From Candidatus Limnocylindrales bacterium (GTDB taxonomy: Bacteria > Chloroflexota > Limnocylindria > Limnocylindrales > CSP1-4), in the NCBI GenBank assembly GCA_036558545.1, contig DATBFJ010000027.1, positions 946-64,945 of the forward strand: a DNA stretch of 64,000 nt. The letters are read 5' to 3'. Below the pieces are notes generated by a model, which saw nothing but the letters and a program-made list of their open reading frames with translations, searched no databases and had not been told where the DNA came from. Every line of letters begins with the position of its first letter. Position 1 is the stretch's first letter. Shown piece by piece: positions 1 through 64,000 of this stretch. Made by a program: the position numbers and the translations under genes.

Positions 1-1250
1 GAGGCACCCGCGAGGCGCGCGCCGAAGCGTCGGAAGTCGGGCAGGTCCTCCAGCTCGCCCTCGATCGTGATCTGGAAGTGGTGTCCTGGCGTAGCCTCGT
101 GATACGTCATCTCGGCCAGCCTGTAGAGCGGCCGGCTTGACGGGTCGTACGTGTTGACGAAGTAGATGCCACTGCGCGAGCCGTCAGGCGCGGGCGGGAA
201 GTAGAAGGCCGGCGGCGCTTCCGCTTCCTGGTACGGCTCGACCGCGCGCACTTCGACTGGAGCTTTGGGCAGGCGGCCGAACCAGCGCGGTGCTTCAGCG
301 TTGGCCTTGTCGATGTAATCGTTGGCGCGGTCGACGATCTCCTGCGCAGTCTTGGCGAAGTTCCACGACTCGGTCGCCAGGGCAGCGCGCATCTGCTCGA
401 CGCTGTCGAAGCCAAGCTCCGCGGCGATTGCCTTGGTCTCTTCCCGGATCGACTCGATCTGATCGAGGCCATATTGGTGCAACGCCGCGGGCGATTCGTC
501 GAGGGTGGTCGATGCCTCGATCATCGTCCGATACACCTCGTCGCCGTCGGGCAATGCCCACAGGCCCTCGTGCTCGCGCGCGAATTCTTCGTAGCCCTCG
601 AGCGCGGCGAGGTGCTCGGCCAGGGCCGGCATGACGTGTTCGTCGATCGCGGCACGAATTCGCGCGCGAGTCGCGTCGTCGAGCTCTGGATGTGCGACAA
701 GCAACGGTGACTGTTCTGCTCCACCCTCGACAGCGCGGCGCGTCTGCTCGACGACGCGAGCAACGACCGGCGCCGCGGCTGTGCGCTTGGCGGCGATGCC
801 CTCGAGCAGATTCGCCCGATGCGCCGCCATGTAGTCCGGGTACTGCTCGAGACGCCTGATCAGCCGATCGACGCGTTCTGGCGTGTCGAGGCGCTGAAAG
901 CGAGACAGATCGCCGGGCAGATTCTGGGGACCGGCGGCCTGATCGATCGCGTCGAAGTGATGCAGGTTGTGGTCAAGCTGCCGGATCCAGATGCGTGCCA
1001 CGGTCTCGAGCATGTCGAGCGTGATCTGGTCCTCAATATCGAGTCCTTCACGCTCGACGTGGCGCGCGTCTTCGAGGAATCCTCGTAGCGCGCTGCGCTG
1101 CTCCGCACGGCCAACGTCTGTTACGTCGGGCAGACGGTCGTCGTAGCGCTCGTCGCCCAGGATCGTGGCATAGATCGGGCTGCGCGACAGGAACCACTGC
1201 CAGAAGCGATCGGAAAGGTCGACGACTGATTCGATGGCGACGTCGGTCAC
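1..1250 (-). CDS. DUF885 family protein (metallopeptidase-like); C-terminus runs off the window start
   Basis: Absent from the ORF track because there is no stop in the window. Manual minus-strand translation from GTG at 1250 (GGAGGA at 1256-1261) gives an open frame VTDVAIESVVDLSDRFWQWFL...LYRLAEMTYHEATPGHHFQITIEG... to position 1. The HEaxPGHH motif is characteristic of DUF885. Confidence 0.75.
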   Translation of the reverse strand, partial: MTDVAIESVVDLSDRFWQWFLSRSPIYATILGDERYDDRLPDVTDVGRAEQRSALRGFLEDARHVEREGLDIEDQITLDMLETVARIWIRQLDHNLHHFDAIDQAAGPQNLPGDLSRFQRLDTPERVDRLIRRLEQYPDYMAAHRANLLEGIAAKRTAAAPVVARVVEQTRRAVEGGAEQSPLLVAHPELDDATRARIRAAIDEHVMPALAEHLAALEGYEEFAREHEGLWALPDGDEVYRTMIEASTTLDESPAALHQYGLDQIESIREETKAIAAELGFDSVEQMRAALATESWNFAKTAQEIVDRANDYIDKANAEAPRWFGRLPKAPVEVRAVEPYQEAEAPPAFYFPPAPDGSRSGIYFVNTYDPSSRPLYRLAEMTYHEATPGHHFQITIEGELEDLPDFRRFGARLAGA

Positions 1251-1283
1251 GCAGATCCTCCGTTGGTGGGGAGACGGAGCCCC

Positions 1284-3974
1284 CTAGAAAAGGGCCAGCT
1301 GCTCCGCTTCGCGTTCGATCTCCGGGTCAAGTCCGAGTAACGGGCCGAGCTCGTCGAGGTTCGCTTCCTCCCGGGCGACGAGCCGGCGCAGGTGATCGGA
1401 CTTGAGGATATGCCAGTTCTGCTCATCCAGCGCCCGCGCCAAGAGCGGCGAGCGGGCAATCTTGAATCGGACCAGCTCCGTGCGCTCCGGCGGGATCACG
1501 AGGAAGCGCACGACAGAGTCGTCGGATGGTATGCGCGGGCCGCGGCGCAACAGTGCGTCAGTGAGCATGGCCGTCCATTCGACCTCGAATAGGAACGTCG
1601 CCTTGCCGCGCAGGTACCAGATGCAGTCGAGCGACTCGAACGTCGCTGCATCACCCGCGGCGATAAGTGGCAGATATGCGCGCTGTTCCTCCTCGCTCAT
1701 AAGGTCCGCGACCGTGCCACCGCGGAATGAGCGCCGGCTTTCGCGCTCTGACACGTGAGCCCGCAGTCCCAGACGATGGCCGTAGTCGACGAGGAGGCCG
1801 CACATCTCCCCGTGCTCCGCATGGCGGGCCGTCAGCTCGTCCTGCGTGCGCAGCTGGATCGAGCTCGAGGTGGGATCCCGATACGAGTCGAGAACGGCGC
1901 GGACGAGCTCGGCGTCCGGCGTGTCGTGGCCCCGGAACATGCCCGCAACGCGCTGGAAATAGGTCTCCTCGTCGATGCCCTGGCTGGTCGAGAGCAGTCC
2001 GTAAGCGGCCCATTCGAGTCGGTCGGAAAGCGGCGGACGGGCCTGCGCCAGATCCGCGTCGCTGCGCAGCCACCAACGGCCGTCGTCGATCTCGATCAGC
2101 CGCGCATGATCCGGCCGCCGCAGCTCACCCATCACGATCTCCATCAACAGCCGGACGTGGTCGGTCGCAGACGCGCTGCCGAGCGCCCATCCGGGAACGT
2201 CTGATGGTTCCGCGCCGGTCTCTTCCTCGCTCTCCGGAGCTGCGTCGTCGGTTTCATCCCCTGCCTGCTCCGCGTCGGTGGCTTGCTCCGTGGCGAACGC
2301 ACTCGCCGCTTCAGACTCACCGAATGTCTGCGTCGCGACCAGGTGGCGAAGGTGACCGAGCCGATCGAGTCCCACGAGGACCTCACCGAGCAGTCGTTCC
2401 CCGCTGGCCGGTTCGCCGCGAGCCTGGAGCACGCTCACGGCAACCTGGGTTACGGCCTGCTCAACGTCCGACAGGGCGAACGGCTGCGTGGGATCCGCTG
2501 TGTTCAGGTCGGCCAGCTCCGAGTGCTGATCGCCGTCTTCTTCGGCCGGCCCGACGTTGAACTCGAGCACGCCTCCGATCTGGTTGCCCGACTCGGCGAG
2601 CACGGCATTGGTCAGGCGCAGCCCGGCACCTACCCCGCCGAGCACGCCGGCGACGAGGCCCGAGGCACCGCCCCGGTCGAGGATGACGACGGCCTTGGCA
2701 TCGCGCGCGAGCACGGGCCTGACGGCGAGCAGCGAGCGCCGCAGGGCAGTCGCCTCCCGGCCGCGATCGTTTGATGGCGGCGCGCCGAAGACCCATTCGA
2801 GCGGCAGCTCTGTCGTCGCGTCACGGCCGAGGACAAACGCAGTAGCGAGATAGGCGAACGAGATGTTCTCCACGGACCAGCGGATGGGCGGCTGGGTCAG
2901 CACGAGTCGGACTCGCGAGCGCGGATCGAGCCGGCCGGGCAGAACCGGCCGGCGCGACCAGAACATCGGCTCGTTGCCACTGACATAGGCGGGGCCGGTG
3001 CGCAGCACGACATTGGCTGTGCCGTCAATCAGCGTCTCGATGTCGTCGCCCGGCCGTGGCTGAAAGGTCGCGGTGCCGTCCTCGACGCGGGTGATGAACG
3101 AGCGCACCTCGCGACAGCCTTCCTCGAAGGCGAGCCACGGATTGTGTTCGCGCCATTGCTTCGAAACAGGAGGCTGGACGTGGCCGTGCCGAATGCGCAG
3201 GGCAGCAACGCGCCCGGGATAGCCGTTGAGCTTGCTCGACGGAAGCAGCGCATGAACCAGACCCAGCTTCAAGCCGGCACTTACGGCGGGTGCCTTGAGC
3301 TGCTTATCGAGCTGTCCGACGATCTCGTCGAGCGCGACGAGCGTCCGTGGTGTGAACAGGTCGAGGATCTCGTCCGGCAGATCCTTGCCGTTGTCGAGAA
3401 CCGGAAAGCGGCCGCGGAGGTTCTGACGCGCCGACTTGGCGTTTGCCTTGCGCGCCAGCTTGACGTCATCTTCATCGACGGGGGCGATGCGGGGATCGCT
3501 GCTGCGAGCCTGTTCGCGACAGAAAGAGCAACGGAAGACCTTACGAGACGGCGCTTCGGCGCCGACCTCCCAGATGTATTCCTGCACGACAACTGGCCGA
3601 CCGCACGTGGGGCAGCGTGACGTGAAGCTCTGCTCGATCAGCCGCTTCAGCTCGACATCACCGCGCGGATGAGTGGCGATCGCGGACATGCCCGCGTCGA
3701 AATGGCGCAGGTCCGGTGGCCTGAGCACGATCTCGGCCAGCAGCCGGGTCAATGCCGTCGACTCGAGCGCGTAGACCCGGCGCAATGCGGCAATCGAGTT
3801 GCGCGCGATCCAGCCACCGCGACCGTGGGTGTCGATGACCACGTCGCCGGGCGCGGTGCGCGCCGCCAGCTCCGCCGCCACGACGTTGTCCGCGGGCGGC
3901 GGCGCGAAACGCTCGAAGGCGGGTAGTTGCGGCCCCTGGTTTGGTCGGATCAGCGACGAGAGAGGGTCCGCCAT
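1284..3974 (-). CDS. Large hypothetical protein (896 aa): methyltransferase-like N-terminus, Cys4 zinc ribbon, acidic linker, PD-(D/E)xK-like C-terminal region
   Basis: Long ORF with protein-like composition. VVIDTHGRGGWIARNSI resembles SAM motif I (DPFxGSGTT) of N6/N4 DNA methylases. CPTCG..(26 aa)..CSFC forms a zinc ribbon. LVLTQPPIRW sits where (D/N/S)PP(Y/F/W) is expected. C-terminal LDCIWYLRGKATFLFEVEWT resembles a nuclease D..ExE/K core. Function is motif-level inference only. Confidence 0.6.
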   Translation of the reverse strand: MADPLSSLIRPNQGPQLPAFERFAPPPADNVVAAELAARTAPGDVVIDTHGRGGWIARNSIAALRRVYALESTALTRLLAEIVLRPPDLRHFDAGMSAIATHPRGDVELKRLIEQSFTSRCPTCGRPVVVQEYIWEVGAEAPSRKVFRCSFCREQARSSDPRIAPVDEDDVKLARKANAKSARQNLRGRFPVLDNGKDLPDEILDLFTPRTLVALDEIVGQLDKQLKAPAVSAGLKLGLVHALLPSSKLNGYPGRVAALRIRHGHVQPPVSKQWREHNPWLAFEEGCREVRSFITRVEDGTATFQPRPGDDIETLIDGTANVVLRTGPAYVSGNEPMFWSRRPVLPGRLDPRSRVRLVLTQPPIRWSVENISFAYLATAFVLGRDATTELPLEWVFGAPPSNDRGREATALRRSLLAVRPVLARDAKAVVILDRGGASGLVAGVLGGVGAGLRLTNAVLAESGNQIGGVLEFNVGPAEEDGDQHSELADLNTADPTQPFALSDVEQAVTQVAVSVLQARGEPASGERLLGEVLVGLDRLGHLRHLVATQTFGESEAASAFATEQATDAEQAGDETDDAAPESEEETGAEPSDVPGWALGSASATDHVRLLMEIVMGELRRPDHARLIEIDDGRWWLRSDADLAQARPPLSDRLEWAAYGLLSTSQGIDEETYFQRVAGMFRGHDTPDAELVRAVLDSYRDPTSSSIQLRTQDELTARHAEHGEMCGLLVDYGHRLGLRAHVSERESRRSFRGGTVADLMSEEEQRAYLPLIAAGDAATFESLDCIWYLRGKATFLFEVEWTAMLTDALLRRGPRIPSDDSVVRFLVIPPERTELVRFKIARSPLLARALDEQNWHILKSDHLRRLVAREEANLDELGPLLGLDPEIEREAEQLALF

Positions 3975-4271
3975 GAATGGCGAGTCTACCTATGCGGTCG
4001 AGGCCAGTAAGTGCCAGTCAGGGATGGCGGCCCCGATCCCCAGGGAGTGGGGCCGCCATCAACCAGATTGTTCCTTTTGGGCGGCACGACCGGAACGAAG
4101 CGAAGGTTAGGCCCGGTCGTTCCCGCTTCGGAGCTCGGCCGCCGCCAAATAGCGACGAAACCATGCGCGCGGCGCCCGAATCTCACCGAATTCTGCTAGC
4201 GCGTACCGCCTGAACCGGATCAAACAATTTCGTTGATATCGGCGAGAAGTCGATGCGAGAAGGAGGAGGCG

Positions 4272-5150
4272 CTACTCCTCGTCCTCATCGGCACGATCGT
4301 CATCGACGTCTTCTTCGGCAATGAATGCCTCATCGGAGGTGAGGTCCTCCGGCACGACGTGGCCGATGTCCTCGATCTCCTCGTCCTCGTCGTCGAGCTC
4401 GAGCTCCTCCTCGAGGTCCATCTCCTCCCGGACGAGCGTGCCCTTGGTGTATGGCCGCAGATCACTGACCTTGGCCGCCGTCGGGAACGACACCTTGCCG
4501 TAGTTGGCCGGGTCCTGGTACGTCTCGCGAATGATGATCCGCACGTCACGCTCGCCGATCGAGGTGACGCCTGCGGTGTACTTGTTACCGTCGGCGATCA
4601 GCTTCAGCAGCCGGGCGGCGACGCGCGGCTCGACATAGCCAATATGCCAGCCGTTGGACATCGCCTTGAGGCGTGGCCCGTCTGACGATAGCTCGACCGC
4701 GTCGCCGGGGTTGACCTGGGCAAGCTGCCTGGGATCGGCCAGGTCGATCAGGTGCGCAAAACCGGTCTTGCCCGTCTCCTCGACGAAGATCGCGACCGGC
4801 GCCTTATCCGTCTTCTTGGCGGCGATCGTCTTCTTGCCTGCCTCGGCGAGAAGCATGCGCAGGCGCGAGATGTTGCGCTCGGCAATACGGTTGGTCGGGT
4901 CGAGAGCCAGCGCGGCCTGGTAGTGCTCGCGCGCCTGGCCGAGCTCGCCCATCTCCCAATAGGACTTGGCTAGCCGGTTCTCGGCCTCCGAATCAGCGCC
5001 AAGTTCCAGGATGCGCTTGTTGAGGTCGGCAGCCTGCTCCCAATCGGCGTCCGTGGCCGCCGCAATGGCCTGCTCGGTCAGCTGCCTCTTGAGCCGGGTC
5101 GCGTTGATGGCTGGCTGCGCCTGGTTGCCGTCGGTAAGTGAAAAGCTCAT
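4272..5150 (-). CDS. TPR repeat protein with possible HIRAN-like middle domain and poly-acidic C-terminal tail
   Basis: The ORF has a TPR-like segment (AENRLAKSYWEMGELGQAREHYQAALALDPTN). A central block NPGDAVELSSDG..NGWHIGYVEPRVAARLLKLIADGNKYTAGV resembles HIRAN. The last ~50 aa are D/E-rich. Confidence 0.6.
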   Translation of the reverse strand: MSFSLTDGNQAQPAINATRLKRQLTEQAIAAATDADWEQAADLNKRILELGADSEAENRLAKSYWEMGELGQAREHYQAALALDPTNRIAERNISRLRMLLAEAGKKTIAAKKTDKAPVAIFVEETGKTGFAHLIDLADPRQLAQVNPGDAVELSSDGPRLKAMSNGWHIGYVEPRVAARLLKLIADGNKYTAGVTSIGERDVRIIIRETYQDPANYGKVSFPTAAKVSDLRPYTKGTLVREEMDLEEELELDDEDEEIEDIGHVVPEDLTSDEAFIAEEDVDDDRADEDEE

Positions 5151-5229
5151 GTTGTGCTACGTGTGTCCTTCGCCTGTGAGATGTCCGTGTCTCCGGGCAC
5201 GCGCTGGCGTACCGCGGGACCTACGGAAA

Positions 5230-5477
5230 AACGGGAAGTAGGTGACTAACTATACTCACCAAGGTCCCCTCGTGCGACCAGCGCGTTTGCGTGTGCCCGA
5301 GCCGGACTGCCTAAATCGCCTGGAGGAAGCTCTCCAATCGTGGACAAAGGTTGCCGTAGTCGCGGCGCACAACGCGCCGCAGGCTCAACAACGGCCCGTC
5401 CCGTCCACTAGGGAGGTGCTCGCTCAGTAGAGCGTCGAGCGCCTCTTAACGGGACGGCCACCCGTCGAGGTATCGAA
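5230..5477 (+). promoter_or_regulatory. Structured 5' leader of the mgtE-like/NRAMP operon; candidate Mg2+ (M-box-like) riboswitch
   Basis: 327-nt non-coding gap. Nested perfect helices are CCGTCCCGT 5396-5404 / ACGGGACGG 5449-5457, enclosing GAGGTGCTCG 5413-5422 / CGAGCGCCTC 5436-5445. A further hairpin is GCGGCGC 5362-5368 / GCGCCGC 5374-5380. Short M-box-like strings occur in the expected order: GTAGGTGA 5238, CTGCCTAAA 5307, CAAAG 5345, GCTCAACA 5383, GTGCT 5416. GAGG SD lies at 5467-5470. Not validated by a covariance model. Confidence 0.3.
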
Positions 5478-6743
5478 ATGCTCTACCTGAGTCAGGTCAT
5501 CGGCCGGCCCGTTCGCGACATGAGCGGGGAACCGATCGGCAAAGTCGCGGATCTGATCGTCGCTGTCGGCGAGAAGTACCCGCCTGTCACCGGGCTGGTA
5601 ATCCGCACTGACGGACGCCAGATCTTTCTGCCGTGGACGTCGGTCGAATCAGTAGACGTCGAGGGCGCGCGGCTCAAGACATCCACGCTCGACATCAACA
5701 AGTTTCGACAGCGCGATAACGAGATCCTGCTCAAGGCGGATCTGATGGACAAGCAGATCGTCGACATCGACGGCCGTCGCGTGGTGCGCGTGAATGACGT
5801 CAGCCTCGACGTCGTGACCGGGTCGCTGCGCCTGGTGGCCGTGGACGTCGGCGCGGCCGGCATCGCGCGCCGCCTTGGTCTCGAGGGTCCGTATCGGACG
5901 ATCGCGCGCAATTTCAGGCTGCACACCGGCGAGCGCTTTATTGACTGGGAGGACGTCGATCCACTTGAGACGTCCATTGCAGCGGTGCGCCTGCGCGTCC
6001 CGCATAAGGGTCTTGCCTCTCTTCATCCGTCGGACCTCGCCACGATCATCGATCAGCTGACTCCGCGCGACCGCGCAGGAGTGCTTGCCTCGCTCGACGA
6101 CGAGCAGGTGGCCGATGCCATCGAGGAGATGGAGCCGGAGACGCAGGTCGAAGTGCTCGAGGATCTCGAGCCGGACCGCGCGGCGGACATCCTCGAGGAG
6201 ATGAGCCCCGACGATGCCGCCGACCTTGTCGCCGATCTCTCCGAGACCGCCCGCGAAGAGATCCTCTCACTCATGGAGAAGGACGAGGCCGAGGAGGTCC
6301 AGGAACTCCTGGGCTATCCCGAGGAGTCGGCCGGCGGGATCATGACCACCGAGTACATCGCCCTGCCCGCGAACCTCACGGCGGCCCAGTCCATCGACCG
6401 ACTGCGCGAGCTCGAACCCGACGCGGAGACGATCTACTACGTGTACGTCGTGGACAAGGACGAATCACTCGTGGGTGTCCTGTCGCTCCGCGACTTGATC
6501 GTGGCAAAGCCTGAAACAGTGATATCCGGTGTGATGATCAAAGAGCCGATCACGGTCAGCGTGCTCGACGATCAGGACCACGTCGCCGGCGTAATCGCCC
6601 GCTACAACCTGCTGGCGGTGCCCGTTGTCGATGACGCCGGGCACCTCGAGGGCATCGTCACGGTTGACGACGCGCTCGATGCAGTGGCGCCTGAGGCGAG
6701 CCGCCTGTGGCATCCCCGGCGCAGCGTCCGACCGGTGCGATGA
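5478..6743 (+). CDS. Soluble MgtE-type regulatory protein: PRC-barrel + MgtE N-domain + CBS pair, no transmembrane domain
   Basis: N-terminal LSQVIGRPVRDMSGEPIGKVADLIV is PRC-barrel-like. The acidic helical repeat HPSDLATIIDQLTPRDRAGVLASLDDEQVADAIEEMEPETQVEVLEDLEPDRAADILEEMSPDDAADLVADL is typical of MgtE_N. Two CBS motifs follow (IMTTEYIALP..., VMIKEPITVS...). The ORF ends without the MgtE membrane domain. Confidence 0.85.
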   Translation: MLYLSQVIGRPVRDMSGEPIGKVADLIVAVGEKYPPVTGLVIRTDGRQIFLPWTSVESVDVEGARLKTSTLDINKFRQRDNEILLKADLMDKQIVDIDGRRVVRVNDVSLDVVTGSLRLVAVDVGAAGIARRLGLEGPYRTIARNFRLHTGERFIDWEDVDPLETSIAAVRLRVPHKGLASLHPSDLATIIDQLTPRDRAGVLASLDDEQVADAIEEMEPETQVEVLEDLEPDRAADILEEMSPDDAADLVADLSETAREEILSLMEKDEAEEVQELLGYPEESAGGIMTTEYIALPANLTAAQSIDRLRELEPDAETIYYVYVVDKDESLVGVLSLRDLIVAKPETVISGVMIKEPITVSVLDDQDHVAGVIARYNLLAVPVVDDAGHLEGIVTVDDALDAVAPEASRLWHPRRSVRPVR

Positions 6744-8032
6744 GCGCGGCGGCGCCGGTCCCAGCGGCGACCGCAACACCGAGTGTGTCGCGCCGCCGCC
6801 TCGGCCGGCGAGCGCGTTTCCTGGCGACGATGGCCGTCCTCGGCCCGGGCATCGTCAGCGGCTTTGCCGACAACGACGCGGGCGGCATCACGACCTACTC
6901 GCTGGCGGGCGCGCGCTTTGGCTATCAACTTCTGTGGGTCCTGCTCGTCACGCAGCTGGCGCTGCTCGTGACCCAGGAGATCGGCGCGCGCATGGGCCTT
7001 GCCACAGGGCAGGGACTCACTGGCCTGATTCGAGAGCGATTCGGCCTGCGCTGGGCCGCCCTCGCGGCGATCACGATGATCATCGCCAACCTGGGCTCGA
7101 CCGTGTCGGAGTTCGCCGGCATTGCCGCCGCCCTGTCACTGTTCGGGGTGCCCGCTGCACTGTCCGCGGTGCTGGCCGCAGTAGCCGTGATGGCGCTCAT
7201 CGGAGCGGGATCGTTCAGCCGTGTCCAGTACGGCTTCGTCGCGATCGGCGTGCTCGTATCGGGCGCGTATCTGTTCTCTGCTGTCCTGGCGAATCCCAAC
7301 TGGGGCCAGGCGCTGCACAGCCTGTTCATCCCGCAGGGGGCGTTCGATGGCGCATACATGCTCGCCGTGGTCGGCGTCGTTGGCACGACCATCACGCCGT
7401 GGGGTCAGCAGTTCATTCAGGCGTACGTCGTCGACAAGCGGCTTCGGCCCGAGGAGATGAACGCCGAGAGGATCGACGTGCTAATCGGCGTCTTCATCAC
7501 CAACGTCGTCGGTGCTTTCATCGTCATCGCCTGTGCGGCGACGCTGTACGCCAGCGGCATCTTCAACATCACCAGTGCCGCCGACGCCGCACAGGCCCTC
7601 GAGCCGATCGCCGGCAACGTCGCTGCCCTGTTTTTCGCCATCGGCCTGCTGGCCGCGTCCCTGTTGGGCCTCGGCGTGGTGCCGCTGGCGAGTGCATATA
7701 CCGCGGCCGAGGTATTCGGCTGGGAGCAGGGGGTGGGCTGGCGCGTCCGCGAGGCACCGGCGTTCTACGGTCTGATCGCGTTCTTCATCGGCTTTGCCGC
7801 GCTGTTCATGCTCATCCCGGGGCTGCCGCTGATCCAGGTCATGTTCGGCGCGCAGGTGCTCAATGGCCTGCTGCTGCCGATAATCCTCGTGTTCGTGATG
7901 CTCCTCGTCGGCGACCGCAAGATCATGGGCAACCTCGTGAGCGGCCGCATCAACCTTTTCCTTGGCTGGGGCGTGACGATCCTGCTGATCGTCATGTCGC
8001 TCGTGCTGGTGGGGACCTCGTTCAGCTCCTGA
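6740..8032 (+). CDS. NRAMP/SLC11 family transporter with non-canonical metal site (NRMT-like, predicted Mg2+)
   Basis: GPGIVSGFADNDAGGITTYSLAGARFGYQLLWVLL matches NRAMP TM1, but DPGN is replaced by DAGG (6875-6886). TM6 reads GTTITPW (7382-7402) instead of A..MPH. About 11 hydrophobic segments. The ORF track starts at 6707; the ATG at 6740 overlaps the upstream stop (ATGA), which favours 6740. Confidence 0.85.
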   Translation: MSAAAPVPAATATPSVSRRRLGRRARFLATMAVLGPGIVSGFADNDAGGITTYSLAGARFGYQLLWVLLVTQLALLVTQEIGARMGLATGQGLTGLIRERFGLRWAALAAITMIIANLGSTVSEFAGIAAALSLFGVPAALSAVLAAVAVMALIGAGSFSRVQYGFVAIGVLVSGAYLFSAVLANPNWGQALHSLFIPQGAFDGAYMLAVVGVVGTTITPWGQQFIQAYVVDKRLRPEEMNAERIDVLIGVFITNVVGAFIVIACAATLYASGIFNITSAADAAQALEPIAGNVAALFFAIGLLAASLLGLGVVPLASAYTAAEVFGWEQGVGWRVREAPAFYGLIAFFIGFAALFMLIPGLPLIQVMFGAQVLNGLLLPIILVFVMLLVGDRKIMGNLVSGRINLFLGWGVTILLIVMSLVLVGTSFSS

Positions 8033-8653
8033 TCACAGAGTGGGCCGCTGCTCCCGCTGCCACTTACGCAGAATGTCCCAGCCTTCACGCAAGAGCACGA
8101 TGGCAATCACGATCGAGGCGACGGCGTCTGCCCACCACAGTCCAAATGATGGTCCGAACTGGCCCGCAACCAGGGCGATCAGCGCGAGGGCGGCACCGGC
8201 GGCGGTAAGCAGCGCGTCCTTGCGCAGCGCGTTGCTCTCGAGACGGTCCGCAACGCGTCGCTTGGCAAAGGCCAGCGGCGGCAGGACGACAATCGAGAAG
8301 CCGAGCAGGACTATTTGAGCGGTGCTCGATTCGGCCTCGCCGTGAGTCAGCAGGGCATGGGCCGCGCCAATGATCAGAGCCGTGGCGGAGATAACCAGCA
8401 CGATCCCGATCAACCTCTCGGCAAGCATTTCGGCTCGTTCACCGTGATGGACACTGCTGCTTTCAAGCGAAAAGCGCCACACGAGAACGACCGACGCGGT
8501 CGCGTCGATGGCCGAGTCGAGGCCAAAGCCAATGAGCGACAGGCTGCCGCTGCCAAGGCCCAGCGCCAGGGCGATCACTGCGACTGCCGCTCCCTCGAGT
8601 ACGCTGATTCCCGACAACCACCGCGCTATGCGGACATCCCGAGCGCGATTCAT
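8033..8653 (-). CDS. Cation diffusion facilitator (CDF) family cation efflux protein, membrane domain only
   Basis: SGSLSLIGFGLDSAIDATASVVLVW and WWADAVASIVIAIVLLREG are typical CDF TM2/TM5 metal-site helices. The start is taken at ATG 8653, which overlaps the GNAT stop (ATGA). The ORF-track start at 8728 is probably an upstream extension. Confidence 0.75.
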   Translation of the reverse strand: MNRARDVRIARWLSGISVLEGAAVAVIALALGLGSGSLSLIGFGLDSAIDATASVVLVWRFSLESSSVHHGERAEMLAERLIGIVLVISATALIIGAAHALLTHGEAESSTAQIVLLGFSIVVLPPLAFAKRRVADRLESNALRKDALLTAAGAALALIALVAGQFGPSFGLWWADAVASIVIAIVLLREGWDILRKWQREQRPTL

Positions 8654-9162
8654 GCGGTCTCGAACAGCAGCCAGTGGTCTGGAGGAATGTGCGGCTTGTC
8701 CGGCACCGGCCGCCACTCCTCGCGCCACGCGGCACCGACCATGTCCGAAGCGACGCGCTTCCAGAACTCAGGAGCGCCGGGGTTGTCGTCCTGGAACGCG
8801 ATCTCCCACGCACCGGGATAACGGTCGATGAGCACGCGCGCGACGAACTCGCCCACGCCGCGACGGCGCACGGCGCGCACCACGAAGAACTCTCCGATGG
8901 TGCGCTTGCCACCCTCCCAGTTCGTGCCGACGAAGGCGAATCCTGCTGGCGCACCGTCATACGTGATCAGGAAGCCCGGCCAATTGACGGCATCGTCACG
9001 AAACCACTGAAGATGGCCCAGCTTGAAAAGGCCGTGCTCGTTGGGCATCGAACCACGCGACTGCGACAGGTCGTGGACGTACAGCTGCCACAGCCGATCA
9101 ATGACGGGCGCGTCATCGTCCGTCAGCTCGCGCAGGCCAACCGTGGCGGCTGTGGCCTCCAT
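8650..9162 (-). CDS. GNAT family N-acetyltransferase
   Basis: FVVRAVRRRGVGEFVARVLI is acetyl-CoA motif A (R/Q-x-x-G-x-G/A). The start is taken at ATG 9162, which overlaps the polX stop (ATGA). Confidence 0.75.
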   Translation of the reverse strand: MEATAATVGLRELTDDDAPVIDRLWQLYVHDLSQSRGSMPNEHGLFKLGHLQWFRDDAVNWPGFLITYDGAPAGFAFVGTNWEGGKRTIGEFFVVRAVRRRGVGEFVARVLIDRYPGAWEIAFQDDNPGAPEFWKRVASDMVGAAWREEWRPVPDKPHIPPDHWLLFETA

Positions 9163-11081
9163 CACCGGTGGTCGGTGACCTGCGTCAGGAAGTCCCCCAG
9201 GGGCAACGTGTTGAGCACGTTGCCCGGCTCGAGCCACGCGCGCCGCGCCTGTGAGATGCCCCAGTCGAGGTTGTCGAACTCGACCAGGTAGTGGGCGTCC
9301 GAGTCGACAACGAAGCGATTCCCGGCATCGAGCGCGGCGCGCGCACGCCGGTCATCAAGGTCAAGACGCTCGGTTTCGCCGTTGAGCTCGAGCACCGTGC
9401 GCGTCTCGGCTGCCTCGCGATAGAAGGCATCCCAGTCGAGATCGAGATCGTCGCGGATGCCGATCTTGCGGCCGGACGGGTGGGCAATGATGTCGACATT
9501 CGGATTGCGCAGCGCCGTTCGATAACGCTCCATGAGCTGCGCGCGCGGCTGACGTCGACCCACGTGCAACGAGCACACGACGACATCGAAGCTGGCGAGC
9601 AGAGCGTCCTCGTAGTCGAGCCGGCCGTCCACGGTGATCTCGAGTTCGCAGCCGTGCAGCAGTCGGAAATCCAGGCCGTCTCGGGCAAACGATTCGTTGA
9701 GCTCGCCGATTACGCGCCGTTCCTGCTCGACACGCTGCGGGGTGAGCCCGTTGGCGATGGTCAGGCTCTGCGTGTGGTCGGTCAGCACCTGGTAATGCAG
9801 CCCACGCTGCCGCGCTTCCGCTGCCATCTGCTCGATGGTGAAATGACCGTCCGACCAATCGGAATGGGTGTGACAGTCGCCCTGGAGATCGGACCGCGTG
9901 ACCAGATTCGGAAGCTTTCCAGCTTTGGCCGCCTCGATCTCGCCGCGGTCCTCGCGCAGCTCCGGATCGATGAACGGCAGCCCGAGGAATTCGTAGACCT
10001 CCCGCTCGGTCGCGAAGGTGACCCGCTTGGCCTCGTCCTGGACGCTGGTGAAGCCATGCTCCGACAGTGACCAGCCGCGATCGCGGGCGATCTCGCGCAA
10101 TCTGACGTTGTGCGCGGCTGACCCAGTGAAATGAATGAGGTACGTTCCGGCGACGTCGGAGGGCATCGTCATCAGGTCAATCTGCGGGCCGCGGGTCATC
10201 TGCACCGACGTGCGTGTGCCACCTGTCGCGCGACCACCGTTTCCGACCCGCTCGATCCACGGTGAGTGGTGAAGCTTGTCGATCGCCGCGGCGGGATCGT
10301 CGGTTTCGACGAGCAGGTCGATGTCGGCGATCGTCTCGCGCCGCCGACGGTAGGAGCCAGCCGGGATGATCGCTTTCACGCCTGGCGCGTTGCGCAGCGA
10401 GCCCGTGACGAGATCGATGACCTCCTGCGCCTGGCCCAGGCGCATCCGCTTGGGCGGCCGCGCGCGCAGCGCCTTCAACCCCTCGAGCAGGCGCGCTTCA
10501 GTCTTTGCGCTGATGCCCTTGACCTCGCGCAACTGGCCCGCGCGCGCGGCCGCCTCCAGGGCATCGAGAGAGTCGATGCCCGCCTGGCGGTACAGGTCGC
10601 CGGCAGTGCGCGGGCCCAGGCCGGGCACCTGCAGAAGTGTCACCACGCTCGGCGGCACATCGCGGCGAAGCCGTTCGTGGTAGCGCAGCCTGCCCGTGTC
10701 CGCTAGCTCCTCGAGCTTCTCGTCGATGGCCTTGCCAACGCCGGGCAGCCTGGGCGGCCTGCCCTCGCGGTAGGCCCGGGCGATGTCCAGCGGTGAATGA
10801 GCGATCGACTCGGCTGCCCGGCGGTACGCACCTACCTTGAACGGCAGGTCGCCCTGGATCTCGAGCATGTCGCCGATCTCGTAGAAGATGCGCGCCAGCT
10901 CATCGTTGCCGAGCAACGGCACGGAGTCTCCACGGGAGAAACGTGGGCGACTCTCGTAAGGCGGCTCGTCTGGCGCGAGCGCGGCCTCCTGGAGCCCGGG
11001 GGCGGGAGTGTCGGCTTCGGTGCGTGTCGGTATATCGACGCGCTTGGGCCTGGGCGGGGCGGATCGTCGAGCCGGGCTCAT
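9162..11081 (-). CDS. polX: Family X DNA polymerase with C-terminal PHP phosphoesterase domain (PolX)
   Basis: N-terminal HhH region (NDELARIFYEIGDMLEIQGDLPFKVGAYRRAAESI, LLQVPGLGPRTAGDLY). Nucleotidyltransferase core GSYRRRRETIADIDLLV. PHP motifs DCHTHSDWSDG and VVDSDAH. The exact start is uncertain: it lies only 26 nt from the divergent ugd. Confidence 0.85.
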   Translation of the reverse strand: MSPARRSAPPRPKRVDIPTRTEADTPAPGLQEAALAPDEPPYESRPRFSRGDSVPLLGNDELARIFYEIGDMLEIQGDLPFKVGAYRRAAESIAHSPLDIARAYREGRPPRLPGVGKAIDEKLEELADTGRLRYHERLRRDVPPSVVTLLQVPGLGPRTAGDLYRQAGIDSLDALEAAARAGQLREVKGISAKTEARLLEGLKALRARPPKRMRLGQAQEVIDLVTGSLRNAPGVKAIIPAGSYRRRRETIADIDLLVETDDPAAAIDKLHHSPWIERVGNGGRATGGTRTSVQMTRGPQIDLMTMPSDVAGTYLIHFTGSAAHNVRLREIARDRGWSLSEHGFTSVQDEAKRVTFATEREVYEFLGLPFIDPELREDRGEIEAAKAGKLPNLVTRSDLQGDCHTHSDWSDGHFTIEQMAAEARQRGLHYQVLTDHTQSLTIANGLTPQRVEQERRVIGELNESFARDGLDFRLLHGCELEITVDGRLDYEDALLASFDVVVCSLHVGRRQPRAQLMERYRTALRNPNVDIIAHPSGRKIGIRDDLDLDWDAFYREAAETRTVLELNGETERLDLDDRRARAALDAGNRFVVDSDAHYLVEFDNLDWGISQARRAWLEPGNVLNTLPLGDFLTQVTDHR

Positions 11082-11107
11082 CTACCCGCAGCGTAAAGGT
11101 CGCCCGT

Positions 11108-12457
11108 ATGATCCGCCCAATGGAGGAACGACAGCGGCCGCTCGACCTGGCAATCCTCGGGGCGGGATACGTGGGCCTCGTCACGGCCGCCTGCCTTGCG
11201 AAGCTTGGTTTCAACGTCCGCTGCATCGACCGAGACACGAAGCGCATCGAAGGACTGCAAAGGGGCGTGATGCCGTTCTTCGAGCCCGGCCTCGAGGATG
11301 CCGTCCACGACGGGGCGTCGAGCGGGCGCCTGCGCTTCTCCAGCGAAGCCTCATTCAGCCATTGGGCGGACGCAGTCTTCCTGTGCATTGGCACGCTCGA
11401 CGAGCGGGGCAACTGGAGTGCTCAGGACGTTGAGCGCGCACTGGCCGGCGTTGTCGCCGACAGCGAGGCACCCAGGACGATCATCGTGCGCAGCACGTTG
11501 ATGCCGACCGAAACGGCGCGGATGGCGCGTATCGCGGCAGAGGTCGATGCATCCGTCGAGATCGCGATCAATCCGGAGTTCACCCGCCAGGGAAATGCTG
11601 TTGGCGACTTCCTGCGACCCGACCGGGTTGTTGTCGGGCTGACGAAGCCAGAATCCGAGTCGAGAGCACTGCCTCTGTTGCAGCGCGTCTACATGAACGT
11701 GCGCGCACCCATCCTCGTAACCGACGCGGCTTCGGCGGAGCTGATCAAGACCGGCTCGAACGTATTCCTGGGCCTGAAGGCTGGCTTCGCCAATGAGCTC
11801 GCCCGCCTCGCCGCCGCCACCGGTGCAGACGTCGCCACGGTCGTGGACGGAATTGGCCTGGACACTCGCATCGGACGTACCTATCTGACACCGGGCCCTG
11901 GCTTCGGCGGCTCGTGTCTGCCGTCCCAGACGCGGTCTCTGCCGGATGTTTCGGCCGCCCAGGGCGTCGACACGCCGATCATCGACTCAGTCGCGAGGTC
12001 CAATGCCCAGCAGGCGCAATGGATAGCGGCCCAGGTCGAGCGGGAGGTTGGAACTCTGCGGGGAAAGCAGATCGCCGTTTTCGGACTCGCGTTCAAGGCG
12101 GGCACGGATGACGTCCGTGAGTCTCCCGCGCTCTCCCTCGCGAGGGCGCTGGCAGCGAAGGGCGCCCAGCTGGCCGGTCACGATCCGCTGGCTGAAGCGG
12201 CCGCGCAAGCGGTGCTCGCGCGCGAAGGCGTGGCGATCCGGCTCGGCGAAAAGGACATTGACGCTGCGGCGGGAGCCGACGCGATCGTCATAGCAACCGA
12301 ATGGCCCGAGTACGCGAATCTCGATTGGACTTCGCTTGCCGCGGCAATGCCGGGCCGCGCTGTTGTCGACGCCCGGCGTGTGGTCGATCAGGAGGCTGCG
12401 GCGGACGCCGGCTTCAAGGTGGTCGTCCTCGGTCGCGTCATCGCACAGCCTGACTGA
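11108..12457 (+). CDS. ugd: UDP-glucose 6-dehydrogenase
   Basis: Rossmann motif LAILGAGYVGLVTAACLA, catalytic-Cys block GFGGSCLPSQ, C-terminal UDP-binding domain (FGLAFKAGTDDVRESPA). The start is moved to ATG 11108; the ORF-track N-terminus is an Arg-rich extension overlapping polX. Confidence 0.9.
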   Translation: MIRPMEERQRPLDLAILGAGYVGLVTAACLAKLGFNVRCIDRDTKRIEGLQRGVMPFFEPGLEDAVHDGASSGRLRFSSEASFSHWADAVFLCIGTLDERGNWSAQDVERALAGVVADSEAPRTIIVRSTLMPTETARMARIAAEVDASVEIAINPEFTRQGNAVGDFLRPDRVVVGLTKPESESRALPLLQRVYMNVRAPILVTDAASAELIKTGSNVFLGLKAGFANELARLAAATGADVATVVDGIGLDTRIGRTYLTPGPGFGGSCLPSQTRSLPDVSAAQGVDTPIIDSVARSNAQQAQWIAAQVEREVGTLRGKQIAVFGLAFKAGTDDVRESPALSLARALAAKGAQLAGHDPLAEAAAQAVLAREGVAIRLGEKDIDAAAGADAIVIATEWPEYANLDWTSLAAAMPGRAVVDARRVVDQEAAADAGFKVVVLGRVIAQPD

Positions 12458-12467
12458 CCCTCGAGTC

Positions 12468-13691
12468 ATGTCCTCGCCGGCGCCTGTCCGCGTCCTCATC
12501 GTGCACCCGCGCGATCCGGCCGCGCCGACTCTTGGTGGCATCCAGACCTTCCTGCGCGACTTCATCAAGTACGCACCGGCGGACTTCGACATCAGCTTCG
12601 TGGGCACCACGCGCGACGAACGGGCTCGCCCCGTTGGCAGCTGGATGACACTCGATGTCTACGGTCGGCGGATCAAGTTCCTTGCCGTTGGAACGAACGC
12701 CGGCGTGCCGCGCTCGCCAGCGGCCATCGCACGGTCGATCAAGGGGCTCGCGCGACTGTGGCGGGCGCTCGCCGTGCATGGGCGGATCCTGCAGGTCCAT
12801 CGCCCGTACCGCAGCTTCGTGCTCAATCACCACCCGGGGCCCATTGTCCAGTTCATTCATCTCGACCTGCGCGATTGGCCGGGGCCGCAGGGCTGGCCAA
12901 AGCTCAAGGGGCTCTATCGCGAGTTCTCGGACGAAGAGTTGGAGCGCATGGACCGCGTCTACATAGTCAACGAGACCGGTGCCCTGATGCTGCGCGAGGC
13001 GCACCCGACGATGGCCGACCGGGTCGAGTTCCTGCCCGTGTGGTTCGATGCGACCATCTTCCACCGGACAGATACCGACGAGCGAGCACGATTGCGCGCA
13101 GCACTCGCAGACCGGCTCGGGCTGATGGCAGCGGACGTCAAGAAGGCCCGTTACGTCCTCTCGGCGGGGCGGCTCACGGAGATCAAGAAGCCATTGCTCG
13201 CGGTCGAGACACTGGCCGCCTTGAACGACGCGGACGTTCACCTTGTGGTGGCCGGAGCTGGTGAGCTGGGCGAGGAGCTCGCCGCGCGGGCCGGGGAGCT
13301 CGACGTTGCCGATCGCGTCCACCTCCTTGGTGACCGGCCGCGGGACGAGATCGCGCAGCTGATGCAGGCGAGTGATGCGCTTCTGCTTACCGCTCGCTCT
13401 GAGGGCGGCGGTCCGAGGGTCGTTCTCGAGGCGCTGGCGTGCGGCCTGCCGGTCGTGTCCACGAGTGTTGTCGAGGTTCGCCGGACCGTGGCCAGCGGCA
13501 TCAACGGCTGGCTAGTCGACGATGCCGCGCCGCAGGCACTGGCGCGCGGGCTGCACTGGGTGCTCAGCCAGCCACACGAGGAGCTGGCCCGTGCCGCGGC
13601 GGCCGCCGTCGAGTCATTCACGGCGGAGCAGATGCTCGACGGGTTGTACGCCGCATATCGCGCCCTCAGCTCGTCATCCGAGAGCAAGTGA
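12468..13691 (+). CDS. Glycosyltransferase, GT4 (GT-B) family
   Basis: N-terminus VRVLIVHPRDPAAPTLGGIQTF and C-terminal E-x7-E region (SEGGGPRVVLEALACGLPVVST) are typical of GT4. The start is moved to ATG 12468. Confidence 0.8.
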   Translation: MSSPAPVRVLIVHPRDPAAPTLGGIQTFLRDFIKYAPADFDISFVGTTRDERARPVGSWMTLDVYGRRIKFLAVGTNAGVPRSPAAIARSIKGLARLWRALAVHGRILQVHRPYRSFVLNHHPGPIVQFIHLDLRDWPGPQGWPKLKGLYREFSDEELERMDRVYIVNETGALMLREAHPTMADRVEFLPVWFDATIFHRTDTDERARLRAALADRLGLMAADVKKARYVLSAGRLTEIKKPLLAVETLAALNDADVHLVVAGAGELGEELAARAGELDVADRVHLLGDRPRDEIAQLMQASDALLLTARSEGGGPRVVLEALACGLPVVSTSVVEVRRTVASGINGWLVDDAAPQALARGLHWVLSQPHEELARAAAAAVESFTAEQMLDGLYAAYRALSSSSESK

Positions 13692-14626
13692 CGCGCAAAC
13701 CCGACCTGTTCATCATCGGCGCACCCAAGTCCGGTACGACGTCGCTGTACGACTACCTCGGCGGGCACCCCGAGATCTACATGTCGCCGATGAAGGAGCC
13801 ACTCTATTTCTGTCCCGACGTGCGCAGCGGCCGCAGCCGGAAGCGCCTCGAGTTCCCGCGCGACGAGGCCAGGTACCTGGCGCTGTTCTCGGACGCCAAG
13901 GATGAGAAGCGACTTGGCGAAGCGACCACGCGCTATCTCGTCTCGCACGACGCGCCCCGGCTGGTGGCCGATTTCCAGCCCAACGCGTATGCGATTGCCA
14001 TGCTGCGCAACCCTGTGGACCTTGTCTACTCGCTGCACAACGAGCGGGTGTCACAGGGCCACGAGCGGATCACGGACTTCGCCGAGGCAATCGCAGCGGA
14101 CGCCAATCGCCAGCGTGGTGTGGACCTGCCCAGGGGCACGAACGTGCTCGGCGGTGTCTACCGCGAGTCGGCGCTGTTCAGCGAGCCGCTGCAGCGCTGG
14201 TTCGAGGCGCTGGGTCGCGAGCGCGTTCACGTCGTCGTGTTCGACGACTTCGCGAGCGACCCAGATGCGGCGCTGCGACGCGTGCTGGCCTTCCTGGACG
14301 TGGGTACCGACTATCAGCCTGAATCCTTCAAGAACCGGAACGCCAGCCACCGCCAGCGCAGATGGGTCCGGCGCATAGTCGACAGCCGGGCCGGCAACTG
14401 GGTGACTCACGACGCCATCTCGGCTGTCGTGGGACCGAACAGGCGTGCACGCTTGGCATTGCGCTTCCGCCATAGCCGCATCAACCGCCGGACCGTTCCT
14501 CGCCAACGGCTCGATCCTGGTCTTCGCAAGCGCCTGGCGGACGAGTTCCGTCCAGACGTGGCCCGTCTCAGCGAGATGCTCGACCGTGACCTGGTCTCTC
14601 TCTGGTTGCCCGATGTGCCGCGCTAG
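13688..14626 (+). CDS. PAPS-dependent sulfotransferase (paralog group A)
   Basis: 5'-phosphosulfate loop IIGAPKSGTTSL and 3'-phosphate motif LRNPVDLVYSLH. GTG 13688 overlaps the upstream stop (GTGA). Confidence 0.85.
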   Translation: MTRKPDLFIIGAPKSGTTSLYDYLGGHPEIYMSPMKEPLYFCPDVRSGRSRKRLEFPRDEARYLALFSDAKDEKRLGEATTRYLVSHDAPRLVADFQPNAYAIAMLRNPVDLVYSLHNERVSQGHERITDFAEAIAADANRQRGVDLPRGTNVLGGVYRESALFSEPLQRWFEALGRERVHVVVFDDFASDPDAALRRVLAFLDVGTDYQPESFKNRNASHRQRRWVRRIVDSRAGNWVTHDAISAVVGPNRRARLALRFRHSRINRRTVPRQRLDPGLRKRLADEFRPDVARLSEMLDRDLVSLWLPDVPR

Positions 14627-15516
14627 AAGCGACTCCTGATCAGGGCATCCAGCGCGGCCGCCTGAACCTGCCAGGCGTAAAGCTGGTGCCTCTCCGCGAG
14701 GGCCCACGGTCGACTCGGCGTGCGGTTGGCGTCGACGACATGGATGCAGCCGTCCTCGCGATCGCGCAGGACGTCGAGCTCGCCGTAGTCCATCTCGATC
14801 GCCCGGGCGAATCGAATGAGCTCGTCCTGCTCGTCGACTGAGTACAGCTCGTCGGCCGTGCGCGGCAACGACAGCGTCGTGCCGAAGAATCTGTTGCTCG
14901 CGGGTCGCCACTTCTCGTACGCCAGCACGATCTGCCCATCGATGATCACGGGCCGCGTCTGGGTCACGTACTCGCCCACCGTCGTGTCGATCAGACGCTC
15001 GTAGGTCTTGCCGCGGCGCGTGTGCTCCAGCGGTCCGCGCACCACCTGGCCACCGTGTCGACCGTTCTCCTCCGGCTTGACGACGATATTGCCGCGGAAC
15101 GTTCGCGGATCGACCACCAGGCTGCGACCCGCGACTTCGTGCCAGATCCGCTGAACGCGGCTCTTCGAGATGTCCAGGCATCGACCGTTGATCGCGTTCG
15201 ACGGTAGCCGCCGGGCCGCACGAGGCGAGAACCACGTGTCGCCGTCCCAGGCGATCGTCGCTTCGTCGGCACGCGGCGAGAAGCCGACGCGCAAGCCCAG
15301 GATGCGGACCATCTCCATGATCGGCGCCCGTGGCTGCGGACGCATCGGGAAGAAGTTGAGCACCGGCGCCGTGGCCGGCAGTGTCGCGTTGTACGCGGTG
15401 ATCGCCCGAGAGGCATGACGCCATCGGCGGAAACGACGGCCGGTCAGCCGTGCGCGCCAGGGCTCCGGGATGCGCGAGAGCACACTGGCGTGCTCAAGCT
15501 GATCCGGCTGCGGCAT
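14623..15516 (-). CDS. ATP-grasp-like amidoligase candidate (paralog 1)
   Basis: Paralog of 16726-17634. Shared blocks are F.PMR.P, DISK..V, VDP.TFRG..VVKP.EN, YERL.D, VAY..WRP and GE.DVLRD..G....VDANRTP.RP, the last resembling the ATP-grasp C-terminal Mg/ATP site. The start is taken at ATG 15516 to match the paralog length and avoid overlap with 15549-16733. Confidence 0.55.
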   Translation of the reverse strand: MPQPDQLEHASVLSRIPEPWRARLTGRRFRRWRHASRAITAYNATLPATAPVLNFFPMRPQPRAPIMEMVRILGLRVGFSPRADEATIAWDGDTWFSPRAARRLPSNAINGRCLDISKSRVQRIWHEVAGRSLVVDPRTFRGNIVVKPEENGRHGGQVVRGPLEHTRRGKTYERLIDTTVGEYVTQTRPVIIDGQIVLAYEKWRPASNRFFGTTLSLPRTADELYSVDEQDELIRFARAIEMDYGELDVLRDREDGCIHVVDANRTPSRPWALAERHQLYAWQVQAAALDALIRSRF

Positions 15517-15548
15517 GCCGAGCTCGGCCGGCAGGTTTTCGCGCGTTG

Positions 15549-16733
15549 TCACCGAATGGACCGCTTTGACGAACCGTCCGGGAAGGCGCGCGGTTCCACG
15601 CCTATGTCGCCGATCAGGCCGCTCCCAATCATCGCGTCGACGGCGGGGTGAGCCGAGCGAACCGCGCGCCGCACGGCCGCCGCCACTACGGGCGAATATG
15701 CGCGCTCGTCGATCTCGATGACTACCTCCAACCCGTCGCGCCTGACGGCCCACGCAACTCCGGGACAGACGGCACCGATCTGCTGCGTGATCACGGAAAG
15801 GCTCAGTGCCTCGCCGTGCTTGATCATCGTCCCTTCTCGTCCCAGATGTGAATCAAAGGCCCAGCGCCTGACCCCGGATACTTCGACCGGACGCAAGTTG
15901 CTGACCAGGTCGCCGGCGGCGTAGCGCACGGCTGGGAAGCCGTCGCGTTCGGTGGACGTCACGACCAGGAGCTCGCCGTCGTCCTCGCGGCGGACCGGCG
16001 GCGCCATCGCTTCGGGCACGATGTGCTCGTGAAACAGGTATCGCCCGTGGTCGTCGTCCGAATAGGCGATCGCGCCGACCTCGATCGACCCGAACACGTC
16101 GACGATGCGGCCCTCCTGCATGCCTAGTCGTCGCTCCATGGCGCGCCGCCACGGCCGTGGCGCAAGATCGCCCAGGACGATGATCCATTTGGGCGTGTAG
16201 CCGGGCCCGCCGGCGCCCACGATGCGCTCGAGGATGACCGGCATCGTGTACAGCAGGTCAGCTCTCAATTCGCGCAACCTCGCCACGTGCCTATCGAGCG
16301 GATCGCGAATGTCGATCTCGTGGCCTTCCAGGCCAATGACTCGAAAAATCTCGATTGCCGACGCCTGCGCGTGTCCGGTGCCAAGATCGGCACACGCACT
16401 TGCGCATGTATCGCCGATGAGCGCTCGAAACAGCCGGGCACGCTGAGCGACATAACGCACATCATCGGCACGCGGCCAGCTGACGGTTCGGCGAGTGTCC
16501 CTGGTCGTGCCGGAGGTCGAGAAAAGGCTCCCCGGCTCAAGGTCGGCGCCCTCAGCTTCGTCCCCGGCATAGTAACCGCGGTCGAGATCCGCCTCCCTTA
16601 TCAAGGGCAGCCGTTCGAACGTCGGCGCGCCCGCAAAACCGGACTGGTTGAGCCGCGACGCGTACCACGGCGAATGGCTCGCAGCGCTCAAGGCAGCAGC
16701 CATGACACGCGACCGCTCCGCCTCGTCAAGCAT
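15549..16733 (-). CDS. Adenylate-forming enzyme, CapK / phenylacetate-CoA ligase (PaaK, F390 synthetase) family
   Basis: AMP-binding core FSTSGTTRDTRR, plus overall length and architecture typical of PaaK/CapK-like ligases found in capsule loci. Confidence 0.7.
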   Translation of the reverse strand: MLDEAERSRVMAAALSAASHSPWYASRLNQSGFAGAPTFERLPLIREADLDRGYYAGDEAEGADLEPGSLFSTSGTTRDTRRTVSWPRADDVRYVAQRARLFRALIGDTCASACADLGTGHAQASAIEIFRVIGLEGHEIDIRDPLDRHVARLRELRADLLYTMPVILERIVGAGGPGYTPKWIIVLGDLAPRPWRRAMERRLGMQEGRIVDVFGSIEVGAIAYSDDDHGRYLFHEHIVPEAMAPPVRREDDGELLVVTSTERDGFPAVRYAAGDLVSNLRPVEVSGVRRWAFDSHLGREGTMIKHGEALSLSVITQQIGAVCPGVAWAVRRDGLEVVIEIDERAYSPVVAAAVRRAVRSAHPAVDAMIGSGLIGDIGVEPRAFPDGSSKRSIR

Positions 16734-17634
16734 TGCGCAGAAGCTCCGCGAATGCCTCGCTCATCGGCCCAAAAACCGCGTCATCGTGCTCGCGGGCCAG
16801 GCTTCTGGGCCGCACCGGCGTGCGGTTTGCATCGACGGCGTAGACAAGACCGGAGACGTTGTCGCGCAGGACATCGATCTCTCCAAACTCGAGCCCGATC
16901 AGCGCGGCAAAACGGACCAGCGTCTCGCGTTCCTCGCTGGAATACAGCCGCTCTGGATCGCCAGGCAGTGTCTCCTCCGGGCCGCGAAACCAGTGCGGAT
17001 ACGGCCGCCACCGGTCGTAGGCAACGACGATCTTGCCGCGCGCCACCATCGCACGCGTCGAGTGGATCCGGTCGCCAATCCGGCTGTCCACGAGCCGCTC
17101 ATAAACCACGTTTGCGCGCGGGCTGCGGATGGGCCCGTCGACGATGCGACCCCCTCGCACCGCATTCTCGAGTGGCTTGACAACCATCGTGCCGCGAAAG
17201 GTCGTTGGGTCGACGCTGATCGAGTAGCCCGCAGCCGTGGCCCACGCCTCGTCGACCGTTCGCTTCGAGATGTCCGCGCACGCGCGGTTCAGCGCGTGAG
17301 CGGGCAACCGGTCCACGTCATCGCGGGAAATCCACGTGCCGGTGTGCCATGCGACAGTGAGGTCCGCTCTGCCCGGGAACGGCGCGATGCGAGCGCCGAC
17401 GCGAGGCAGGACATGGGCCAGGGCAGCGGTCGGCTCGAGGCGCATTGGGTAGAAGCTGACGCTCGGTGCGTCGAGCGGCAGTCGGGCGTTATGAGCACGC
17501 TGAAAGCGCACGGCGCGCAGCCAGCGCCGACCGCGCCGCACGCCAAGCCAGCCACGATATGGATCGGGAATTCGCTCAAACGCCGCTCGCGCCCGGCGCG
17601 CCACAGGACGCGCTTGTGAACCCTCCACCCACAT
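16726..17634 (-). CDS. ATP-grasp-like amidoligase candidate (paralog 2)
   Basis: See 14623-15516. About 40 percent identity by eye across ~250 aa. Overlaps the downstream gene by 8 nt. Confidence 0.55.
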   Translation of the reverse strand: MWVEGSQARPVARRARAAFERIPDPYRGWLGVRRGRRWLRAVRFQRAHNARLPLDAPSVSFYPMRLEPTAALAHVLPRVGARIAPFPGRADLTVAWHTGTWISRDDVDRLPAHALNRACADISKRTVDEAWATAAGYSISVDPTTFRGTMVVKPLENAVRGGRIVDGPIRSPRANVVYERLVDSRIGDRIHSTRAMVARGKIVVAYDRWRPYPHWFRGPEETLPGDPERLYSSEERETLVRFAALIGLEFGEIDVLRDNVSGLVYAVDANRTPVRPRSLAREHDDAVFGPMSEAFAELLRNA

Positions 17635-17647
17635 ATCATCGCTTGCG

Positions 17648-19153
17648 TTGTCTGCCTGGAAGATCGACTACTGCCCGAGCCCGGACCTTCCACCGCTGGC
17701 CTGGGTAGCTCGGGTACACGCGTCGAGGGTCGCCGTTGCGTGCGGCCTATCCATCCGCACACAGGACGACGCGTTCTTCGACGGCACTTGGGTCGGCGGT
17801 CAGGACCTTGCAAGCGTGCTCGATTCGACGACACCATTCGGCGCCGGAATGGTCGTCCGTGACGGGGAGCTGTTCATCGTGCCGGCCGGCCACACATGCG
17901 AGGGTGTCTACCTCTGCCGGCCCGATGGCGCCGACAACACGCTCTACGTGAGCAACTCGATTGCGGGCCTGCTCGAGGCGACGGGTTTGTCGCTGGTCAA
18001 AGGCGTCGACTATGTGAGCCGCATGATCAGGCTCGCAGAAGGGCTCGATTTCACCCCGATAGAGATCCCGACAAGCGGTGCGCCAATCGAGTTTCACTAT
18101 TTCGAGAACCTGCGGATCGACGAACGCGGCCGCGTGACGATCATTCCGAAACCGCGCGAGAAGCCGTTCGTGTCGTACGACGACTACCTCGCGCGCATGG
18201 AGGCAGCCGCCGCCTCGCTCTTTGCCAACGCATCCGGCTACGAGCCGGTCATTGCCCTTTCAAATGGCTACGACAGCACGGCCATGGCCGTCATCGCGCA
18301 GCATGCCGGACTGCGCCGCGCCGTGACGTTCGCCAATGCGCGGCCGGCACGCGAGAACGAGTCGGATACGGAGGACAGCGGAGCCGCAACCGCCGGGCGG
18401 CTGGGTATCGCGGCGCAGGTCATCGATCGTGTCTCGTACATGGAGCGCGACGATTTGCCGGAGGCCGAATTCCTCGCGACCGGCGGCCCCGGCGAGGACG
18501 TCGCGAACAGCGCGATGGAGCCTGAGCTGCACCGCCGCTTGCTGATCACTGGCGATGTCGGCGCGGCCCTGTACCGCTTCGGCCGGCCCAAGCGCTCGGA
18601 CCTGTGGCGACTCGACCTTTCCGGCTCGTCGATGACCGAGTACCGCCTGCGTGTCGACTTCATGTTCGTGCCACTGCCCGTGTTCGGGATGACGGAAATC
18701 CCGAGCCTGCAGGAGATCACGCTCTCAGAAGAGATGAAGCCGTGGTCGATCGGCAGCTACTACGACCGACCCATCGCACGGCGCATAGGCGAGGAGGCAG
18801 GCGGCCTGCCGCGCGGCTCGTTCGCCGCCGTCAAGCACGCCGCGACAGCACTTATTCACCAGGATCCGGAGCGATGCATGTCCGCCGCAAGCCTGCGTGC
18901 GCTGCGCGACTTTGCCGCTGCCGAGGGGACGAAGCTGACGTTGGTGGAGCGTAAGCCGTTGCGCAGGCGAGAGCGCTTCGTGATCAAGGCGTCACGTCGA
19001 TTTCACGTTGATCAAATCGGCCGCGAGCTGGCCGCGCGGCAATGGGCGATGATCCACCACGAGCCGCGCCAGGGCTCTGTGTTATTTCGCTGGGGCGTGT
19101 CCGTCATTCGGCCGCGCTACGCCGCCGTCAGCGAGCTCCTGCCCGAGCGTTAG
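17648..19153 (+). CDS. Asparagine-synthetase-like PP-loop ATP pyrophosphatase lacking the N-terminal Cys nucleophile
   Basis: VIALSNGYDSTAMAV matches the SGGxDS PP-loop of AsnB-type synthetase domains. The N-terminal ~180 aa have an Ntn-like fold flavour but no Cys2. TTG start as in the ORF track; the start is uncertain. Confidence 0.5.
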   Translation: MSAWKIDYCPSPDLPPLAWVARVHASRVAVACGLSIRTQDDAFFDGTWVGGQDLASVLDSTTPFGAGMVVRDGELFIVPAGHTCEGVYLCRPDGADNTLYVSNSIAGLLEATGLSLVKGVDYVSRMIRLAEGLDFTPIEIPTSGAPIEFHYFENLRIDERGRVTIIPKPREKPFVSYDDYLARMEAAAASLFANASGYEPVIALSNGYDSTAMAVIAQHAGLRRAVTFANARPARENESDTEDSGAATAGRLGIAAQVIDRVSYMERDDLPEAEFLATGGPGEDVANSAMEPELHRRLLITGDVGAALYRFGRPKRSDLWRLDLSGSSMTEYRLRVDFMFVPLPVFGMTEIPSLQEITLSEEMKPWSIGSYYDRPIARRIGEEAGGLPRGSFAAVKHAATALIHQDPERCMSAASLRALRDFAAAEGTKLTLVERKPLRRRERFVIKASRRFHVDQIGRELAARQWAMIHHEPRQGSVLFRWGVSVIRPRYAAVSELLPER

Positions 19154-20439
19154 TGCGCGACGACCACGCGATTGCGGCCCTGGCGCTTGGCCGTATAGAG
19201 CGCCTCATCGGCCGCCGCCAGTAGAACCGGTACCTCGCCGGCGCGAACCTCGCCGACGGCGACACCGACCGAGACCGTGATCGGCTCGGCGACGCCGATG
19301 TCGACCGGCGGAATCTCGTTGATCTGGCGACGGATGCGCTCCGCGATCTCAACGGCCTGATCGGCCGTGGCCCTGCGCAACACCACGGCGAACTCTTCGC
19401 CGCCGTAACGCGCCGGCGTGTCCTCCGCTCGCACGGCGATCGAGATGCGCTCGCCGACAGCCCGCAGCACTCGATCGCCAGTGGCGTGGCCGTATCGGTC
19501 GTTGAGCTTCTTGAAGTTGTCGAGGTCGATCATTAACGCTCCCAGTCGATCGACATCGCGTCGCCGCGGCCCCACGCTCGACAGCAGCTCCTCGAGGTAG
19601 CGCCGGTTGGGCAGGCCGGTCAACACGTCGAGATTGGCCTGGTTTTCGGCACGCTCGAAGGCGAATGCGCGGGCGAGCGCCGCCGAGAGCTCGGAAGAGG
19701 CCCACGAAAGGAGCCGCCTGTCGGCAATGGTCCAGTCGCGTCTCTGCCGCCTGGAAAGGATCAACGCACCGATGATCTGGCCGTCCGCCACGAGCGGCAT
19801 CGCCAGCGTGTTGCGCAGCGCATACGATTCGCCCAGACGCTGCGCGATCTCGTCGGCCACGAGCTGTCCATCGTGGTTTTGCGTGTCGTGGCCGGGCACG
19901 GTCTGGCGGCGCAGCTGGGGCAGCCGCGACGGATCGAGGATGCCCGCGGCAAAGACCGTCCTCGAGGGTGGTACGCGGGCACGGCTCGAGACCAGTGTCG
20001 CCTCGACGACATGTTCCACCGGGCGAAGACGAGCGACCAGAATGTGGTCCGCGTCGGCCGCGCTGCGCAACTCGTCGACTATCGTCTGGACGATTGCCTC
20101 GGAGGAGACGGACCGCGACATGCCCTGAAGCATTCGCGTCAATCCCGCGTCGCGTGCGGTCCTACGCGCTGCGAGCCGGCGACTCAGCTCGATCTGCGTC
20201 CAGATTCCAATGCCAACCGCAATCACGCAGCCAAGCTCGAGCACGACCAATGGGTCAACGGGATTTCGTACGAGGCTGACGACGAGCAGCGCGCCGAGCA
20301 ACGCCAGGATCGCGTACATGGTTCGGCGCACTCGACGCAAGAGCGTCCGCTCGAATGCATCGGTGGCGTTGGGAGCGCTGGGAGTGCCGCGGAGGCTCGT
20401 ATCGCTCAGCTGATCCGGCTGTTGCTCAACGGTCGCCAC
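19150..20439 (-). CDS. Membrane-anchored GAF-GGDEF diguanylate cyclase
   Basis: Two N-terminal TM helices (MYAILALLGALLVVSL, LELGCVIAVGIGIWTQI) and a central GAF-like region. GGDEF domain with active site RYGGEEF and I-site RAED five residues upstream. The start is inferred at GTG 20439 (alternative ATG 20319); the ORF-track start overlaps the next gene. Confidence 0.85.
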   Translation of the reverse strand: MATVEQQPDQLSDTSLRGTPSAPNATDAFERTLLRRVRRTMYAILALLGALLVVSLVRNPVDPLVVLELGCVIAVGIGIWTQIELSRRLAARRTARDAGLTRMLQGMSRSVSSEAIVQTIVDELRSAADADHILVARLRPVEHVVEATLVSSRARVPPSRTVFAAGILDPSRLPQLRRQTVPGHDTQNHDGQLVADEIAQRLGESYALRNTLAMPLVADGQIIGALILSRRQRRDWTIADRRLLSWASSELSAALARAFAFERAENQANLDVLTGLPNRRYLEELLSSVGPRRRDVDRLGALMIDLDNFKKLNDRYGHATGDRVLRAVGERISIAVRAEDTPARYGGEEFAVVLRRATADQAVEIAERIRRQINEIPPVDIGVAEPITVSVGVAVGEVRAGEVPVLLAAADEALYTAKRQGRNRVVVAH

Positions 20440-20515
20440 TGTACGTGAGCATCGCTGGCTTTCCGTCGCGCGTATACCCCGCTCTTTCGTACGGGTCAGC
20501 CACCATGACGTCTGG

Positions 20516-21391
20516 CTACGCCGGGTCGTACCCCATCTCGAGCAGACCTCTGTCAAAGGCCTCGAAGCGCCGCTGTTGCCGTGACGTAAGCACCTGGCGC
20601 CAACCCTCGACAGCACCCTGGCCGAGCAGACTGATGCCACTGTGCCTGGCCGCCCGCGGAACGACGTGAGGCGTGGAGCGCATCGCTTCTCGCTCGGCAG
20701 CGCGCATCCGCTCGAGCGAGCAGATCTCAACGACCTCGGCCGCGCGGCCCGCGCTGATATCGAGACCGAGCCACCGCCCGATCTCCATCACGTGAGCCTG
20801 CGGATCGGCGCGAAGATCCTCGTAGCGAACGCGCAGGACTGCGCATCTCCCGTTCCGGGCGGCATCCAACCACGAGTCGAGGTGCGTCTGCCACGTACCG
20901 TGCGCGTCAGCACGACCGTCGACGAAGGCATCGACAAAATGATCGAACGACGCACGCTCATCGTCCGTCGCCAGGACGACGATCTGCTCGACGCGTTGCA
21001 TGTACCGGAAATACGAGACGACGATGTCTCTCGGGTCGCGAACGAGATGTATCGCGCGCCGGTAGACCGGCAGATACGGCTCGTGCGTCTTTATCAGCCG
21101 GCCGCCACCGGGAACCAGGCTGGGAGCGCCCGCCTGCGCGCCAACGTATGGCACCTCGTCATAGGCCGTGTCGAACCCGGAGCGCCGGCCCGTCATCTCG
21201 AGCAGGAGGAAGCGCAGCCAGGCATTTCCCGAGCGCGGGTATGAGGCCACGAAGACATCCTTCTCCGTCAGGCCTCGATGGTCGCGGTCGACCTTGAGGA
21301 TGCGACGCAAGGGCGAGCGCCGGTAGATCCGGCGAAGGACATCGGCACCGTCGGAGCCGCGGGCAATCTTGCCTGCCTTCGCCTGGGTCAC
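20516..21391 (-). CDS. PAPS-dependent sulfotransferase (divergent type B)
   Basis: YPRSGNAWLRFLL (5'-PSB loop) and IHLVRDPRDIVVSYF (3'-PB motif). The GTG start overlaps the upstream stop (GTGA). Confidence 0.8.
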   Translation of the reverse strand: MTQAKAGKIARGSDGADVLRRIYRRSPLRRILKVDRDHRGLTEKDVFVASYPRSGNAWLRFLLLEMTGRRSGFDTAYDEVPYVGAQAGAPSLVPGGGRLIKTHEPYLPVYRRAIHLVRDPRDIVVSYFRYMQRVEQIVVLATDDERASFDHFVDAFVDGRADAHGTWQTHLDSWLDAARNGRCAVLRVRYEDLRADPQAHVMEIGRWLGLDISAGRAAEVVEICSLERMRAAEREAMRSTPHVVPRAARHSGISLLGQGAVEGWRQVLTSRQQRRFEAFDRGLLEMGYDPA

Positions 21392-22491
21392 AGCTCGCGC
21401 AGCGCGTGGCGGTAGACGTCGCGGTGTTGGCCGGCGACGTCGGCCCAGGTCCTGCGGCCGGCGCGCTCGCGGCCGCGCTGCACGAGATCGTCGTGCTGCG
21501 CGAGCGCGCGCACGATGCCGTTTGCGATGTCAGTCTCGTCGCGCGGATCCACCAGCACTGCTGCTCCGCCGGCCGCATCAGGCATGGCCGTCGTGCGCGA
21601 CGTGACGACGGCCGCTCCGATCGCCATGGCGTCCAGGACGGGCATGCCGAACCCCTCGTACAGGGAAACGTACGCGACTGCGCCGCTCTCGCGGATGAGC
21701 TCGCCAAGCTCGTCGTCCGGCAGATAGCCGGTCAGCGAGATGAGACTTCGAGCAGGACTGTCTGCGATTCGTCGATCGATTCCATCCGAACGCCAGCCCC
21801 TGGCGCCGGCCAGGACCAGCTTGAGATCCGGCTCAACTGCCGCGAGCCTTTCGAACGCGCCGACGAGACGCTCGATGTTCTTGCGCGGCTCGACCGTGCC
21901 GAAATACAGGATGTAGCGTCGAGCCTCGAGTCCGAGGCGTGCCAGCACGGCCGTCCCGGGCGCCGCGGCGGCCTGGTCGATTGCGGCAGCGTGCGGAATC
22001 ACGACTACACGTCGCTGCGAGACGCCTATCCGGCCCAGCTCGCGCGCGGTGAAGCGCGATGGAACGATGACAGCTCGCGCGCGAGCCATCGCGACCAGGT
22101 TGATCGGCACGATCGGCCAGCGGGCGAGCGGATGGGTCCAGGGCATGCGCGCGACCGAGAGGTCATGCACGGTCAGCACGTAGGGCAGCCTGGCGGCAAG
22201 CGGCGCCGCCGCGTTCGTGTAGTGCACCAATCTCGCTCCCACGGCCACGGCGTCGAGTTCTGCGGCAAGCTGCATCCAGGCGTGGTAGGTCCGCCTCGTG
22301 AATGTTCGAAAAGTCACCTCGCCAAGAGTCGGCGCCAGCAAACCCTCGGGGCGAACGCCGATCAGGGCGAAGTCGGGCTCAGTCGAACGCATCAACTCGC
22401 GCGCGAGGAGCGCGGCGTAGAGTCCGACACCGGCGGGCTGTGCGCGGACCGGGCCGACGTCCAGCGCGACCGTATCTTTGTGAGCAATCAC
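21388..22491 (-). CDS. Glycosyltransferase, GT4 family
   Basis: DVGPVRAQPAGVGLY N-terminus and C-terminal YEGFGMPVLDAMAIGAAVVTS (E-x7-E). The start is inferred at GTG 22491 rather than 22545, which removes the overlap with the divergent gene. Confidence 0.8.
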   Translation of the reverse strand: MIAHKDTVALDVGPVRAQPAGVGLYAALLARELMRSTEPDFALIGVRPEGLLAPTLGEVTFRTFTRRTYHAWMQLAAELDAVAVGARLVHYTNAAAPLAARLPYVLTVHDLSVARMPWTHPLARWPIVPINLVAMARARAVIVPSRFTARELGRIGVSQRRVVVIPHAAAIDQAAAAPGTAVLARLGLEARRYILYFGTVEPRKNIERLVGAFERLAAVEPDLKLVLAGARGWRSDGIDRRIADSPARSLISLTGYLPDDELGELIRESGAVAYVSLYEGFGMPVLDAMAIGAAVVTSRTTAMPDAAGGAAVLVDPRDETDIANGIVRALAQHDDLVQRGRERAGRRTWADVAGQHRDVYRHALREL

Positions 22492-22530
22492 AGGCCGATA
22501 AGCATGCGCGATCCTACGAGGGGCACGTAA

Positions 22531-23433
22531 GTGGGCGGTCTCCACGAACGGAGTGGCTATCGCATATCAGTCATCGTGCCGACTCGCGTTGGCTGGCCCG
22601 ACATGCGCCGTAGCCTCGACGCGATCCTGCCTCAGCTTGAACGCTCTGGCGCCGAGCTGATCGTCGCCGACTCGAGCGGCCGGCCCCTGCCCGACTTCGC
22701 GGACGCGGACAACGTCACGTGGCTGCTGATGCCCGGCGCGCCCAGTCACGCGCTGCGGCAGGCCGCCTACGCAGCCGCCACTGGACCAGTCATCGCCATC
22801 ACCGAGGACCACTGCATGCCTGAAGCCGCGTGGCTCGAGCACATTCTCGAAGAGCATGAGCGCGACCCGGACGCGGCCGGAATCTTCGGACTGGTCGACA
22901 ACGGCTCGCGCGATCACGCGGTCGATTGGGCGCTGTTCAGCGTGGGCTACCTGGCATGGGCGCCGCCGAAACCGGCGCTGCGCGGTTCGCCTGGGCACGC
23001 GAATCTCTCATTCAAGAGCTGGATCTTTGACGTTATGCCCGCTCTCGACGACCAGGTCCTCGAGTTTCGCTATGTCGCGGCCCTGCGCCTGGCGGGCTAT
23101 CGCGTCGTCGGCACCGACCGAACGCTGGTGACCCATTTCCAATCAGCCGGCCTGCCTGCCACGGCGGCACTGATGTTCCACAACGGCCGAACAATCGCGG
23201 GGCTGAGGCGCAAGCGCATGACGGCGGTGGACTGGCTTCGCGTCGGCGCGCCGGGTCCGGTGGCGATCTTCAGGTCGTGGCGGATGATGCGCCTTGCCAG
23301 GGACAAGCGGCAGATCCAGGGTGCCGTACAACGCAGCCTGCCGCTGATCGTGGTGCTCAATCTTGCCCACACGGTCGGCGAGAGCGTCGGCTATCTTGGA
23401 GGTGCTGGACAAAGCGGTCGCCGGCTCCACTGA
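22531..23433 (+). CDS. GT-A (GT2-like) glycosyltransferase, tandem paralog 1
   Basis: ISVIVPTRVGWPDMRRSLDAILPQ...ELIVADSSG resembles the GT2 N-terminus. ITEDHC sits at the DxD position. C-terminal GGAGQSGRRLH tail is shared with paralogs 2 and 3. Confidence 0.7.
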   Translation: MGGLHERSGYRISVIVPTRVGWPDMRRSLDAILPQLERSGAELIVADSSGRPLPDFADADNVTWLLMPGAPSHALRQAAYAAATGPVIAITEDHCMPEAAWLEHILEEHERDPDAAGIFGLVDNGSRDHAVDWALFSVGYLAWAPPKPALRGSPGHANLSFKSWIFDVMPALDDQVLEFRYVAALRLAGYRVVGTDRTLVTHFQSAGLPATAALMFHNGRTIAGLRRKRMTAVDWLRVGAPGPVAIFRSWRMMRLARDKRQIQGAVQRSLPLIVVLNLAHTVGESVGYLGGAGQSGRRLH

Positions 23434-23443
23434 GGGAGGTTCG

Positions 23444-24364
23444 ATGTCGTCCGAATCGCTGCCCATCACCGCGCTCATCGCGACCATCCGTGGTTGGCCT
23501 GCCTGCCGCCAGGCTGTCACGCTCATCGCCGAACAGGTCGCTCGAGCCGGGGGTGAATTCATCGTCGCCGACGGTTCCCAGAACGCACCGCCCAGTGCGG
23601 AGGAGCTGGAGCAGCTGGGCGGTGCCGTGCGCTGGCTCTCACTGCCGGGCCAATCGGTATTTCAGTTGCGCCACGCCGGCTATCAACAGGCCCGCGGCGA
23701 GGTCGTCGCGATCACCGAGGACCATTGCTACGTTGCCCCCGACTGGGTCGAGCGTGTTATTGAGGCTCACCGCCGGCATCCGGATGCGGCCGCGGTAGGT
23801 GGCACGGTGGTCAACAACACGGACGAGAAGGTGGTCGACTGGGCAGCATTCTTTCTTACCCAGGGGCCGTTCATGCCGCCCCTTGAGAACGGCGTCGCGG
23901 ACCGCATTTCCGGCCCGGCCAACGTTTCGTACAAACGTCACGTGCTCGAGCGGCTCGGGGGCGACGACGAGCAGGGGGTCATCGACTTTCTCGAGCTGCC
24001 GCAGGTACTCGACGGCCAGCAGCTCGTGGCCGACGACACGATCGTCGTGCGCCACAATCAATCGCAGGGCCTCCGAGGCACGTCGCTGGCGGAGTTCGAT
24101 AACGGCCGGACGATCGCCGGCTATCGAAGACGGCAGATGGAGCGCGGCGACTGGCTGCGCATCATGAGCGCGCCTGTGCTGCCAACGTACCGCGCCGTGC
24201 GTCAGATGCGAATCGTGCGCAACAAGCGAATGCCAGACGGCATGACCTCGACGCGCATGGCCAAGGCTCTCCCGGCGCACCTGTGGTTCCAGTACTGCGC
24301 GATGGCCGGCGAGCTGCTCGGCTACGCGACCGGCCCGGGCGACAGCCCTCGCCGGCTGTTCTGA
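23444..24364 (+). CDS. GT-A (GT2-like) glycosyltransferase, tandem paralog 2
   Basis: ITALIATIRGWP...EFIVADGSQ, ITEDHC, ANVSYKR, FDNGRTIAGYRR, GPGDSPRRLF. The start is moved to ATG 23444. Confidence 0.7.
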   Translation: MSSESLPITALIATIRGWPACRQAVTLIAEQVARAGGEFIVADGSQNAPPSAEELEQLGGAVRWLSLPGQSVFQLRHAGYQQARGEVVAITEDHCYVAPDWVERVIEAHRRHPDAAAVGGTVVNNTDEKVVDWAAFFLTQGPFMPPLENGVADRISGPANVSYKRHVLERLGGDDEQGVIDFLELPQVLDGQQLVADDTIVVRHNQSQGLRGTSLAEFDNGRTIAGYRRRQMERGDWLRIMSAPVLPTYRAVRQMRIVRNKRMPDGMTSTRMAKALPAHLWFQYCAMAGELLGYATGPGDSPRRLF

Positions 24365-24369
24365 CAGCC

Positions 24370-25272
24370 GTGGCCGATCGACCGCCGCTCTCGGTCGTCA
24401 TCGGCACCGGCGAGGGTTGGCCCTACGTCCGCGCGCTCGTGCGCGCGTTGCGGCCTGAGATCGAGGGCGTTGGCGGAGAGCTGCTGATCGTCGATGGCAG
24501 CGGCAACTCGCCCCCGCCGGGCGACGAGCTGGGCGATCACGTGCTGTGGCTGACGCGCGATGCAACCTCAGTGTTCGCGTTGTACGCAATCGGCCTGCGC
24601 GAGGCCCGTGGCGAGGTGGTCGCCACAACTGAGGATCATGCGCTGCCAAGGCCGGGCTGGTGCGCGGCGATCGTCGCCGCGCATGCCGCGCATCCCGAGG
24701 CGGCCGCGATTGGCGGTGCGATCGAGAACGGTTCGACGGGTGCCCTGGTCCAGTGGGCGAGCTATTTCACGACGCAGGGTCCGCACATGGCACCGCTCGG
24801 TGATCGGGTCGTGCCCATGACCACGAACGAGGCCAACGTTTCGTACAAGCGCGCCGCGATCGCCGATGTCGACGACAACGGCGGCCTTGGGTTCATGGCC
24901 ATCCTGCACAACCGCCGTCTTGCACAGAGCGGCGCGATCCTGCGCGTCGACGATCGAATGGTCGTGGACCATTTCGAGACAGCCGGATTCGCCTGGACGA
25001 CATCGATCCATTTTCACAACGGCAAGTCGATCGCCGGCTTCCGTCGCTCAGATGGCATGGGCACCGAGGACTGGATTCGCATGGCCACCGCGCTTGTGCT
25101 GCCAGCGTGGCGGACGGTGCGCGTGTGGCGCACCGGCCTGGCCAAGGGCCGCAAAGGGCGCGAGCTGGTGGCCAGTGCGCCGTTCGCGGTGTGGCTCGAA
25201 TACGTCCAGGGAGCGGGCAGCCTGATGGGCTATCTGCTCGGGCCGGGCGGCAGTCCAAGCCACCTGCGCTAG
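24370..25272 (+). CDS. GT-A (GT2-like) glycosyltransferase, tandem paralog 3
   Basis: LSVVIGTGEGWP...ELLIVDGSGN, TTEDHA, ANVSYKR, FHNGKSIAGFRR, GPGGSPSHLR. The start is inferred at GTG 24370. Confidence 0.7.
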   Translation: MADRPPLSVVIGTGEGWPYVRALVRALRPEIEGVGGELLIVDGSGNSPPPGDELGDHVLWLTRDATSVFALYAIGLREARGEVVATTEDHALPRPGWCAAIVAAHAAHPEAAAIGGAIENGSTGALVQWASYFTTQGPHMAPLGDRVVPMTTNEANVSYKRAAIADVDDNGGLGFMAILHNRRLAQSGAILRVDDRMVVDHFETAGFAWTTSIHFHNGKSIAGFRRSDGMGTEDWIRMATALVLPAWRTVRVWRTGLAKGRKGRELVASAPFAVWLEYVQGAGSLMGYLLGPGGSPSHLR

Positions 25273-25295
25273 AACCAGCCACACTCGCAGCTGTC

Positions 25296-26399
25296 ATGCA
25301 AGCCGCGATTGTCCACGACTACTTCGTCCAGGACGGCGGTGCGGAGCGCGTGGCGATCGAGCTGGCCAACCTTCTGCCGACGGCCCGGATCTTCACCACT
25401 TTCTTTGACGCGGCACGCTTCGGCGACCGCATCGACCCAGCACGTGTCCATTGCTGGGCACTGAACGAGCACTTCGACGAGGATCGCTTCCGCTCGCTGC
25501 TGCCGCTTTACCCGGCTTACTTCTCCGCACTGGACCTGCGCGAGTTCGATCTGGTCGTCAGCAGCTCGTCTGCATTCGCGAAGGCCGTGCGCACATCGCG
25601 CCGCCACGTTCACGTCGCGTACATCCACGCGCCGATGCGCTTCGCCTGGCAATTCCGCGACTACGAGCGCGGCTCGTCGCTGGGCACGACGGCACGCTTC
25701 GCCGGCTCGCTGTTGAGCGCTCCGCTGCGGACCTGGGATCGGCGAACCGCGCAACGGCCGACTCACCTTGTCGCCAACTCGGCAGCGGTGCGGGATCGCA
25801 TCAGGAGCTGGTGGGGCCGCGACGCGGACGTCATCTATCCGCCGGTCGACACCCACGAGATAGGGCTGTCGACCGTGGACGACGGCTATCTGCTCGTCGT
25901 CGCCAGGTTGTTGGCTTACCGCCGTGTCGACCTAGCGGTCGACGCGGCCAACGCGACCGGCAGGCGGCTGGTCATCGTTGGCGATGGCCCGGAACGAGCC
26001 GCGCTCGAGAAGCGCGCTGGACCGAGCGTGACGTTCGAAGGCTACGTCCAGCGCGCCCGGCTCGTGGACCTGCTCCGCCGTTGCTCTGCCTATCTCGTGC
26101 CCGGCGAAGAGGACTTTGGCATTGCCCCGGTCGAGGCGATGGCGGCGGGCAAGCCGGTCGTTGCGATAAATCGCGGGGGAACGGCCGAAACGGTCGTCGA
26201 TGGCGTGAGTGGCGTTCTGTTCGAGGAGCAGACGGAACAAGCCCTTGTTGCGGCTCTTGACAAGCTCTCCAACACGCGCCTCGACCCTGCGGCGATACGG
26301 CGTCGCGCCCAGCGATTCGATCGAGGCGCCTTCATCGACGACTTCGCAAATCTGCTGGCGAGGTTGGACGTCGATCCCGCCCTCGTGGCACGAGGCTGA
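25296..26399 (+). CDS. Glycosyltransferase, GT4 family
   Basis: MQAAIVHDYFVQDGGAERV N-terminus and C-terminal GEEDFGIAPVEAMAAGKPVVA (E-x7-E). The start is moved to ATG 25296. Confidence 0.8.
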   Translation: MQAAIVHDYFVQDGGAERVAIELANLLPTARIFTTFFDAARFGDRIDPARVHCWALNEHFDEDRFRSLLPLYPAYFSALDLREFDLVVSSSSAFAKAVRTSRRHVHVAYIHAPMRFAWQFRDYERGSSLGTTARFAGSLLSAPLRTWDRRTAQRPTHLVANSAAVRDRIRSWWGRDADVIYPPVDTHEIGLSTVDDGYLLVVARLLAYRRVDLAVDAANATGRRLVIVGDGPERAALEKRAGPSVTFEGYVQRARLVDLLRRCSAYLVPGEEDFGIAPVEAMAAGKPVVAINRGGTAETVVDGVSGVLFEEQTEQALVAALDKLSNTRLDPAAIRRRAQRFDRGAFIDDFANLLARLDVDPALVARG

Positions 26400-26486
26400 A
26401 TCGTCCGGAGACTCCGTTGAAGCGGCCCGTCCCGCGTTTCCTACCTATACTCCTGCCCTCTCCTGGTGCCCCAGTGAGGAGAGTTC

Positions 26487-27890
26487 ATGGTCAGGCGACA
26501 TACAACGGCTCTTCGAGCGAGTCTGATAGCCGCCGATTTCCTCGGCGCGGCGGTGCTATTCGTGCTCGTATCGATCGCGCGCTACGGCCCAGAGTGGTTC
26601 AAGGCGTGGGATCGGCTGGGCGTCGATCCGCTCGTGGCCGCGGCGCTCTATGGTGCAGGCTGGACGACGCTTGTCGGGCTCCAGGGCCTCTATCGGGTCC
26701 GTGCTCGTTTCGCCGTCCGAAGCGAAGTGATCGCGCTGGCTCGCTCGGGACTCGTCCTCGGCGTCGGGATGATCGTCTTCCTGTATGTCGACCGGGTCTC
26801 CAATGCCAGCCGGCTGCTGATCGGCTCGCTGATCATCGCGACGGTGCTGGCCGGGATCGGCGCGCGACTTTCGCTCAGGACGGCACTCATCAGCTTGCGC
26901 CGGCACGGCTACCTGACGCGCTATGTGCTGGTGGCCGGCGCCGGTCCATACGCCGAGGAGTTCGCCGACTGGCTCGAGGACGCAGATGATCTGGGTCTCC
27001 AGGTGATCGGCCATCTGCAGGCGCCCACGGACGAGGACGGTGAGGTCCACCGACCGGTGCTCGGCATGCTCGACCAGATCGAGACGGTCCTGCACAGGGA
27101 AGTCGTCGATGAGGTCGCCATCTGCCTGCCGGTGAGTGCCTGGAACTTCGTGGAGCCGGTGACGCAGCTGTGCGCGAGCGAGGGCAAGATCGTGCGCATT
27201 CCCGCCGACGGCGGGCCACTCGTTCGCGGAAGCTACGTCGAAGACGTCGACGGCATCAAGATCGCGTCACTTGTCCACGGACCGGATCGGGCGCTCAGTC
27301 TCCTTGCCAAGCGCCTGCTCGACATCGGCGTCGCGTCGGTGGCGCTTGTGCTCGGCAGCCCGCTGATGGTCGGCGTCGCCCTGTACCTGCGGCGCCGGGA
27401 AGGGTCGCCCGTTATCTACCGCCAGACGCGCATTGGCCTCAACGGACGGCCGTTCGAGGTGTTGAAATTCAGGACGATGATCCGCGAGGCAGACAAGCAG
27501 ATCCGTCAGCTTGCCCTTTTCAACGAGGTGCGCGGGCGGGCGTTCAAGATTACCCACGACCCTCGGCTGACCCGGACAGGGTCCTTCCTGCGCCGGACGA
27601 GCATCGACGAGCTGCCCCAGCTGTGGAATGTGCTGCGCGGCGAAATGAGCCTCGTCGGCCCGCGCCCGCCGCTGCCTGAAGAAGTTGCCGGCTACGACGT
27701 CTGGCATCGACGCCGGCTGTCGATGAAGCCGGGAATCACCGGCTTGTGGCAGGTGAGCGCGCGTGACAATCCCGATTTCGATCAGTGGGTGGAACGCGAT
27801 CTCGAGTACATCGACCGCTGGTCGCTGTGGCTCGACGTGAAGATCATGGCGCGCACCGTGCCCGCCGTCGTTAACCAGCAAGGCCGCTGA
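26487..27890 (+). CDS. Polyprenyl-phosphate glycosyl-1-phosphate transferase (WbaP/EpsL-type priming enzyme)
   Basis: Four to five N-terminal TM helices. C-terminal bacterial sugar transferase domain: [65 protein letters not shown] upstream. Confidence 0.9.
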
Positions 27891-27903
27891 CACTCGCCGT
27901 CGA

Positions 27904-29442
27904 ATGACGTCCGCGCCTCTTCCAGAGGGCCGTTTGCGGCTGGCCAGCTCTCGGCTGCGTGCCTTCGACCGCAGCGTGTGGCTGCCGCCCTTGATCGGCG
28001 CGGCCATCCTGCTCCTCATCTCGATAGTCGCGCTGGTCGCTCCAGCGGCGCTGCGCGGCTCTTCCGTGCTGGCCGCCGCGTGCGTCCTTTTCCTCCTCGC
28101 GTACGTTGCGTGGCCCAAGCCGACGCTGCTCGTCTTCGCGCTCTTCGTCCTCTTCTACCACACCATCGGCCGGTGGCTGACGCCCGACCTGCGCCACATC
28201 GACGAGATCCTCGTCCCTGTGTTGTTCGTGCTCGCTTTCCTGCGGACCAAGCCTTGGCGGCGCGGCGTGATTGAGCCGGTCCGCGAGGGATCACTCCTGG
28301 TGATGCTCGTCGCGGGCATCGGCAGCAGCCTCGTCAACGGCGTGCCTGCTTCCGTCTGGCTGCTCGGCCTGCTGCTGCTGTTCAAGATGTTCGCCTTCTT
28401 CTACATCGCCCTTTGGCACGACTTCAACGAGGCCGACGTCCGCCAGCTCTACCCGCTCGTGCTGGCGATCGGCATCGTCGTCATCGCATTGGTGCCGTTC
28501 GAAGTCGCCGACCCGGACCGCTTCCGCTCGATCCTGAACCTGAGCGACATTTCCACCCCGCGAGTTGGCCTGCCCAGCGTCAAATCCCTCTTCTTCCGGC
28601 CGATCCTGTTCTCGTGGTTCACCGCGTTCGTCGGTCTGTTTCTCGTGGCCGGATACGTGTACCTGCGTCGATGGTGGCTGCTCGTGGGCGCGGCGCTATT
28701 CGGTGCCGCCACGATTCTTTCGGGCCGGCGTCGCGCCATCAGCGGTGTGGCCGTCGCACTCATCGCAGGTGTTGCCGGGACCTGGGGGGCGAAGCACTCG
28801 TGGCGCGCCGCCTTGCGGTCGTGGTGGCCCGTCGCCGCGGGCTCACTGCTGCTCGGCATCCTGTTTCTGCCCTCTCTGATCGGCCTCGCGGACATGACCG
28901 TGGGGGCTGGCCCGGAACCGCCTGACGCGCGCGTGGCGCTTTACAGGACGTCCGTGTTGATCGCGCGCGACCGCTTCCCGTTTGGAGTCGGGCTCGGCCG
29001 CTACGGCAGTGGCACTTCACGCGATCCGTACAGCCCCGTCTACCACGAGTACGGCCTCGACCAGATCGACGGCCTCAGCCCACAGCACTCGGCGTTCATC
29101 AGCGACACGTTCTGGCCGCGCATCCTGGGCGAGACGGGCGTCATCGGGCTTGTCGCTCTGCTCGTCTTCACCGCGGTGCTGACGATCCAGATCTGGCGAG
29201 CGGCCCTCGCGAAGCACACGGATTTGCTCATCCGGGCGTTCCTGCTGGGCGCTTGGATGGTCTTTGTCCAGTCCCTGGTGGAGACGCTGGCGAGCTCGAT
29301 GTTCGACTCGCCGCCGCGGATCTACCTGCTCTTCGGCACGGTCGCGGTCGCGCTGGCGATCGCACGCAGGAGCCAGAGTCCAGCTTCAGTCGCCGGCACC
29401 GCGATCGCGGGTCACGCCGAGCGGAGTGGCGTCCAGCCGTAG
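27904..29442 (+). CDS. Wzy_C-domain membrane protein (O-antigen polymerase/ligase family), copy 1
   Basis: About 11 TM segments and a periplasmic loop with FISDTFWPRILGETGVIGLVALL, matching the Wzy_C signature (HN/S-x-[YF]-L-x-x-x-x-E-x-G-x-x-G). Confidence 0.7.
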   Translation: MTSAPLPEGRLRLASSRLRAFDRSVWLPPLIGAAILLLISIVALVAPAALRGSSVLAAACVLFLLAYVAWPKPTLLVFALFVLFYHTIGRWLTPDLRHIDEILVPVLFVLAFLRTKPWRRGVIEPVREGSLLVMLVAGIGSSLVNGVPASVWLLGLLLLFKMFAFFYIALWHDFNEADVRQLYPLVLAIGIVVIALVPFEVADPDRFRSILNLSDISTPRVGLPSVKSLFFRPILFSWFTAFVGLFLVAGYVYLRRWWLLVGAALFGAATILSGRRRAISGVAVALIAGVAGTWGAKHSWRAALRSWWPVAAGSLLLGILFLPSLIGLADMTVGAGPEPPDARVALYRTSVLIARDRFPFGVGLGRYGSGTSRDPYSPVYHEYGLDQIDGLSPQHSAFISDTFWPRILGETGVIGLVALLVFTAVLTIQIWRAALAKHTDLLIRAFLLGAWMVFVQSLVETLASSMFDSPPRIYLLFGTVAVALAIARRSQSPASVAGTAIAGHAERSGVQP

Positions 29443-30693
29443 CCGCCGGGCCGCGAAATACGTCGCGATGACGTTCAGGATCGTGATCGACACGACCGCA
29501 GCCACGCCCGCGCCAGCCGCGCCGAGCATGGGAATGAGCGCGATATCCAGGCTTATACGGACGACGACGGCAGTGCCTATCGCTGCGAAGTTCAAACCCT
29601 GGTAGCCGGTCATCGAAAGCAGCAGCCCACCGATGCCAAAGCCGCAGTCGATGACCTGGGCGAGAGCCAGGAGCGCCATCGTCTGGTTTGCCGCGCTGAA
29701 TTCTTGGCCGAAGAGCAGCAGGAACTGCGGGCCGAAGATCCAGAGCACGATCGCGACCGCGAGGGCAAAGGCAAACGCGCCACGCGCGGCGCGGGTCACG
29801 ACCACCTGCAGCCGCGCGGGCTCGTGCTGCTTCCATAGCTGCGCCGCGGTCGGCGCGAGGGTCGTGCTGACGGCCATTGCGCCGAAAGCGGCGAGACCGG
29901 CGCCGCGCGTAGCCACCGCGTACAGACCGGCGGGCGCGGCGCCGGCGATCCCGCCAACGAGCACCACATCGATCTGGTTCATGAGGGTCGTTGCGGCGGT
30001 CGATAGGGCGAACGGCAGCGCCTGGCTGAGCCAATGGCGGGTCTCGTACGTCGGCCTCGCCTGACGCATCGCCACCGGCATCTGGCGGCGCAGCAGGATG
30101 ACGCCGACAACAAGGGCGACGGCCACGGACGCGAGGTTGAGGGCCATCGCGCCGAGGGCGGTGAGTGCGATGCCGCTGGCGACCGCGAGCAGCAGCAGCA
30201 GTGTGAATAGCCCGGGGCGGATGAGCGCGTCGGGCAGCTGGCTGCTGACGATGTAGCGCAAGCCCTGGGTGATCGCTCGGCGCAACGTGATCAGCACCAG
30301 CAGCGGCACCATCAACAGCGCCAGCCACAGCACCGGCAGCGTGTCGGCCGGGAACGAGCCGAGCAGCAGTGCAGCAGATCCGACGACCATGATCGCCAGC
30401 AACGACACGGGGAAGACGATCTGGACTGCCCGCCGCGCGAGGCCCTGGGCGGGCTCCCAGGACGAGGTCGTGCCCGAAGCGGCGACGTCGCGGACGAGCA
30501 GCCGGTCGAAACCAAGGGTCAGCGGCACGGCCATCAGCAGGACGACTGCGATCGCGGCGGCGTAGACGCCGTAGCCGGATGCGCCGAGCAATCGGGCCAG
30601 CAGCACGCCATTGACGAACGCCAGCCCGGCAGAGGTGATCGTCAGGCCGAGGCTGCCGAAGATGCCGCGGACCAGGTGAGCGCGGAGGCTCAA
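29386..30693 (-). CDS. wzx: Wzx-type polysaccharide flippase (MOP superfamily)
   Basis: 12-14 TM segments. The N-terminus GSLGLTITSAGLAFVNGVLLARLLGASGYGVYAAA is typical of polysaccharide biosynthesis (Wzx) proteins. The 3' end overlaps the convergent gene by 57 nt. Confidence 0.75.
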   Translation of the reverse strand: MSLRAHLVRGIFGSLGLTITSAGLAFVNGVLLARLLGASGYGVYAAAIAVVLLMAVPLTLGFDRLLVRDVAASGTTSSWEPAQGLARRAVQIVFPVSLLAIMVVGSAALLLGSFPADTLPVLWLALLMVPLLVLITLRRAITQGLRYIVSSQLPDALIRPGLFTLLLLLAVASGIALTALGAMALNLASVAVALVVGVILLRRQMPVAMRQARPTYETRHWLSQALPFALSTAATTLMNQIDVVLVGGIAGAAPAGLYAVATRGAGLAAFGAMAVSTTLAPTAAQLWKQHEPARLQVVVTRAARGAFAFALAVAIVLWIFGPQFLLLFGQEFSAANQTMALLALAQVIDCGFGIGGLLLSMTGYQGLNFAAIGTAVVVRISLDIALIPMLGAAGAGVAAVVSITILNVIATYFAARRLRLDATPLGVTRDRGAGD

Positions 30694-30714
30694 CGTCCTA
30701 GGAAGCGCAAGTGT

Positions 30715-31806
30715 CTACTGGAGGGGTCCGAACCACTGCTGCATCAAGGCCCTCACAGTATCGATGTGGAGCTCCTGCTTGCTCGTGCCTGGCACGCTGA
30801 AGGCGTATGTCGAGGGCATCAGCACCGCCTGGTTGGGCATCGTCGCAGCGTCGAACAACTCGTACAGCGCAAGCACACTGGCGGGATCGGTCGGAAGGGT
30901 CGTGTAGAACTCATCCGGATTGCTCAGCGCGGCGAGACGCAGGTCCTCGAGGTTGGTGCCATTGCCGCGTGAAAGGACCCTCTGGATCGCGGCAAAGATG
31001 AAGCCCTGCTGGCGGCGCGCGCGGCGCCAGTCATTGTTGCCGGGGCCGTGCCGGCTGCGCACGTACAGCAGGGCGCGCGTGCAGCTGGGGGTGGCAGTCC
31101 AGTTGATCGGATTGCCCACCGTGTAGCACAGCGGCGCGGATGTTCCCTTCATCAGGGTCGAATCGCTTTCGAGGAACTTGGCGCCGTGCTGACGGTCGGT
31201 CCGGTCGTCGACAATCGTCGGATCGTAGATGTTGTACGGCACGGCCACTGGCACCCCGCCGACCTCGTCGACGAGCCTGTCGACCCCGGTGAAGCGGATG
31301 TACGCGACGTAGTCGATCTCGATCCCGAACGTGTACTCGAAGGAAGTGCGCATGTGATCGAGCGCAAGCTCGCGCGTCCCGTAGGTCTGCTTGAAATACT
31401 TGAACAGGCCATTGATCTTGGCCTTGAACGTTTCGCCCGGTCCGATCGGGACATTGCCCACGTCGCGCGGCAGGCTCACGGCAGATATCTGCTTCTGGTT
31501 GTCAATCGTCAGCAACATCATCGCGTCGGTTCGCTCGCCCGTGCCCACCAGGCGCTCGCGCCAGTCCGAGCCGACCACGAGCACGGTCAGTCGTCCGTCG
31601 CTGCCCTTGTCGATGGAGCCCGGAACGAGCTGATGCAACGTTGCCGCAATCGGTTGGATGATGTTGTCGAGCAGCTCGATCCACGGACCGGGGGCGAAGC
31701 CGTCGGCAGCCGCTGCCTCCGGACCAACGAGGCCGCCGGGCCCGGCCACTATCGCGGCAAGAAGACAGGCCAGCAGCCAGTGTGGTCTTGGACGCGGCTG
31801 AGCCAT
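30715..31806 (-). CDS. LytR-CpsA-Psr (LCP) family glycopolymer phosphotransferase
   Basis: Signal/anchor helix, then ERTDAMMLLTIDNQKQISAVSLPRDV, IEIDYVAYIRFTGVDRLVDEVGGVPV and RSRHGPGNNDWRRARRQQ, which are the conserved LCP blocks. Confidence 0.85.
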   Translation of the reverse strand: MAQPRPRPHWLLACLLAAIVAGPGGLVGPEAAAADGFAPGPWIELLDNIIQPIAATLHQLVPGSIDKGSDGRLTVLVVGSDWRERLVGTGERTDAMMLLTIDNQKQISAVSLPRDVGNVPIGPGETFKAKINGLFKYFKQTYGTRELALDHMRTSFEYTFGIEIDYVAYIRFTGVDRLVDEVGGVPVAVPYNIYDPTIVDDRTDRQHGAKFLESDSTLMKGTSAPLCYTVGNPINWTATPSCTRALLYVRSRHGPGNNDWRRARRQQGFIFAAIQRVLSRGNGTNLEDLRLAALSNPDEFYTTLPTDPASVLALYELFDAATMPNQAVLMPSTYAFSVPGTSKQELHIDTVRALMQQWFGPLQ

Positions 31807-31862
31807 CGATCTCCTCGGGCGACGAAGCTATTACGGACGATAGTCCGCCAGCGATCAGGCGA

Positions 31863-32687
31863 TCAACCGACTTTCGAGGAAGCGCCTTCGTCCTGCGCCG
31901 CGGATCTGCGCCGACGCAGTCGCTCGCGCAGCATCCAGCCGAAGAACGGCGGGTCGTCGATGAAAACGCGCCGGCCGATTCGTCGCGGGTCGCGCACCAT
32001 GCGAAAAGCCCACTCCAATCCGATGCGCGTCATCCAGCTCGGTGCCGCTGGAACGCGACCGCCAAGGATGTCGATGGTCTGGCCGAGGCCTAACATCACG
32101 GTCTGAGGCAGGTCGGCCTGGTGACGCGCCATCCAGCGCTCCTGCTTGGGCGCGCCGAGGCCCACGATCAGGATGCTCGGGCGCGCCTCCACGAGCTGTG
32201 CGACGGCGGCAGCGTCGCTCGCGCCGCCGATCTCGAATCCCATCGGAGCGCTGACGGCAGCCACGACCTTGCCGCCCATCCGCTCGAGAACCTTTGCCGC
32301 GATCTGAGGAGCGTCGTCACGTCCGCCGATGAGCGCAATCGGCACGTCCGCGCCGCCTCTTGCGACGAGGGCTTCGGGGAGGAGGCGGCCCGTAACGCGG
32401 CCCTTGAAGGGCGTGCCCGCCAGGCGCGCGCCATAGATCAGGCCCATTCCGTCGGGCACGCGCAGACGTGCGCCGCGCATCAAGTTTCGAAAATGGATGT
32501 CACGCTTGGCGCGCACCAGGTGATCGACGTTCGGCGTGGAGACGTATCCGCCGCTGCCGTCCCGCGCCCAGGCCAGGATCAGGTCCACAGCCTCGTCAAA
32601 GGTCACGTCGTGAATGGCCACGCCGGCTTCCCTGATCGGAATCTGGCGCACAGGCAAGGCATCCGAGTTCGTTGAAATGCTGGTCAA
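31863..32687 (-). CDS. WecB/TagA/CpsF family glycosyltransferase (GT26)
   Basis: YVSTPNVDHLV, RLRVPDGMGLIYGARL and VGLGAPKQERWM are conserved GT26 motifs. Confidence 0.85.
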   Translation of the reverse strand: MTSISTNSDALPVRQIPIREAGVAIHDVTFDEAVDLILAWARDGSGGYVSTPNVDHLVRAKRDIHFRNLMRGARLRVPDGMGLIYGARLAGTPFKGRVTGRLLPEALVARGGADVPIALIGGRDDAPQIAAKVLERMGGKVVAAVSAPMGFEIGGASDAAAVAQLVEARPSILIVGLGAPKQERWMARHQADLPQTVMLGLGQTIDILGGRVPAAPSWMTRIGLEWAFRMVRDPRRIGRRVFIDDPPFFGWMLRERLRRRRSAAQDEGASSKVG

Positions 32688-32749
32688 ACCCTCCGCGTTC
32701 CTAGACTAGGCGAAATGGCGGCTCCCCAGTCCTGACGAGCGGCCGCGAG

Positions 32750-34504
32750 ATGTCAGTTCAGTCAGCAAAGGTCGAGCCGCTTGCCGTGGAGCGGCCCGAC
32801 ATCCGGCGATCCTCAGTGCTCCAGCGCATCAGCTGGATGCTGCTGCTCGGGACGCTCGTCCTGCTGCCTTACGAATACTGGCTGCCACAGCTGGCTGTTG
32901 GCCGGTTCACCGTCACGACATTGGAAGCCGTCTGGGGGCTGGCGCTCGCAAGCTGGCTCGCTGGCCTACTGGTCGAACGTCGGTCGCCGCATATCCCGAT
33001 GGCCATCCTGGGCGGTATCAGCGTCATGCTCCTGGTCGGTCTCGCGTCCGCCGCGCTCGCGGATGGCGACAACGCCGACGCCACGGTGTTCGTTGGCCGG
33101 AGCGCGGCGGGCTGGTTGCTGTTCATGAGTGCCGCCGACCAGGCAGTCGCCCGGCGCAACGTCAGGCAGCCGCTCGTGGCCATCGTCGTCGGCGCATCCG
33201 TATCCGCGGCGATCGGCCTGGTCCTGTTCGCCAGTCCCACGCTGCGCCAGGCGCTCCACGTGCACGAGTTTGCCGCTGCCGGAGCGCCGCGACTCGACGG
33301 CACGTACGACTATCCGAATACCGCCGCCATGGCCTGGGAGGCGGCCGCGCTGCTGGCCGTGTCGCTCGTCGCAATGGAGACGCGACGAGCGCTGGCCGCG
33401 CTCTGGTTGGGATGCGTTGCGGTGATGGTCGGTGCGATGGTCCTGACCCTCAGCCGTGGCGCGACCGCAGGCGCCGCGATCGGGATGGTCGCCGTGGCCG
33501 TCGTGGCACTGCTGGCGGGCCGCCGGCGCCTTGGCGTTGGAATACTTGGCGCCGCCGCCGTGCTGGTCATAGCCACGCTGCTGATCGAGATAGCCGTGGC
33601 ACCGATCGCCCGCCTCTTCACCGACGCCGAGGCCGGCCTGTACAACGCGACCTATCAGGCCCCGGCCAGTGCGACTTTGAACCAGGGAGCAGCGACCGTC
33701 GAGGTGCAGGTGACCAATACCGGCACGCTGACCTGGAACGATGCCGGCCAGAGTGATTACAGCCTTGGCTACCACTGGCTCATTCCGGAAACGGGCGAGA
33801 TCGTTGCTGACGGCGCCGATCTCACGCCACTGGGAACAGTGGCACCCGGCCAGACAACCACCGTCGAGGCAGTCATCCACGGGCCGGACTCAGCGAGCGG
33901 CTACCAGGTCGGTTGGGACGTGACGCGCGATGCGTCGGGCTGGTTTTCCATTCGCGGTGTGCCGATGGTTGAGACCGCGATCCAGCTCGGCCTGCCCGGT
34001 GGCACCGGCTCGCTGGGCAGTTACGCCGCCGTTGAGCCGCTGGTACCGCCGCGCGAGGATCTTTGGAAGGCTGCGATCGCGATGATCTCGGAGCGGCCGC
34101 TGCTCGGGGTTGGGCCGGGGACGTACCGGCTGCGATACGGCAGCTATCTCGGCATGGCAACCTGGGATGAGCGCGCATATGCCCACAACGTCTACCTCGA
34201 GATCGGCGCGACGACGGGGATTGTTGGATTGTTGGCATTCCTGTTCGTGGTCGGACTTGCCATTGCGCCGCTGGTTCGGTCTCTCGCGCGCCGAAGGAGA
34301 GTCGAACCAGACCCGTTATTTCCCGAGCCACGGACGTGGATCGCGCTTGGCGCCATCCTTGCAGCCGTGATCGCGTTCCTTGGCCACGGCCTGTTCGACT
34401 ACTTCTTCGGCTTCAACCCGATCAACGGCCTGTGGTGGGCGACCGTCGCTCTGGCATTGGCGGCACCGCTCGTTGTACTGCCACGACTCGACGAGACAAC
34501 GTGA
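32750..34504 (+). CDS. Wzy_C-domain membrane protein (O-antigen ligase/polymerase family), copy 2, with inserted beta-sandwich-like extracytoplasmic domain
   Basis: Multiple TM helices and the strong Wzy_C signature AYAHNVYLEIGATTGIVGLLAFLF. A ~110-aa soluble insertion (about 33650-33960; ATVEVQVTNTGTLTWNDAG..YSLGYHW..LGTVAPGQTTTVEAVIHGP..GYQVGWDV) resembles CARDB/NBR1-type Ig-like folds. Confidence 0.75.
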   Translation: MSVQSAKVEPLAVERPDIRRSSVLQRISWMLLLGTLVLLPYEYWLPQLAVGRFTVTTLEAVWGLALASWLAGLLVERRSPHIPMAILGGISVMLLVGLASAALADGDNADATVFVGRSAAGWLLFMSAADQAVARRNVRQPLVAIVVGASVSAAIGLVLFASPTLRQALHVHEFAAAGAPRLDGTYDYPNTAAMAWEAAALLAVSLVAMETRRALAALWLGCVAVMVGAMVLTLSRGATAGAAIGMVAVAVVALLAGRRRLGVGILGAAAVLVIATLLIEIAVAPIARLFTDAEAGLYNATYQAPASATLNQGAATVEVQVTNTGTLTWNDAGQSDYSLGYHWLIPETGEIVADGADLTPLGTVAPGQTTTVEAVIHGPDSASGYQVGWDVTRDASGWFSIRGVPMVETAIQLGLPGGTGSLGSYAAVEPLVPPREDLWKAAIAMISERPLLGVGPGTYRLRYGSYLGMATWDERAYAHNVYLEIGATTGIVGLLAFLFVVGLAIAPLVRSLARRRRVEPDPLFPEPRTWIALGAILAAVIAFLGHGLFDYFFGFNPINGLWWATVALALAAPLVVLPRLDETT

Positions 34505-35616
34505 AGGTCGCCTTCGACGCCACTCCGCTCGCGACACGCGGCGCGGGAGTCACGCACTTCACGCTCGAGCTGCTCCGCGCGCTGCGCGACAACGCGCCAA
34601 GCGTCCAGCTCGCGCTCATGCTCAATCGCCCGATCACAAATTCGGCGCTGGCGGCCGAGTTCAACTCGGTGCCCAGGGTACAAACGCCGACTCTTGTCAG
34701 CCGACAGGCGTGGCTGCAGACCGCGCTGCCGCTGGCCCTCGCGCGCCACAGGGTCGATGTGTGCCATTTCACGAACTTCGACGCGCCGCTGCTCGGCCGA
34801 ACTCCGACAGTGGTCGCGATCCACGACACCTCGCTGCTGACCACCCCTGAGCAACATCCGCGGCGGCGCGTCATCGTGCTCGGTCCGATCATGCGCCGCG
34901 CCGCGGGCGCGGCGCGCGCCGTCGTCTGCCCGACCGAGAGCGCTCGCCGCGACGCGATAGAGGCACTCGGCCTGAATCCGGAGAAGGTGCATGTCATTCC
35001 CGCCATTGCAGCGCCGCGCTTCCGACCGATCCACGACCCTTCGGCCGTACAGGCGGCATGTGCCAGATACGGGCTGCAGCCCGGGTTCATCCTCTTCCTG
35101 GGCACCATCGAGCCGCGCAAGAACCTCGTCCGCCTTGCGCGGGCATACGCCCAGCTGAGGCGCGAGGGCTTCGACAACAAGCTGGTGATGTGTGGCAGCT
35201 GGGGCTGGAAATCGGACGATCTTCGCCCGGAGATCGAGGCGCTTGGCATTGCCGAGGATGTCGTGTTCACCGGATATGTGCCAGACCAGCGCGTGGTTGA
35301 GCTGATCAACGGCGCGGGCGTCTTCGCGTATCCCTCGCTCTACGAGGGTTTCGGCCTGCCGATCGTCGAGGCGCTCGCCTGCGGCGTGCCTGTGGTCACC
35401 TCAGACCGTGGCGCCACGGCCGAGGTCGCGCGCAGTGCCGCCGTGCTGGTCGACCCGACGAGCGACGACGCGATCGCTGAGGGTCTGCGCCGCGCTCTGG
35501 ATCCAACGGGACATGACCATCTCCGGGCCGCTGGCCTGGAGCGCGCGGCCATGTTCAGTCGGCCCAATGCCGCGCTCCAGGCCGTCCGCGTCTACGAGGC
35601 CGCCATCGCGGGCTAG
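34501..35616 (+). CDS. Glycosyltransferase, GT4 family
   Basis: VKVAFDATPLATRGAGVTHF N-terminus and YEGFGLPIVEALACGVPVVTS (E-x7-E). GTG 34501 overlaps the upstream stop (GTGA). Confidence 0.8.
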   Translation: MKVAFDATPLATRGAGVTHFTLELLRALRDNAPSVQLALMLNRPITNSALAAEFNSVPRVQTPTLVSRQAWLQTALPLALARHRVDVCHFTNFDAPLLGRTPTVVAIHDTSLLTTPEQHPRRRVIVLGPIMRRAAGAARAVVCPTESARRDAIEALGLNPEKVHVIPAIAAPRFRPIHDPSAVQAACARYGLQPGFILFLGTIEPRKNLVRLARAYAQLRREGFDNKLVMCGSWGWKSDDLRPEIEALGIAEDVVFTGYVPDQRVVELINGAGVFAYPSLYEGFGLPIVEALACGVPVVTSDRGATAEVARSAAVLVDPTSDDAIAEGLRRALDPTGHDHLRAAGLERAAMFSRPNAALQAVRVYEAAIAG

Positions 35617-35640
35617 GCCGTGGCATCCCGCGCGGAAGGC

Positions 35641-36561
35641 TCAGCGGCTCCAGGCGGACAGGTCGCGGCCAATCAGTGCGCCCAGCTCCGCAACCTGTGG
35701 CGCGAATTCGGCCGTGAGCTGGGCGCGCAGCTCGGGATCCATCTTCGCTCGCTCGGTCGTGGTGCTGTTGACGCTGACGAGGGCGTCACGGACTCGGTGC
35801 ATGACGGGCACGCTGCGCAGCCGGCCGACCACCTTCTTCATCGGCCCACGCGGCGCGAAGATCATCTTCTGGACAGCGCCTGAGCGTGGCTTCTTGTTCG
35901 GGTTGTAGACGGATAGATCGACCTCGAAGGTCGGATCCGCACCGAGAAACTCCAGCGTAGACCGATACACGGCGCGGGGATCGGCAACCAGGTCGTCGAA
36001 GACAATGACATGAACCGACCTCCGACCCAGAACGTCGAAGTAACGCGCAACCTGATCCGGAAAGTTGACACTGTGGCGGTAGTACAGCGCCTCGGGTCGA
36101 ATCGCATCGGCGGGTAGTCGGTGGCCCGCCATCCGGTCGTCTTCGGCGGCGAGCGCTTGCGTGAAGTCGGTCAGATCCTCGCGCTGGTTGAACACCAGCT
36201 GGCTGTGCTGGCTGTACATCACGTCGACGGGGTTGCGCAGCATGACGATCGCCTTGGCGGCCGGGTCGAAGTCGCGGATCTCCTGTGCCGCCGTCTTCGA
36301 ATACAGGTACCAGGGCGAGGCCTCGCCCGCGTGCTGGTCGTCGCGAGCGTCATGGAACAGGGCAAGGTACTCATCAAGGGTCATCCGCCGGTAGCGCGGC
36401 GTCAGATCCTGGCCGAAGTACATCGGCTCCTTCGGGATACTCATGAAGATCTGGGGATGGGCGCGCAGGTATTCGTAGAGCGCGGTCGTGCCTGCCTTGA
36501 ACGCCCCGACGATGAAGAATTCCGGCCTCCTCATCGGCTTATTCGGTCGATTGGACGACAT
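35641..36561 (-). CDS. PAPS-dependent sulfotransferase (paralog group A)
   Basis: FFIVGAFKAGTTALYEYLRAHPQIFMS and LRNPVDVMYSQH. Tandem with its closest paralog at 36700-37662. Confidence 0.85.
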   Translation of the reverse strand: MSSNRPNKPMRRPEFFIVGAFKAGTTALYEYLRAHPQIFMSIPKEPMYFGQDLTPRYRRMTLDEYLALFHDARDDQHAGEASPWYLYSKTAAQEIRDFDPAAKAIVMLRNPVDVMYSQHSQLVFNQREDLTDFTQALAAEDDRMAGHRLPADAIRPEALYYRHSVNFPDQVARYFDVLGRRSVHVIVFDDLVADPRAVYRSTLEFLGADPTFEVDLSVYNPNKKPRSGAVQKMIFAPRGPMKKVVGRLRSVPVMHRVRDALVSVNSTTTERAKMDPELRAQLTAEFAPQVAELGALIGRDLSAWSR

Positions 36562-36699
36562 AGATCCGCGGTTTTCGCGAAGACGTCCTCTTGTGACTCG
36601 GTGGGACGAGATAGATCCACCCGGCAGAAGACACGGGCCTCTGACATGAACGGCGGACGCATCTCGTCTATTCCACGCAAAACAGGCGCGACACGCCCG

Positions 36700-37662
36700 T
36701 CATGCCGATGTCGGGGCCGTTTCTGTCGTGGGATCTGCCGGGCGTGCAGTCGCGGAGGCGGTCGCGGGGGGTAGTTCGGTCCACGACGAGAGGTCTCGAT
36801 CGATGAGCTTGCCCAGCCGCTCGATCTCCGGCGTGAACTCCTCGATCAGCTCGCGGCGTAGCGTCGGATCCATGGGCGGCCGCGGCTTCGCCTCGCTGTT
36901 CATCTCGAGCATCTTCGTGCGCATGGAACGGACGAGCGGAAATCGGCGCAGGAACGGCGCGAGCGGGAGCAGCAGCTTTGGCGCGAAGATCAGCCTCTGG
37001 ACGAGAGGCGAGCGGACGCGCCGGTTCTCGTTCGAATTCGGCGGCGCGGCCGCGAGGCTAGGGTCCACGCCCAAAAACTCGAGAGCGCCACGGACGACAC
37101 CGGCTCCATCGCGCTTCATGTCGTCGGTCAGCATCACGTGTACGCGATCGCGGCCAAAGACGTCGAAATAGCGCTCAAGCTGCTCGGCGAAGTGAACGCT
37201 GTGGCGGTAGAAGAGGTTCTCGACATTTATAGGCCCGGGCGGCAGGCGCTTACCGGCCCTGCGGTCGGGCTCTGCGTCGAGTGCCTGTTTGAAGTCGGGG
37301 ATGTCCTCGATGACGTTGAAGATGAGCTGGTTGTGCTGTGCGTACATGACGTCAACCGGGTTGCGCAGCACCACCATGATCTGGGCGTCCGGTGAGAACT
37401 CCTTGATCTCCTTTGCCGCGGACGTCGAGTAGAGATACCAGGTGCTCGCCTCGCCGACGCGCTGCCCGGGCTTGGCATCCTTGAACAGGCGCAGGTAGTC
37501 GTCAAGGCTCATTCGGCCGTAGCGCCGCGTCAGGTCATCGCCGAAATACAGCGGCTCCTTGTGGAACGGCATGAAAATCTGCGGATGACGGCGCAACTGG
37601 TCGTAGAGGGCGGTGCTGCCGCTCTTGAACGCGCCGACAACGAAAAAGTCCGGTCGGGGCAT
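36700..37662 (-). CDS. PAPS-dependent sulfotransferase (paralog group A)
   Basis: FFVVGAFKSGSTALYDQLRRHPQIFMP and LRNPVDVMYAQH. Colinear similarity to 35641-36561 along the whole length. Confidence 0.85.
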   Translation of the reverse strand: MPRPDFFVVGAFKSGSTALYDQLRRHPQIFMPFHKEPLYFGDDLTRRYGRMSLDDYLRLFKDAKPGQRVGEASTWYLYSTSAAKEIKEFSPDAQIMVVLRNPVDVMYAQHNQLIFNVIEDIPDFKQALDAEPDRRAGKRLPPGPINVENLFYRHSVHFAEQLERYFDVFGRDRVHVMLTDDMKRDGAGVVRGALEFLGVDPSLAAAPPNSNENRRVRSPLVQRLIFAPKLLLPLAPFLRRFPLVRSMRTKMLEMNSEAKPRPPMDPTLRRELIEEFTPEIERLGKLIDRDLSSWTELPPATASATARPADPTTETAPTSA

Positions 37663-37728
37663 GGTTCCGAAGCATAACGTGCCGAGCAGTAGCGTCTCAC
37701 AACGGGTAGCCTCGCGGCGAGTGTTGAA

Positions 37729-38691
37729 ATGCGTGTTCTGCTAACCGGAGCTGCCGGCTTCATCGGCAGCCACCTGAGCGACCGGCTCATCGCCGACGGC
37801 CATGCCGTCGTGGGCGTGGACAACCTGTCCAGTGGCCGGCTTACGAACCTTGCCCAGCTGAGGGCGGAACGGCGGTTCGAGTTCGTCGAGGCGGATGCAG
37901 CCGAGCCCCTATCCGTCAGCGGTCCTTTCGACTGGGTCATGCACTTGGCCAGCCCAGCCTCGCCGCCGCGCTATATGCGCGATCCGATCGCCACCCTCCG
38001 CGTGAACTCTGAGGGAACGCGTCACCTTCTTGAGCTGGCCCGCGCGAACGGAGCGTCCTTCTTCCTGGCCAGCACCAGCGAGGTATATGGCGATCCCCAG
38101 GAGCATCCGCAACCAGAGAGCTACTGGGGCAACGTCAATCCGATCGGACCACGCAGTGTCTACGACGAAGCCAAGCGCTATGGCGAGGCCGTGGCGATGG
38201 CATACCACGGCCAATATCGTGTTCCGTTGCGGATCAGCCGCATCTTCAACACCTACGGTCCGCGGATGCACCCCGAAGACGGCCGCGTAGTCTCGAACCT
38301 GATAGTTCAAGCCCTGCACGATCAGCCGCTGACCGTCTACGGCGACGGTCAGCAGACGCGCAGCTTCCAGTTTGTCGACGATCTTGTCGAGGGAATCATC
38401 CGGCTCATGGCAGTCGACTACGACCGCCCGGTCAACCTGGGCAACCCAGTCGAGTGGACCGTGCTCGAGCTCGGCCAGCTGATCAAGAGCATGACCGGCA
38501 CCGGCGCGAGCCTGGTCTTCGAGCCGCTGCCCGTCGACGATCCACGGCGCCGCAGGCCGGACATCGGCCTGGCCAGGGAATTGCTCGGCTGGGAGCCACA
38601 GGTGCCGCTCGAGCAGGGCCTCCGAAGGACGATCGAAGCGTTTCGCGCCGAGCTCGCGTCCTCTGCAAGGGTCGAGGCCGGCGCCTCGTGA
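37729..38691 (+). CDS. uxs: UDP-glucuronate decarboxylase (UDP-xylose synthase), SDR family
   Basis: [14 protein letters not shown] Rossmann motif. [40 protein letters not shown] is the highly conserved UXS block containing the YxxxK catalytic site. Confidence 0.9.
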
Positions 38692-39614
38692 CCAGGGCAC
38701 GGATCACGGGCGCGATCCTGACGCGCAACGAGGCAGCGAACGTCGAATTTGCGCTGCGCAGCCTGTACACGTGGTGCGACGAGGTGATCGTCGTCGACAT
38801 GCAGAGCTCGGATGCCACCCGCGACATTGCGCGGCGCTACACCAAACTCGTCCTCGATCACGAGCCGATCACGGACTTTGGCCTGGCACGCCAGATGGCC
38901 GTCGACAACGCCACGTCGGATTGGATCCTGTCGATCGATGCCGACGAGGTCGTCACGCCTGGCCTCGCCGCTTGGATCCGCGACTTCATCGATTCGGACC
39001 CGGCCTACGACGTCGCGTTGATCCCACGGGTGAATGTCTTCCTGGGCCGCTGGTTGCGATCGACGCCGTGGTGGCCGGGCAAGCCGCGCTTATTCCGCAA
39101 GGGAACGCTGACGGTCACGGCCGACCTGCACCACAGCCTGCTGCCCAACCCGGACGCACGCATCGCGAAGCTACCCAAGGACCCGCGCATCTCGCTGTGG
39201 CATTTCACGCGGCTCAGCCTCGAAGACATCGCGACCAAGACCAATCGCTACACCTCGATCGAGGCACACACGATGCTGCGTGAAGGTCGCGGCGATCCGT
39301 CCGCCACTGATCTGTTCTGGCGCTCGTTCCGCGAGATAGGCGTGTACTTCTTCAAGCGTGGCTATCGCGACGGATTGGGCGGTCTCGCCTACGCTCTCGA
39401 TCGGGCTTATTACCGGTTCCTGATGCATGCCAAGCGTTGGGACATGACTCGCGCACCGGCGCGTCAGGAGCGCTACGACCGCTGGCGCGACTCGATTTTG
39501 AGCGATTTTCCAGGCGAGGGCAGAGCGCCGCAGAGAGTCAAGGGCCGAGCCGCCAGGAAGTCTTCCTCGGTATCATCGACGCTCGCGGACCCGAGCAAGG
39601 TGGAGCCTGCCTAG
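38688..39614 (+). CDS. Glycosyltransferase, GT2 family (canonical DxD)
   Basis: [21 protein letters not shown]...[13 protein letters not shown] and ILSIDADE (DxD). GTG 38688 overlaps the uxs stop (GTGA). Confidence 0.8.
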
Positions 39615-40603
39615 TGACCCGAACCCCAGACCTGTTCATCGTCGGTGCGCCCAAGAGCGGTACAACGTCGCTGTACGAGTACCTCAAAGGCCATCCCGAG
39701 GTGTTCATGTCCGTGGTCAAGGAGCCCTGCTATTTTGCTCGCGACCTGGCCCTCGACGACTCCGGCAATTTCATGATCTATGGTCGCGACGCAGAGCATT
39801 ACGCGGAGCTGTTCGCTGACGCCGGCGATGCAAAGCGCGCGGGCGAGGGCTCGACGCGCTATCTGTACTCGCTCGACGCACCGACCTTGATCCGCGAGGC
39901 ACAACCGGACGCCTTCGTGATCGCGATGCTGCGCAATCCGGTGGACATGATCCAGTCACTGCACGCGCACAAGCTCGCCGCCGGAACCGAGGACGAGCCC
40001 GACTTCGAGAAGGCGCTCGCCCTGGAAGCCGAGCGACACGCCGGACGCCGGATCCCCAAGCATTCGAACCCAAAGCTGGCGACCTATCGCGACCGGGCGA
40101 TGTTCGCGGATCAACTCCAGCACTGGATCGATGCCTTCGGCCGCGAGCGCGTCCACGTCGGCATCCTCGAGGACATGATCCGCAACCCGGCGGCAGAATT
40201 CCGCAAGACGCTCGAGTTCCTGCAGGTTGATCCCGACTGGCAGCCCGAGTCGTTTTCTGCCTACAACACGGCCCACGGCGCGAGATCCGTGTTCGTGCGC
40301 CGCGTGCTCAACGGCAAGATTCCGCAATGGTTCGTATGGCGGGCCTTGCCGCGCCTGATCGGCGACACGCGAACCCGGGAGCTGGTTCGTGATTTCCGCC
40401 ACTCATGGTTCCATCGCAGGCCGATCAAGAAAGGCCCGATGCGGGCGGAGATGCGCCGCCAGCTCGAGGATGAGTTCATGCCCGACGTCACGCGCGTGTC
40501 GCAGATGCTCGGCCGCGATCTCGGCCAGCTGTGGTTCAAACGGCCGGCCCTGGGTACGCCCGCAACGCCACGGCCAAAGAAGGAGACGGTCACCGCCTCG
40601 TGA
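39614..40603 (+). CDS. PAPS-dependent sulfotransferase (paralog group A)
   Basis: [41 protein letters not shown] is nearly identical in pattern to the N-terminus of 13688-14626. LRNPVDMIQSLH is present. GTG 39614 abuts the upstream TAG. Confidence 0.85.
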   Translation: MTRTPDLFIVGAPKSGTTSLYEYLKGHPEVFMSVVKEPCYFARDLALDDSGNFMIYGRDAEHYAELFADAGDAKRAGEGSTRYLYSLDAPTLIREAQPDAFVIAMLRNPVDMIQSLHAHKLAAGTEDEPDFEKALALEAERHAGRRIPKHSNPKLATYRDRAMFADQLQHWIDAFGRERVHVGILEDMIRNPAAEFRKTLEFLQVDPDWQPESFSAYNTAHGARSVFVRRVLNGKIPQWFVWRALPRLIGDTRTRELVRDFRHSWFHRRPIKKGPMRAEMRRQLEDEFMPDVTRVSQMLGRDLGQLWFKRPALGTPATPRPKKETVTAS

Positions 40604-40613
40604 GGCTGGCTCG

Positions 40614-41168
40614 ATGACGCACCCCACGGGCCGCGGCGCGTGCCTGTGGTTCACCGGGCTGTCCGGCGCCGGCAAGACGACGACCGCAGATGCTCTCGTG
40701 CCGATGCTCGAGGCACGCGGCAGGACTGTGACGGTTCTGGACGGGGACATAGTCCGGACTCATCTGTCCAAGGGACTGGGGTTTTCAAAAGAGGACCGCG
40801 ACGAGAACGTCCGGCGCGTCGGCTTCGTGGCGGCGGAGATCGTGCGCCACGGGGGCATGGTCGTGTGTTCGCTCGTGTCGCCGTACCGAGCGACACGCGA
40901 CGAGGTCCGCGCGATGGTCGATGATGCGGGCGGACCCGGATCGTTCATCGAGATATTCGTGGACACGCCACTTGACGAGGTCGTGCGCCGCGACGTCAAG
41001 GGCTGGTATGCCGGCGCCGAACGCGGCGAGGTCAAGAACATGACCGGCGTGTCCGATCCCTACGAACCTCCCGAAGCCCCCGAGATGCGCCTGACCACTC
41101 TCAATCGCAGTGTCGACGAGAACGTTCACATCGTCGTCTCATTCCTCGAGGAACGCCGGCTGCTGTAG
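40614..41168 (+). CDS. cysC: Adenylylsulfate (APS) kinase
   Basis: P-loop WFTGLSGAGKTTTA, then LDGDIVRTHLSKGLGFSKEDRDENVRRVGFVA and SPYRATRD, the conserved APS kinase blocks. The start is moved to ATG 40614. Confidence 0.9.
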   Translation: MTHPTGRGACLWFTGLSGAGKTTTADALVPMLEARGRTVTVLDGDIVRTHLSKGLGFSKEDRDENVRRVGFVAAEIVRHGGMVVCSLVSPYRATRDEVRAMVDDAGGPGSFIEIFVDTPLDEVVRRDVKGWYAGAERGEVKNMTGVSDPYEPPEAPEMRLTTLNRSVDENVHIVVSFLEERRLL

Positions 41169-41252
41169 GTCAATTTGCGCCATTTGGCCCTTGTGGGGCA
41201 CAGGGTCGCCGCACGAGTGTGATTGCCACAGTTGGCTCTAGGAGGTGCGTTG

Positions 41253-41633
41253 ATGCACATCACCCAGTCCGGTTCAACGGATCTAATGCAGATCGTCCTC
41301 AACAACGACGACTTCCGGCGCGTCATCGAGACGGGCGAACACGAGCAGGTCGTCGCAATGACTCTCAAGGAAGGCGAGGACATCGGATCGGAGGTCCATC
41401 CGACCACTGATCAGGTGTTCATTTTCGTCGCCGGCGAGGGAGAGGCCGTCCTCGACGGTCGGTCGCAACGGTTTGACGACGGTGACCTCGTCTTTGTCCG
41501 TGCCGGCACAGAGCACAACATCGTCAACCGCGGCGGAGTTCCGCTGCGGCTGATAACGATCTATGCGCCGCCAGAGCATGCGCCAGGGACCGTGCACCGC
41601 ACCAAGGCGGAAGCGCAGGCCGAGGAGCACTGA
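41253..41633 (+). CDS. Cupin domain protein
   Basis: Cupin motifs GEDIGSEVHPTTDQVFIFVAGEG and GDLVFVRAGTEHNIVN. ATG 41253 is preceded by GGAGGT. The ORF-track start at 41223 is also possible. Confidence 0.7.
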   Translation: MHITQSGSTDLMQIVLNNDDFRRVIETGEHEQVVAMTLKEGEDIGSEVHPTTDQVFIFVAGEGEAVLDGRSQRFDDGDLVFVRAGTEHNIVNRGGVPLRLITIYAPPEHAPGTVHRTKAEAQAEEH

Positions 41634-41934
41634 CTGCCGCCGCCTGACGTTCGGGCCGGACGGAACTGGCGGTGTCCTTCAAACAGGGCAAATAGGGGGA
41701 GTTGGCTTGATGGAGTTTTCGGCTGCTTCGCCGACGACCCATCCGCGCAAACCGCTCTTTGCGCGCTGGAGCAATGGCGCGTGGGTGAACGTCTCCGGGC
41801 CCTGGACGGGATTCGGGGTGATGAATGCAGTCAGGGCTGTCAGCTTGTCCAACGCCTGGTCAGTGGGATCGATCGGCTCGTACACGTTCTGGACGGTCGG
41901 AACCGTGCAGAAGAACTCGTGTGTACTGCGCCCG

Positions 41935-42684
41935 CTACATCATAACGAGGCCGCCGTCGACGGCGAGAACCTGTCCGGTGATGTACGCGGCTTCATCGGA
42001 GGCCAGAAAGGCGACCGCGTAGGCAACCTCCTCGGTCGTGCCGAAGCGGCCGAGGGGCGTCCTGTCGGTGATCTGTGACTTGAGGTCGTCATTGAGGTCC
42101 TGAGTCAGCTCGGTCAGGACGAAGCCCGGCGCGACTGCATTGACCGTGATGCCTCGTGATGCGAGCTCCCGTGCCGCTGCCTTGGTAAGGCCGATCAGGC
42201 CGGCCTTGGCGGACGAATAGTTGGCCTGGCCCATCTGGCCGGCCTGACCGCTCACGCTGGTGATCTGGATGATCCGGCCGGACTTGGCCCGGAGCATCGG
42301 ACGGGTAACGGCCTTGAGCGTGTAGAACGCGCCGAAGAGGTTCGTCTCGAGCACGTCGCGCCAGGCGTCCACCGACATGCGCATGATCAGATCATCTCGC
42401 GTGACGCCGGCGTTATTGACGAGGATGTCGACCTTGCCGAACGCATCGAGGGCAGCCTTGATCAGCGCCTCGGCCGCCTCCGGATCGGTCACGTTGGCCT
42501 GGACCGCGAGCGCCTTGCGGTCGAGCGCCTCGATCTCCGTGACCGTCTGCCTGGCGGCGCCCGCGTTGCTGACGTACGAAAAACAGATATCGGAACCCTG
42601 CTCGGCCAGGCGCAGCGCGATGGCCCTGCCGATGCCCCGCGACCCGCCAGTGACGACCGCGGCTTTTCCGGTCAGATCAATCAT
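41935..42684 (-). CDS. fabG: 3-oxoacyl-[ACP] reductase
   Basis: TGGSRGIGRAIA cofactor motif, NNAG, catalytic YSSAKAG, and full-length similarity to the FabG pattern. Confidence 0.9.
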   Translation of the reverse strand: MIDLTGKAAVVTGGSRGIGRAIALRLAEQGSDICFSYVSNAGAARQTVTEIEALDRKALAVQANVTDPEAAEALIKAALDAFGKVDILVNNAGVTRDDLIMRMSVDAWRDVLETNLFGAFYTLKAVTRPMLRAKSGRIIQITSVSGQAGQMGQANYSSAKAGLIGLTKAAARELASRGITVNAVAPGFVLTELTQDLNDDLKSQITDRTPLGRFGTTEEVAYAVAFLASDEAAYITGQVLAVDGGLVMM

Positions 42685-43090
42685 GGCGTGAGTCTAAGGT
42701 CGAGATCAGCCTTCGTTCGACGATGGTTATCGGCGTCGTGCCTCTGATGGAGTTCGGGATCTCGGCAATTCGATCGACCTCGTCAAGCAAAGCGCCCAGG
42801 TCATCTTGAGTCGCGTCTCCGGTAATCGAGACGGTCACCGAGATCGGCGAAGACGGCTCGCCGCGTCCCGGAAAATCGCCGTCAACTGATAGAGCGACGT
42901 CGCGCAGGCTGATTCCACGAGATGAAGCTTCGCGGAAGAGATCGTTGGAGATACATGCCGCGATAGAGAGGTAAAGCAGCTGGCCGCCGTTGAAGCCCCG
43001 GCCTCCGCCGGCTGGAGCGGGTCGGTCGGCTACGAGCGTGAAGTGCCCTCCCCATCCAAGCGCCGTCGGTCCACCATCGACCGAGTGCAT
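42677..43090 (-). CDS. OsmC/Ohr family peroxiredoxin-like protein
   Basis: GFNGGQLLYLSIAACISNDL plus the length fit the OsmC family. Start is ATG 43090, or alternatively TTG 43114 overlapping the fabH stop (TTGA). The ORF-track N-terminus is an Arg-rich extension. Confidence 0.6.
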   Translation of the reverse strand: MHSVDGGPTALGWGGHFTLVADRPAPAGGGRGFNGGQLLYLSIAACISNDLFREASSRGISLRDVALSVDGDFPGRGEPSSPISVTVSITGDATQDDLGALLDEVDRIAEIPNSIRGTTPITIVERRLISTLDSRHD

Positions 43091-43110
43091 CTCGACACGG
43101 AAGGTGTCGC

Positions 43111-44295
43111 TCAAGCGAGCACCTCGTGGTGCGCGTGCTCGGGCTCGCCGGGCACTACGTCGTCGAGGGGCACGGGCGGTCCGGCGGCCTCCAGGACTTG
43201 GCGCAGCCGGTCGGGAATCGGATCGACCGAGCCCCATTCGACCGGCTCGCGCACGCTCGCGACCGGCTCAACTGCCAGCGCTCGCTGTCCGCACGTCGGA
43301 TCGGCCGTCCACTCGAGCGCAATTCCACCTGAGGTCAGGCCGGCGCCAAACGCGACCAGCACAATCTTGTCGCCGATCTTGATACGGCCAGAGTCGACTG
43401 CCTCCGCAAGGGCGATGCCCACCGAGGCTGCCGACGTGTTCCCGTAGCGATCGACATTGACGAACATCTTGTCCATAGGCAGGCCAAGCCCCTTTGCGAC
43501 CGATTCGATGATGCGGACGTTGGCCTGGTGAGGAATGAACAGGTCGATATCGTCGGGCTTCCAACCGGCCCGTTCGATCGCGGTCAGGGCCGTCGTGGCC
43601 ATCGTCTTGGTGGCGAACCGGTAAGTCTCTTTTCCTTCCATGCGGACGTAGTGCTCGCCGCGGGCGAGCGTGCCGCCCGTCACGGGCGACCGCGAGCCGC
43701 CGGACGGCAGCCAGATCATGTATGCGCCATCCGGGTCGGTCGTCATCTCGATGCCCTGCATGCCGCCGCCCTCTTCCTCGGAGGCGGACAGCACCACGGC
43801 TCCGGCACCGTCTCCGAACAGGATGCACGTCGAGCGATCGGAGAAATCGAGGAAGCGCGTTAGCGTCTCAGCGCCGATTACCAGCGCGTTCTTGTAGATC
43901 CCGGAGCGGATATAGGCGTCGGCCACCGAGTAGGCGTAGACAAAGCCCGAGCAGGCGGCCATTACGTCCATTGCCGCTGCTCGCGTGTTGCCGATCGCCT
44001 CCTTCACCAGCGCCCCGGTCGAAGGCATCCAGTAGTCGGGCGTGAGCGTCGCGACGAGGATCACGTCGATGTCGTCGGGTTGGAGCCCGGCGACGGCGAT
44101 CGCCCGCTTGCCGGCGATCGCCGACAAGGTGGCCGTGGTTTCGTGCGCTGCGGCGACGCGGCGTTCGCGGATGCCTGTGCGCTGGACGATCCACTCGTCC
44201 GATGTGTCGACGACGCGTTCCAGGTCCGCATTGGTCAGCCGGCGCTCCGGTGCGTACATCCCCCAGCCGGTGACGCGAACGCTCTTTGGAGTCAT
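43111..44295 (-). CDS. fabH: 3-oxoacyl-[ACP] synthase III with ~65-aa C-terminal extension
   Basis: Catalytic triad contexts MAACSGF (Cys), IPHQAN (His) and YGNTSAAS (Asn). The core ends at ..GGIALEW (aa 329). An additional 65 aa follow (43111-43308). Confidence 0.9.
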   Translation of the reverse strand: MTPKSVRVTGWGMYAPERRLTNADLERVVDTSDEWIVQRTGIRERRVAAAHETTATLSAIAGKRAIAVAGLQPDDIDVILVATLTPDYWMPSTGALVKEAIGNTRAAAMDVMAACSGFVYAYSVADAYIRSGIYKNALVIGAETLTRFLDFSDRSTCILFGDGAGAVVLSASEEEGGGMQGIEMTTDPDGAYMIWLPSGGSRSPVTGGTLARGEHYVRMEGKETYRFATKTMATTALTAIERAGWKPDDIDLFIPHQANVRIIESVAKGLGLPMDKMFVNVDRYGNTSAASVGIALAEAVDSGRIKIGDKIVLVAFGAGLTSGGIALEWTADPTCGQRALAVEPVASVREPVEWGSVDPIPDRLRQVLEAAGPPVPLDDVVPGEPEHAHHEVLA

Positions 44296-44771
44296 GCCTC
44301 GACCTCGATCAGCGGCTGCTTTGCCTTCACCAGTGCACCATCCTCGGGATAGATACGCGTAACGCGACCGGCGCGGTCGCTCTTGATCTCGTTAAACAGC
44401 TTCATTGCCTCGATCAGGCCGATCACCTGTCCGATCGTGATCGTGCCTCCAACCGTCACGTAGGGCTGCGCACCGGGAGAGGGAGACGAGTAGAAAAGTC
44501 CCGTCAACGGCGCCATGACGGCATTGAGCGGAGGCCCATCCGATGCGGCCGACGCGGGTGCCGCTCCGGCTGCCGCTCCGTCCGTTGCAGCCGCCGCCGT
44601 CGGAGCGGCGGCGGTTTGTGGCGCGATGGCATTCGGCTTGCGCAGCACGAGGCCGGTGGCTCCCGCCTCGACCTCTATCTCGGACAGGCCGGAGTCGTTG
44701 AGCAGGCGCTCGAGGCGGTCGATCAGGTCGACCAGCTCCGGGGCATCCTGGCCGGGGTTGGAGTCGCTCAC
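44292..44771 (-). CDS. accB: Biotin carboxyl carrier protein (canonical, biotinylatable)
   Basis: Ala/Pro-rich linker, then VIGLIEAMKLFNEIKSDRAGRV with the EAMK biotinylation motif. Confidence 0.9.
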   Translation of the reverse strand: MSDSNPGQDAPELVDLIDRLERLLNDSGLSEIEVEAGATGLVLRKPNAIAPQTAAAPTAAAATDGAAAGAAPASAASDGPPLNAVMAPLTGLFYSSPSPGAQPYVTVGGTITIGQVIGLIEAMKLFNEIKSDRAGRVTRIYPEDGALVKAKQPLIEVEA

Positions 44772-46042
44772 GCCTCGTCCCAGCGTCTGATGAGCAGTGC
44801 GCTGTTCTGGCCCCCGAAACCGAACGCGTTGACCAGGGCCACACGCATGTCACGCGAGCGCGACTTGAGCGGCGTGCAATCAAGGTCGCCCATGGCCGGT
44901 GACGGATCGACCAGGTTCAACGTCGGAGGCACACAGCCGTCGCGGAGTGCCGAGATTGCCGCTACCGCGCCAATGCCGCCCGCCGCGCCGAGGGTGTGAC
45001 CGATCGCGCCCTTCGTGGCCGTGATCGAGATGTTGGGCGCGTGCGCCCCGAAGATCGTCTTGAACGCCTCCAGCTCGGCCGGATCGCCTTCCGGTGTCGA
45101 TGTCGCGTGCGCGCTGACGTGGTCAACGTCGTGTGGCTGCATGCCGGCCTTGGCGAGGGCCATGCGGGCGGCGCGGACTCCGCCCGCGCCGCCCGGCGCC
45201 GGCAGCGTGATGTGATTGGCGTCAGCCGTGGCGCCGTAGCCGCACAACTCGGCCAAGATGGGGACGCCGCGCCGGCGCGCGTGGCTCAACTCCTCGAGTA
45301 CGAGCACGCCGGCGCCCTCGGCGATGACGAACCCGTCGCGGCCCTCATCGAACGGCCGGCTCGCGCCCGGTGGATCGTCGTTGCGCGTCGACAGCGCTCG
45401 CATCGCGGCGAAGGCACCCACCAGCGGCTCGAATACGGGCGCCTCCGATCCGCCCGCGACCATCACGTCGGCGTCGCCGCGCATGATCGTCTCGGCCGCC
45501 TCGCCGATCGCGTGACCGGCCGTGGCACATGCACTGACGGTGGCCCAGTTGGGACCGCGGGCGCCGAAGCTGATCGCAGTCTGGCCGCTGGCCAGGTTGG
45601 CGATGGCCATCGGGATGAAGAACGGCGAAAGCCGGTCCGGTCCGCGCGTGGCGTTGATGGTTATCTGCTCGACGAGCGTGCCCGATCCGCCCAGGCCGCT
45701 GCCGATGATGGTGCCCGTCCGATCCGCGAGATCTCCTTCGAGGCGCTCAGGCAGGCCAGCCTGGTCCATTGCCTCGCGTGCGGCGACAAGCGCGAACTGC
45801 GTGTAGCGATCGGTGCGCCTCATCTCCTTGCGATCGAGCACATTGGAGGGATCGAAATCCTTGACCTCGCCGGCAATCTTGCTCGTGACCCGCTCCGGGT
45901 CCCAGGCCGCGATCGTTGCGACGCCCGAATCGCCGGCGACAAGGTGCCGCCAGAAAGCGGGCGCGTTGTTGCCCAAGGGGGTGACGGCGCCCATTCCGGT
46001 GATGACCACACGGCGCCGCGGCGGCTGCACCGGCGACGTCAC
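44768..46042 (-). CDS. fabF: 3-oxoacyl-[ACP] synthase II
   Basis: VVITGMGAVTPLGN, active-site VSACATAGHAIG, HATSTPEGD, GHTLGAAG. GTG 46042 overlaps the upstream stop (GTGA). The ORF-track N-terminal 146 aa are an Arg-rich extension. Confidence 0.9.
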   Translation of the reverse strand: MTSPVQPPRRRVVITGMGAVTPLGNNAPAFWRHLVAGDSGVATIAAWDPERVTSKIAGEVKDFDPSNVLDRKEMRRTDRYTQFALVAAREAMDQAGLPERLEGDLADRTGTIIGSGLGGSGTLVEQITINATRGPDRLSPFFIPMAIANLASGQTAISFGARGPNWATVSACATAGHAIGEAAETIMRGDADVMVAGGSEAPVFEPLVGAFAAMRALSTRNDDPPGASRPFDEGRDGFVIAEGAGVLVLEELSHARRRGVPILAELCGYGATADANHITLPAPGGAGGVRAARMALAKAGMQPHDVDHVSAHATSTPEGDPAELEAFKTIFGAHAPNISITATKGAIGHTLGAAGGIGAVAAISALRDGCVPPTLNLVDPSPAMGDLDCTPLKSRSRDMRVALVNAFGFGGQNSALLIRRWDEA

Positions 46043-46836
46043 CTGATCAGCCTTCCCATCCGGATCGTCGCGGCGCGGTAGACATCGCCCGGCAGGCCGC
46101 GCGCGGAAACTTCCTCCGCCGCCGTTTCCGAGTCGTATCTGGACCTGAAGAGCTGGGCCTCGGGCCGGGCCGCGTCCATTGGTTCGTCGTCGTTGTCGCC
46201 CATGGCTGAGTCGGCCACCGACGCATCTGGAATGGTGAGCAGCGCCCATCCCGCGTTCGGATCGCCGTCGAACGAATAGCCGCACGAACCCGGATTGACG
46301 ATCAGCTTGCGGCCCAGCTCCCGCGTATCGGCGATATGGGTGTGGCCGCAGCAGATGACGCGCGCGTCGGTGCGGGTGACCCGCTCGACCGTCACCGTCG
46401 GATCGAGGTCCGTGCCCAGACCGGACGTGACCGATCCCGGCGACGCGTGGCACACGAGCACGAGCACGTCTCCAGACCACACGCGGCGCTCATTTGGCAG
46501 GCCGCGCAGCCAGTCGAGCTGCTCGTCGGACAGCTGTTCGTGGGCCCATTCGGCAGCATCGCGGTAGCTCGAGGGCACGTCCTCCATCCATGGAAAAGCA
46601 GCGCTGAAGTCGTAGTCGGCCACGGCAATATCCGTGTTTCCGGCGACGATCATGGCGCCGTCCGTCTCGAGAGATCGAAGACGATCGACCACTTCGCCCG
46701 GGCGAGGACCGTTGAACACGAGATCGCCGGTGATGGCGATCCGGTCGGGGCGATGACGCTTGATGTCGGCCAGGGCCGCGTCGAGCGCACCGATGTTGCC
46801 GTGGATGTCGCCCAGGACGGCCAGACGCATGACCAT
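46039..46836 (-). CDS. Metallophosphoesterase (YfcE/MJ0936-like)
   Basis: LAVLGDIHGN, ITGDLVFNGP, VAGNTD and CGHTH are the calcineurin-like phosphoesterase motifs. Confidence 0.8.
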   Translation of the reverse strand: MVMRLAVLGDIHGNIGALDAALADIKRHRPDRIAITGDLVFNGPRPGEVVDRLRSLETDGAMIVAGNTDIAVADYDFSAAFPWMEDVPSSYRDAAEWAHEQLSDEQLDWLRGLPNERRVWSGDVLVLVCHASPGSVTSGLGTDLDPTVTVERVTRTDARVICCGHTHIADTRELGRKLIVNPGSCGYSFDGDPNAGWALLTIPDASVADSAMGDNDDEPMDAARPEAQLFRSRYDSETAAEEVSARGLPGDVYRAATIRMGRLIR

Positions 46837-47342
46837 CAGCGAAGCACGCCTTCGGTGGGGATGATGAACGAGATCGTCGCCTCACAGCATGTCTCGCCGT
46901 CGACGCTGGCGACGGCCTTGCCACGGCCGAAGCGCTTGCCCAGCTTGTCCATTGTCACTTCGAGGCTCAGACGATCACCGGGTTGCACCACGCGCTTGAA
47001 ACGGCATTCGTCGATGCCGGCGAACAGGCCGATGCGATCGCCAAAGCCCTCCTGCTGGGCCACGTAGACGGCCATCGTCTGGGCCAGCGCCTCGACCTGG
47101 AACACACCCGGCATGACGGGCAACCCAGGAAAGTGGCCCTGGAAATACCACTCGGTAGCCGTGATGGCCTTCTCGCCCCGTATGTAGCCGCGCACCGGGT
47201 CGTAATCGACGATTCGGTCGACCAGGAGCATGGGCCAGCGATGCGGGATGAGCTTCTGGATCTCGGCAGTTGTCAGCAAAACGCCGTCACGCTTGAGAGG
47301 GTTGTCGTTTGCAGCCGGCGGGGCGGCGGTCGCGTCGGTCAA
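46836..47342 (-). CDS. fabZ: 3-hydroxyacyl-[ACP] dehydratase
   Basis: LIPHRWPMLLVDRIV and FQGHFPGLPVMPGV are hallmark FabZ motifs. The start is inferred at TTG 47342 with GGAGAG at 47347-47352. The ORF-track start overlaps accC. Confidence 0.85.
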   Translation of the reverse strand: MTDATAAPPAANDNPLKRDGVLLTTAEIQKLIPHRWPMLLVDRIVDYDPVRGYIRGEKAITATEWYFQGHFPGLPVMPGVFQVEALAQTMAVYVAQQEGFGDRIGLFAGIDECRFKRVVQPGDRLSLEVTMDKLGKRFGRGKAVASVDGETCCEATISFIIPTEGVLR

Positions 47343-47359
47343 GAGTCTCTCCGTAAACC

Positions 47360-48727
47360 TCAGGCTGCGGCGGCCGCGTTGAGGAACGCGGCGCTCCCCA
47401 CCCGGTCGAGCAGATTGGTCGTGAATTGTCCGTTCAGGAAAGTTTCGTGTTCGAGCAGCGCCCGATGGAGCGGCAGATTGGTGACGAGCCCGTCGAGGAC
47501 GATCTCGTCGAGCGCATCGCGCGATCGGGCGATCGCCTCGTCCCTGTCGCTGCCCCACACGACGAGCTTGCCGAGCATCGAATCGTAGTAGGGCGGCACT
47601 TCATAGCCGCTGTACAGGTGCGAGTCGATGCGAACGCCGGGGCCGCCGGGGGGCAGGTATGTCTCGACGATGCCGGCCTGCGGCCGGAAATCGTGGGCCG
47701 TGTCCTCGGCGTTGATGCGGAACTCGATGGCGTGACCGCGCAGCGCCACGGCATCCTGACCGTAGCCCAACGGCTCACCAGAGGCGATGCGGATCTGCTC
47801 CGTCACCAGGTCCATGCCCGACAGCATCTCCGTGATCGGATGCTCGACCTGGATGCGGCAGTTGATCTCGATGAAATAGAAGTTGCCCTGACGGTCGAGC
47901 AGGAACTCGAGCGTGCCCAGGTTCTCGTAGCCGGCGGCCACGACCGCGCTGATCGCCGCTTCGCACAGCGCCTCGCGCTGTGCCTCGGTCATTGCCGGAG
48001 AGCGAGCCTCCTCGAGCACCTTCTGGTGGCGACGCTGGACCGAACAGTCGCGTTCGCCGACGTGAACGCCGTTGCCGTAGCGATCGACGATGACCTGGAC
48101 CTCGACATGACGGTTGTCCTCGAGCCACTTCTCGATGTACAGCGAATCGTCGTGGAACGCGGCCATGGCCTCTGAGCGGCAGATGGTCATGGCCTGCTGC
48201 AGCTCCCTCGGCGAGCGGGCCCTGCGCATGCCCTTCCCACCGCCACCGGCGCTGGGCTTGATCAGAACCGGGTAGCCGATGCGATCCGCCTCGGCGAGCG
48301 CGTGCGCATCGTCGCGCAACATCGGCGAGCCTGGGATGGTGGGCAGGCCGTGCTTGCCCAGCAGGGTCCTCGTACCAGCCTTCGAAGCGAAGCGCTCGAG
48401 CACCTCGGGCGGCGGCCCGATGAACGTCAGGCCATGGGCACGGACCATCTCGGCGAACGTGTCGTCCTCGGAAAGAAAGCCGTATCCGGGGTGGACTGCG
48501 TCGCAGCCCGAGACGAGGGCGGCCGACAGCAGCGCGGACGCGGACAGGTACGAGCGACGCGATTCCGCGGGCCCGATGCACACTGCTTCGTCGGCCAGCT
48601 GCACTGCGCGCGAGTCCCGATCCGCCTCGCTGTACGCGACGACGGACGCGATGCCCATCTTTCGGCACGCCCGCTGGATGCGCAGCGCGATCTCGCCGCG
48701 ATTCGCGATCAGTATCTTGCTGAACAC
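47360..48727 (-). CDS. accC: Acetyl-CoA carboxylase, biotin carboxylase subunit
   Basis: KILIANRGEIALRI, ATP-grasp GGGGKGMR, EINCRIQVEHPITE. Confidence 0.95.
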   Translation of the reverse strand: MFSKILIANRGEIALRIQRACRKMGIASVVAYSEADRDSRAVQLADEAVCIGPAESRRSYLSASALLSAALVSGCDAVHPGYGFLSEDDTFAEMVRAHGLTFIGPPPEVLERFASKAGTRTLLGKHGLPTIPGSPMLRDDAHALAEADRIGYPVLIKPSAGGGGKGMRRARSPRELQQAMTICRSEAMAAFHDDSLYIEKWLEDNRHVEVQVIVDRYGNGVHVGERDCSVQRRHQKVLEEARSPAMTEAQREALCEAAISAVVAAGYENLGTLEFLLDRQGNFYFIEINCRIQVEHPITEMLSGMDLVTEQIRIASGEPLGYGQDAVALRGHAIEFRINAEDTAHDFRPQAGIVETYLPPGGPGVRIDSHLYSGYEVPPYYDSMLGKLVVWGSDRDEAIARSRDALDEIVLDGLVTNLPLHRALLEHETFLNGQFTTNLLDRVGSAAFLNAAAAA

Positions 48728-48730
48728 GTG

Positions 48731-49228
48731 CTAAGCCTCGGCTTCCACGCGGGCAATCGGCTGGCCGAACTCCACTGCCTGGCCCGACTCGACCTCAAAC
48801 GCCTTCAGCGCGCCGTCGACCGGGCTGACGACATCCTGACGCACGCCGAGCACGTCTACGTACCCGAGCAGGTCACCGCTGCGCAGTTGCGAGCCGACTT
48901 CGACGCCGCTGCGCGGCGCGAAATAGCCGACTGCAGGCGAGGCCACGATGCCGCGCATGGCATCCCGCGGCGCAGCTGTCCCGGAGGCTCCGGAGGCCAT
49001 GACCGGGTGGGGCTGGCGCTGCGCGGCATGAGCACTCTCCGGGCCGTCGATAACACCCGCAACCCCCCTGCGCAGGCGAATCCGCCAACCGTGCTCGCGC
49101 ACTTCGAGCTCGCCGAGCTGACTGTTTGTCAGCCGTTCAATCAGCCCGGGTACGACCTCGTCCGCCAGGCGCGCGATGGTCGCCCGTGCTTCCGCTCCGT
49201 CCAGCAAATCGCTGTCGTCGCCCATCAA
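48731..49228 (-). CDS. BCCP-like biotinyl-domain protein lacking the biotinylation lysine
   Basis: Aligns to the BCCP C-terminal domain (VASPAVGYFAPRSG.EVGSQLRSGDLLGYVDVLGVRQDVVSPVDGALKAFEVESGQAVEFGQPIARVE), but the (E/V)AMK tetrapeptide is replaced by DVLG, so there is no Lys at the modification site. Confidence 0.8.
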   Translation of the reverse strand: MMGDDSDLLDGAEARATIARLADEVVPGLIERLTNSQLGELEVREHGWRIRLRRGVAGVIDGPESAHAAQRQPHPVMASGASGTAAPRDAMRGIVASPAVGYFAPRSGVEVGSQLRSGDLLGYVDVLGVRQDVVSPVDGALKAFEVESGQAVEFGQPIARVEAEA

Positions 49229-50235
49229 ATGTCCTCACGCAAGGGTGGCTGCTCGTCGCCGTCGGTCATCGAATTGGGCAATGCCGCTGCATTGCCGGCG
49301 ATCGCGACGCGGCCTCCTTCGAGCATGCGCCGAATACGATCGAACATGCCCGCTCGCTCGACCTTCGCCTCGCCGGTCTGGGTCGCCACGGCAAACTCGC
49401 CCATCTGCCGATAGCGCATGTAGCGCGCGTCGACGATCGCCCTGCGGTCACGCCCGGCGAGCGCGTCGAGGTGCGCGGTGATGCGCGCACGCAAACGGCG
49501 GGCGACCTCCTCGGGGTTTTCGTGGGCGCCGCCGGCGGGCTCGGGCACGACCTCGTCGATGACGCCCAGCGCCAGCTGCTCGGCTGCCGTAAGGCGCATG
49601 GCGACGGCCGCCTGCTGCGAATAGTCGGCACTGCGCCACAGGATGCTCGCGGCGCCCTCCGGGCTGATCACCGAGTAGATCGAGTTTTCGAGTGCCAGCA
49701 CGACGTCGCCAACGGCGAGTGCGAGTGCACCACCGCTGCCTCCCTCGCCGGTGATGATCGTGAGGATCGGTGTTCGCAGCTGGGTCATCGTCATGATCGA
49801 GCGCGCGATTGCCTCGGCCACGCCGCGCTCCTCCGATGCGGAACCGGGAAATGCTCCAGGTGTGTCGACGAAGGTCACGACTGGCAGCTGCAGACGCTCC
49901 GCCAGCCGGTACAGCCGGATCGCCTTGCGATATCCCTCTGGATGCGGCATGCCGAAATTGCGCCGGATGTTCTCCTCTGTCTCGGCGCCCTTCTGATGAC
50001 CGACGAACACGGCGCGACGGCCGTCAAAGCGACAGAAGCCACCGACCACGGCCGGATCGTCACGAAACAGACGGTCGCCGTGCAGCTCGACTACGTCGGT
50101 TGCCATTGCCGCTACGAGCTCGAGCGTGTGCGGCCGCTTGACGTTGCGCGCCATACGTACGCGATCCCAAACCGCGGCGCGCAGCTCCTCGGGATTGACC
50201 TGCTGAGTCTGATCCGGTGTCGCCACGTCAACCAT
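49225..50235 (-). CDS. accA: Acetyl-CoA carboxylase carboxyltransferase alpha subunit
   Basis: FVDTPGAFPGSASEERGVAEAIARS and ITGEGGSGGALA are conserved AccA blocks. Confidence 0.9.
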   Translation of the reverse strand: MVDVATPDQTQQVNPEELRAAVWDRVRMARNVKRPHTLELVAAMATDVVELHGDRLFRDDPAVVGGFCRFDGRRAVFVGHQKGAETEENIRRNFGMPHPEGYRKAIRLYRLAERLQLPVVTFVDTPGAFPGSASEERGVAEAIARSIMTMTQLRTPILTIITGEGGSGGALALAVGDVVLALENSIYSVISPEGAASILWRSADYSQQAAVAMRLTAAEQLALGVIDEVVPEPAGGAHENPEEVARRLRARITAHLDALAGRDRRAIVDARYMRYRQMGEFAVATQTGEAKVERAGMFDRIRRMLEGGRVAIAGNAAALPNSMTDGDEQPPLREDI

Positions 50236-51154
50236 GGACTGCGGGCTCCCGGCCCATCAGGTTGTCGAGGAGCGCCGGTGCACGAACGATCGGGCCCGTG
50301 CCGTTGCCGCTCGACTTGTCCGCCGCTGGTGCCTTCATGTAGCGCAACAGACCCTGGAGCGTCTCGCGCAGCTTGTCACGCGGCACGACCATGTCGACGA
50401 AGCCGTGATCGAACAGGAACTCGGCGCGCTGGAAGCCTTCGGGCAGCTCCTCCGCGATCGTCCCTGCCGCGACTCGCGCGCCGGCAAATCCGATCAGCGC
50501 CTTGGGCTCGGCGATGTTCACGTCACCGAGCGCTGAGAACGAGGCGAACACACCGCCGGTCGTCGGATCGGTCATCAGACTGATGTACGGCACGCCCGCC
50601 TCGGCCATGCGCCCCAGTGCGGCGCATGTCTTGGCCAGCTGCATCAGCGAGAGGGTACCTTCCTGCATGCGCGCGCCCCCCGACGCCGAGATGACGATCA
50701 GTGGCAGGCGCTCGGAAAGTGCGTACTCAGCGGCGCGCGTGACTTTCTCGCCAACAACGGTGCCCATCGAGCCGCCCATGAAGGCAAAGTCCATGGCGCA
50801 GATGGCAACGCGCGTGCCACCAATGGATGCCGTGCCCCATACCGCCGCGTCCCGGACGCCGGTCGAGTCACGCGCTGCGGCGAGCCGATCCGGGTAGGGC
50901 TTCTGGTCGACGAATGCGAGCACGTCGACCGATTCGAGACCGGCGTCCTGCTCCACGAAGCTGTCGCGATCGAGGAGCAGCGTGAGTCGGGCGTCGACGC
51001 GCAGTCTGAAATGGTGGCCACAGCGCGGGCATACGCGCAGGCCCTTGTCGAGCGTCTTGTTGTAGAGCATCTCCTGGCAGTCGGGACACTGCGTCCAGAG
51101 ATCCTTGGGGTATTGCTCATCGCGGCGGCCCGCAAACGGCAACTTGATCGGCAT
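50228..51154 (-). CDS. accD: Acetyl-CoA carboxylase carboxyltransferase beta subunit
   Basis: N-terminal zinc ribbon CPDCQ..(14)..CPRCGHH, then FMGGSMGTVVGEKV and SASGGARMQEG. Confidence 0.9.
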   Translation of the reverse strand: MPIKLPFAGRRDEQYPKDLWTQCPDCQEMLYNKTLDKGLRVCPRCGHHFRLRVDARLTLLLDRDSFVEQDAGLESVDVLAFVDQKPYPDRLAAARDSTGVRDAAVWGTASIGGTRVAICAMDFAFMGGSMGTVVGEKVTRAAEYALSERLPLIVISASGGARMQEGTLSLMQLAKTCAALGRMAEAGVPYISLMTDPTTGGVFASFSALGDVNIAEPKALIGFAGARVAAGTIAEELPEGFQRAEFLFDHGFVDMVVPRDKLRETLQGLLRYMKAPAADKSSGNGTGPIVRAPALLDNLMGREPAVHG

Positions 51155-51513
51155 CAGCCCTGCCTCCGCCGCCAGGCAAACATCGCCGCAGCACCGATCG
51201 ATACGCCCGACGCGATCGCGCCACCCATCAGCAGCCTGCGATCCAGCGCCACCATGGAGTCGCCGGGCGCGCCGCCTGCCGCGCGTAGCTGCTCGGCGAG
51301 CCGCTCCTCGAACAGGAACGACGGGTGAAAACGCGGCAGGCCGGTCTCGAGCAGCCGGATCACCTGGCGCACGTTGTGCTCTGGCGTCGAGGGAGCGCGG
51401 GAGAGCGTGATGGGGAGTCGAGCGTGGCCGTTGAGCAACGCGTCGATGTAAGCGTCGCTCTGGACCGCCTCGTCGTCCGCATCGAGGCGCAATGCCGGCT
51501 GGGCTGGCTCCAT
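51154..51513 (-). CDS. Putative tail-anchored anti-sigma factor / hypothetical membrane protein
   Basis: Immediately follows and overlaps (ATGA) the ECF sigma gene. Single C-terminal TM helix (GGAIASGVSIGAAAMFAW). No recognisable zinc-binding ZAS motif. Functional call rests on position only. Confidence 0.4.
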   Translation of the reverse strand: MEPAQPALRLDADDEAVQSDAYIDALLNGHARLPITLSRAPSTPEHNVRQVIRLLETGLPRFHPSFLFEERLAEQLRAAGGAPGDSMVALDRRLLMGGAIASGVSIGAAAMFAWRRRQG

Positions 51514-52142
51514 CAATTGGCCGCGCGCTTGCGCGGGAAGCGGACTCCCGACTTCTCTGCCCGGCTCATCTGACGCGCCACGGATTGCAGCGAGCGGTGG
51601 ATCAGGACGCGCGTGGCGCCCTCTGACCGGCCCAGGATCTCGCCGATCTCACGAGTCGACATCTCGTTCACGAAGCGCAGCACGAGCGCGCGTCGCCTGT
51701 CCGCGGGCAACCGTTCGATGAGCTCCCACGCGCGCGCCAGCTCGATGCGGTTGCTCGCCACGGCATGTGTGTCGTCGCCGGCCGGGTACTCGAGTGCCAG
51801 ATCGATCGGCGATGTCGGGTGGCGCCGAGCGTGGCGCTTCTCGTTCGACAGCGCGTTGCGAGCAATCTGGAAAAGCCATACACGGAAGCTGGAGTCGAGA
51901 CCTTCGGACTGCTCGTGAAAGTGGGGCAGCCCGGCCAGGGCACGCAGAAAGACGAGTGCAGTCACGTCCTCCGCCGCGTGCGGATCGCGGAGCTCGTAGA
52001 GCGCAAAGCTGTACACCTGGGCGACGTACTTCCGATAAAGCGCCTCGAAGGCGGCAGGATCACGTCGTGAACGCTCAACGGCGGAGCGGTCCACGTCGAG
52101 GCTATCCAGGGCCGCAACGCGGTCCTTCCCTCTCCTCAACAC
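51513..52142 (-). CDS. ECF-type RNA polymerase sigma-70 family factor
   Basis: Region 2 (FEALYRKYVAQVYSFALYELRDPHAAEDVTALVFLRA) and region 4 HTH (MSTREIGEILGRSEGATRVLIHRSLQ). Confidence 0.85.
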   Translation of the reverse strand: MLRRGKDRVAALDSLDVDRSAVERSRRDPAAFEALYRKYVAQVYSFALYELRDPHAAEDVTALVFLRALAGLPHFHEQSEGLDSSFRVWLFQIARNALSNEKRHARRHPTSPIDLALEYPAGDDTHAVASNRIELARAWELIERLPADRRRALVLRFVNEMSTREIGEILGRSEGATRVLIHRSLQSVARQMSRAEKSGVRFPRKRAAN

Positions 52143-52312
52143 CGGCCGAGTCTAGCCGTTACACGTTGATTACCAACATGCGCTCACGCGGCGCTGCCGC
52201 GGGCTGATCGCCAAGAGCGCGCGCCGGGAGCACTTCAAGCTGCGCCCGAACGACATCTTGTCGCCCTGGTCTGCGATGCGAGTCCGTGGATAGCGCGGGG
52301 CAGCGCGCTCGA

Positions 52313-53092
52313 CTAAATGACCCGGCAGCGAATGACTTCGCCTGAGTCGACAGCAACGACGCCGCCGAAGTCCGGTTGGACGAGCAGCGCACCTGACTCG
52401 GGATCGACGCCGACTCCTTTTCCGGTCACCGAGCTGTCTCCCGCATCGACAACCACGGTCCGGCCCGTGGTGCGCTGCGCAGACGACCAACCGCCGTTGT
52501 CGAATCTCCCGCTCAGCAACGCCTCGTAGCGCGGTTCGAGCCGGTCCAGAAAGCCCTGCAGCAGCAGCTGGTTGTCGATCGGCCGCTTGCCCGATAGCTC
52601 GTGGAGGCTGTTCATCGTCGCCGCGATGCCCCACGGGAAGTCGGTCATCTTCCACTCCGTGTTGACCCCGATTCCCACGATTGCCGACTCGACGCGCTCG
52701 CCCGCTGCGACCGACTCGCCAAGAACGCCGGCCACCTTGCGAATGCCGCCGTCATGTGCGTCGGCGACGATGTCGTTCGGCCACTTCAGCCAAAGAGTTC
52801 CTTCCTTGAGACCCGCGACATCCTCGGCGGCATCGCGCATGGCCAGCGCCACGACGGCGGCCAGGCGCCAGGCATGACCAGCGGCAAGGTAGGCGGGCCG
52901 CAGGCCGACCGACAGAAGCAGAGCCGCGCCGGGCGGTGCCACCCACTCGCGGCCGTTGCGTCCGCGACCGGAGGTCTGATAGTCGGCCACGGCCACGCAC
53001 ACTTCTGGAACACCCTCAGCGAGCCATTCACGGACAACATGCTGGGTGCTGTCGACGGCCCTGAAGCGTTCTATTCGGTTGGGAAAAGTCAT
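52313..53092 (-). CDS. birA: Biotin--[acetyl-CoA-carboxylase] ligase (class I, no HTH)
   Basis: QTSGRGRNGREWVAPPG matches the GRGRxGRxW biotin-binding loop, followed by LKWPNDI. There is no N-terminal DNA-binding domain. Confidence 0.85.
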   Translation of the reverse strand: MTFPNRIERFRAVDSTQHVVREWLAEGVPEVCVAVADYQTSGRGRNGREWVAPPGAALLLSVGLRPAYLAAGHAWRLAAVVALAMRDAAEDVAGLKEGTLWLKWPNDIVADAHDGGIRKVAGVLGESVAAGERVESAIVGIGVNTEWKMTDFPWGIAATMNSLHELSGKRPIDNQLLLQGFLDRLEPRYEALLSGRFDNGGWSSAQRTTGRTVVVDAGDSSVTGKGVGVDPESGALLVQPDFGGVVAVDSGEVIRCRVI

Positions 53093-54036
53093 CGTTTAGG
53101 CACACCTACGATTCGAGCGCCATGCGCTGCCGGCCGGACGACTACGGCACGTCCGGGCAAGTTCGTCCTCTTTGCCGCATCTGACATGGCGCGCGCAGCG
53201 CCGTCAGCGGCAGTCCTGTTGTCGGCGAGCGCCAGGATCGCCGATCCCGCACCCGACAGCGCCGCGCCCAGGGCGCCCGCACCACGCGCCGCGGCGACGA
53301 TGGCGGGCAGCTGGCTGATGTGCCGCGACCGATATGGCTCGTGCATCCGGTCGTCGCCCATGCCCGCCAAGAGTTCGAGCTGGCCGCTCGTCAAGGCGGC
53401 CACGACCAGCGCCGTGCCACCCACGTTGCGCGCGGCATCGGCATGCTTCACGAAAGCGGGCAACGCCGCGCGCATCTCGGCGGTGCGCAGCTCCGAGTCG
53501 GGTATGAAGACGGCTGCGTGAAGTTTTTCGGGCGGATCGAAGCGCGCGGCCCTCGGAGCGCCGTCGTCGTCGTGGCCGACGATCACAAAGCCGCCGAACA
53601 GCGCTGCGGCGACGTTGTCCGGGTGGCCATCGATGTCTGTCGCGATGCGCAGGATGCGCTGGTCACCAAGCTTGGCGCGTGCCATGGCCTCTGCCGCCAG
53701 CAGCCCTGCAACGCAGGCTGCCGCTGACGAGCCCAATCCGCGCGCGAGCGGGATCTCGTTGTCCATATCGATACGCATAACAGGCGGTTCCAGCTGGAAC
53801 TCCTGCAATCCATGCTCGAGACCGATCAGAAACCTATTGCCTGCGTCGATGCCGATTTCGTCGGCCCCCTCGCCGATGACCGTCAATTGCTCAGCGCCGG
53901 CGGTCAGCGGCGTAACGGTCACTCGCAGATGCAACTCCAGCGCGAGCGCAAGTGAATCAAAACCCGGTCCGAGATTTGCACTGCTCGCCGGAGCCTCGAC
54001 CGTGACCGGAGCGTCGTGCAGCTTTGCGCGGGCCAT
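53089..54036 (-). CDS. thrB: Homoserine kinase
   Basis: APASSANLGPGFDSLALAL and the GHMP motif PLARGLGSSAAACVAG. ATG 54036 overlaps the thrC stop (ATGA). Confidence 0.9.
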   Translation of the reverse strand: MARAKLHDAPVTVEAPASSANLGPGFDSLALALELHLRVTVTPLTAGAEQLTVIGEGADEIGIDAGNRFLIGLEHGLQEFQLEPPVMRIDMDNEIPLARGLGSSAAACVAGLLAAEAMARAKLGDQRILRIATDIDGHPDNVAAALFGGFVIVGHDDDGAPRAARFDPPEKLHAAVFIPDSELRTAEMRAALPAFVKHADAARNVGGTALVVAALTSGQLELLAGMGDDRMHEPYRSRHISQLPAIVAAARGAGALGAALSGAGSAILALADNRTAADGAARAMSDAAKRTNLPGRAVVVRPAAHGARIVGVPKR

Positions 54037-55157
54037 CACCAACCGAGCGCTGCCCTGAGCTCCTGCGCTGTGGCACCAGCGAGATGAGGAGCTGTGGCGA
54101 CTCGCGAAGCGGTGTCTGGGTCCTTGAGCCCGTGTCCGGTCAGCACGCATACGATGGTCGCACCGGGGTCCAATCGATGCGCTTCGGCCATCTTGCGAAC
54201 GCCGGCCAGAGACGCGGCCGAGGCAGGCTCGCAGAAGATGCCCTCGTGGCGCGCGAGATCTCGATACGCGGCGAGAATCTCGTCGTCGGTGACTGCCTCG
54301 ATCACGCCGCCCGACTCATCACGGGCGGCCAGTGCCAAAGCACCGCTCGCGGGCCGGCCGATCTTTATCGCCGTCGCCACGGTCTGCGGATTGTCGATGG
54401 GCTTGCCGGTAACGAGCGGCGCTGCGCCGGCAGCCTGAAAGCCCAACAGCACGGGGCGCGTCTCGACCATCTGTGCGTCGCGGTATTCGGTGAATCCCGC
54501 CCAGTACGCGGTGATATTGCCCGCGTTACCGACCGGGATAGCCAGGTAATCGGGTGCGCCGCCAAGGTCCTCGCAGATCTCGAACGCGGCCGTTTTCTGC
54601 CCCGCTATCCGGAAAGGGTTGACCGAGTTGACCAGGGTCGCGATCCGCGCGCCGTCTGAGCGGGTGTCTTCGACGAGCTCGCGCACCGCACTCAGGGCAG
54701 CGTCGAAGTTGCCTTTCACGGCAACCACCTTGGCTCCTGCCGCTTGGGCCTGGAGGAGCTTGCCGGCTGCGATCTGTCCTTCCGGGATGACGACCACGAC
54801 TTCGAGCCCCGTCGCGGCGCCATATGCGGCTGCCGAAGCGGCCGTGTTGCCGGTCGAGGCACAGATGATCGCGCTCGACCCTTGCTCCATCGCCTTGGCA
54901 ACCGCGACGACCATGCCGCGGTCCTTGAACGAGCCCGTTGGGTTCATGCCCTCGACCTTGAGATAGAGCAAAGGGCAGCCGATCATGCGGCCCAGGTTGC
55001 GGGCATGGACGAGCGGCGTATAGCCCTCACCGAGCGTGATGTTCGGCGTGGATCCACTGACCGGAAGAAAGGCCGCGTAGCGCTCCATCAGGCGCGGCCG
55101 GGCGTCGGCCGTCGTGTGTTGCTGACGAAGTTGGCGCAGCACGTCGCTCATGCGCAA
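54036..55157 (-). CDS. thrC: Threonine synthase
   Basis: PLP-lysine block EGMNPTGSFKDRGM, STGNTAASAAAY, and overall fold-type II PLP pattern. Confidence 0.9.
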   Translation of the reverse strand: MRMSDVLRQLRQQHTTADARPRLMERYAAFLPVSGSTPNITLGEGYTPLVHARNLGRMIGCPLLYLKVEGMNPTGSFKDRGMVVAVAKAMEQGSSAIICASTGNTAASAAAYGAATGLEVVVVIPEGQIAAGKLLQAQAAGAKVVAVKGNFDAALSAVRELVEDTRSDGARIATLVNSVNPFRIAGQKTAAFEICEDLGGAPDYLAIPVGNAGNITAYWAGFTEYRDAQMVETRPVLLGFQAAGAAPLVTGKPIDNPQTVATAIKIGRPASGALALAARDESGGVIEAVTDDEILAAYRDLARHEGIFCEPASAASLAGVRKMAEAHRLDPGATIVCVLTGHGLKDPDTASRVATAPHLAGATAQELRAALGW

Positions 55158-55285
55158 TTTGAAATGTCTCCGCTCGTACGCTGCGGCTTCTCGCTGCGCG
55201 GCGGCACGCGACGTCCCGCTGATGCGGGCTGTCGCGACCTCCTCGCGGTCAGATTGTCACGGACGCGCGACTAGACTGCTCAATC

Positions 55286-58200
55286 ATGAGCGGACCCGCC
55301 GTCTGCCCCACCTGCGGCGCGCCTGTGGGGGTTGGCGCCCGCTTCTGCGCGTCGTGCGGCAGCCACCTTGGGCCGGAGCTGGCCGAGGAACGCAAGCTCG
55401 CCACGATCGTCTTCGCCGACGTCACCGGTTCGACCGACCTGGGCGATCAGCTCGATCCCGAGCGCGTCCGGGCACTCCTCCAGGAGTATTTCGCGGCCAT
55501 GGCGGCGATCGTCACGACCTGGGGCGGCACGATCGAGAAGTACATCGGCGATGCGATCCTGGCCGTTTGGGGCGTTCCAGCGGCTCGCGAGGACGACGCA
55601 ATCCGTGCTCTTCACGCGGTGCGCGAGATGATCGACGAGATCGACCGCCTCAACGGATCGTTCAAGGTTCGCCACGGCGTGCAACTGCGCGTCCGCATCG
55701 GCGTGAACACAGGCGAGGTTTTGGCACCAGTTGGTGCTCGACCGGGCGGGCAATTCCTCGTCTCGGGCGATGCCGTGAACGTCGCTTCGCGCCTCGAGCA
55801 GGCCGCCGAACCCGGAACGGCGATCGTCGGCGAGCGGACGTGGGCCAGCGCACGGCACGCCTTCGACTTTGGCGAGCCCTGGTCGCTGCAGCTCAAAGGC
55901 AAGCGCGAGCCGGTTATCGCGCGCGTGCTCCGCGAGCCATTGCACAGCGACGTCCAGCGAACGCCGTTTCAGGGCGCGATGGTCGGCCGGGATCGCGAGC
56001 TCGCCACTGTCATCGGCCTGCTCGACGAGGCGATCGAAGGCGCCAGCCCGCGCCTGGTGCTGATCGCTGGTCCAGCGGGCATCGGCAAGAGCCGGCTGCT
56101 GCGTGAAACGATCAGCGAGGCTGGAGAACGGTTCGATCGGCTGCTGGTGCTCCGTGGTCGCTGCCTGGCGGCCGGCCACGGCATCACCTTCTGGGCGCTC
56201 GGCGAGATCCTGCGCGCGGCCTGTTCCATCTCGCTCGACGAGCCAGCTGAAAGCGCGGTTGCCAAGCTAGAGCAATCTGTCGCCGGGCCGCTGGCATCGA
56301 TCGGCTTGGGCATCGACGACATCGCGCGCACCGTGGCCGCACTGGCCACGAGCGCGAACATCACCCTGCCCGACAACCTGCTCGAAGGCCTCGATCCAGA
56401 GGTTGTCTTCGAAGAAATCTCGCGCTCGTGGCCACGGTTTCTGACCGGTCTCGCTCGATCCTGGCCGTTGGCGATCGTGCTCGAGGACATCCACTGGGCC
56501 GACGATCGGATGCTCACGCTCATCGAGATGCTCGCCGCGCGATCCCAGGGCCAGATCCTGATTGTGGCGACCGCGCGGCCGGAGTTCCTCGAAGCGCACC
56601 CGGGCTTTGGGACGGGCCAGGACATCTCCGTCGTCTCACTTCGGCCGTTGACCGGCGTCCAGAGCGAGCGCCTCATAGACGAGCTCATTGGCTCCGCCGG
56701 ACTGCCGTCCGGAATCGTCGACGAGATGCGCGCCAAGGCCGACGGCAACCCGTTCTTTCTCGAGGAGATGCTCCAGCGCTTCGTCGACGAGGGCGCGCTG
56801 GTCAGCGAAAACGGTGCATGGCATGCAACCGAGCGTGCTGCCACGGTCAAGCTCTCGGACAACGTCCACAGCCTGCTCGCGGCGCGCATCGACGCGCTTC
56901 CTGTGGCCGAAAAGCAGTTTCTGCAGGAAGCATCCGTGGTCGGTCGGATCTTCTGGCCCGGTGCGCTGAGTCGAGAGACCGCATTGTCGCCAGCCGCCGC
57001 TGGCGAGGTGCTGCACTCGCTCGAACGTCGGGGCCTGATTGCCGTGCGGCCCACCTCGACGATCGGTGACGAGCCCGAATACATGTTTCGACACATGCTC
57101 ATCCACGACGTCGCCTACGGCAGCGTTCCAAAGGCACGCCGAGCTCGGGCCCACGCGGATGTCGGGCGGTGGCTCGAGAGCCTCGCCGTTGACCGGCAGG
57201 ATGAGTACGAGGAGCTGATCGCCTATCACTACTCGGCCGCGATCACGGCCGAGGATGCCGACCTGGCGTGGTCCGATCGGCGCGACGAGCACGAGCAAGT
57301 GCGCCGCCGCGCGTTCGAGATGCTCGTCCGCGCCGGAGCCTCGGCGCGCCACCGATTCGCCACGGACAAGGCGCTGCAGCTCCACGGCGAAGCCCTGGCC
57401 ATCGCCAAGGGTACGGCCGAGCTCGCACTGATCCACGAGGAGCTCGGCGACGACCACGAAGCGCTGTACCGTGGCGACGACACGGTTGCGGCGTATCTGG
57501 CAGCGATCGAAGAGGCACGTCAGCTGTCGGATGCCGACGAGCGCATCCCGTCGCTCGTGGCCAAGGCTGCGCGAATGGCCATTCGGTGGGGCGCTTTCCG
57601 TGATGCGCCTCCGGTAGATGAGCTACAGGCACTCATCGCGGAGTGCCTGGCGCGGCCGGTGTCGGACGATGTCCGTGCGCCACTGCTCATCGCATCGGCG
57701 GGCCTGGCGCGCGGTCGCAACAACATCCCGATTGGCGCCGGTCGGACGCTGCTCAGCAAGGATGAGCTGCCTGACCTTGACGAGCGCATCGCCGACGTCG
57801 AGGAGGGCATGCGCATCGCCGAGCAGATCGGCGACCCATCTCTGCAGTACATGGCCTTTGCCTTGCTCTCGATCCTGTACCAGGCCAGCGAGCAGGAACA
57901 ACGCTACCGCGAGAAGTGCGAAGAGGCGCTGTCGCTGATCAACAAGCTGCCCTCGCGCCGTGAGCAGGTCGATCTCCTCGTATCGGTTGCCGGGGCGCGA
58001 GCGGACGCGGGTCGCTACGAAGACTCACTTCTCGCGGGCGAAGATGCGTTCGCCCGATCGACAGATCTCAGCCCACACGAACGGATGCATGCCGCCTGGG
58101 AGATCTATCGCGCCGCGGAGCCGCTGGGTCGTTGGGACCGGATGCTCGAGATCCTGCCGTGGTACGCCGAGGCCGCAGCGAGCGAGGGAGAGGTGACTTG

Positions 58201-58810
58201 TGCGGCGGTCCGTGCCGGCCCCGCCTTGGGCGCCACGGTCCTGGCGCGGCGCGGCGACAGCGATCGCGCCACACTGCTGGTTCCCGTCGCGGTCGACACA
58301 GCGCGCACGAGCACGTTCGGCGGCTCGGCAGTGTCAGCGCTGTACGCCAGCTCTTTGGGCGTGGCCGAGGCCAACCCGATTGTCGACGACGCGCTGTCCA
58401 GACCGAGCTCCGGCTTCATCGGCACCGGCATCGCACCGCTGTTGGATACGCTGGTCGCGCTCGAGCGCTACGACGATCTCGAGCAGTTCCTGCCATTCGC
58501 CGAGGGCCAGGCCTTTGCCAACGAGCTTGCCGCGCCATCGATCGCGCGGGCCAAGGCTGTGCTCGCGTTGCGCCGGGGCGAACGCGAGTCGGCGACAGAC
58601 ATGGTGAGAACCGCCCTCGCTCGATTTACGGAACTCTCGGCAGCGTTCCAGGTGGCCAGGACGAGCGAACTGCTTGCCGAGCTTGTCGACGAACCCGAAC
58701 GAACACGTTTGCTCCGGGCGGCGCTCGACGCCTACGAGGACCTGGGCGCCAACCCGTTTGCCGATCGGATCCGCGCGACGGTCCGCGCAAAAGTGGAGCT
58801 CAGCTCCTAG
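55286..58810 (+). CDS. Zinc-ribbon / class III adenylate-guanylate cyclase / AAA(STAND) ATPase / TPR-like multidomain protein
   Basis: N-terminal CPTCG..FCASCG. Cyclase core ATIVFADVTGSTDL, EKYIGDAILAVWG, RIGVNTGEV, GDAVNVASRLE. P-loop LIAGPAGIGKSRLL with Walker B VLEDIHWAD. A long helical-repeat C-terminus follows. No LuxR-type HTH at the end. Confidence 0.85.
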   Translation: MSGPAVCPTCGAPVGVGARFCASCGSHLGPELAEERKLATIVFADVTGSTDLGDQLDPERVRALLQEYFAAMAAIVTTWGGTIEKYIGDAILAVWGVPAAREDDAIRALHAVREMIDEIDRLNGSFKVRHGVQLRVRIGVNTGEVLAPVGARPGGQFLVSGDAVNVASRLEQAAEPGTAIVGERTWASARHAFDFGEPWSLQLKGKREPVIARVLREPLHSDVQRTPFQGAMVGRDRELATVIGLLDEAIEGASPRLVLIAGPAGIGKSRLLRETISEAGERFDRLLVLRGRCLAAGHGITFWALGEILRAACSISLDEPAESAVAKLEQSVAGPLASIGLGIDDIARTVAALATSANITLPDNLLEGLDPEVVFEEISRSWPRFLTGLARSWPLAIVLEDIHWADDRMLTLIEMLAARSQGQILIVATARPEFLEAHPGFGTGQDISVVSLRPLTGVQSERLIDELIGSAGLPSGIVDEMRAKADGNPFFLEEMLQRFVDEGALVSENGAWHATERAATVKLSDNVHSLLAARIDALPVAEKQFLQEASVVGRIFWPGALSRETALSPAAAGEVLHSLERRGLIAVRPTSTIGDEPEYMFRHMLIHDVAYGSVPKARRARAHADVGRWLESLAVDRQDEYEELIAYHYSAAITAEDADLAWSDRRDEHEQVRRRAFEMLVRAGASARHRFATDKALQLHGEALAIAKGTAELALIHEELGDDHEALYRGDDTVAAYLAAIEEARQLSDADERIPSLVAKAARMAIRWGAFRDAPPVDELQALIAECLARPVSDDVRAPLLIASAGLARGRNNIPIGAGRTLLSKDELPDLDERIADVEEGMRIAEQIGDPSLQYMAFALLSILYQASEQEQRYREKCEEALSLINKLPSRREQVDLLVSVAGARADAGRYEDSLLAGEDAFARSTDLSPHERMHAAWEIYRAAEPLGRWDRMLEILPWYAEAAASEGEVTCAAVRAGPALGATVLARRGDSDRATLLVPVAVDTARTSTFGGSAVSALYASSLGVAEANPIVDDALSRPSSGFIGTGIAPLLDTLVALERYDDLEQFLPFAEGQAFANELAAPSIARAKAVLALRRGERESATDMVRTALARFTELSAAFQVARTSELLAELVDEPERTRLLRAALDAYEDLGANPFADRIRATVRAKVELSS

Positions 58811-59802
58811 CGAGCGAAACCCATCCTCTCGTACATCTGGTCGAGTGTGGGCTGAGCGCTCGAGCGCGCCTTCTCGGCTCCCAGTGTGAGCATCCGACGC
58901 AGCTCCGCGTCGTCCGAGCGCAGCTCGTGGTAACGGGCCTGCAGCGGCGCAAGCAGGTCCACGACTGCTTCGCCCACATCCTGCTTGAACTGGCCGTAGC
59001 CCTGGCCGTCGTAGTCGGCCACGATGTCCTTGACGCTCCGGCCCGTCGCTACGGCCATGATCTCGATCAGGTTCGAGATGCCGGGCTTGGACTCTGGCTC
59101 GTGGACGATCTCGCGCCCGGAGTCGGTAACTGCAGTTTTGAACTTGCGCCTGATCTCGTCCGGCGGATCGACCAGGCGAATGACGCCCGCGGGCGCGCCG
59201 CGCGACGTCGACATCAGCTTGTCGGGCTCCTGGAGGTTGCGCATCCGCGCACCTTCCTGTGGATAGACGCCGCGCGGAACGGTGAAGGTGTCGCCAAAAC
59301 GCTGGTTGAAGCGCTCGGCGATGTTGCGCGTAAGCTCGAGGTGTTGGCGCTGGTCGTCGCCGATCGGCACTATGTCCGCCTGGTACAGCAGGATGTCGCC
59401 GGCCATCAGGACCGGGTAGTTGAAGAGCCCGGCCGAGACGAAATCCTGGCCCTCTGACTTTTCCTTGAACTGGGTCATCCGGCGCAGCTCCCCGTAAGCC
59501 GTCACGGCGCCGAGCAGCCATGCCGCCTCGGCATGCGCGGTGACGTGGCTCTGCACGAAGACCGTCGACCGCTCCGGATCGAGGCCGGTGGCGAACAGCC
59601 ACGCGCCGACAGACAGTGTCGATTCGCGCAACAGGTCGGGATCGAGCGACGTGGTTATCGAGTGCAGATCGACGACACAGAAGAAGGCCTGGCCGCCGTC
59701 GCGAACTGCCTCATCCTGTGTCGCGACGTACTGGCGAAACCCGCCGCTGTAGTTGCCCAGCGTCTTATCGCCAGTGGCACGAATTCCTGAGAACACACGC
59801 AT
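58807..59802 (-). CDS. trpS: Tryptophan--tRNA ligase
   Basis: VFSGIRATGDKTLGNY (HIGH-equivalent), IVPIGDDQRQHLE, and the KMSKS-equivalent KLMSTS. The start is moved to ATG 59802. Confidence 0.85.
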   Translation of the reverse strand: MRVFSGIRATGDKTLGNYSGGFRQYVATQDEAVRDGGQAFFCVVDLHSITTSLDPDLLRESTLSVGAWLFATGLDPERSTVFVQSHVTAHAEAAWLLGAVTAYGELRRMTQFKEKSEGQDFVSAGLFNYPVLMAGDILLYQADIVPIGDDQRQHLELTRNIAERFNQRFGDTFTVPRGVYPQEGARMRNLQEPDKLMSTSRGAPAGVIRLVDPPDEIRRKFKTAVTDSGREIVHEPESKPGISNLIEIMAVATGRSVKDIVADYDGQGYGQFKQDVGEAVVDLLAPLQARYHELRSDDAELRRMLTLGAEKARSSAQPTLDQMYERMGFAR

Positions 59803-59878
59803 ATGTCGCGGATTGTGCCGTATCTCGCGCTCAGCCAGGCCATTGAGCATGCAGGGCCGAAGGTAGACTCAGCGCGCC

Positions 59879-61141
59879 ATGGAAATCCAGCTGCCGGAAT
59901 CCGAGCGACGCTGGCTGCACGCGGCCCTCGTCCTGGGCACCCTGGTCCTTGCCCTCGTGCTCGTCGCCCAGGTGGCAGTGATCCTGTCGTTCTTCAGCGA
60001 CATCCTGCTCGTCCTGCTCCTGGCGTGGCTCCTGGCATTCATGCTCTCGCCGCTCGTCGGCATGCTGGATCGAGCCGTTCCGCAGCTCCCGCGGGTGCTC
60101 GTCGTGGGCGGCGTCTACCTGGGCATGTTCATCATCCTGAGCTGGATCGCGCTGGTCGTCGCAGGCAATCTCGCATCCTCGATCAGCGGCTTCATCACTC
60201 AGCTGCCAACGTTCCAGGCGCGGTTACCGGAGATCCTGGCGCCGATTCAGAGCATCGTCAGCTCGCTCGGCTTCCAGGTTGACGTCGCCGCAACGGCCAA
60301 GGACATCCTTGCGAACCTGGGCAGCCTCGGCGGCAATCTCGTCGAGCCGCTCACCGGCGTCGCCCTTTTCAGCCTCGGCATCGTCGGCAACCTGCTGATC
60401 GTGATCTTCCTGTCGCTCTTCATCCTGCTCGACAAGGACCGCATCCTGGCCTACGCCAATCGGCTCGTACCACCTCAGTACAGCGAGCAGGCAAACCTGT
60501 TCGAGACGAGCGTCGCGTCGTCATTCGGTGGCTTCATTCGTGGCCAGTTCATCCAGGGCCTGATCTATGCGGGCGTCGCGGCGTTCGCCCACATCCTGTT
60601 CGGACTGGATTTCCTGCCCGCGTCGGCCGCGCTCTCTGGCGTCCTGCAGGCGATCCCATTCTTCGGACCGTTCGTGTCCTGGGCGCCGCCTGTCATCGTC
60701 GCCGTTCTGACCAAGCCGGAAGCGGCACTGCCGACGCTGATCGTGATGGGCATTGGCTGGTTCATCGTCATGAACATCGTCCAGCCGCGAGTCATGTCCC
60801 AGGCGATCGGCCTGCATCCGGTGATCGTCCTTGTCTCCGTGCTGATAGGCGTCAAGATCGCCGGCATTGCCGGCGCCGTCTTCGCGCTCCCCTTCGCGGC
60901 GGTGATCGCGGCTTTCTTCCAGCACTTCCTGTCACGCAACGTGCGCGTGCCGCGCGACGTGACGACGATGGCCGCCAAACGCGTCGGTGAACGCGAAGGA
61001 AGACCGGTACGCGTGCCCAAGCCACCGCCCGTGAACGCGGGCGGCTCGGCCGCTGCCAATGAGCCGGTTCCTGACGAAGTGCCCAGCGTTTCGCACAAAT
61101 CCGACACGCCTGCAGAAGCCAACGCCGATTCGTCGGCGTGA
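59879..61141 (+). CDS. AI-2E family transporter (PerM/UPF0118)
   Basis: Eight TM segments, and the LQAIPFFGPFVSWAPP motif typical of the AI-2E family. Confidence 0.8.
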   Translation: MEIQLPESERRWLHAALVLGTLVLALVLVAQVAVILSFFSDILLVLLLAWLLAFMLSPLVGMLDRAVPQLPRVLVVGGVYLGMFIILSWIALVVAGNLASSISGFITQLPTFQARLPEILAPIQSIVSSLGFQVDVAATAKDILANLGSLGGNLVEPLTGVALFSLGIVGNLLIVIFLSLFILLDKDRILAYANRLVPPQYSEQANLFETSVASSFGGFIRGQFIQGLIYAGVAAFAHILFGLDFLPASAALSGVLQAIPFFGPFVSWAPPVIVAVLTKPEAALPTLIVMGIGWFIVMNIVQPRVMSQAIGLHPVIVLVSVLIGVKIAGIAGAVFALPFAAVIAAFFQHFLSRNVRVPRDVTTMAAKRVGEREGRPVRVPKPPPVNAGGSAAANEPVPDEVPSVSHKSDTPAEANADSSA

Positions 61142-62169
61142 CGGACCGCAAAAGCGACATCGCGCGCGACCAGGAAAGAGTCGAGCGGCGCGACGTCGAC
61201 CGTGAGCGAGGCGAGCCACTGGCCCAGCGCGACCGGCGGATGGCTCCGCCGAGGTCGCGCCCGCGCGTCGCGCGACCGCTCGCAGAGTGGGATCCGCGAC
61301 CACGCATCCTCGTCACCAACGACGACGGCATCGAATCGCGCGGCCTGCTGGCGCTCAAGCAGGCTCTCGAGCCACTCGGCGACGTCTACGTTCTCGCGCC
61401 CGAAACGAACCAATCGGCGGTGGGCCACACAAAAACGTTCATGCGTCCGCTCAGAGTCCGTGAACGAACGCTCGCGGACGGCGGTCGTGGTTGGTCGGTA
61501 GACGGCTCTCCGACCGACGCGGTCAGTCTCGCTTTCCTCGGCTACTTCGATGTCGGCGGCTTTGATCTCGTGGCCTCGGGCATCAACTACGGAGCCAACC
61601 TGGGCGACGACATCACGTACTCGGGCACGGTCAGTGCAGCCATGGAAGCGGTCATGTCGTCATGCCCGGCATTCGCGATCTCGCAGGAGTACTACGAGCA
61701 TCCCGATTTCACGCTGGCGGCGCGCATCGCGTACCGAGCTGCCGTGAACATCCTCGAGAACGGCCTCGAGGACGGCGAGCTGATCAACATCAACGTGCCC
61801 GCCGTGCCGCTCGACGAGTTCGGCGGCGTGGAGGTCACGAGGATGGGCAAGCGTATCTACCAGGACGAGCTCGTGGAGCGCCTCGACCCGCGCGGCACGC
61901 CGTATTACTGGATCGGCGGACCACCGCCCTCGGGTCTGGCCGAGCCGGGCACCGACTTCGACGCGGTGGTCAACAAACGCATCGCGGTCACGCCAATCCA
62001 GCTCGATTTGACGGCCCGTCGACTGCTGAGCAGACTCAACAGCTGGAGTTGGACGCTGCCTTCAGATGCGGACGAGAAGGCGCCTTCTGCCACGCCCAGG
62101 ACGACGACAGACGAACGTCAGGACGAAATCGTCACCGCGCAGTCCGAGCCGAAGGAAGAGCGCCGCTAG
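61138..62169 (+). CDS. surE: 5'/3'-nucleotidase SurE with N- and C-terminal extensions
   Basis: ILVTNDDGIESRGLLAL and SGINYGANLGDDITYSGTVSAAMEA are SurE signatures. GTG 61138 overlaps the upstream stop (GTGA). An alternative start is ATG 61240. A charged ~45-aa tail follows the core. Confidence 0.85.
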   Translation: MTDRKSDIARDQERVERRDVDRERGEPLAQRDRRMAPPRSRPRVARPLAEWDPRPRILVTNDDGIESRGLLALKQALEPLGDVYVLAPETNQSAVGHTKTFMRPLRVRERTLADGGRGWSVDGSPTDAVSLAFLGYFDVGGFDLVASGINYGANLGDDITYSGTVSAAMEAVMSSCPAFAISQEYYEHPDFTLAARIAYRAAVNILENGLEDGELININVPAVPLDEFGGVEVTRMGKRIYQDELVERLDPRGTPYYWIGGPPPSGLAEPGTDFDAVVNKRIAVTPIQLDLTARRLLSRLNSWSWTLPSDADEKAPSATPRTTTDERQDEIVTAQSEPKEERR

Positions 62170-64000
62170 CGACCGAGGACCTCGCGCAGGTTGTCGACGA
62201 GCAGGAAGACGGCGAGGCCGACGATGCCGACGATGACGATTTCGGCGCTGTAGTTGATTACCAGCAGGGCGACTGCGATGAACGCGAGTATCAGGACCAG
62301 CCGCAGCGTCAACTGCGTCAGGCGCCGCCGGAATGCTGATTCGATCAAGAGGTAGCCGGCAAGCGCCACGGGAATCGCGGCCCACCACGGCAAGACCTCG
62401 AACCACACGAGCACGGCGACCGCGACGAGAAGCAATGCCGCGCTGACCGCGGACCAGATCTCGATGAACAGTCCGTGGCGGATCTCGTCGGGCGGCACTG
62501 GTCGATGAGGGTGCGTCAGATGGGCACGCGGATCGCCCAGATCGCCGGCAACGACGCGGATCCGCTCGCGGCGCGTTGCCGAGACCTGGTCGTCGATTGC
62601 GGCGCGTTCAGCGCGCAGCCTGCGCAGCTCGAGCTCGCCCGCTGTCAGCGCGGCTTCCCGCTTGCGGTGAAGCGCCTCCATCCCGCCATCCTCGGCCAGC
62701 GCCTGGACCTCGAGGGATAGTCCGGGCAGCGTGTCGGTCTGATCCTTGATCTTGCTGTCGAGGACATCGGCCTCGGAGTTGAGTTCCTGCTCGCGCGCCA
62801 GGAGCGTCTGTGGCCACTGGAAGGGCGGATCCGCCTTATCCAGGCCGGCGAAACCGAGGGGGTCCTGCCATGACAAGCGCTGCTCTCCGGAGCGGGCGTA
62901 CTTAGGGCCGGCGGGCGAACGTTCTCCGCCAAATCGGTCGTGTGTGTCCAGGCCAAACAGGCCACGGTAACCGTCGACCCAACCGTCAGCGTCGGAGATC
63001 AGGATCGGTGACCACGCACCATCGCCGCCCGGGCCAAGGGATGTGCCATCGCCGCGAGCGTAGTCGACGAAGGACGCCGAAAAGGTCGACTCGAGCTTTT
63101 TGGCCAGGTCGCCGGGATCCGGCTGGCGCAGCGAGTTGACCCAGAAGTTGCGACCAGCCTCGAGCAGTCCGACAACGCCGCGCAGCCCCGAGATCGGTGC
63201 GCTGGTCATGTACTCGCCCTGTTCGAAATACGTCGCGTGGGAACCGGCGCCGGCGAAAACGACCGGATGGTCACCGCTCTTGACGAACGTCGGGTCGTCC
63301 CAGCGCCGGCGCAGCTGATCGCCTATGTAGTCATGCGCGGCGGCCGCTATCCAGACCGGCTTCGGTCCACCGGGTGCGTCCTCGAGGTAGACGAATACCT
63401 GCTCCCAGTCCGCTTCGTGATCGTTCACGCCGTGGAACGTCGAGCGGTAGTCGTTCATGAAGTAGAAGTACAGGTACTGCAGGACGATCCAGCCGCGGCG
63501 GCGCACGACACGGCCGTAGTACACGTAGCGCGGATCCTTTTCACGAGCGGCGGCGTACTTGATCTGGGCCGCCGCGGCCGTGCCACCGGGGACCGTGCCG
63601 CGCAGCAGCAATGACACGTTGAAGCCCGCGTCGAGCAGCCGGCCGAAGAGCCCGACGCGGGCAAGGCGACCGGCTGCGCGGAAGCGCGGCCGGTCGCTGC
63701 GCACCTGCCAGCGCGCCAGCTCGAAGCCGTTCAGGGGTTTCTGTACGAGGCGCAGATAGAGCGATTTGCCCGGTTCGGCGATGTGCTCACCGAGGTTCTC
63801 GCGAGACAGCTCACCGGCCTGGGCCACGACTACCTGATCGCGCTGCGTCCGGCCCATGAGCATGTCGCAATCGGCCAGGTAGCTGTCGACCGCGGTGGGG
63901 AAGAACAACTCGCCCTGGTTGTAATGGACTATCGGCTCGTATTTCTGAAGCAATGCGAGATCGATCGGATCCTGGACTGTCTCGCCGGACGTGGAAAGAT
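62166..64000 (-). CDS. Vps62-like domain / coiled-coil / multi-TM hypothetical protein (frame open to the window edge)
   Basis: IVLQYLYFYFMNDYRSTFHGVNDHEADWEQVFVYLE resembles the Vps62 (DUF946-type) core. A coiled-coil segment follows (LLAREQELNSEADVLDSKIK...LRRLRAERAAIDDQ), then 3-4 C-terminal TM helices. The listed start (63953) is a TTG, and the frame stays open upstream to 64000, so the true N-terminus may lie outside the window. Confidence 0.65.
   Translation of the reverse strand, partial: LSTSGETVQDPIDLALLQKYEPIVHYNQGELFFPTAVDSYLADCDMLMGRTQRDQVVVAQAGELSRENLGEHIAEPGKSLYLRLVQKPLNGFELARWQVRSDRPRFRAAGRLARVGLFGRLLDAGFNVSLLLRGTVPGGTAAAAQIKYAAAREKDPRYVYYGRVVRRRGWIVLQYLYFYFMNDYRSTFHGVNDHEADWEQVFVYLEDAPGGPKPVWIAAAAHDYIGDQLRRRWDDPTFVKSGDHPVVFAGAGSHATYFEQGEYMTSAPISGLRGVVGLLEAGRNFWVNSLRQPDPGDLAKKLESTFSASFVDYARGDGTSLGPGGDGAWSPILISDADGWVDGYRGLFGLDTHDRFGGERSPAGPKYARSGEQRLSWQDPLGFAGLDKADPPFQWPQTLLAREQELNSEADVLDSKIKDQTDTLPGLSLEVQALAEDGGMEALHRKREAALTAGELELRRLRAERAAIDDQVSATRRERIRVVAGDLGDPRAHLTHPHRPVPPDEIRHGLFIEIWSAVSAALLLVAVAVLVWFEVLPWWAAIPVALAGYLLIESAFRRRLTQLTLRLVLILAFIAVALLVINYSAEIVIVGIVGLAVFLLVDNLREVLGR

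Follow-up and report, generated by a model that had tools for sequence, protein, structure and literature searches.

A conserved biotin carboxyl carrier protein homolog without the biotinyl lysine, encoded between accA and accC in Limnocylindria: a candidate non-catalytic subunit of acetyl-CoA carboxylase

Introduction

To our knowledge, the BADC proteins are found only in plants and algae. They are thought to bind both biotin carboxylase (BC) and BCCP, the biotin carboxyl carrier protein, and either to inhibit acetyl-CoA carboxylase (ACC) or to hold the BC-BCCP subcomplex together like a glue (PMC11926652, PMC13585458). Which of these roles applies is disputed: according to one model BADC is a competitive inhibitor, while according to the other it acts as a 'glue' or 'cap', stabilising BC-BCCP and furthering the assembly of the holoenzyme (PMC11926652, PMC13585458). 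Helix and beta-hairpin modules also tether BC-BCCP subunits in other carboxylases. An AccE helix has four hairpins wrapped around it in the LCC complex of mycobacteria (PMC13012033), and in BC1 of Chloroflexus a hairpin mediates tetramer formation (PMC11077971). The BCCPs of heteromeric ACCs are, in addition, marked by a 'thumb', mutation of which disrupts the function of E. coli BCCP (PMC11926652).

Here we describe a BCCP paralog of a soil Chloroflexota bacterium of the class Limnocylindria that carries neither the biotinyl lysine nor the thumb. Our literature search, outside which the key papers on BADC evolution lay, returned no paper on a bacterial lysine-less BCCP paralog, and its BADC-like matches were all from plants or algae.

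Results

The analysed window, i.e., the whole stretch of 64,000 nucleotides, contains an open reading frame (ORF) at 48731-49225/49228 on the minus strand, the product of which is here referred to as X. Its translation reads ...GIVASPAVGYFAPRSG...GYVDVLGVRQDVVSPVDG...SGQAVEFGQPIARVEAEA. A preliminary description of this DNA had placed the ORF between accA and accC, tightly coupled to accA by overlapping stop and start codons and only 3 nt away from accC, and had pointed out that a second biotinyl-domain protein, a canonical AccB with the motif IEAMKLFNEI, is encoded in the same cluster. Each of these assignments was reproduced, with accB located 4 kb downstream of X (Table 1). At the upstream junction, the accA stop codon TGA (49227-49225) is embedded in the sequence TTGATG and shared with two candidate start codons of X, TTG (49228) and ATG (49225). 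Given this overlap, a GAGG sequence approximately 10 nt upstream of the start, and the equal length of a 99% identical homolog (P0001, 164 amino acids as well), the ATG is likely to be the true start. At the downstream junction, the TAG stop codon of X ends at 48731 and accC begins with a GTG codon at 48727.

Table 1. Features of the acc-fab cluster and of X within the window
Feature	Position	Strand	Remarks
birA (class-I biotin protein ligase, 259 aa)	52313..53092	-	no DNA-binding domain (no HTH); heads the conserved cluster
ECF-type sigma factor	51513-52142	-	cluster member
Small ORF, 120 aa	51154-51516	-	no Pfam match
accD (carboxyltransferase beta, Zn ribbon)	50228..51154	-	TIGR00515, 370.8 bits; overlaps accA by 8 nt
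accA (carboxyltransferase alpha)	49225..50235	-	NF004344, 380 bits; stop overlaps start of X
X (lysine-less, thumb-less BCCP paralog)	48731..49228	-	165 aa from TTG 49228; likelier 164 aa from ATG 49225
X, N-terminal module (residues 6-53; long helix + beta-hairpin, GELEVREHGWRIRLR)	49070..49213	-	AlphaFold2 (AF2): helix 6-35, strands 40-45 and 48-53
X, linker (residues 54-92)	48953..49069	-	AF2 pLDDT <50 over 64-90; predicted disordered
X, C-terminal biotinyl-domain-like beta-barrel (residues 93-163)	48740..48952	-	AF2 pLDDT ~95; Foldseek; PF00364
X, short loop FAPRSGV at 'thumb' site	48902..48922	-	6 residues fewer than E. coli BCCP and AccB of the window
X, D-V-L-G at hairpin tip, replacing E-A-M-K (residues 125-128)	48845..48856	-	alignment; Gly128 at the biotinyl-lysine position
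accC (biotin carboxylase)	47360..48727	-	TIGR00514, 630.1 bits, above cut-off
fabZ	within ORF 46836-47558	-	Pfam domain from ~residue 104
Calcineurin-like metallophosphoesterase (MPE)	46039-46836	-	between fabZ and fabF
fabF	within ORF 44768-46480	-	Pfam domain from ~residue 156
accB (canonical BCCP, EAMK)	44292..44771	-	between fabF and fabH; IEAMKLFNEI; Lys124 at 44400-44402; thumb 44460-44492
fabH	43111-44295	-	fatty-acid synthesis cluster
OsmC-like gene	42677-43237	-	fatty-acid synthesis cluster
fabG	41935-42684	-	fatty-acid synthesis cluster

The gene order birA-sigma factor-accD-accA-X-accC-fabZ-MPE-fabF-accB-fabH-fabG was found in 80 related loci as far as their contigs reach and also in locus L081, which belongs to a subfamily of X with long linkers. 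X directly follows accA in every relative examined, and accC directly follows X in most of them. The nearest candidate start of X lies within approximately 4 nt of the accA stop codon in 75 of 79 loci, and in 69 of 78, the distance between the stop codon of X and accC lies between -19 and +7 nt. Locus L083 (positions 9001-11773), which encodes an X of a divergent 'EMLG' type, has fabD inserted between X and accC and lacks the MPE gene, but a 4-nt overlap of X with accA is kept there. Of the two junctions of X, that with accA is thus more persistent than that with accC, as it survives where fabD separates X from accC. In the cluster of the window itself, neither fabD nor acpP is present.

Upstream of accD, the unit comprising birA, the ECF-type sigma factor gene, and the 120-aa ORF (51154-53092) recurs in loci L001-L080, L081, and L083 wherever the contigs suffice, suggestive of a joint organisation of biotinylation, a dedicated sigma/anti-sigma pair, and ACC with fatty-acid synthesis. 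The MPE gene, which is not usually expected in a cluster for fatty-acid synthesis, is kept in most of the related loci. The AccA protein matches the Pfam ACCA profile only from profile position 53 and extends by a tail of about 57 residues past the C-terminal end of the domain; a partner, for instance X, could dock on this tail. In ten loci (L030, L046, L050, L055, L059, L069, L072, L073, L075, and L079), a stop-to-stop ORF scan yielded an AccD match and no separate AccA ORF, and accD and accA may be fused there in a single reading frame. The ORFs harboring fabF (570 aa) and fabZ (240 aa) include long stretches upstream of the respective Pfam domains; the true starts probably lie well downstream, and the apparent overlaps with the neighboring genes are probably artefacts. 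Elsewhere in the window, a 1174-aa ORF on the plus strand (55286-58810) was considered as a second biotin enzyme, a pyruvate carboxylase, and rejected; with its zinc ribbon, adenylate/guanylate cyclase domain, and AAA_16 ATPase domain, it corresponds to a large signalling protein.

The X protein displays the three-part layout of BCCPs: a helix-hairpin at the N-terminus is joined through a disordered linker to a C-terminal barrel of the biotinyl type (Table 1). The AlphaFold2 model had a mean pLDDT of 78.7, and a Foldseek comparison of its C-terminal domain with the BCCP structure 1BDO gave a TM-score of 0.81 and an rmsd of 1.7 Å at 36% identity. The Pfam Biotin_lipoyl profile (PF00364) matched with 26.7 bits, above its cut-off. 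These comparisons agree with the earlier claim that X can be aligned over the whole BCCP C-terminal domain. The BCCP profile TIGR00531 aligned with X from end to end (profile positions 8-155 of 156), with a score of 53.6 bits that falls far short of the curated NCBIfam equivalog cut-off of 115.2 bits; the genuine AccB of the window, at 105.7 bits, is also just under this cut-off. A profile of the X family, in turn, matched over its full length the E. coli BCCP of the BC-BCCP complex (4HR7_B) with an E value of 1.4e-13. In this comparison, the N-terminal module of X was aligned to residues 26-58 of E. coli BCCP (4HR7_B numbering) and, by its sequence, is homologous to the N-terminal region through which BCCP binds BC and oligomerises. 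The linker varies widely in length across the family, in which proteins reach up to ~330 aa. Taken together, the profile and structure comparisons identify X as a genuine BCCP homolog and more than a generic biotinyl/lipoyl-domain protein. The fold, the N-terminal region, and the linker are those of a BCCP, but the lysine, the thumb, and the curated score set X apart from functional members.

The D-V-L-G tetrapeptide of X falls in the alignment exactly on the E-A-M-K of both E. coli BCCP and the window's AccB. The preliminary description had already read D-V-L-G in place of E/V-A-M-K, with the reservation that an AMK lysine retained in relatives would refute the significance of the change. We found glycine at the lysine position in every alignable relative. 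It was present in all 120 best homologs (DVLG in 97, DMLG in 22, and EVLG in 1) and in all 81 proteins from the window and 80 GTDB species-representative genomes. An exhaustive HMMER scan of 1.84 billion proteins placed 109 clusters at or below an E value of 1e-30 and 782 at or below 1e-10. Of the representatives of the 150 best clusters (50% identity), all 146 that could be aligned carried the glycine, and no canonical BCCP bearing the lysine occurred among these 150 clusters. Profiles of two divergent subfamilies, the long-linker and the 'EMLG' type, retrieved 233 further members, all of which carried the same residue. The pattern [DEN]-x-L-G is shared by 100% of the alignable members of the family.

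We also considered biotinylation of X at another lysine and rejected it in silico. None of the alignment columns of the 81 proteins holds a conserved substitute, the top column reaching 43% Lys and lying outside the barrel, and 46 of the 81 proteins contain no lysine in the C-terminal domain at all. With glycine at the canonical position and no other conserved lysine, X should, on the strength of these alignments, be incapable of being biotinylated. The thumb is missing as well: the interval between the positions equivalent to Ec88 and Ec104 spans 11 residues in 80 of 81 X proteins versus 17 in E. coli BCCP and in 65 of 65 AccB proteins, and the HMM alignment of the X family to 4HR7_B contained the same gaps at the thumb.

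X is under purifying selection. Its pairwise dN/dS values against six relatives ranged from 0.10 to 0.30 and were similar to those of AccB (0.13 to 0.26), all of them approximate because of high dS. The most conserved part of X is the N-terminal helix-hairpin with 14 invariant positions; the invariant columns include I18, L21, P27, L29, R32, L33, G39, E40, E42, G47, W48, R49, R51, and R53, among them the motif G47-W48-R49-x-R51-x-R53. These positions are followed in conservation by the D-x-L-G-(V/I) hairpin and by the barrel face with SGQAVE(Y/F)GQ. We can exclude with near certainty that the lysine loss stems from faulty sequencing, a lesion confined to one strain, or the decay of a pseudogene, since the glycine recurs across independent metagenomes and 80 species genomes, dN/dS is 0.1-0.3, the frame is intact, and the motifs are invariant; we found no point in favor of error or decay. 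Collectively, the alignments indicate that the change of the lysine is ancient, conserved, and selected.

The composition of X proteins is peculiar, with 1.4% Lys, 10.8% Arg, and a median pI of ~6.1, compared with 3.7% Lys, 4.3% Arg, and a pI of ~4.7 in AccB of the same genomes. Selection against stray biotinylation or lipoylation could underlie the low lysine and high arginine contents, or else X could have a different binding partner.

All carriers of X are uncultured, and the named members of the family are metagenome-assembled genomes (MAGs) labelled Chloroflexota, Limnocylindria, or Limnocylindrales, with a few odd labels. The two profile searches with the divergent subfamilies did not reveal a wider phyletic spread, as they returned Chloroflexota/Limnocylindria labels with a single 'Patescibacteria group' exception. 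The odd NCBI labels ('Candidatus Sulfotelmatobacter', 'Thermomicrobiales', and 'Patescibacteria group' for L032, L075, and P0422) are attached to a typical cluster or protein and probably denote mis-binned or mislabelled MAG contigs. In databases, members of the family are named 'acetyl-CoA carboxylase biotin carboxyl carrier protein', 'biotin/lipoyl-containing protein', or 'hypothetical protein'. This poses an annotation problem, as thousands of entries are labelled as BCCP of ACC though predicted to be unable to carry biotin.

A canonical accB accompanies X wherever the contig reaches far enough; it was found in 64 of the 80 loci as well as in L081 and L083, and the co-resident AccB retained both EAMK and the thumb in all 65 cases where it was present. 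X and its co-resident AccB are only 29% identical, and E. coli BCCP obtains a higher score with the X-family HMM (64 bits) than the resident AccB does (28.5 bits). The notion that X is a recent duplicate of the resident accB is not supported by these values. In the classic accBC operon, accB lies directly upstream of accC. X holds this very slot, and it may thus descend from the original operon accB, the fabF-linked accB now being the carrier. This raises an evolutionary question, namely whether the accB in the classic position came to encode a non-catalytic subunit and a second accB assumed the task of the carrier.

Discussion

We propose that X is a BCCP-derived, non-catalytic subunit of ACC that binds AccC or BCCP assemblies through its N-terminal module, and we put the probability of this reading at roughly 0.6. 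A structural or regulatory role of a pseudo-BCCP in ACC had been suggested in the preliminary description, and as far as sequence reaches, the idea gains support: it fits the synteny with accA and accC, the purifying selection, the conserved BCCP N-terminal module, and the constant co-occurrence with AccB. Translational coupling would ensure that X is made together with AccA and AccC. The helix-hairpin of X may then dock on AccC and/or co-assemble with the equivalent module of AccB, since the same module in BCCP mediates binding of biotin carboxylase and oligomerisation; the resulting BC-BCCP subcomplex would include positions at which the carrier is 'dead'. With its invariant dead hairpin (VD-x-LG-V/I) and its SGQAVEYGQ face, X probably touches AccC in a BCCP-like manner without delivering any biotin. 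Overall, X could help ACC to assemble, stabilise it, or tune it, in the manner of plant BADC. We favor a role in scaffolding or tuning, integral to the enzyme, over that of a pure inhibitor, since the gene is constitutively coupled to those of the catalytic subunits and present in every related locus examined. Two observations nevertheless speak against X being such a subunit. In L083, X stays with accA, so that its partner could be the carboxyltransferase, and the loss of the thumb together with the 29% identity to AccB amounts to a strong divergence that might reflect a function outside ACC.

The main rival is that X is a dedicated competitive inhibitor, i.e., a decoy that occupies the BCCP sites of AccC and conditionally lowers malonyl-CoA synthesis. 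Such a role would be in line with a BCCP architecture that lacks the biotin site and co-exists with a functional AccB, and it has a precedent in the inhibitor model of plant BADC (PMC13585458; cited in PMC11926652), although plant in vitro work favors the 'glue' role (PMC11926652). We nevertheless regard an inhibitor as unlikely: in nearly all loci X is placed so that its translation could be coupled to that of accA and accC, an inhibitor made constitutively and in stoichiometric amounts would seem a waste unless its action is conditional, and X contains no regulator-like sensor domain. Acting outside catalysis, X could also control gene expression or biotinylation, either through autoregulation of the acc cluster by its N-terminal domain or as a non-consumable ligand of the adjacent BirA. 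Autoregulation by E. coli AccB through the BCCP N-terminal domain was reportedly described by James and Cronan in 2004, and in X no other part is as well conserved as this domain, the last strand of which is basic (GWR(V/I)RLRR). The family is also rich in arginine (10.8% versus 4.3% in AccB), and birA and a sigma factor gene belong to the same conserved cluster. However, the barrel and its surface residues are strongly conserved too, which a purely N-terminal function does not require, and an E. coli-type BirA/apo-BCCP switch is unlikely because the BirA encoded here has no DNA-binding domain. A regulatory role of this kind therefore appears improbable.

It is similarly hard to credit that X partners the carboxyltransferase (AccA/AccD) instead of AccC, for example as a tether between the carboxyltransferase and biotin carboxylase. 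What brings this arrangement to mind is the accA-X overlap, the most persistent junction, which survives in L083, along with the unusual C-terminal tail of ~57 aa in AccA and the tethering of BC-BCCP subunits to the carboxyltransferase core by actinobacterial AccE (PMC13012033). Yet the N-terminal module of X is homologous to the BC-binding part of BCCP, and the fused BC-BCCP of Chloroflexus needed biotinylation to bind the carboxyltransferase (PMC11077971), a modification that X is predicted to be unable to undergo.

Within the reading of X as a non-catalytic ACC subunit, a bolder version can be formulated, which we offer tentatively and with more doubt than confidence. Limnocylindria may have independently evolved an obligatory 'dead carrier', so that ACC would exist only as AccC-AccB-X, with the helix-hairpin of X nucleating the BC-BCCP oligomer and its hairpin gating the active site of BC. 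If true, this would represent convergent evolution, in bacteria, of the solution found in plant BADC and would provide a simple operon-encoded system to settle whether pseudo-carriers act as a glue or as a brake. A bacterial, operon-encoded analog constitutes an independent natural experiment that is genetically simple enough for reconstitution and cryo-EM. X was present in every related locus examined of this class, which is abundant in soil and freshwater.

Compared with canonical BCCP (E. coli; PDB 4HR7, 1BDO), X has the same helix-hairpin, Ala/Pro-rich linker, and barrel, but it is devoid of the biotinyl lysine and of the thumb, is poor in lysine and rich in arginine, and scores below the cut-off of TIGR00531. 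The actinobacterial epsilon subunits (AccE/PccE) resemble X, as interpreted here, in being small non-catalytic proteins; they tether BC-BCCP and the carboxyltransferase and promote assembly and activity (PMC13012033, PMC11926652). In contrast to X, however, AccE is helical, is not derived from BCCP, and comes from alpha/beta-type carboxylases with fused BC-BCCP, and there is no evident homology between the two.

The closest parallel is provided by the BADC proteins of plants and green algae (Arabidopsis BADC1-3 and Chlamydomonas Cre01.g037850). Like X, they are BCCP homologs without the biotinyl lysine, and like X, they occur alongside a genuine BCCP in organisms with a heteromeric ACC; as far as their contigs reach, the X loci encode accD, accA, accC, and an EAMK-type accB. 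X differs from them in being bacterial, in being seemingly limited, among the named records, to one class of Chloroflexota, and in being encoded in an operon between accA and accC. Furthermore, X keeps a hairpin of full length with a K-to-G replacement and has the thumb deleted, whereas BADCs reportedly have no biotinylated loop (bioRxiv 10.64898/2025.12.30.697075). The restricted distribution, with named members all being Chloroflexota/Limnocylindria MAGs, suggests that X probably arose independently of BADC, by convergence. X may thus be regarded as a bacterial counterpart of plant BADC by analogy, with no orthology implied.
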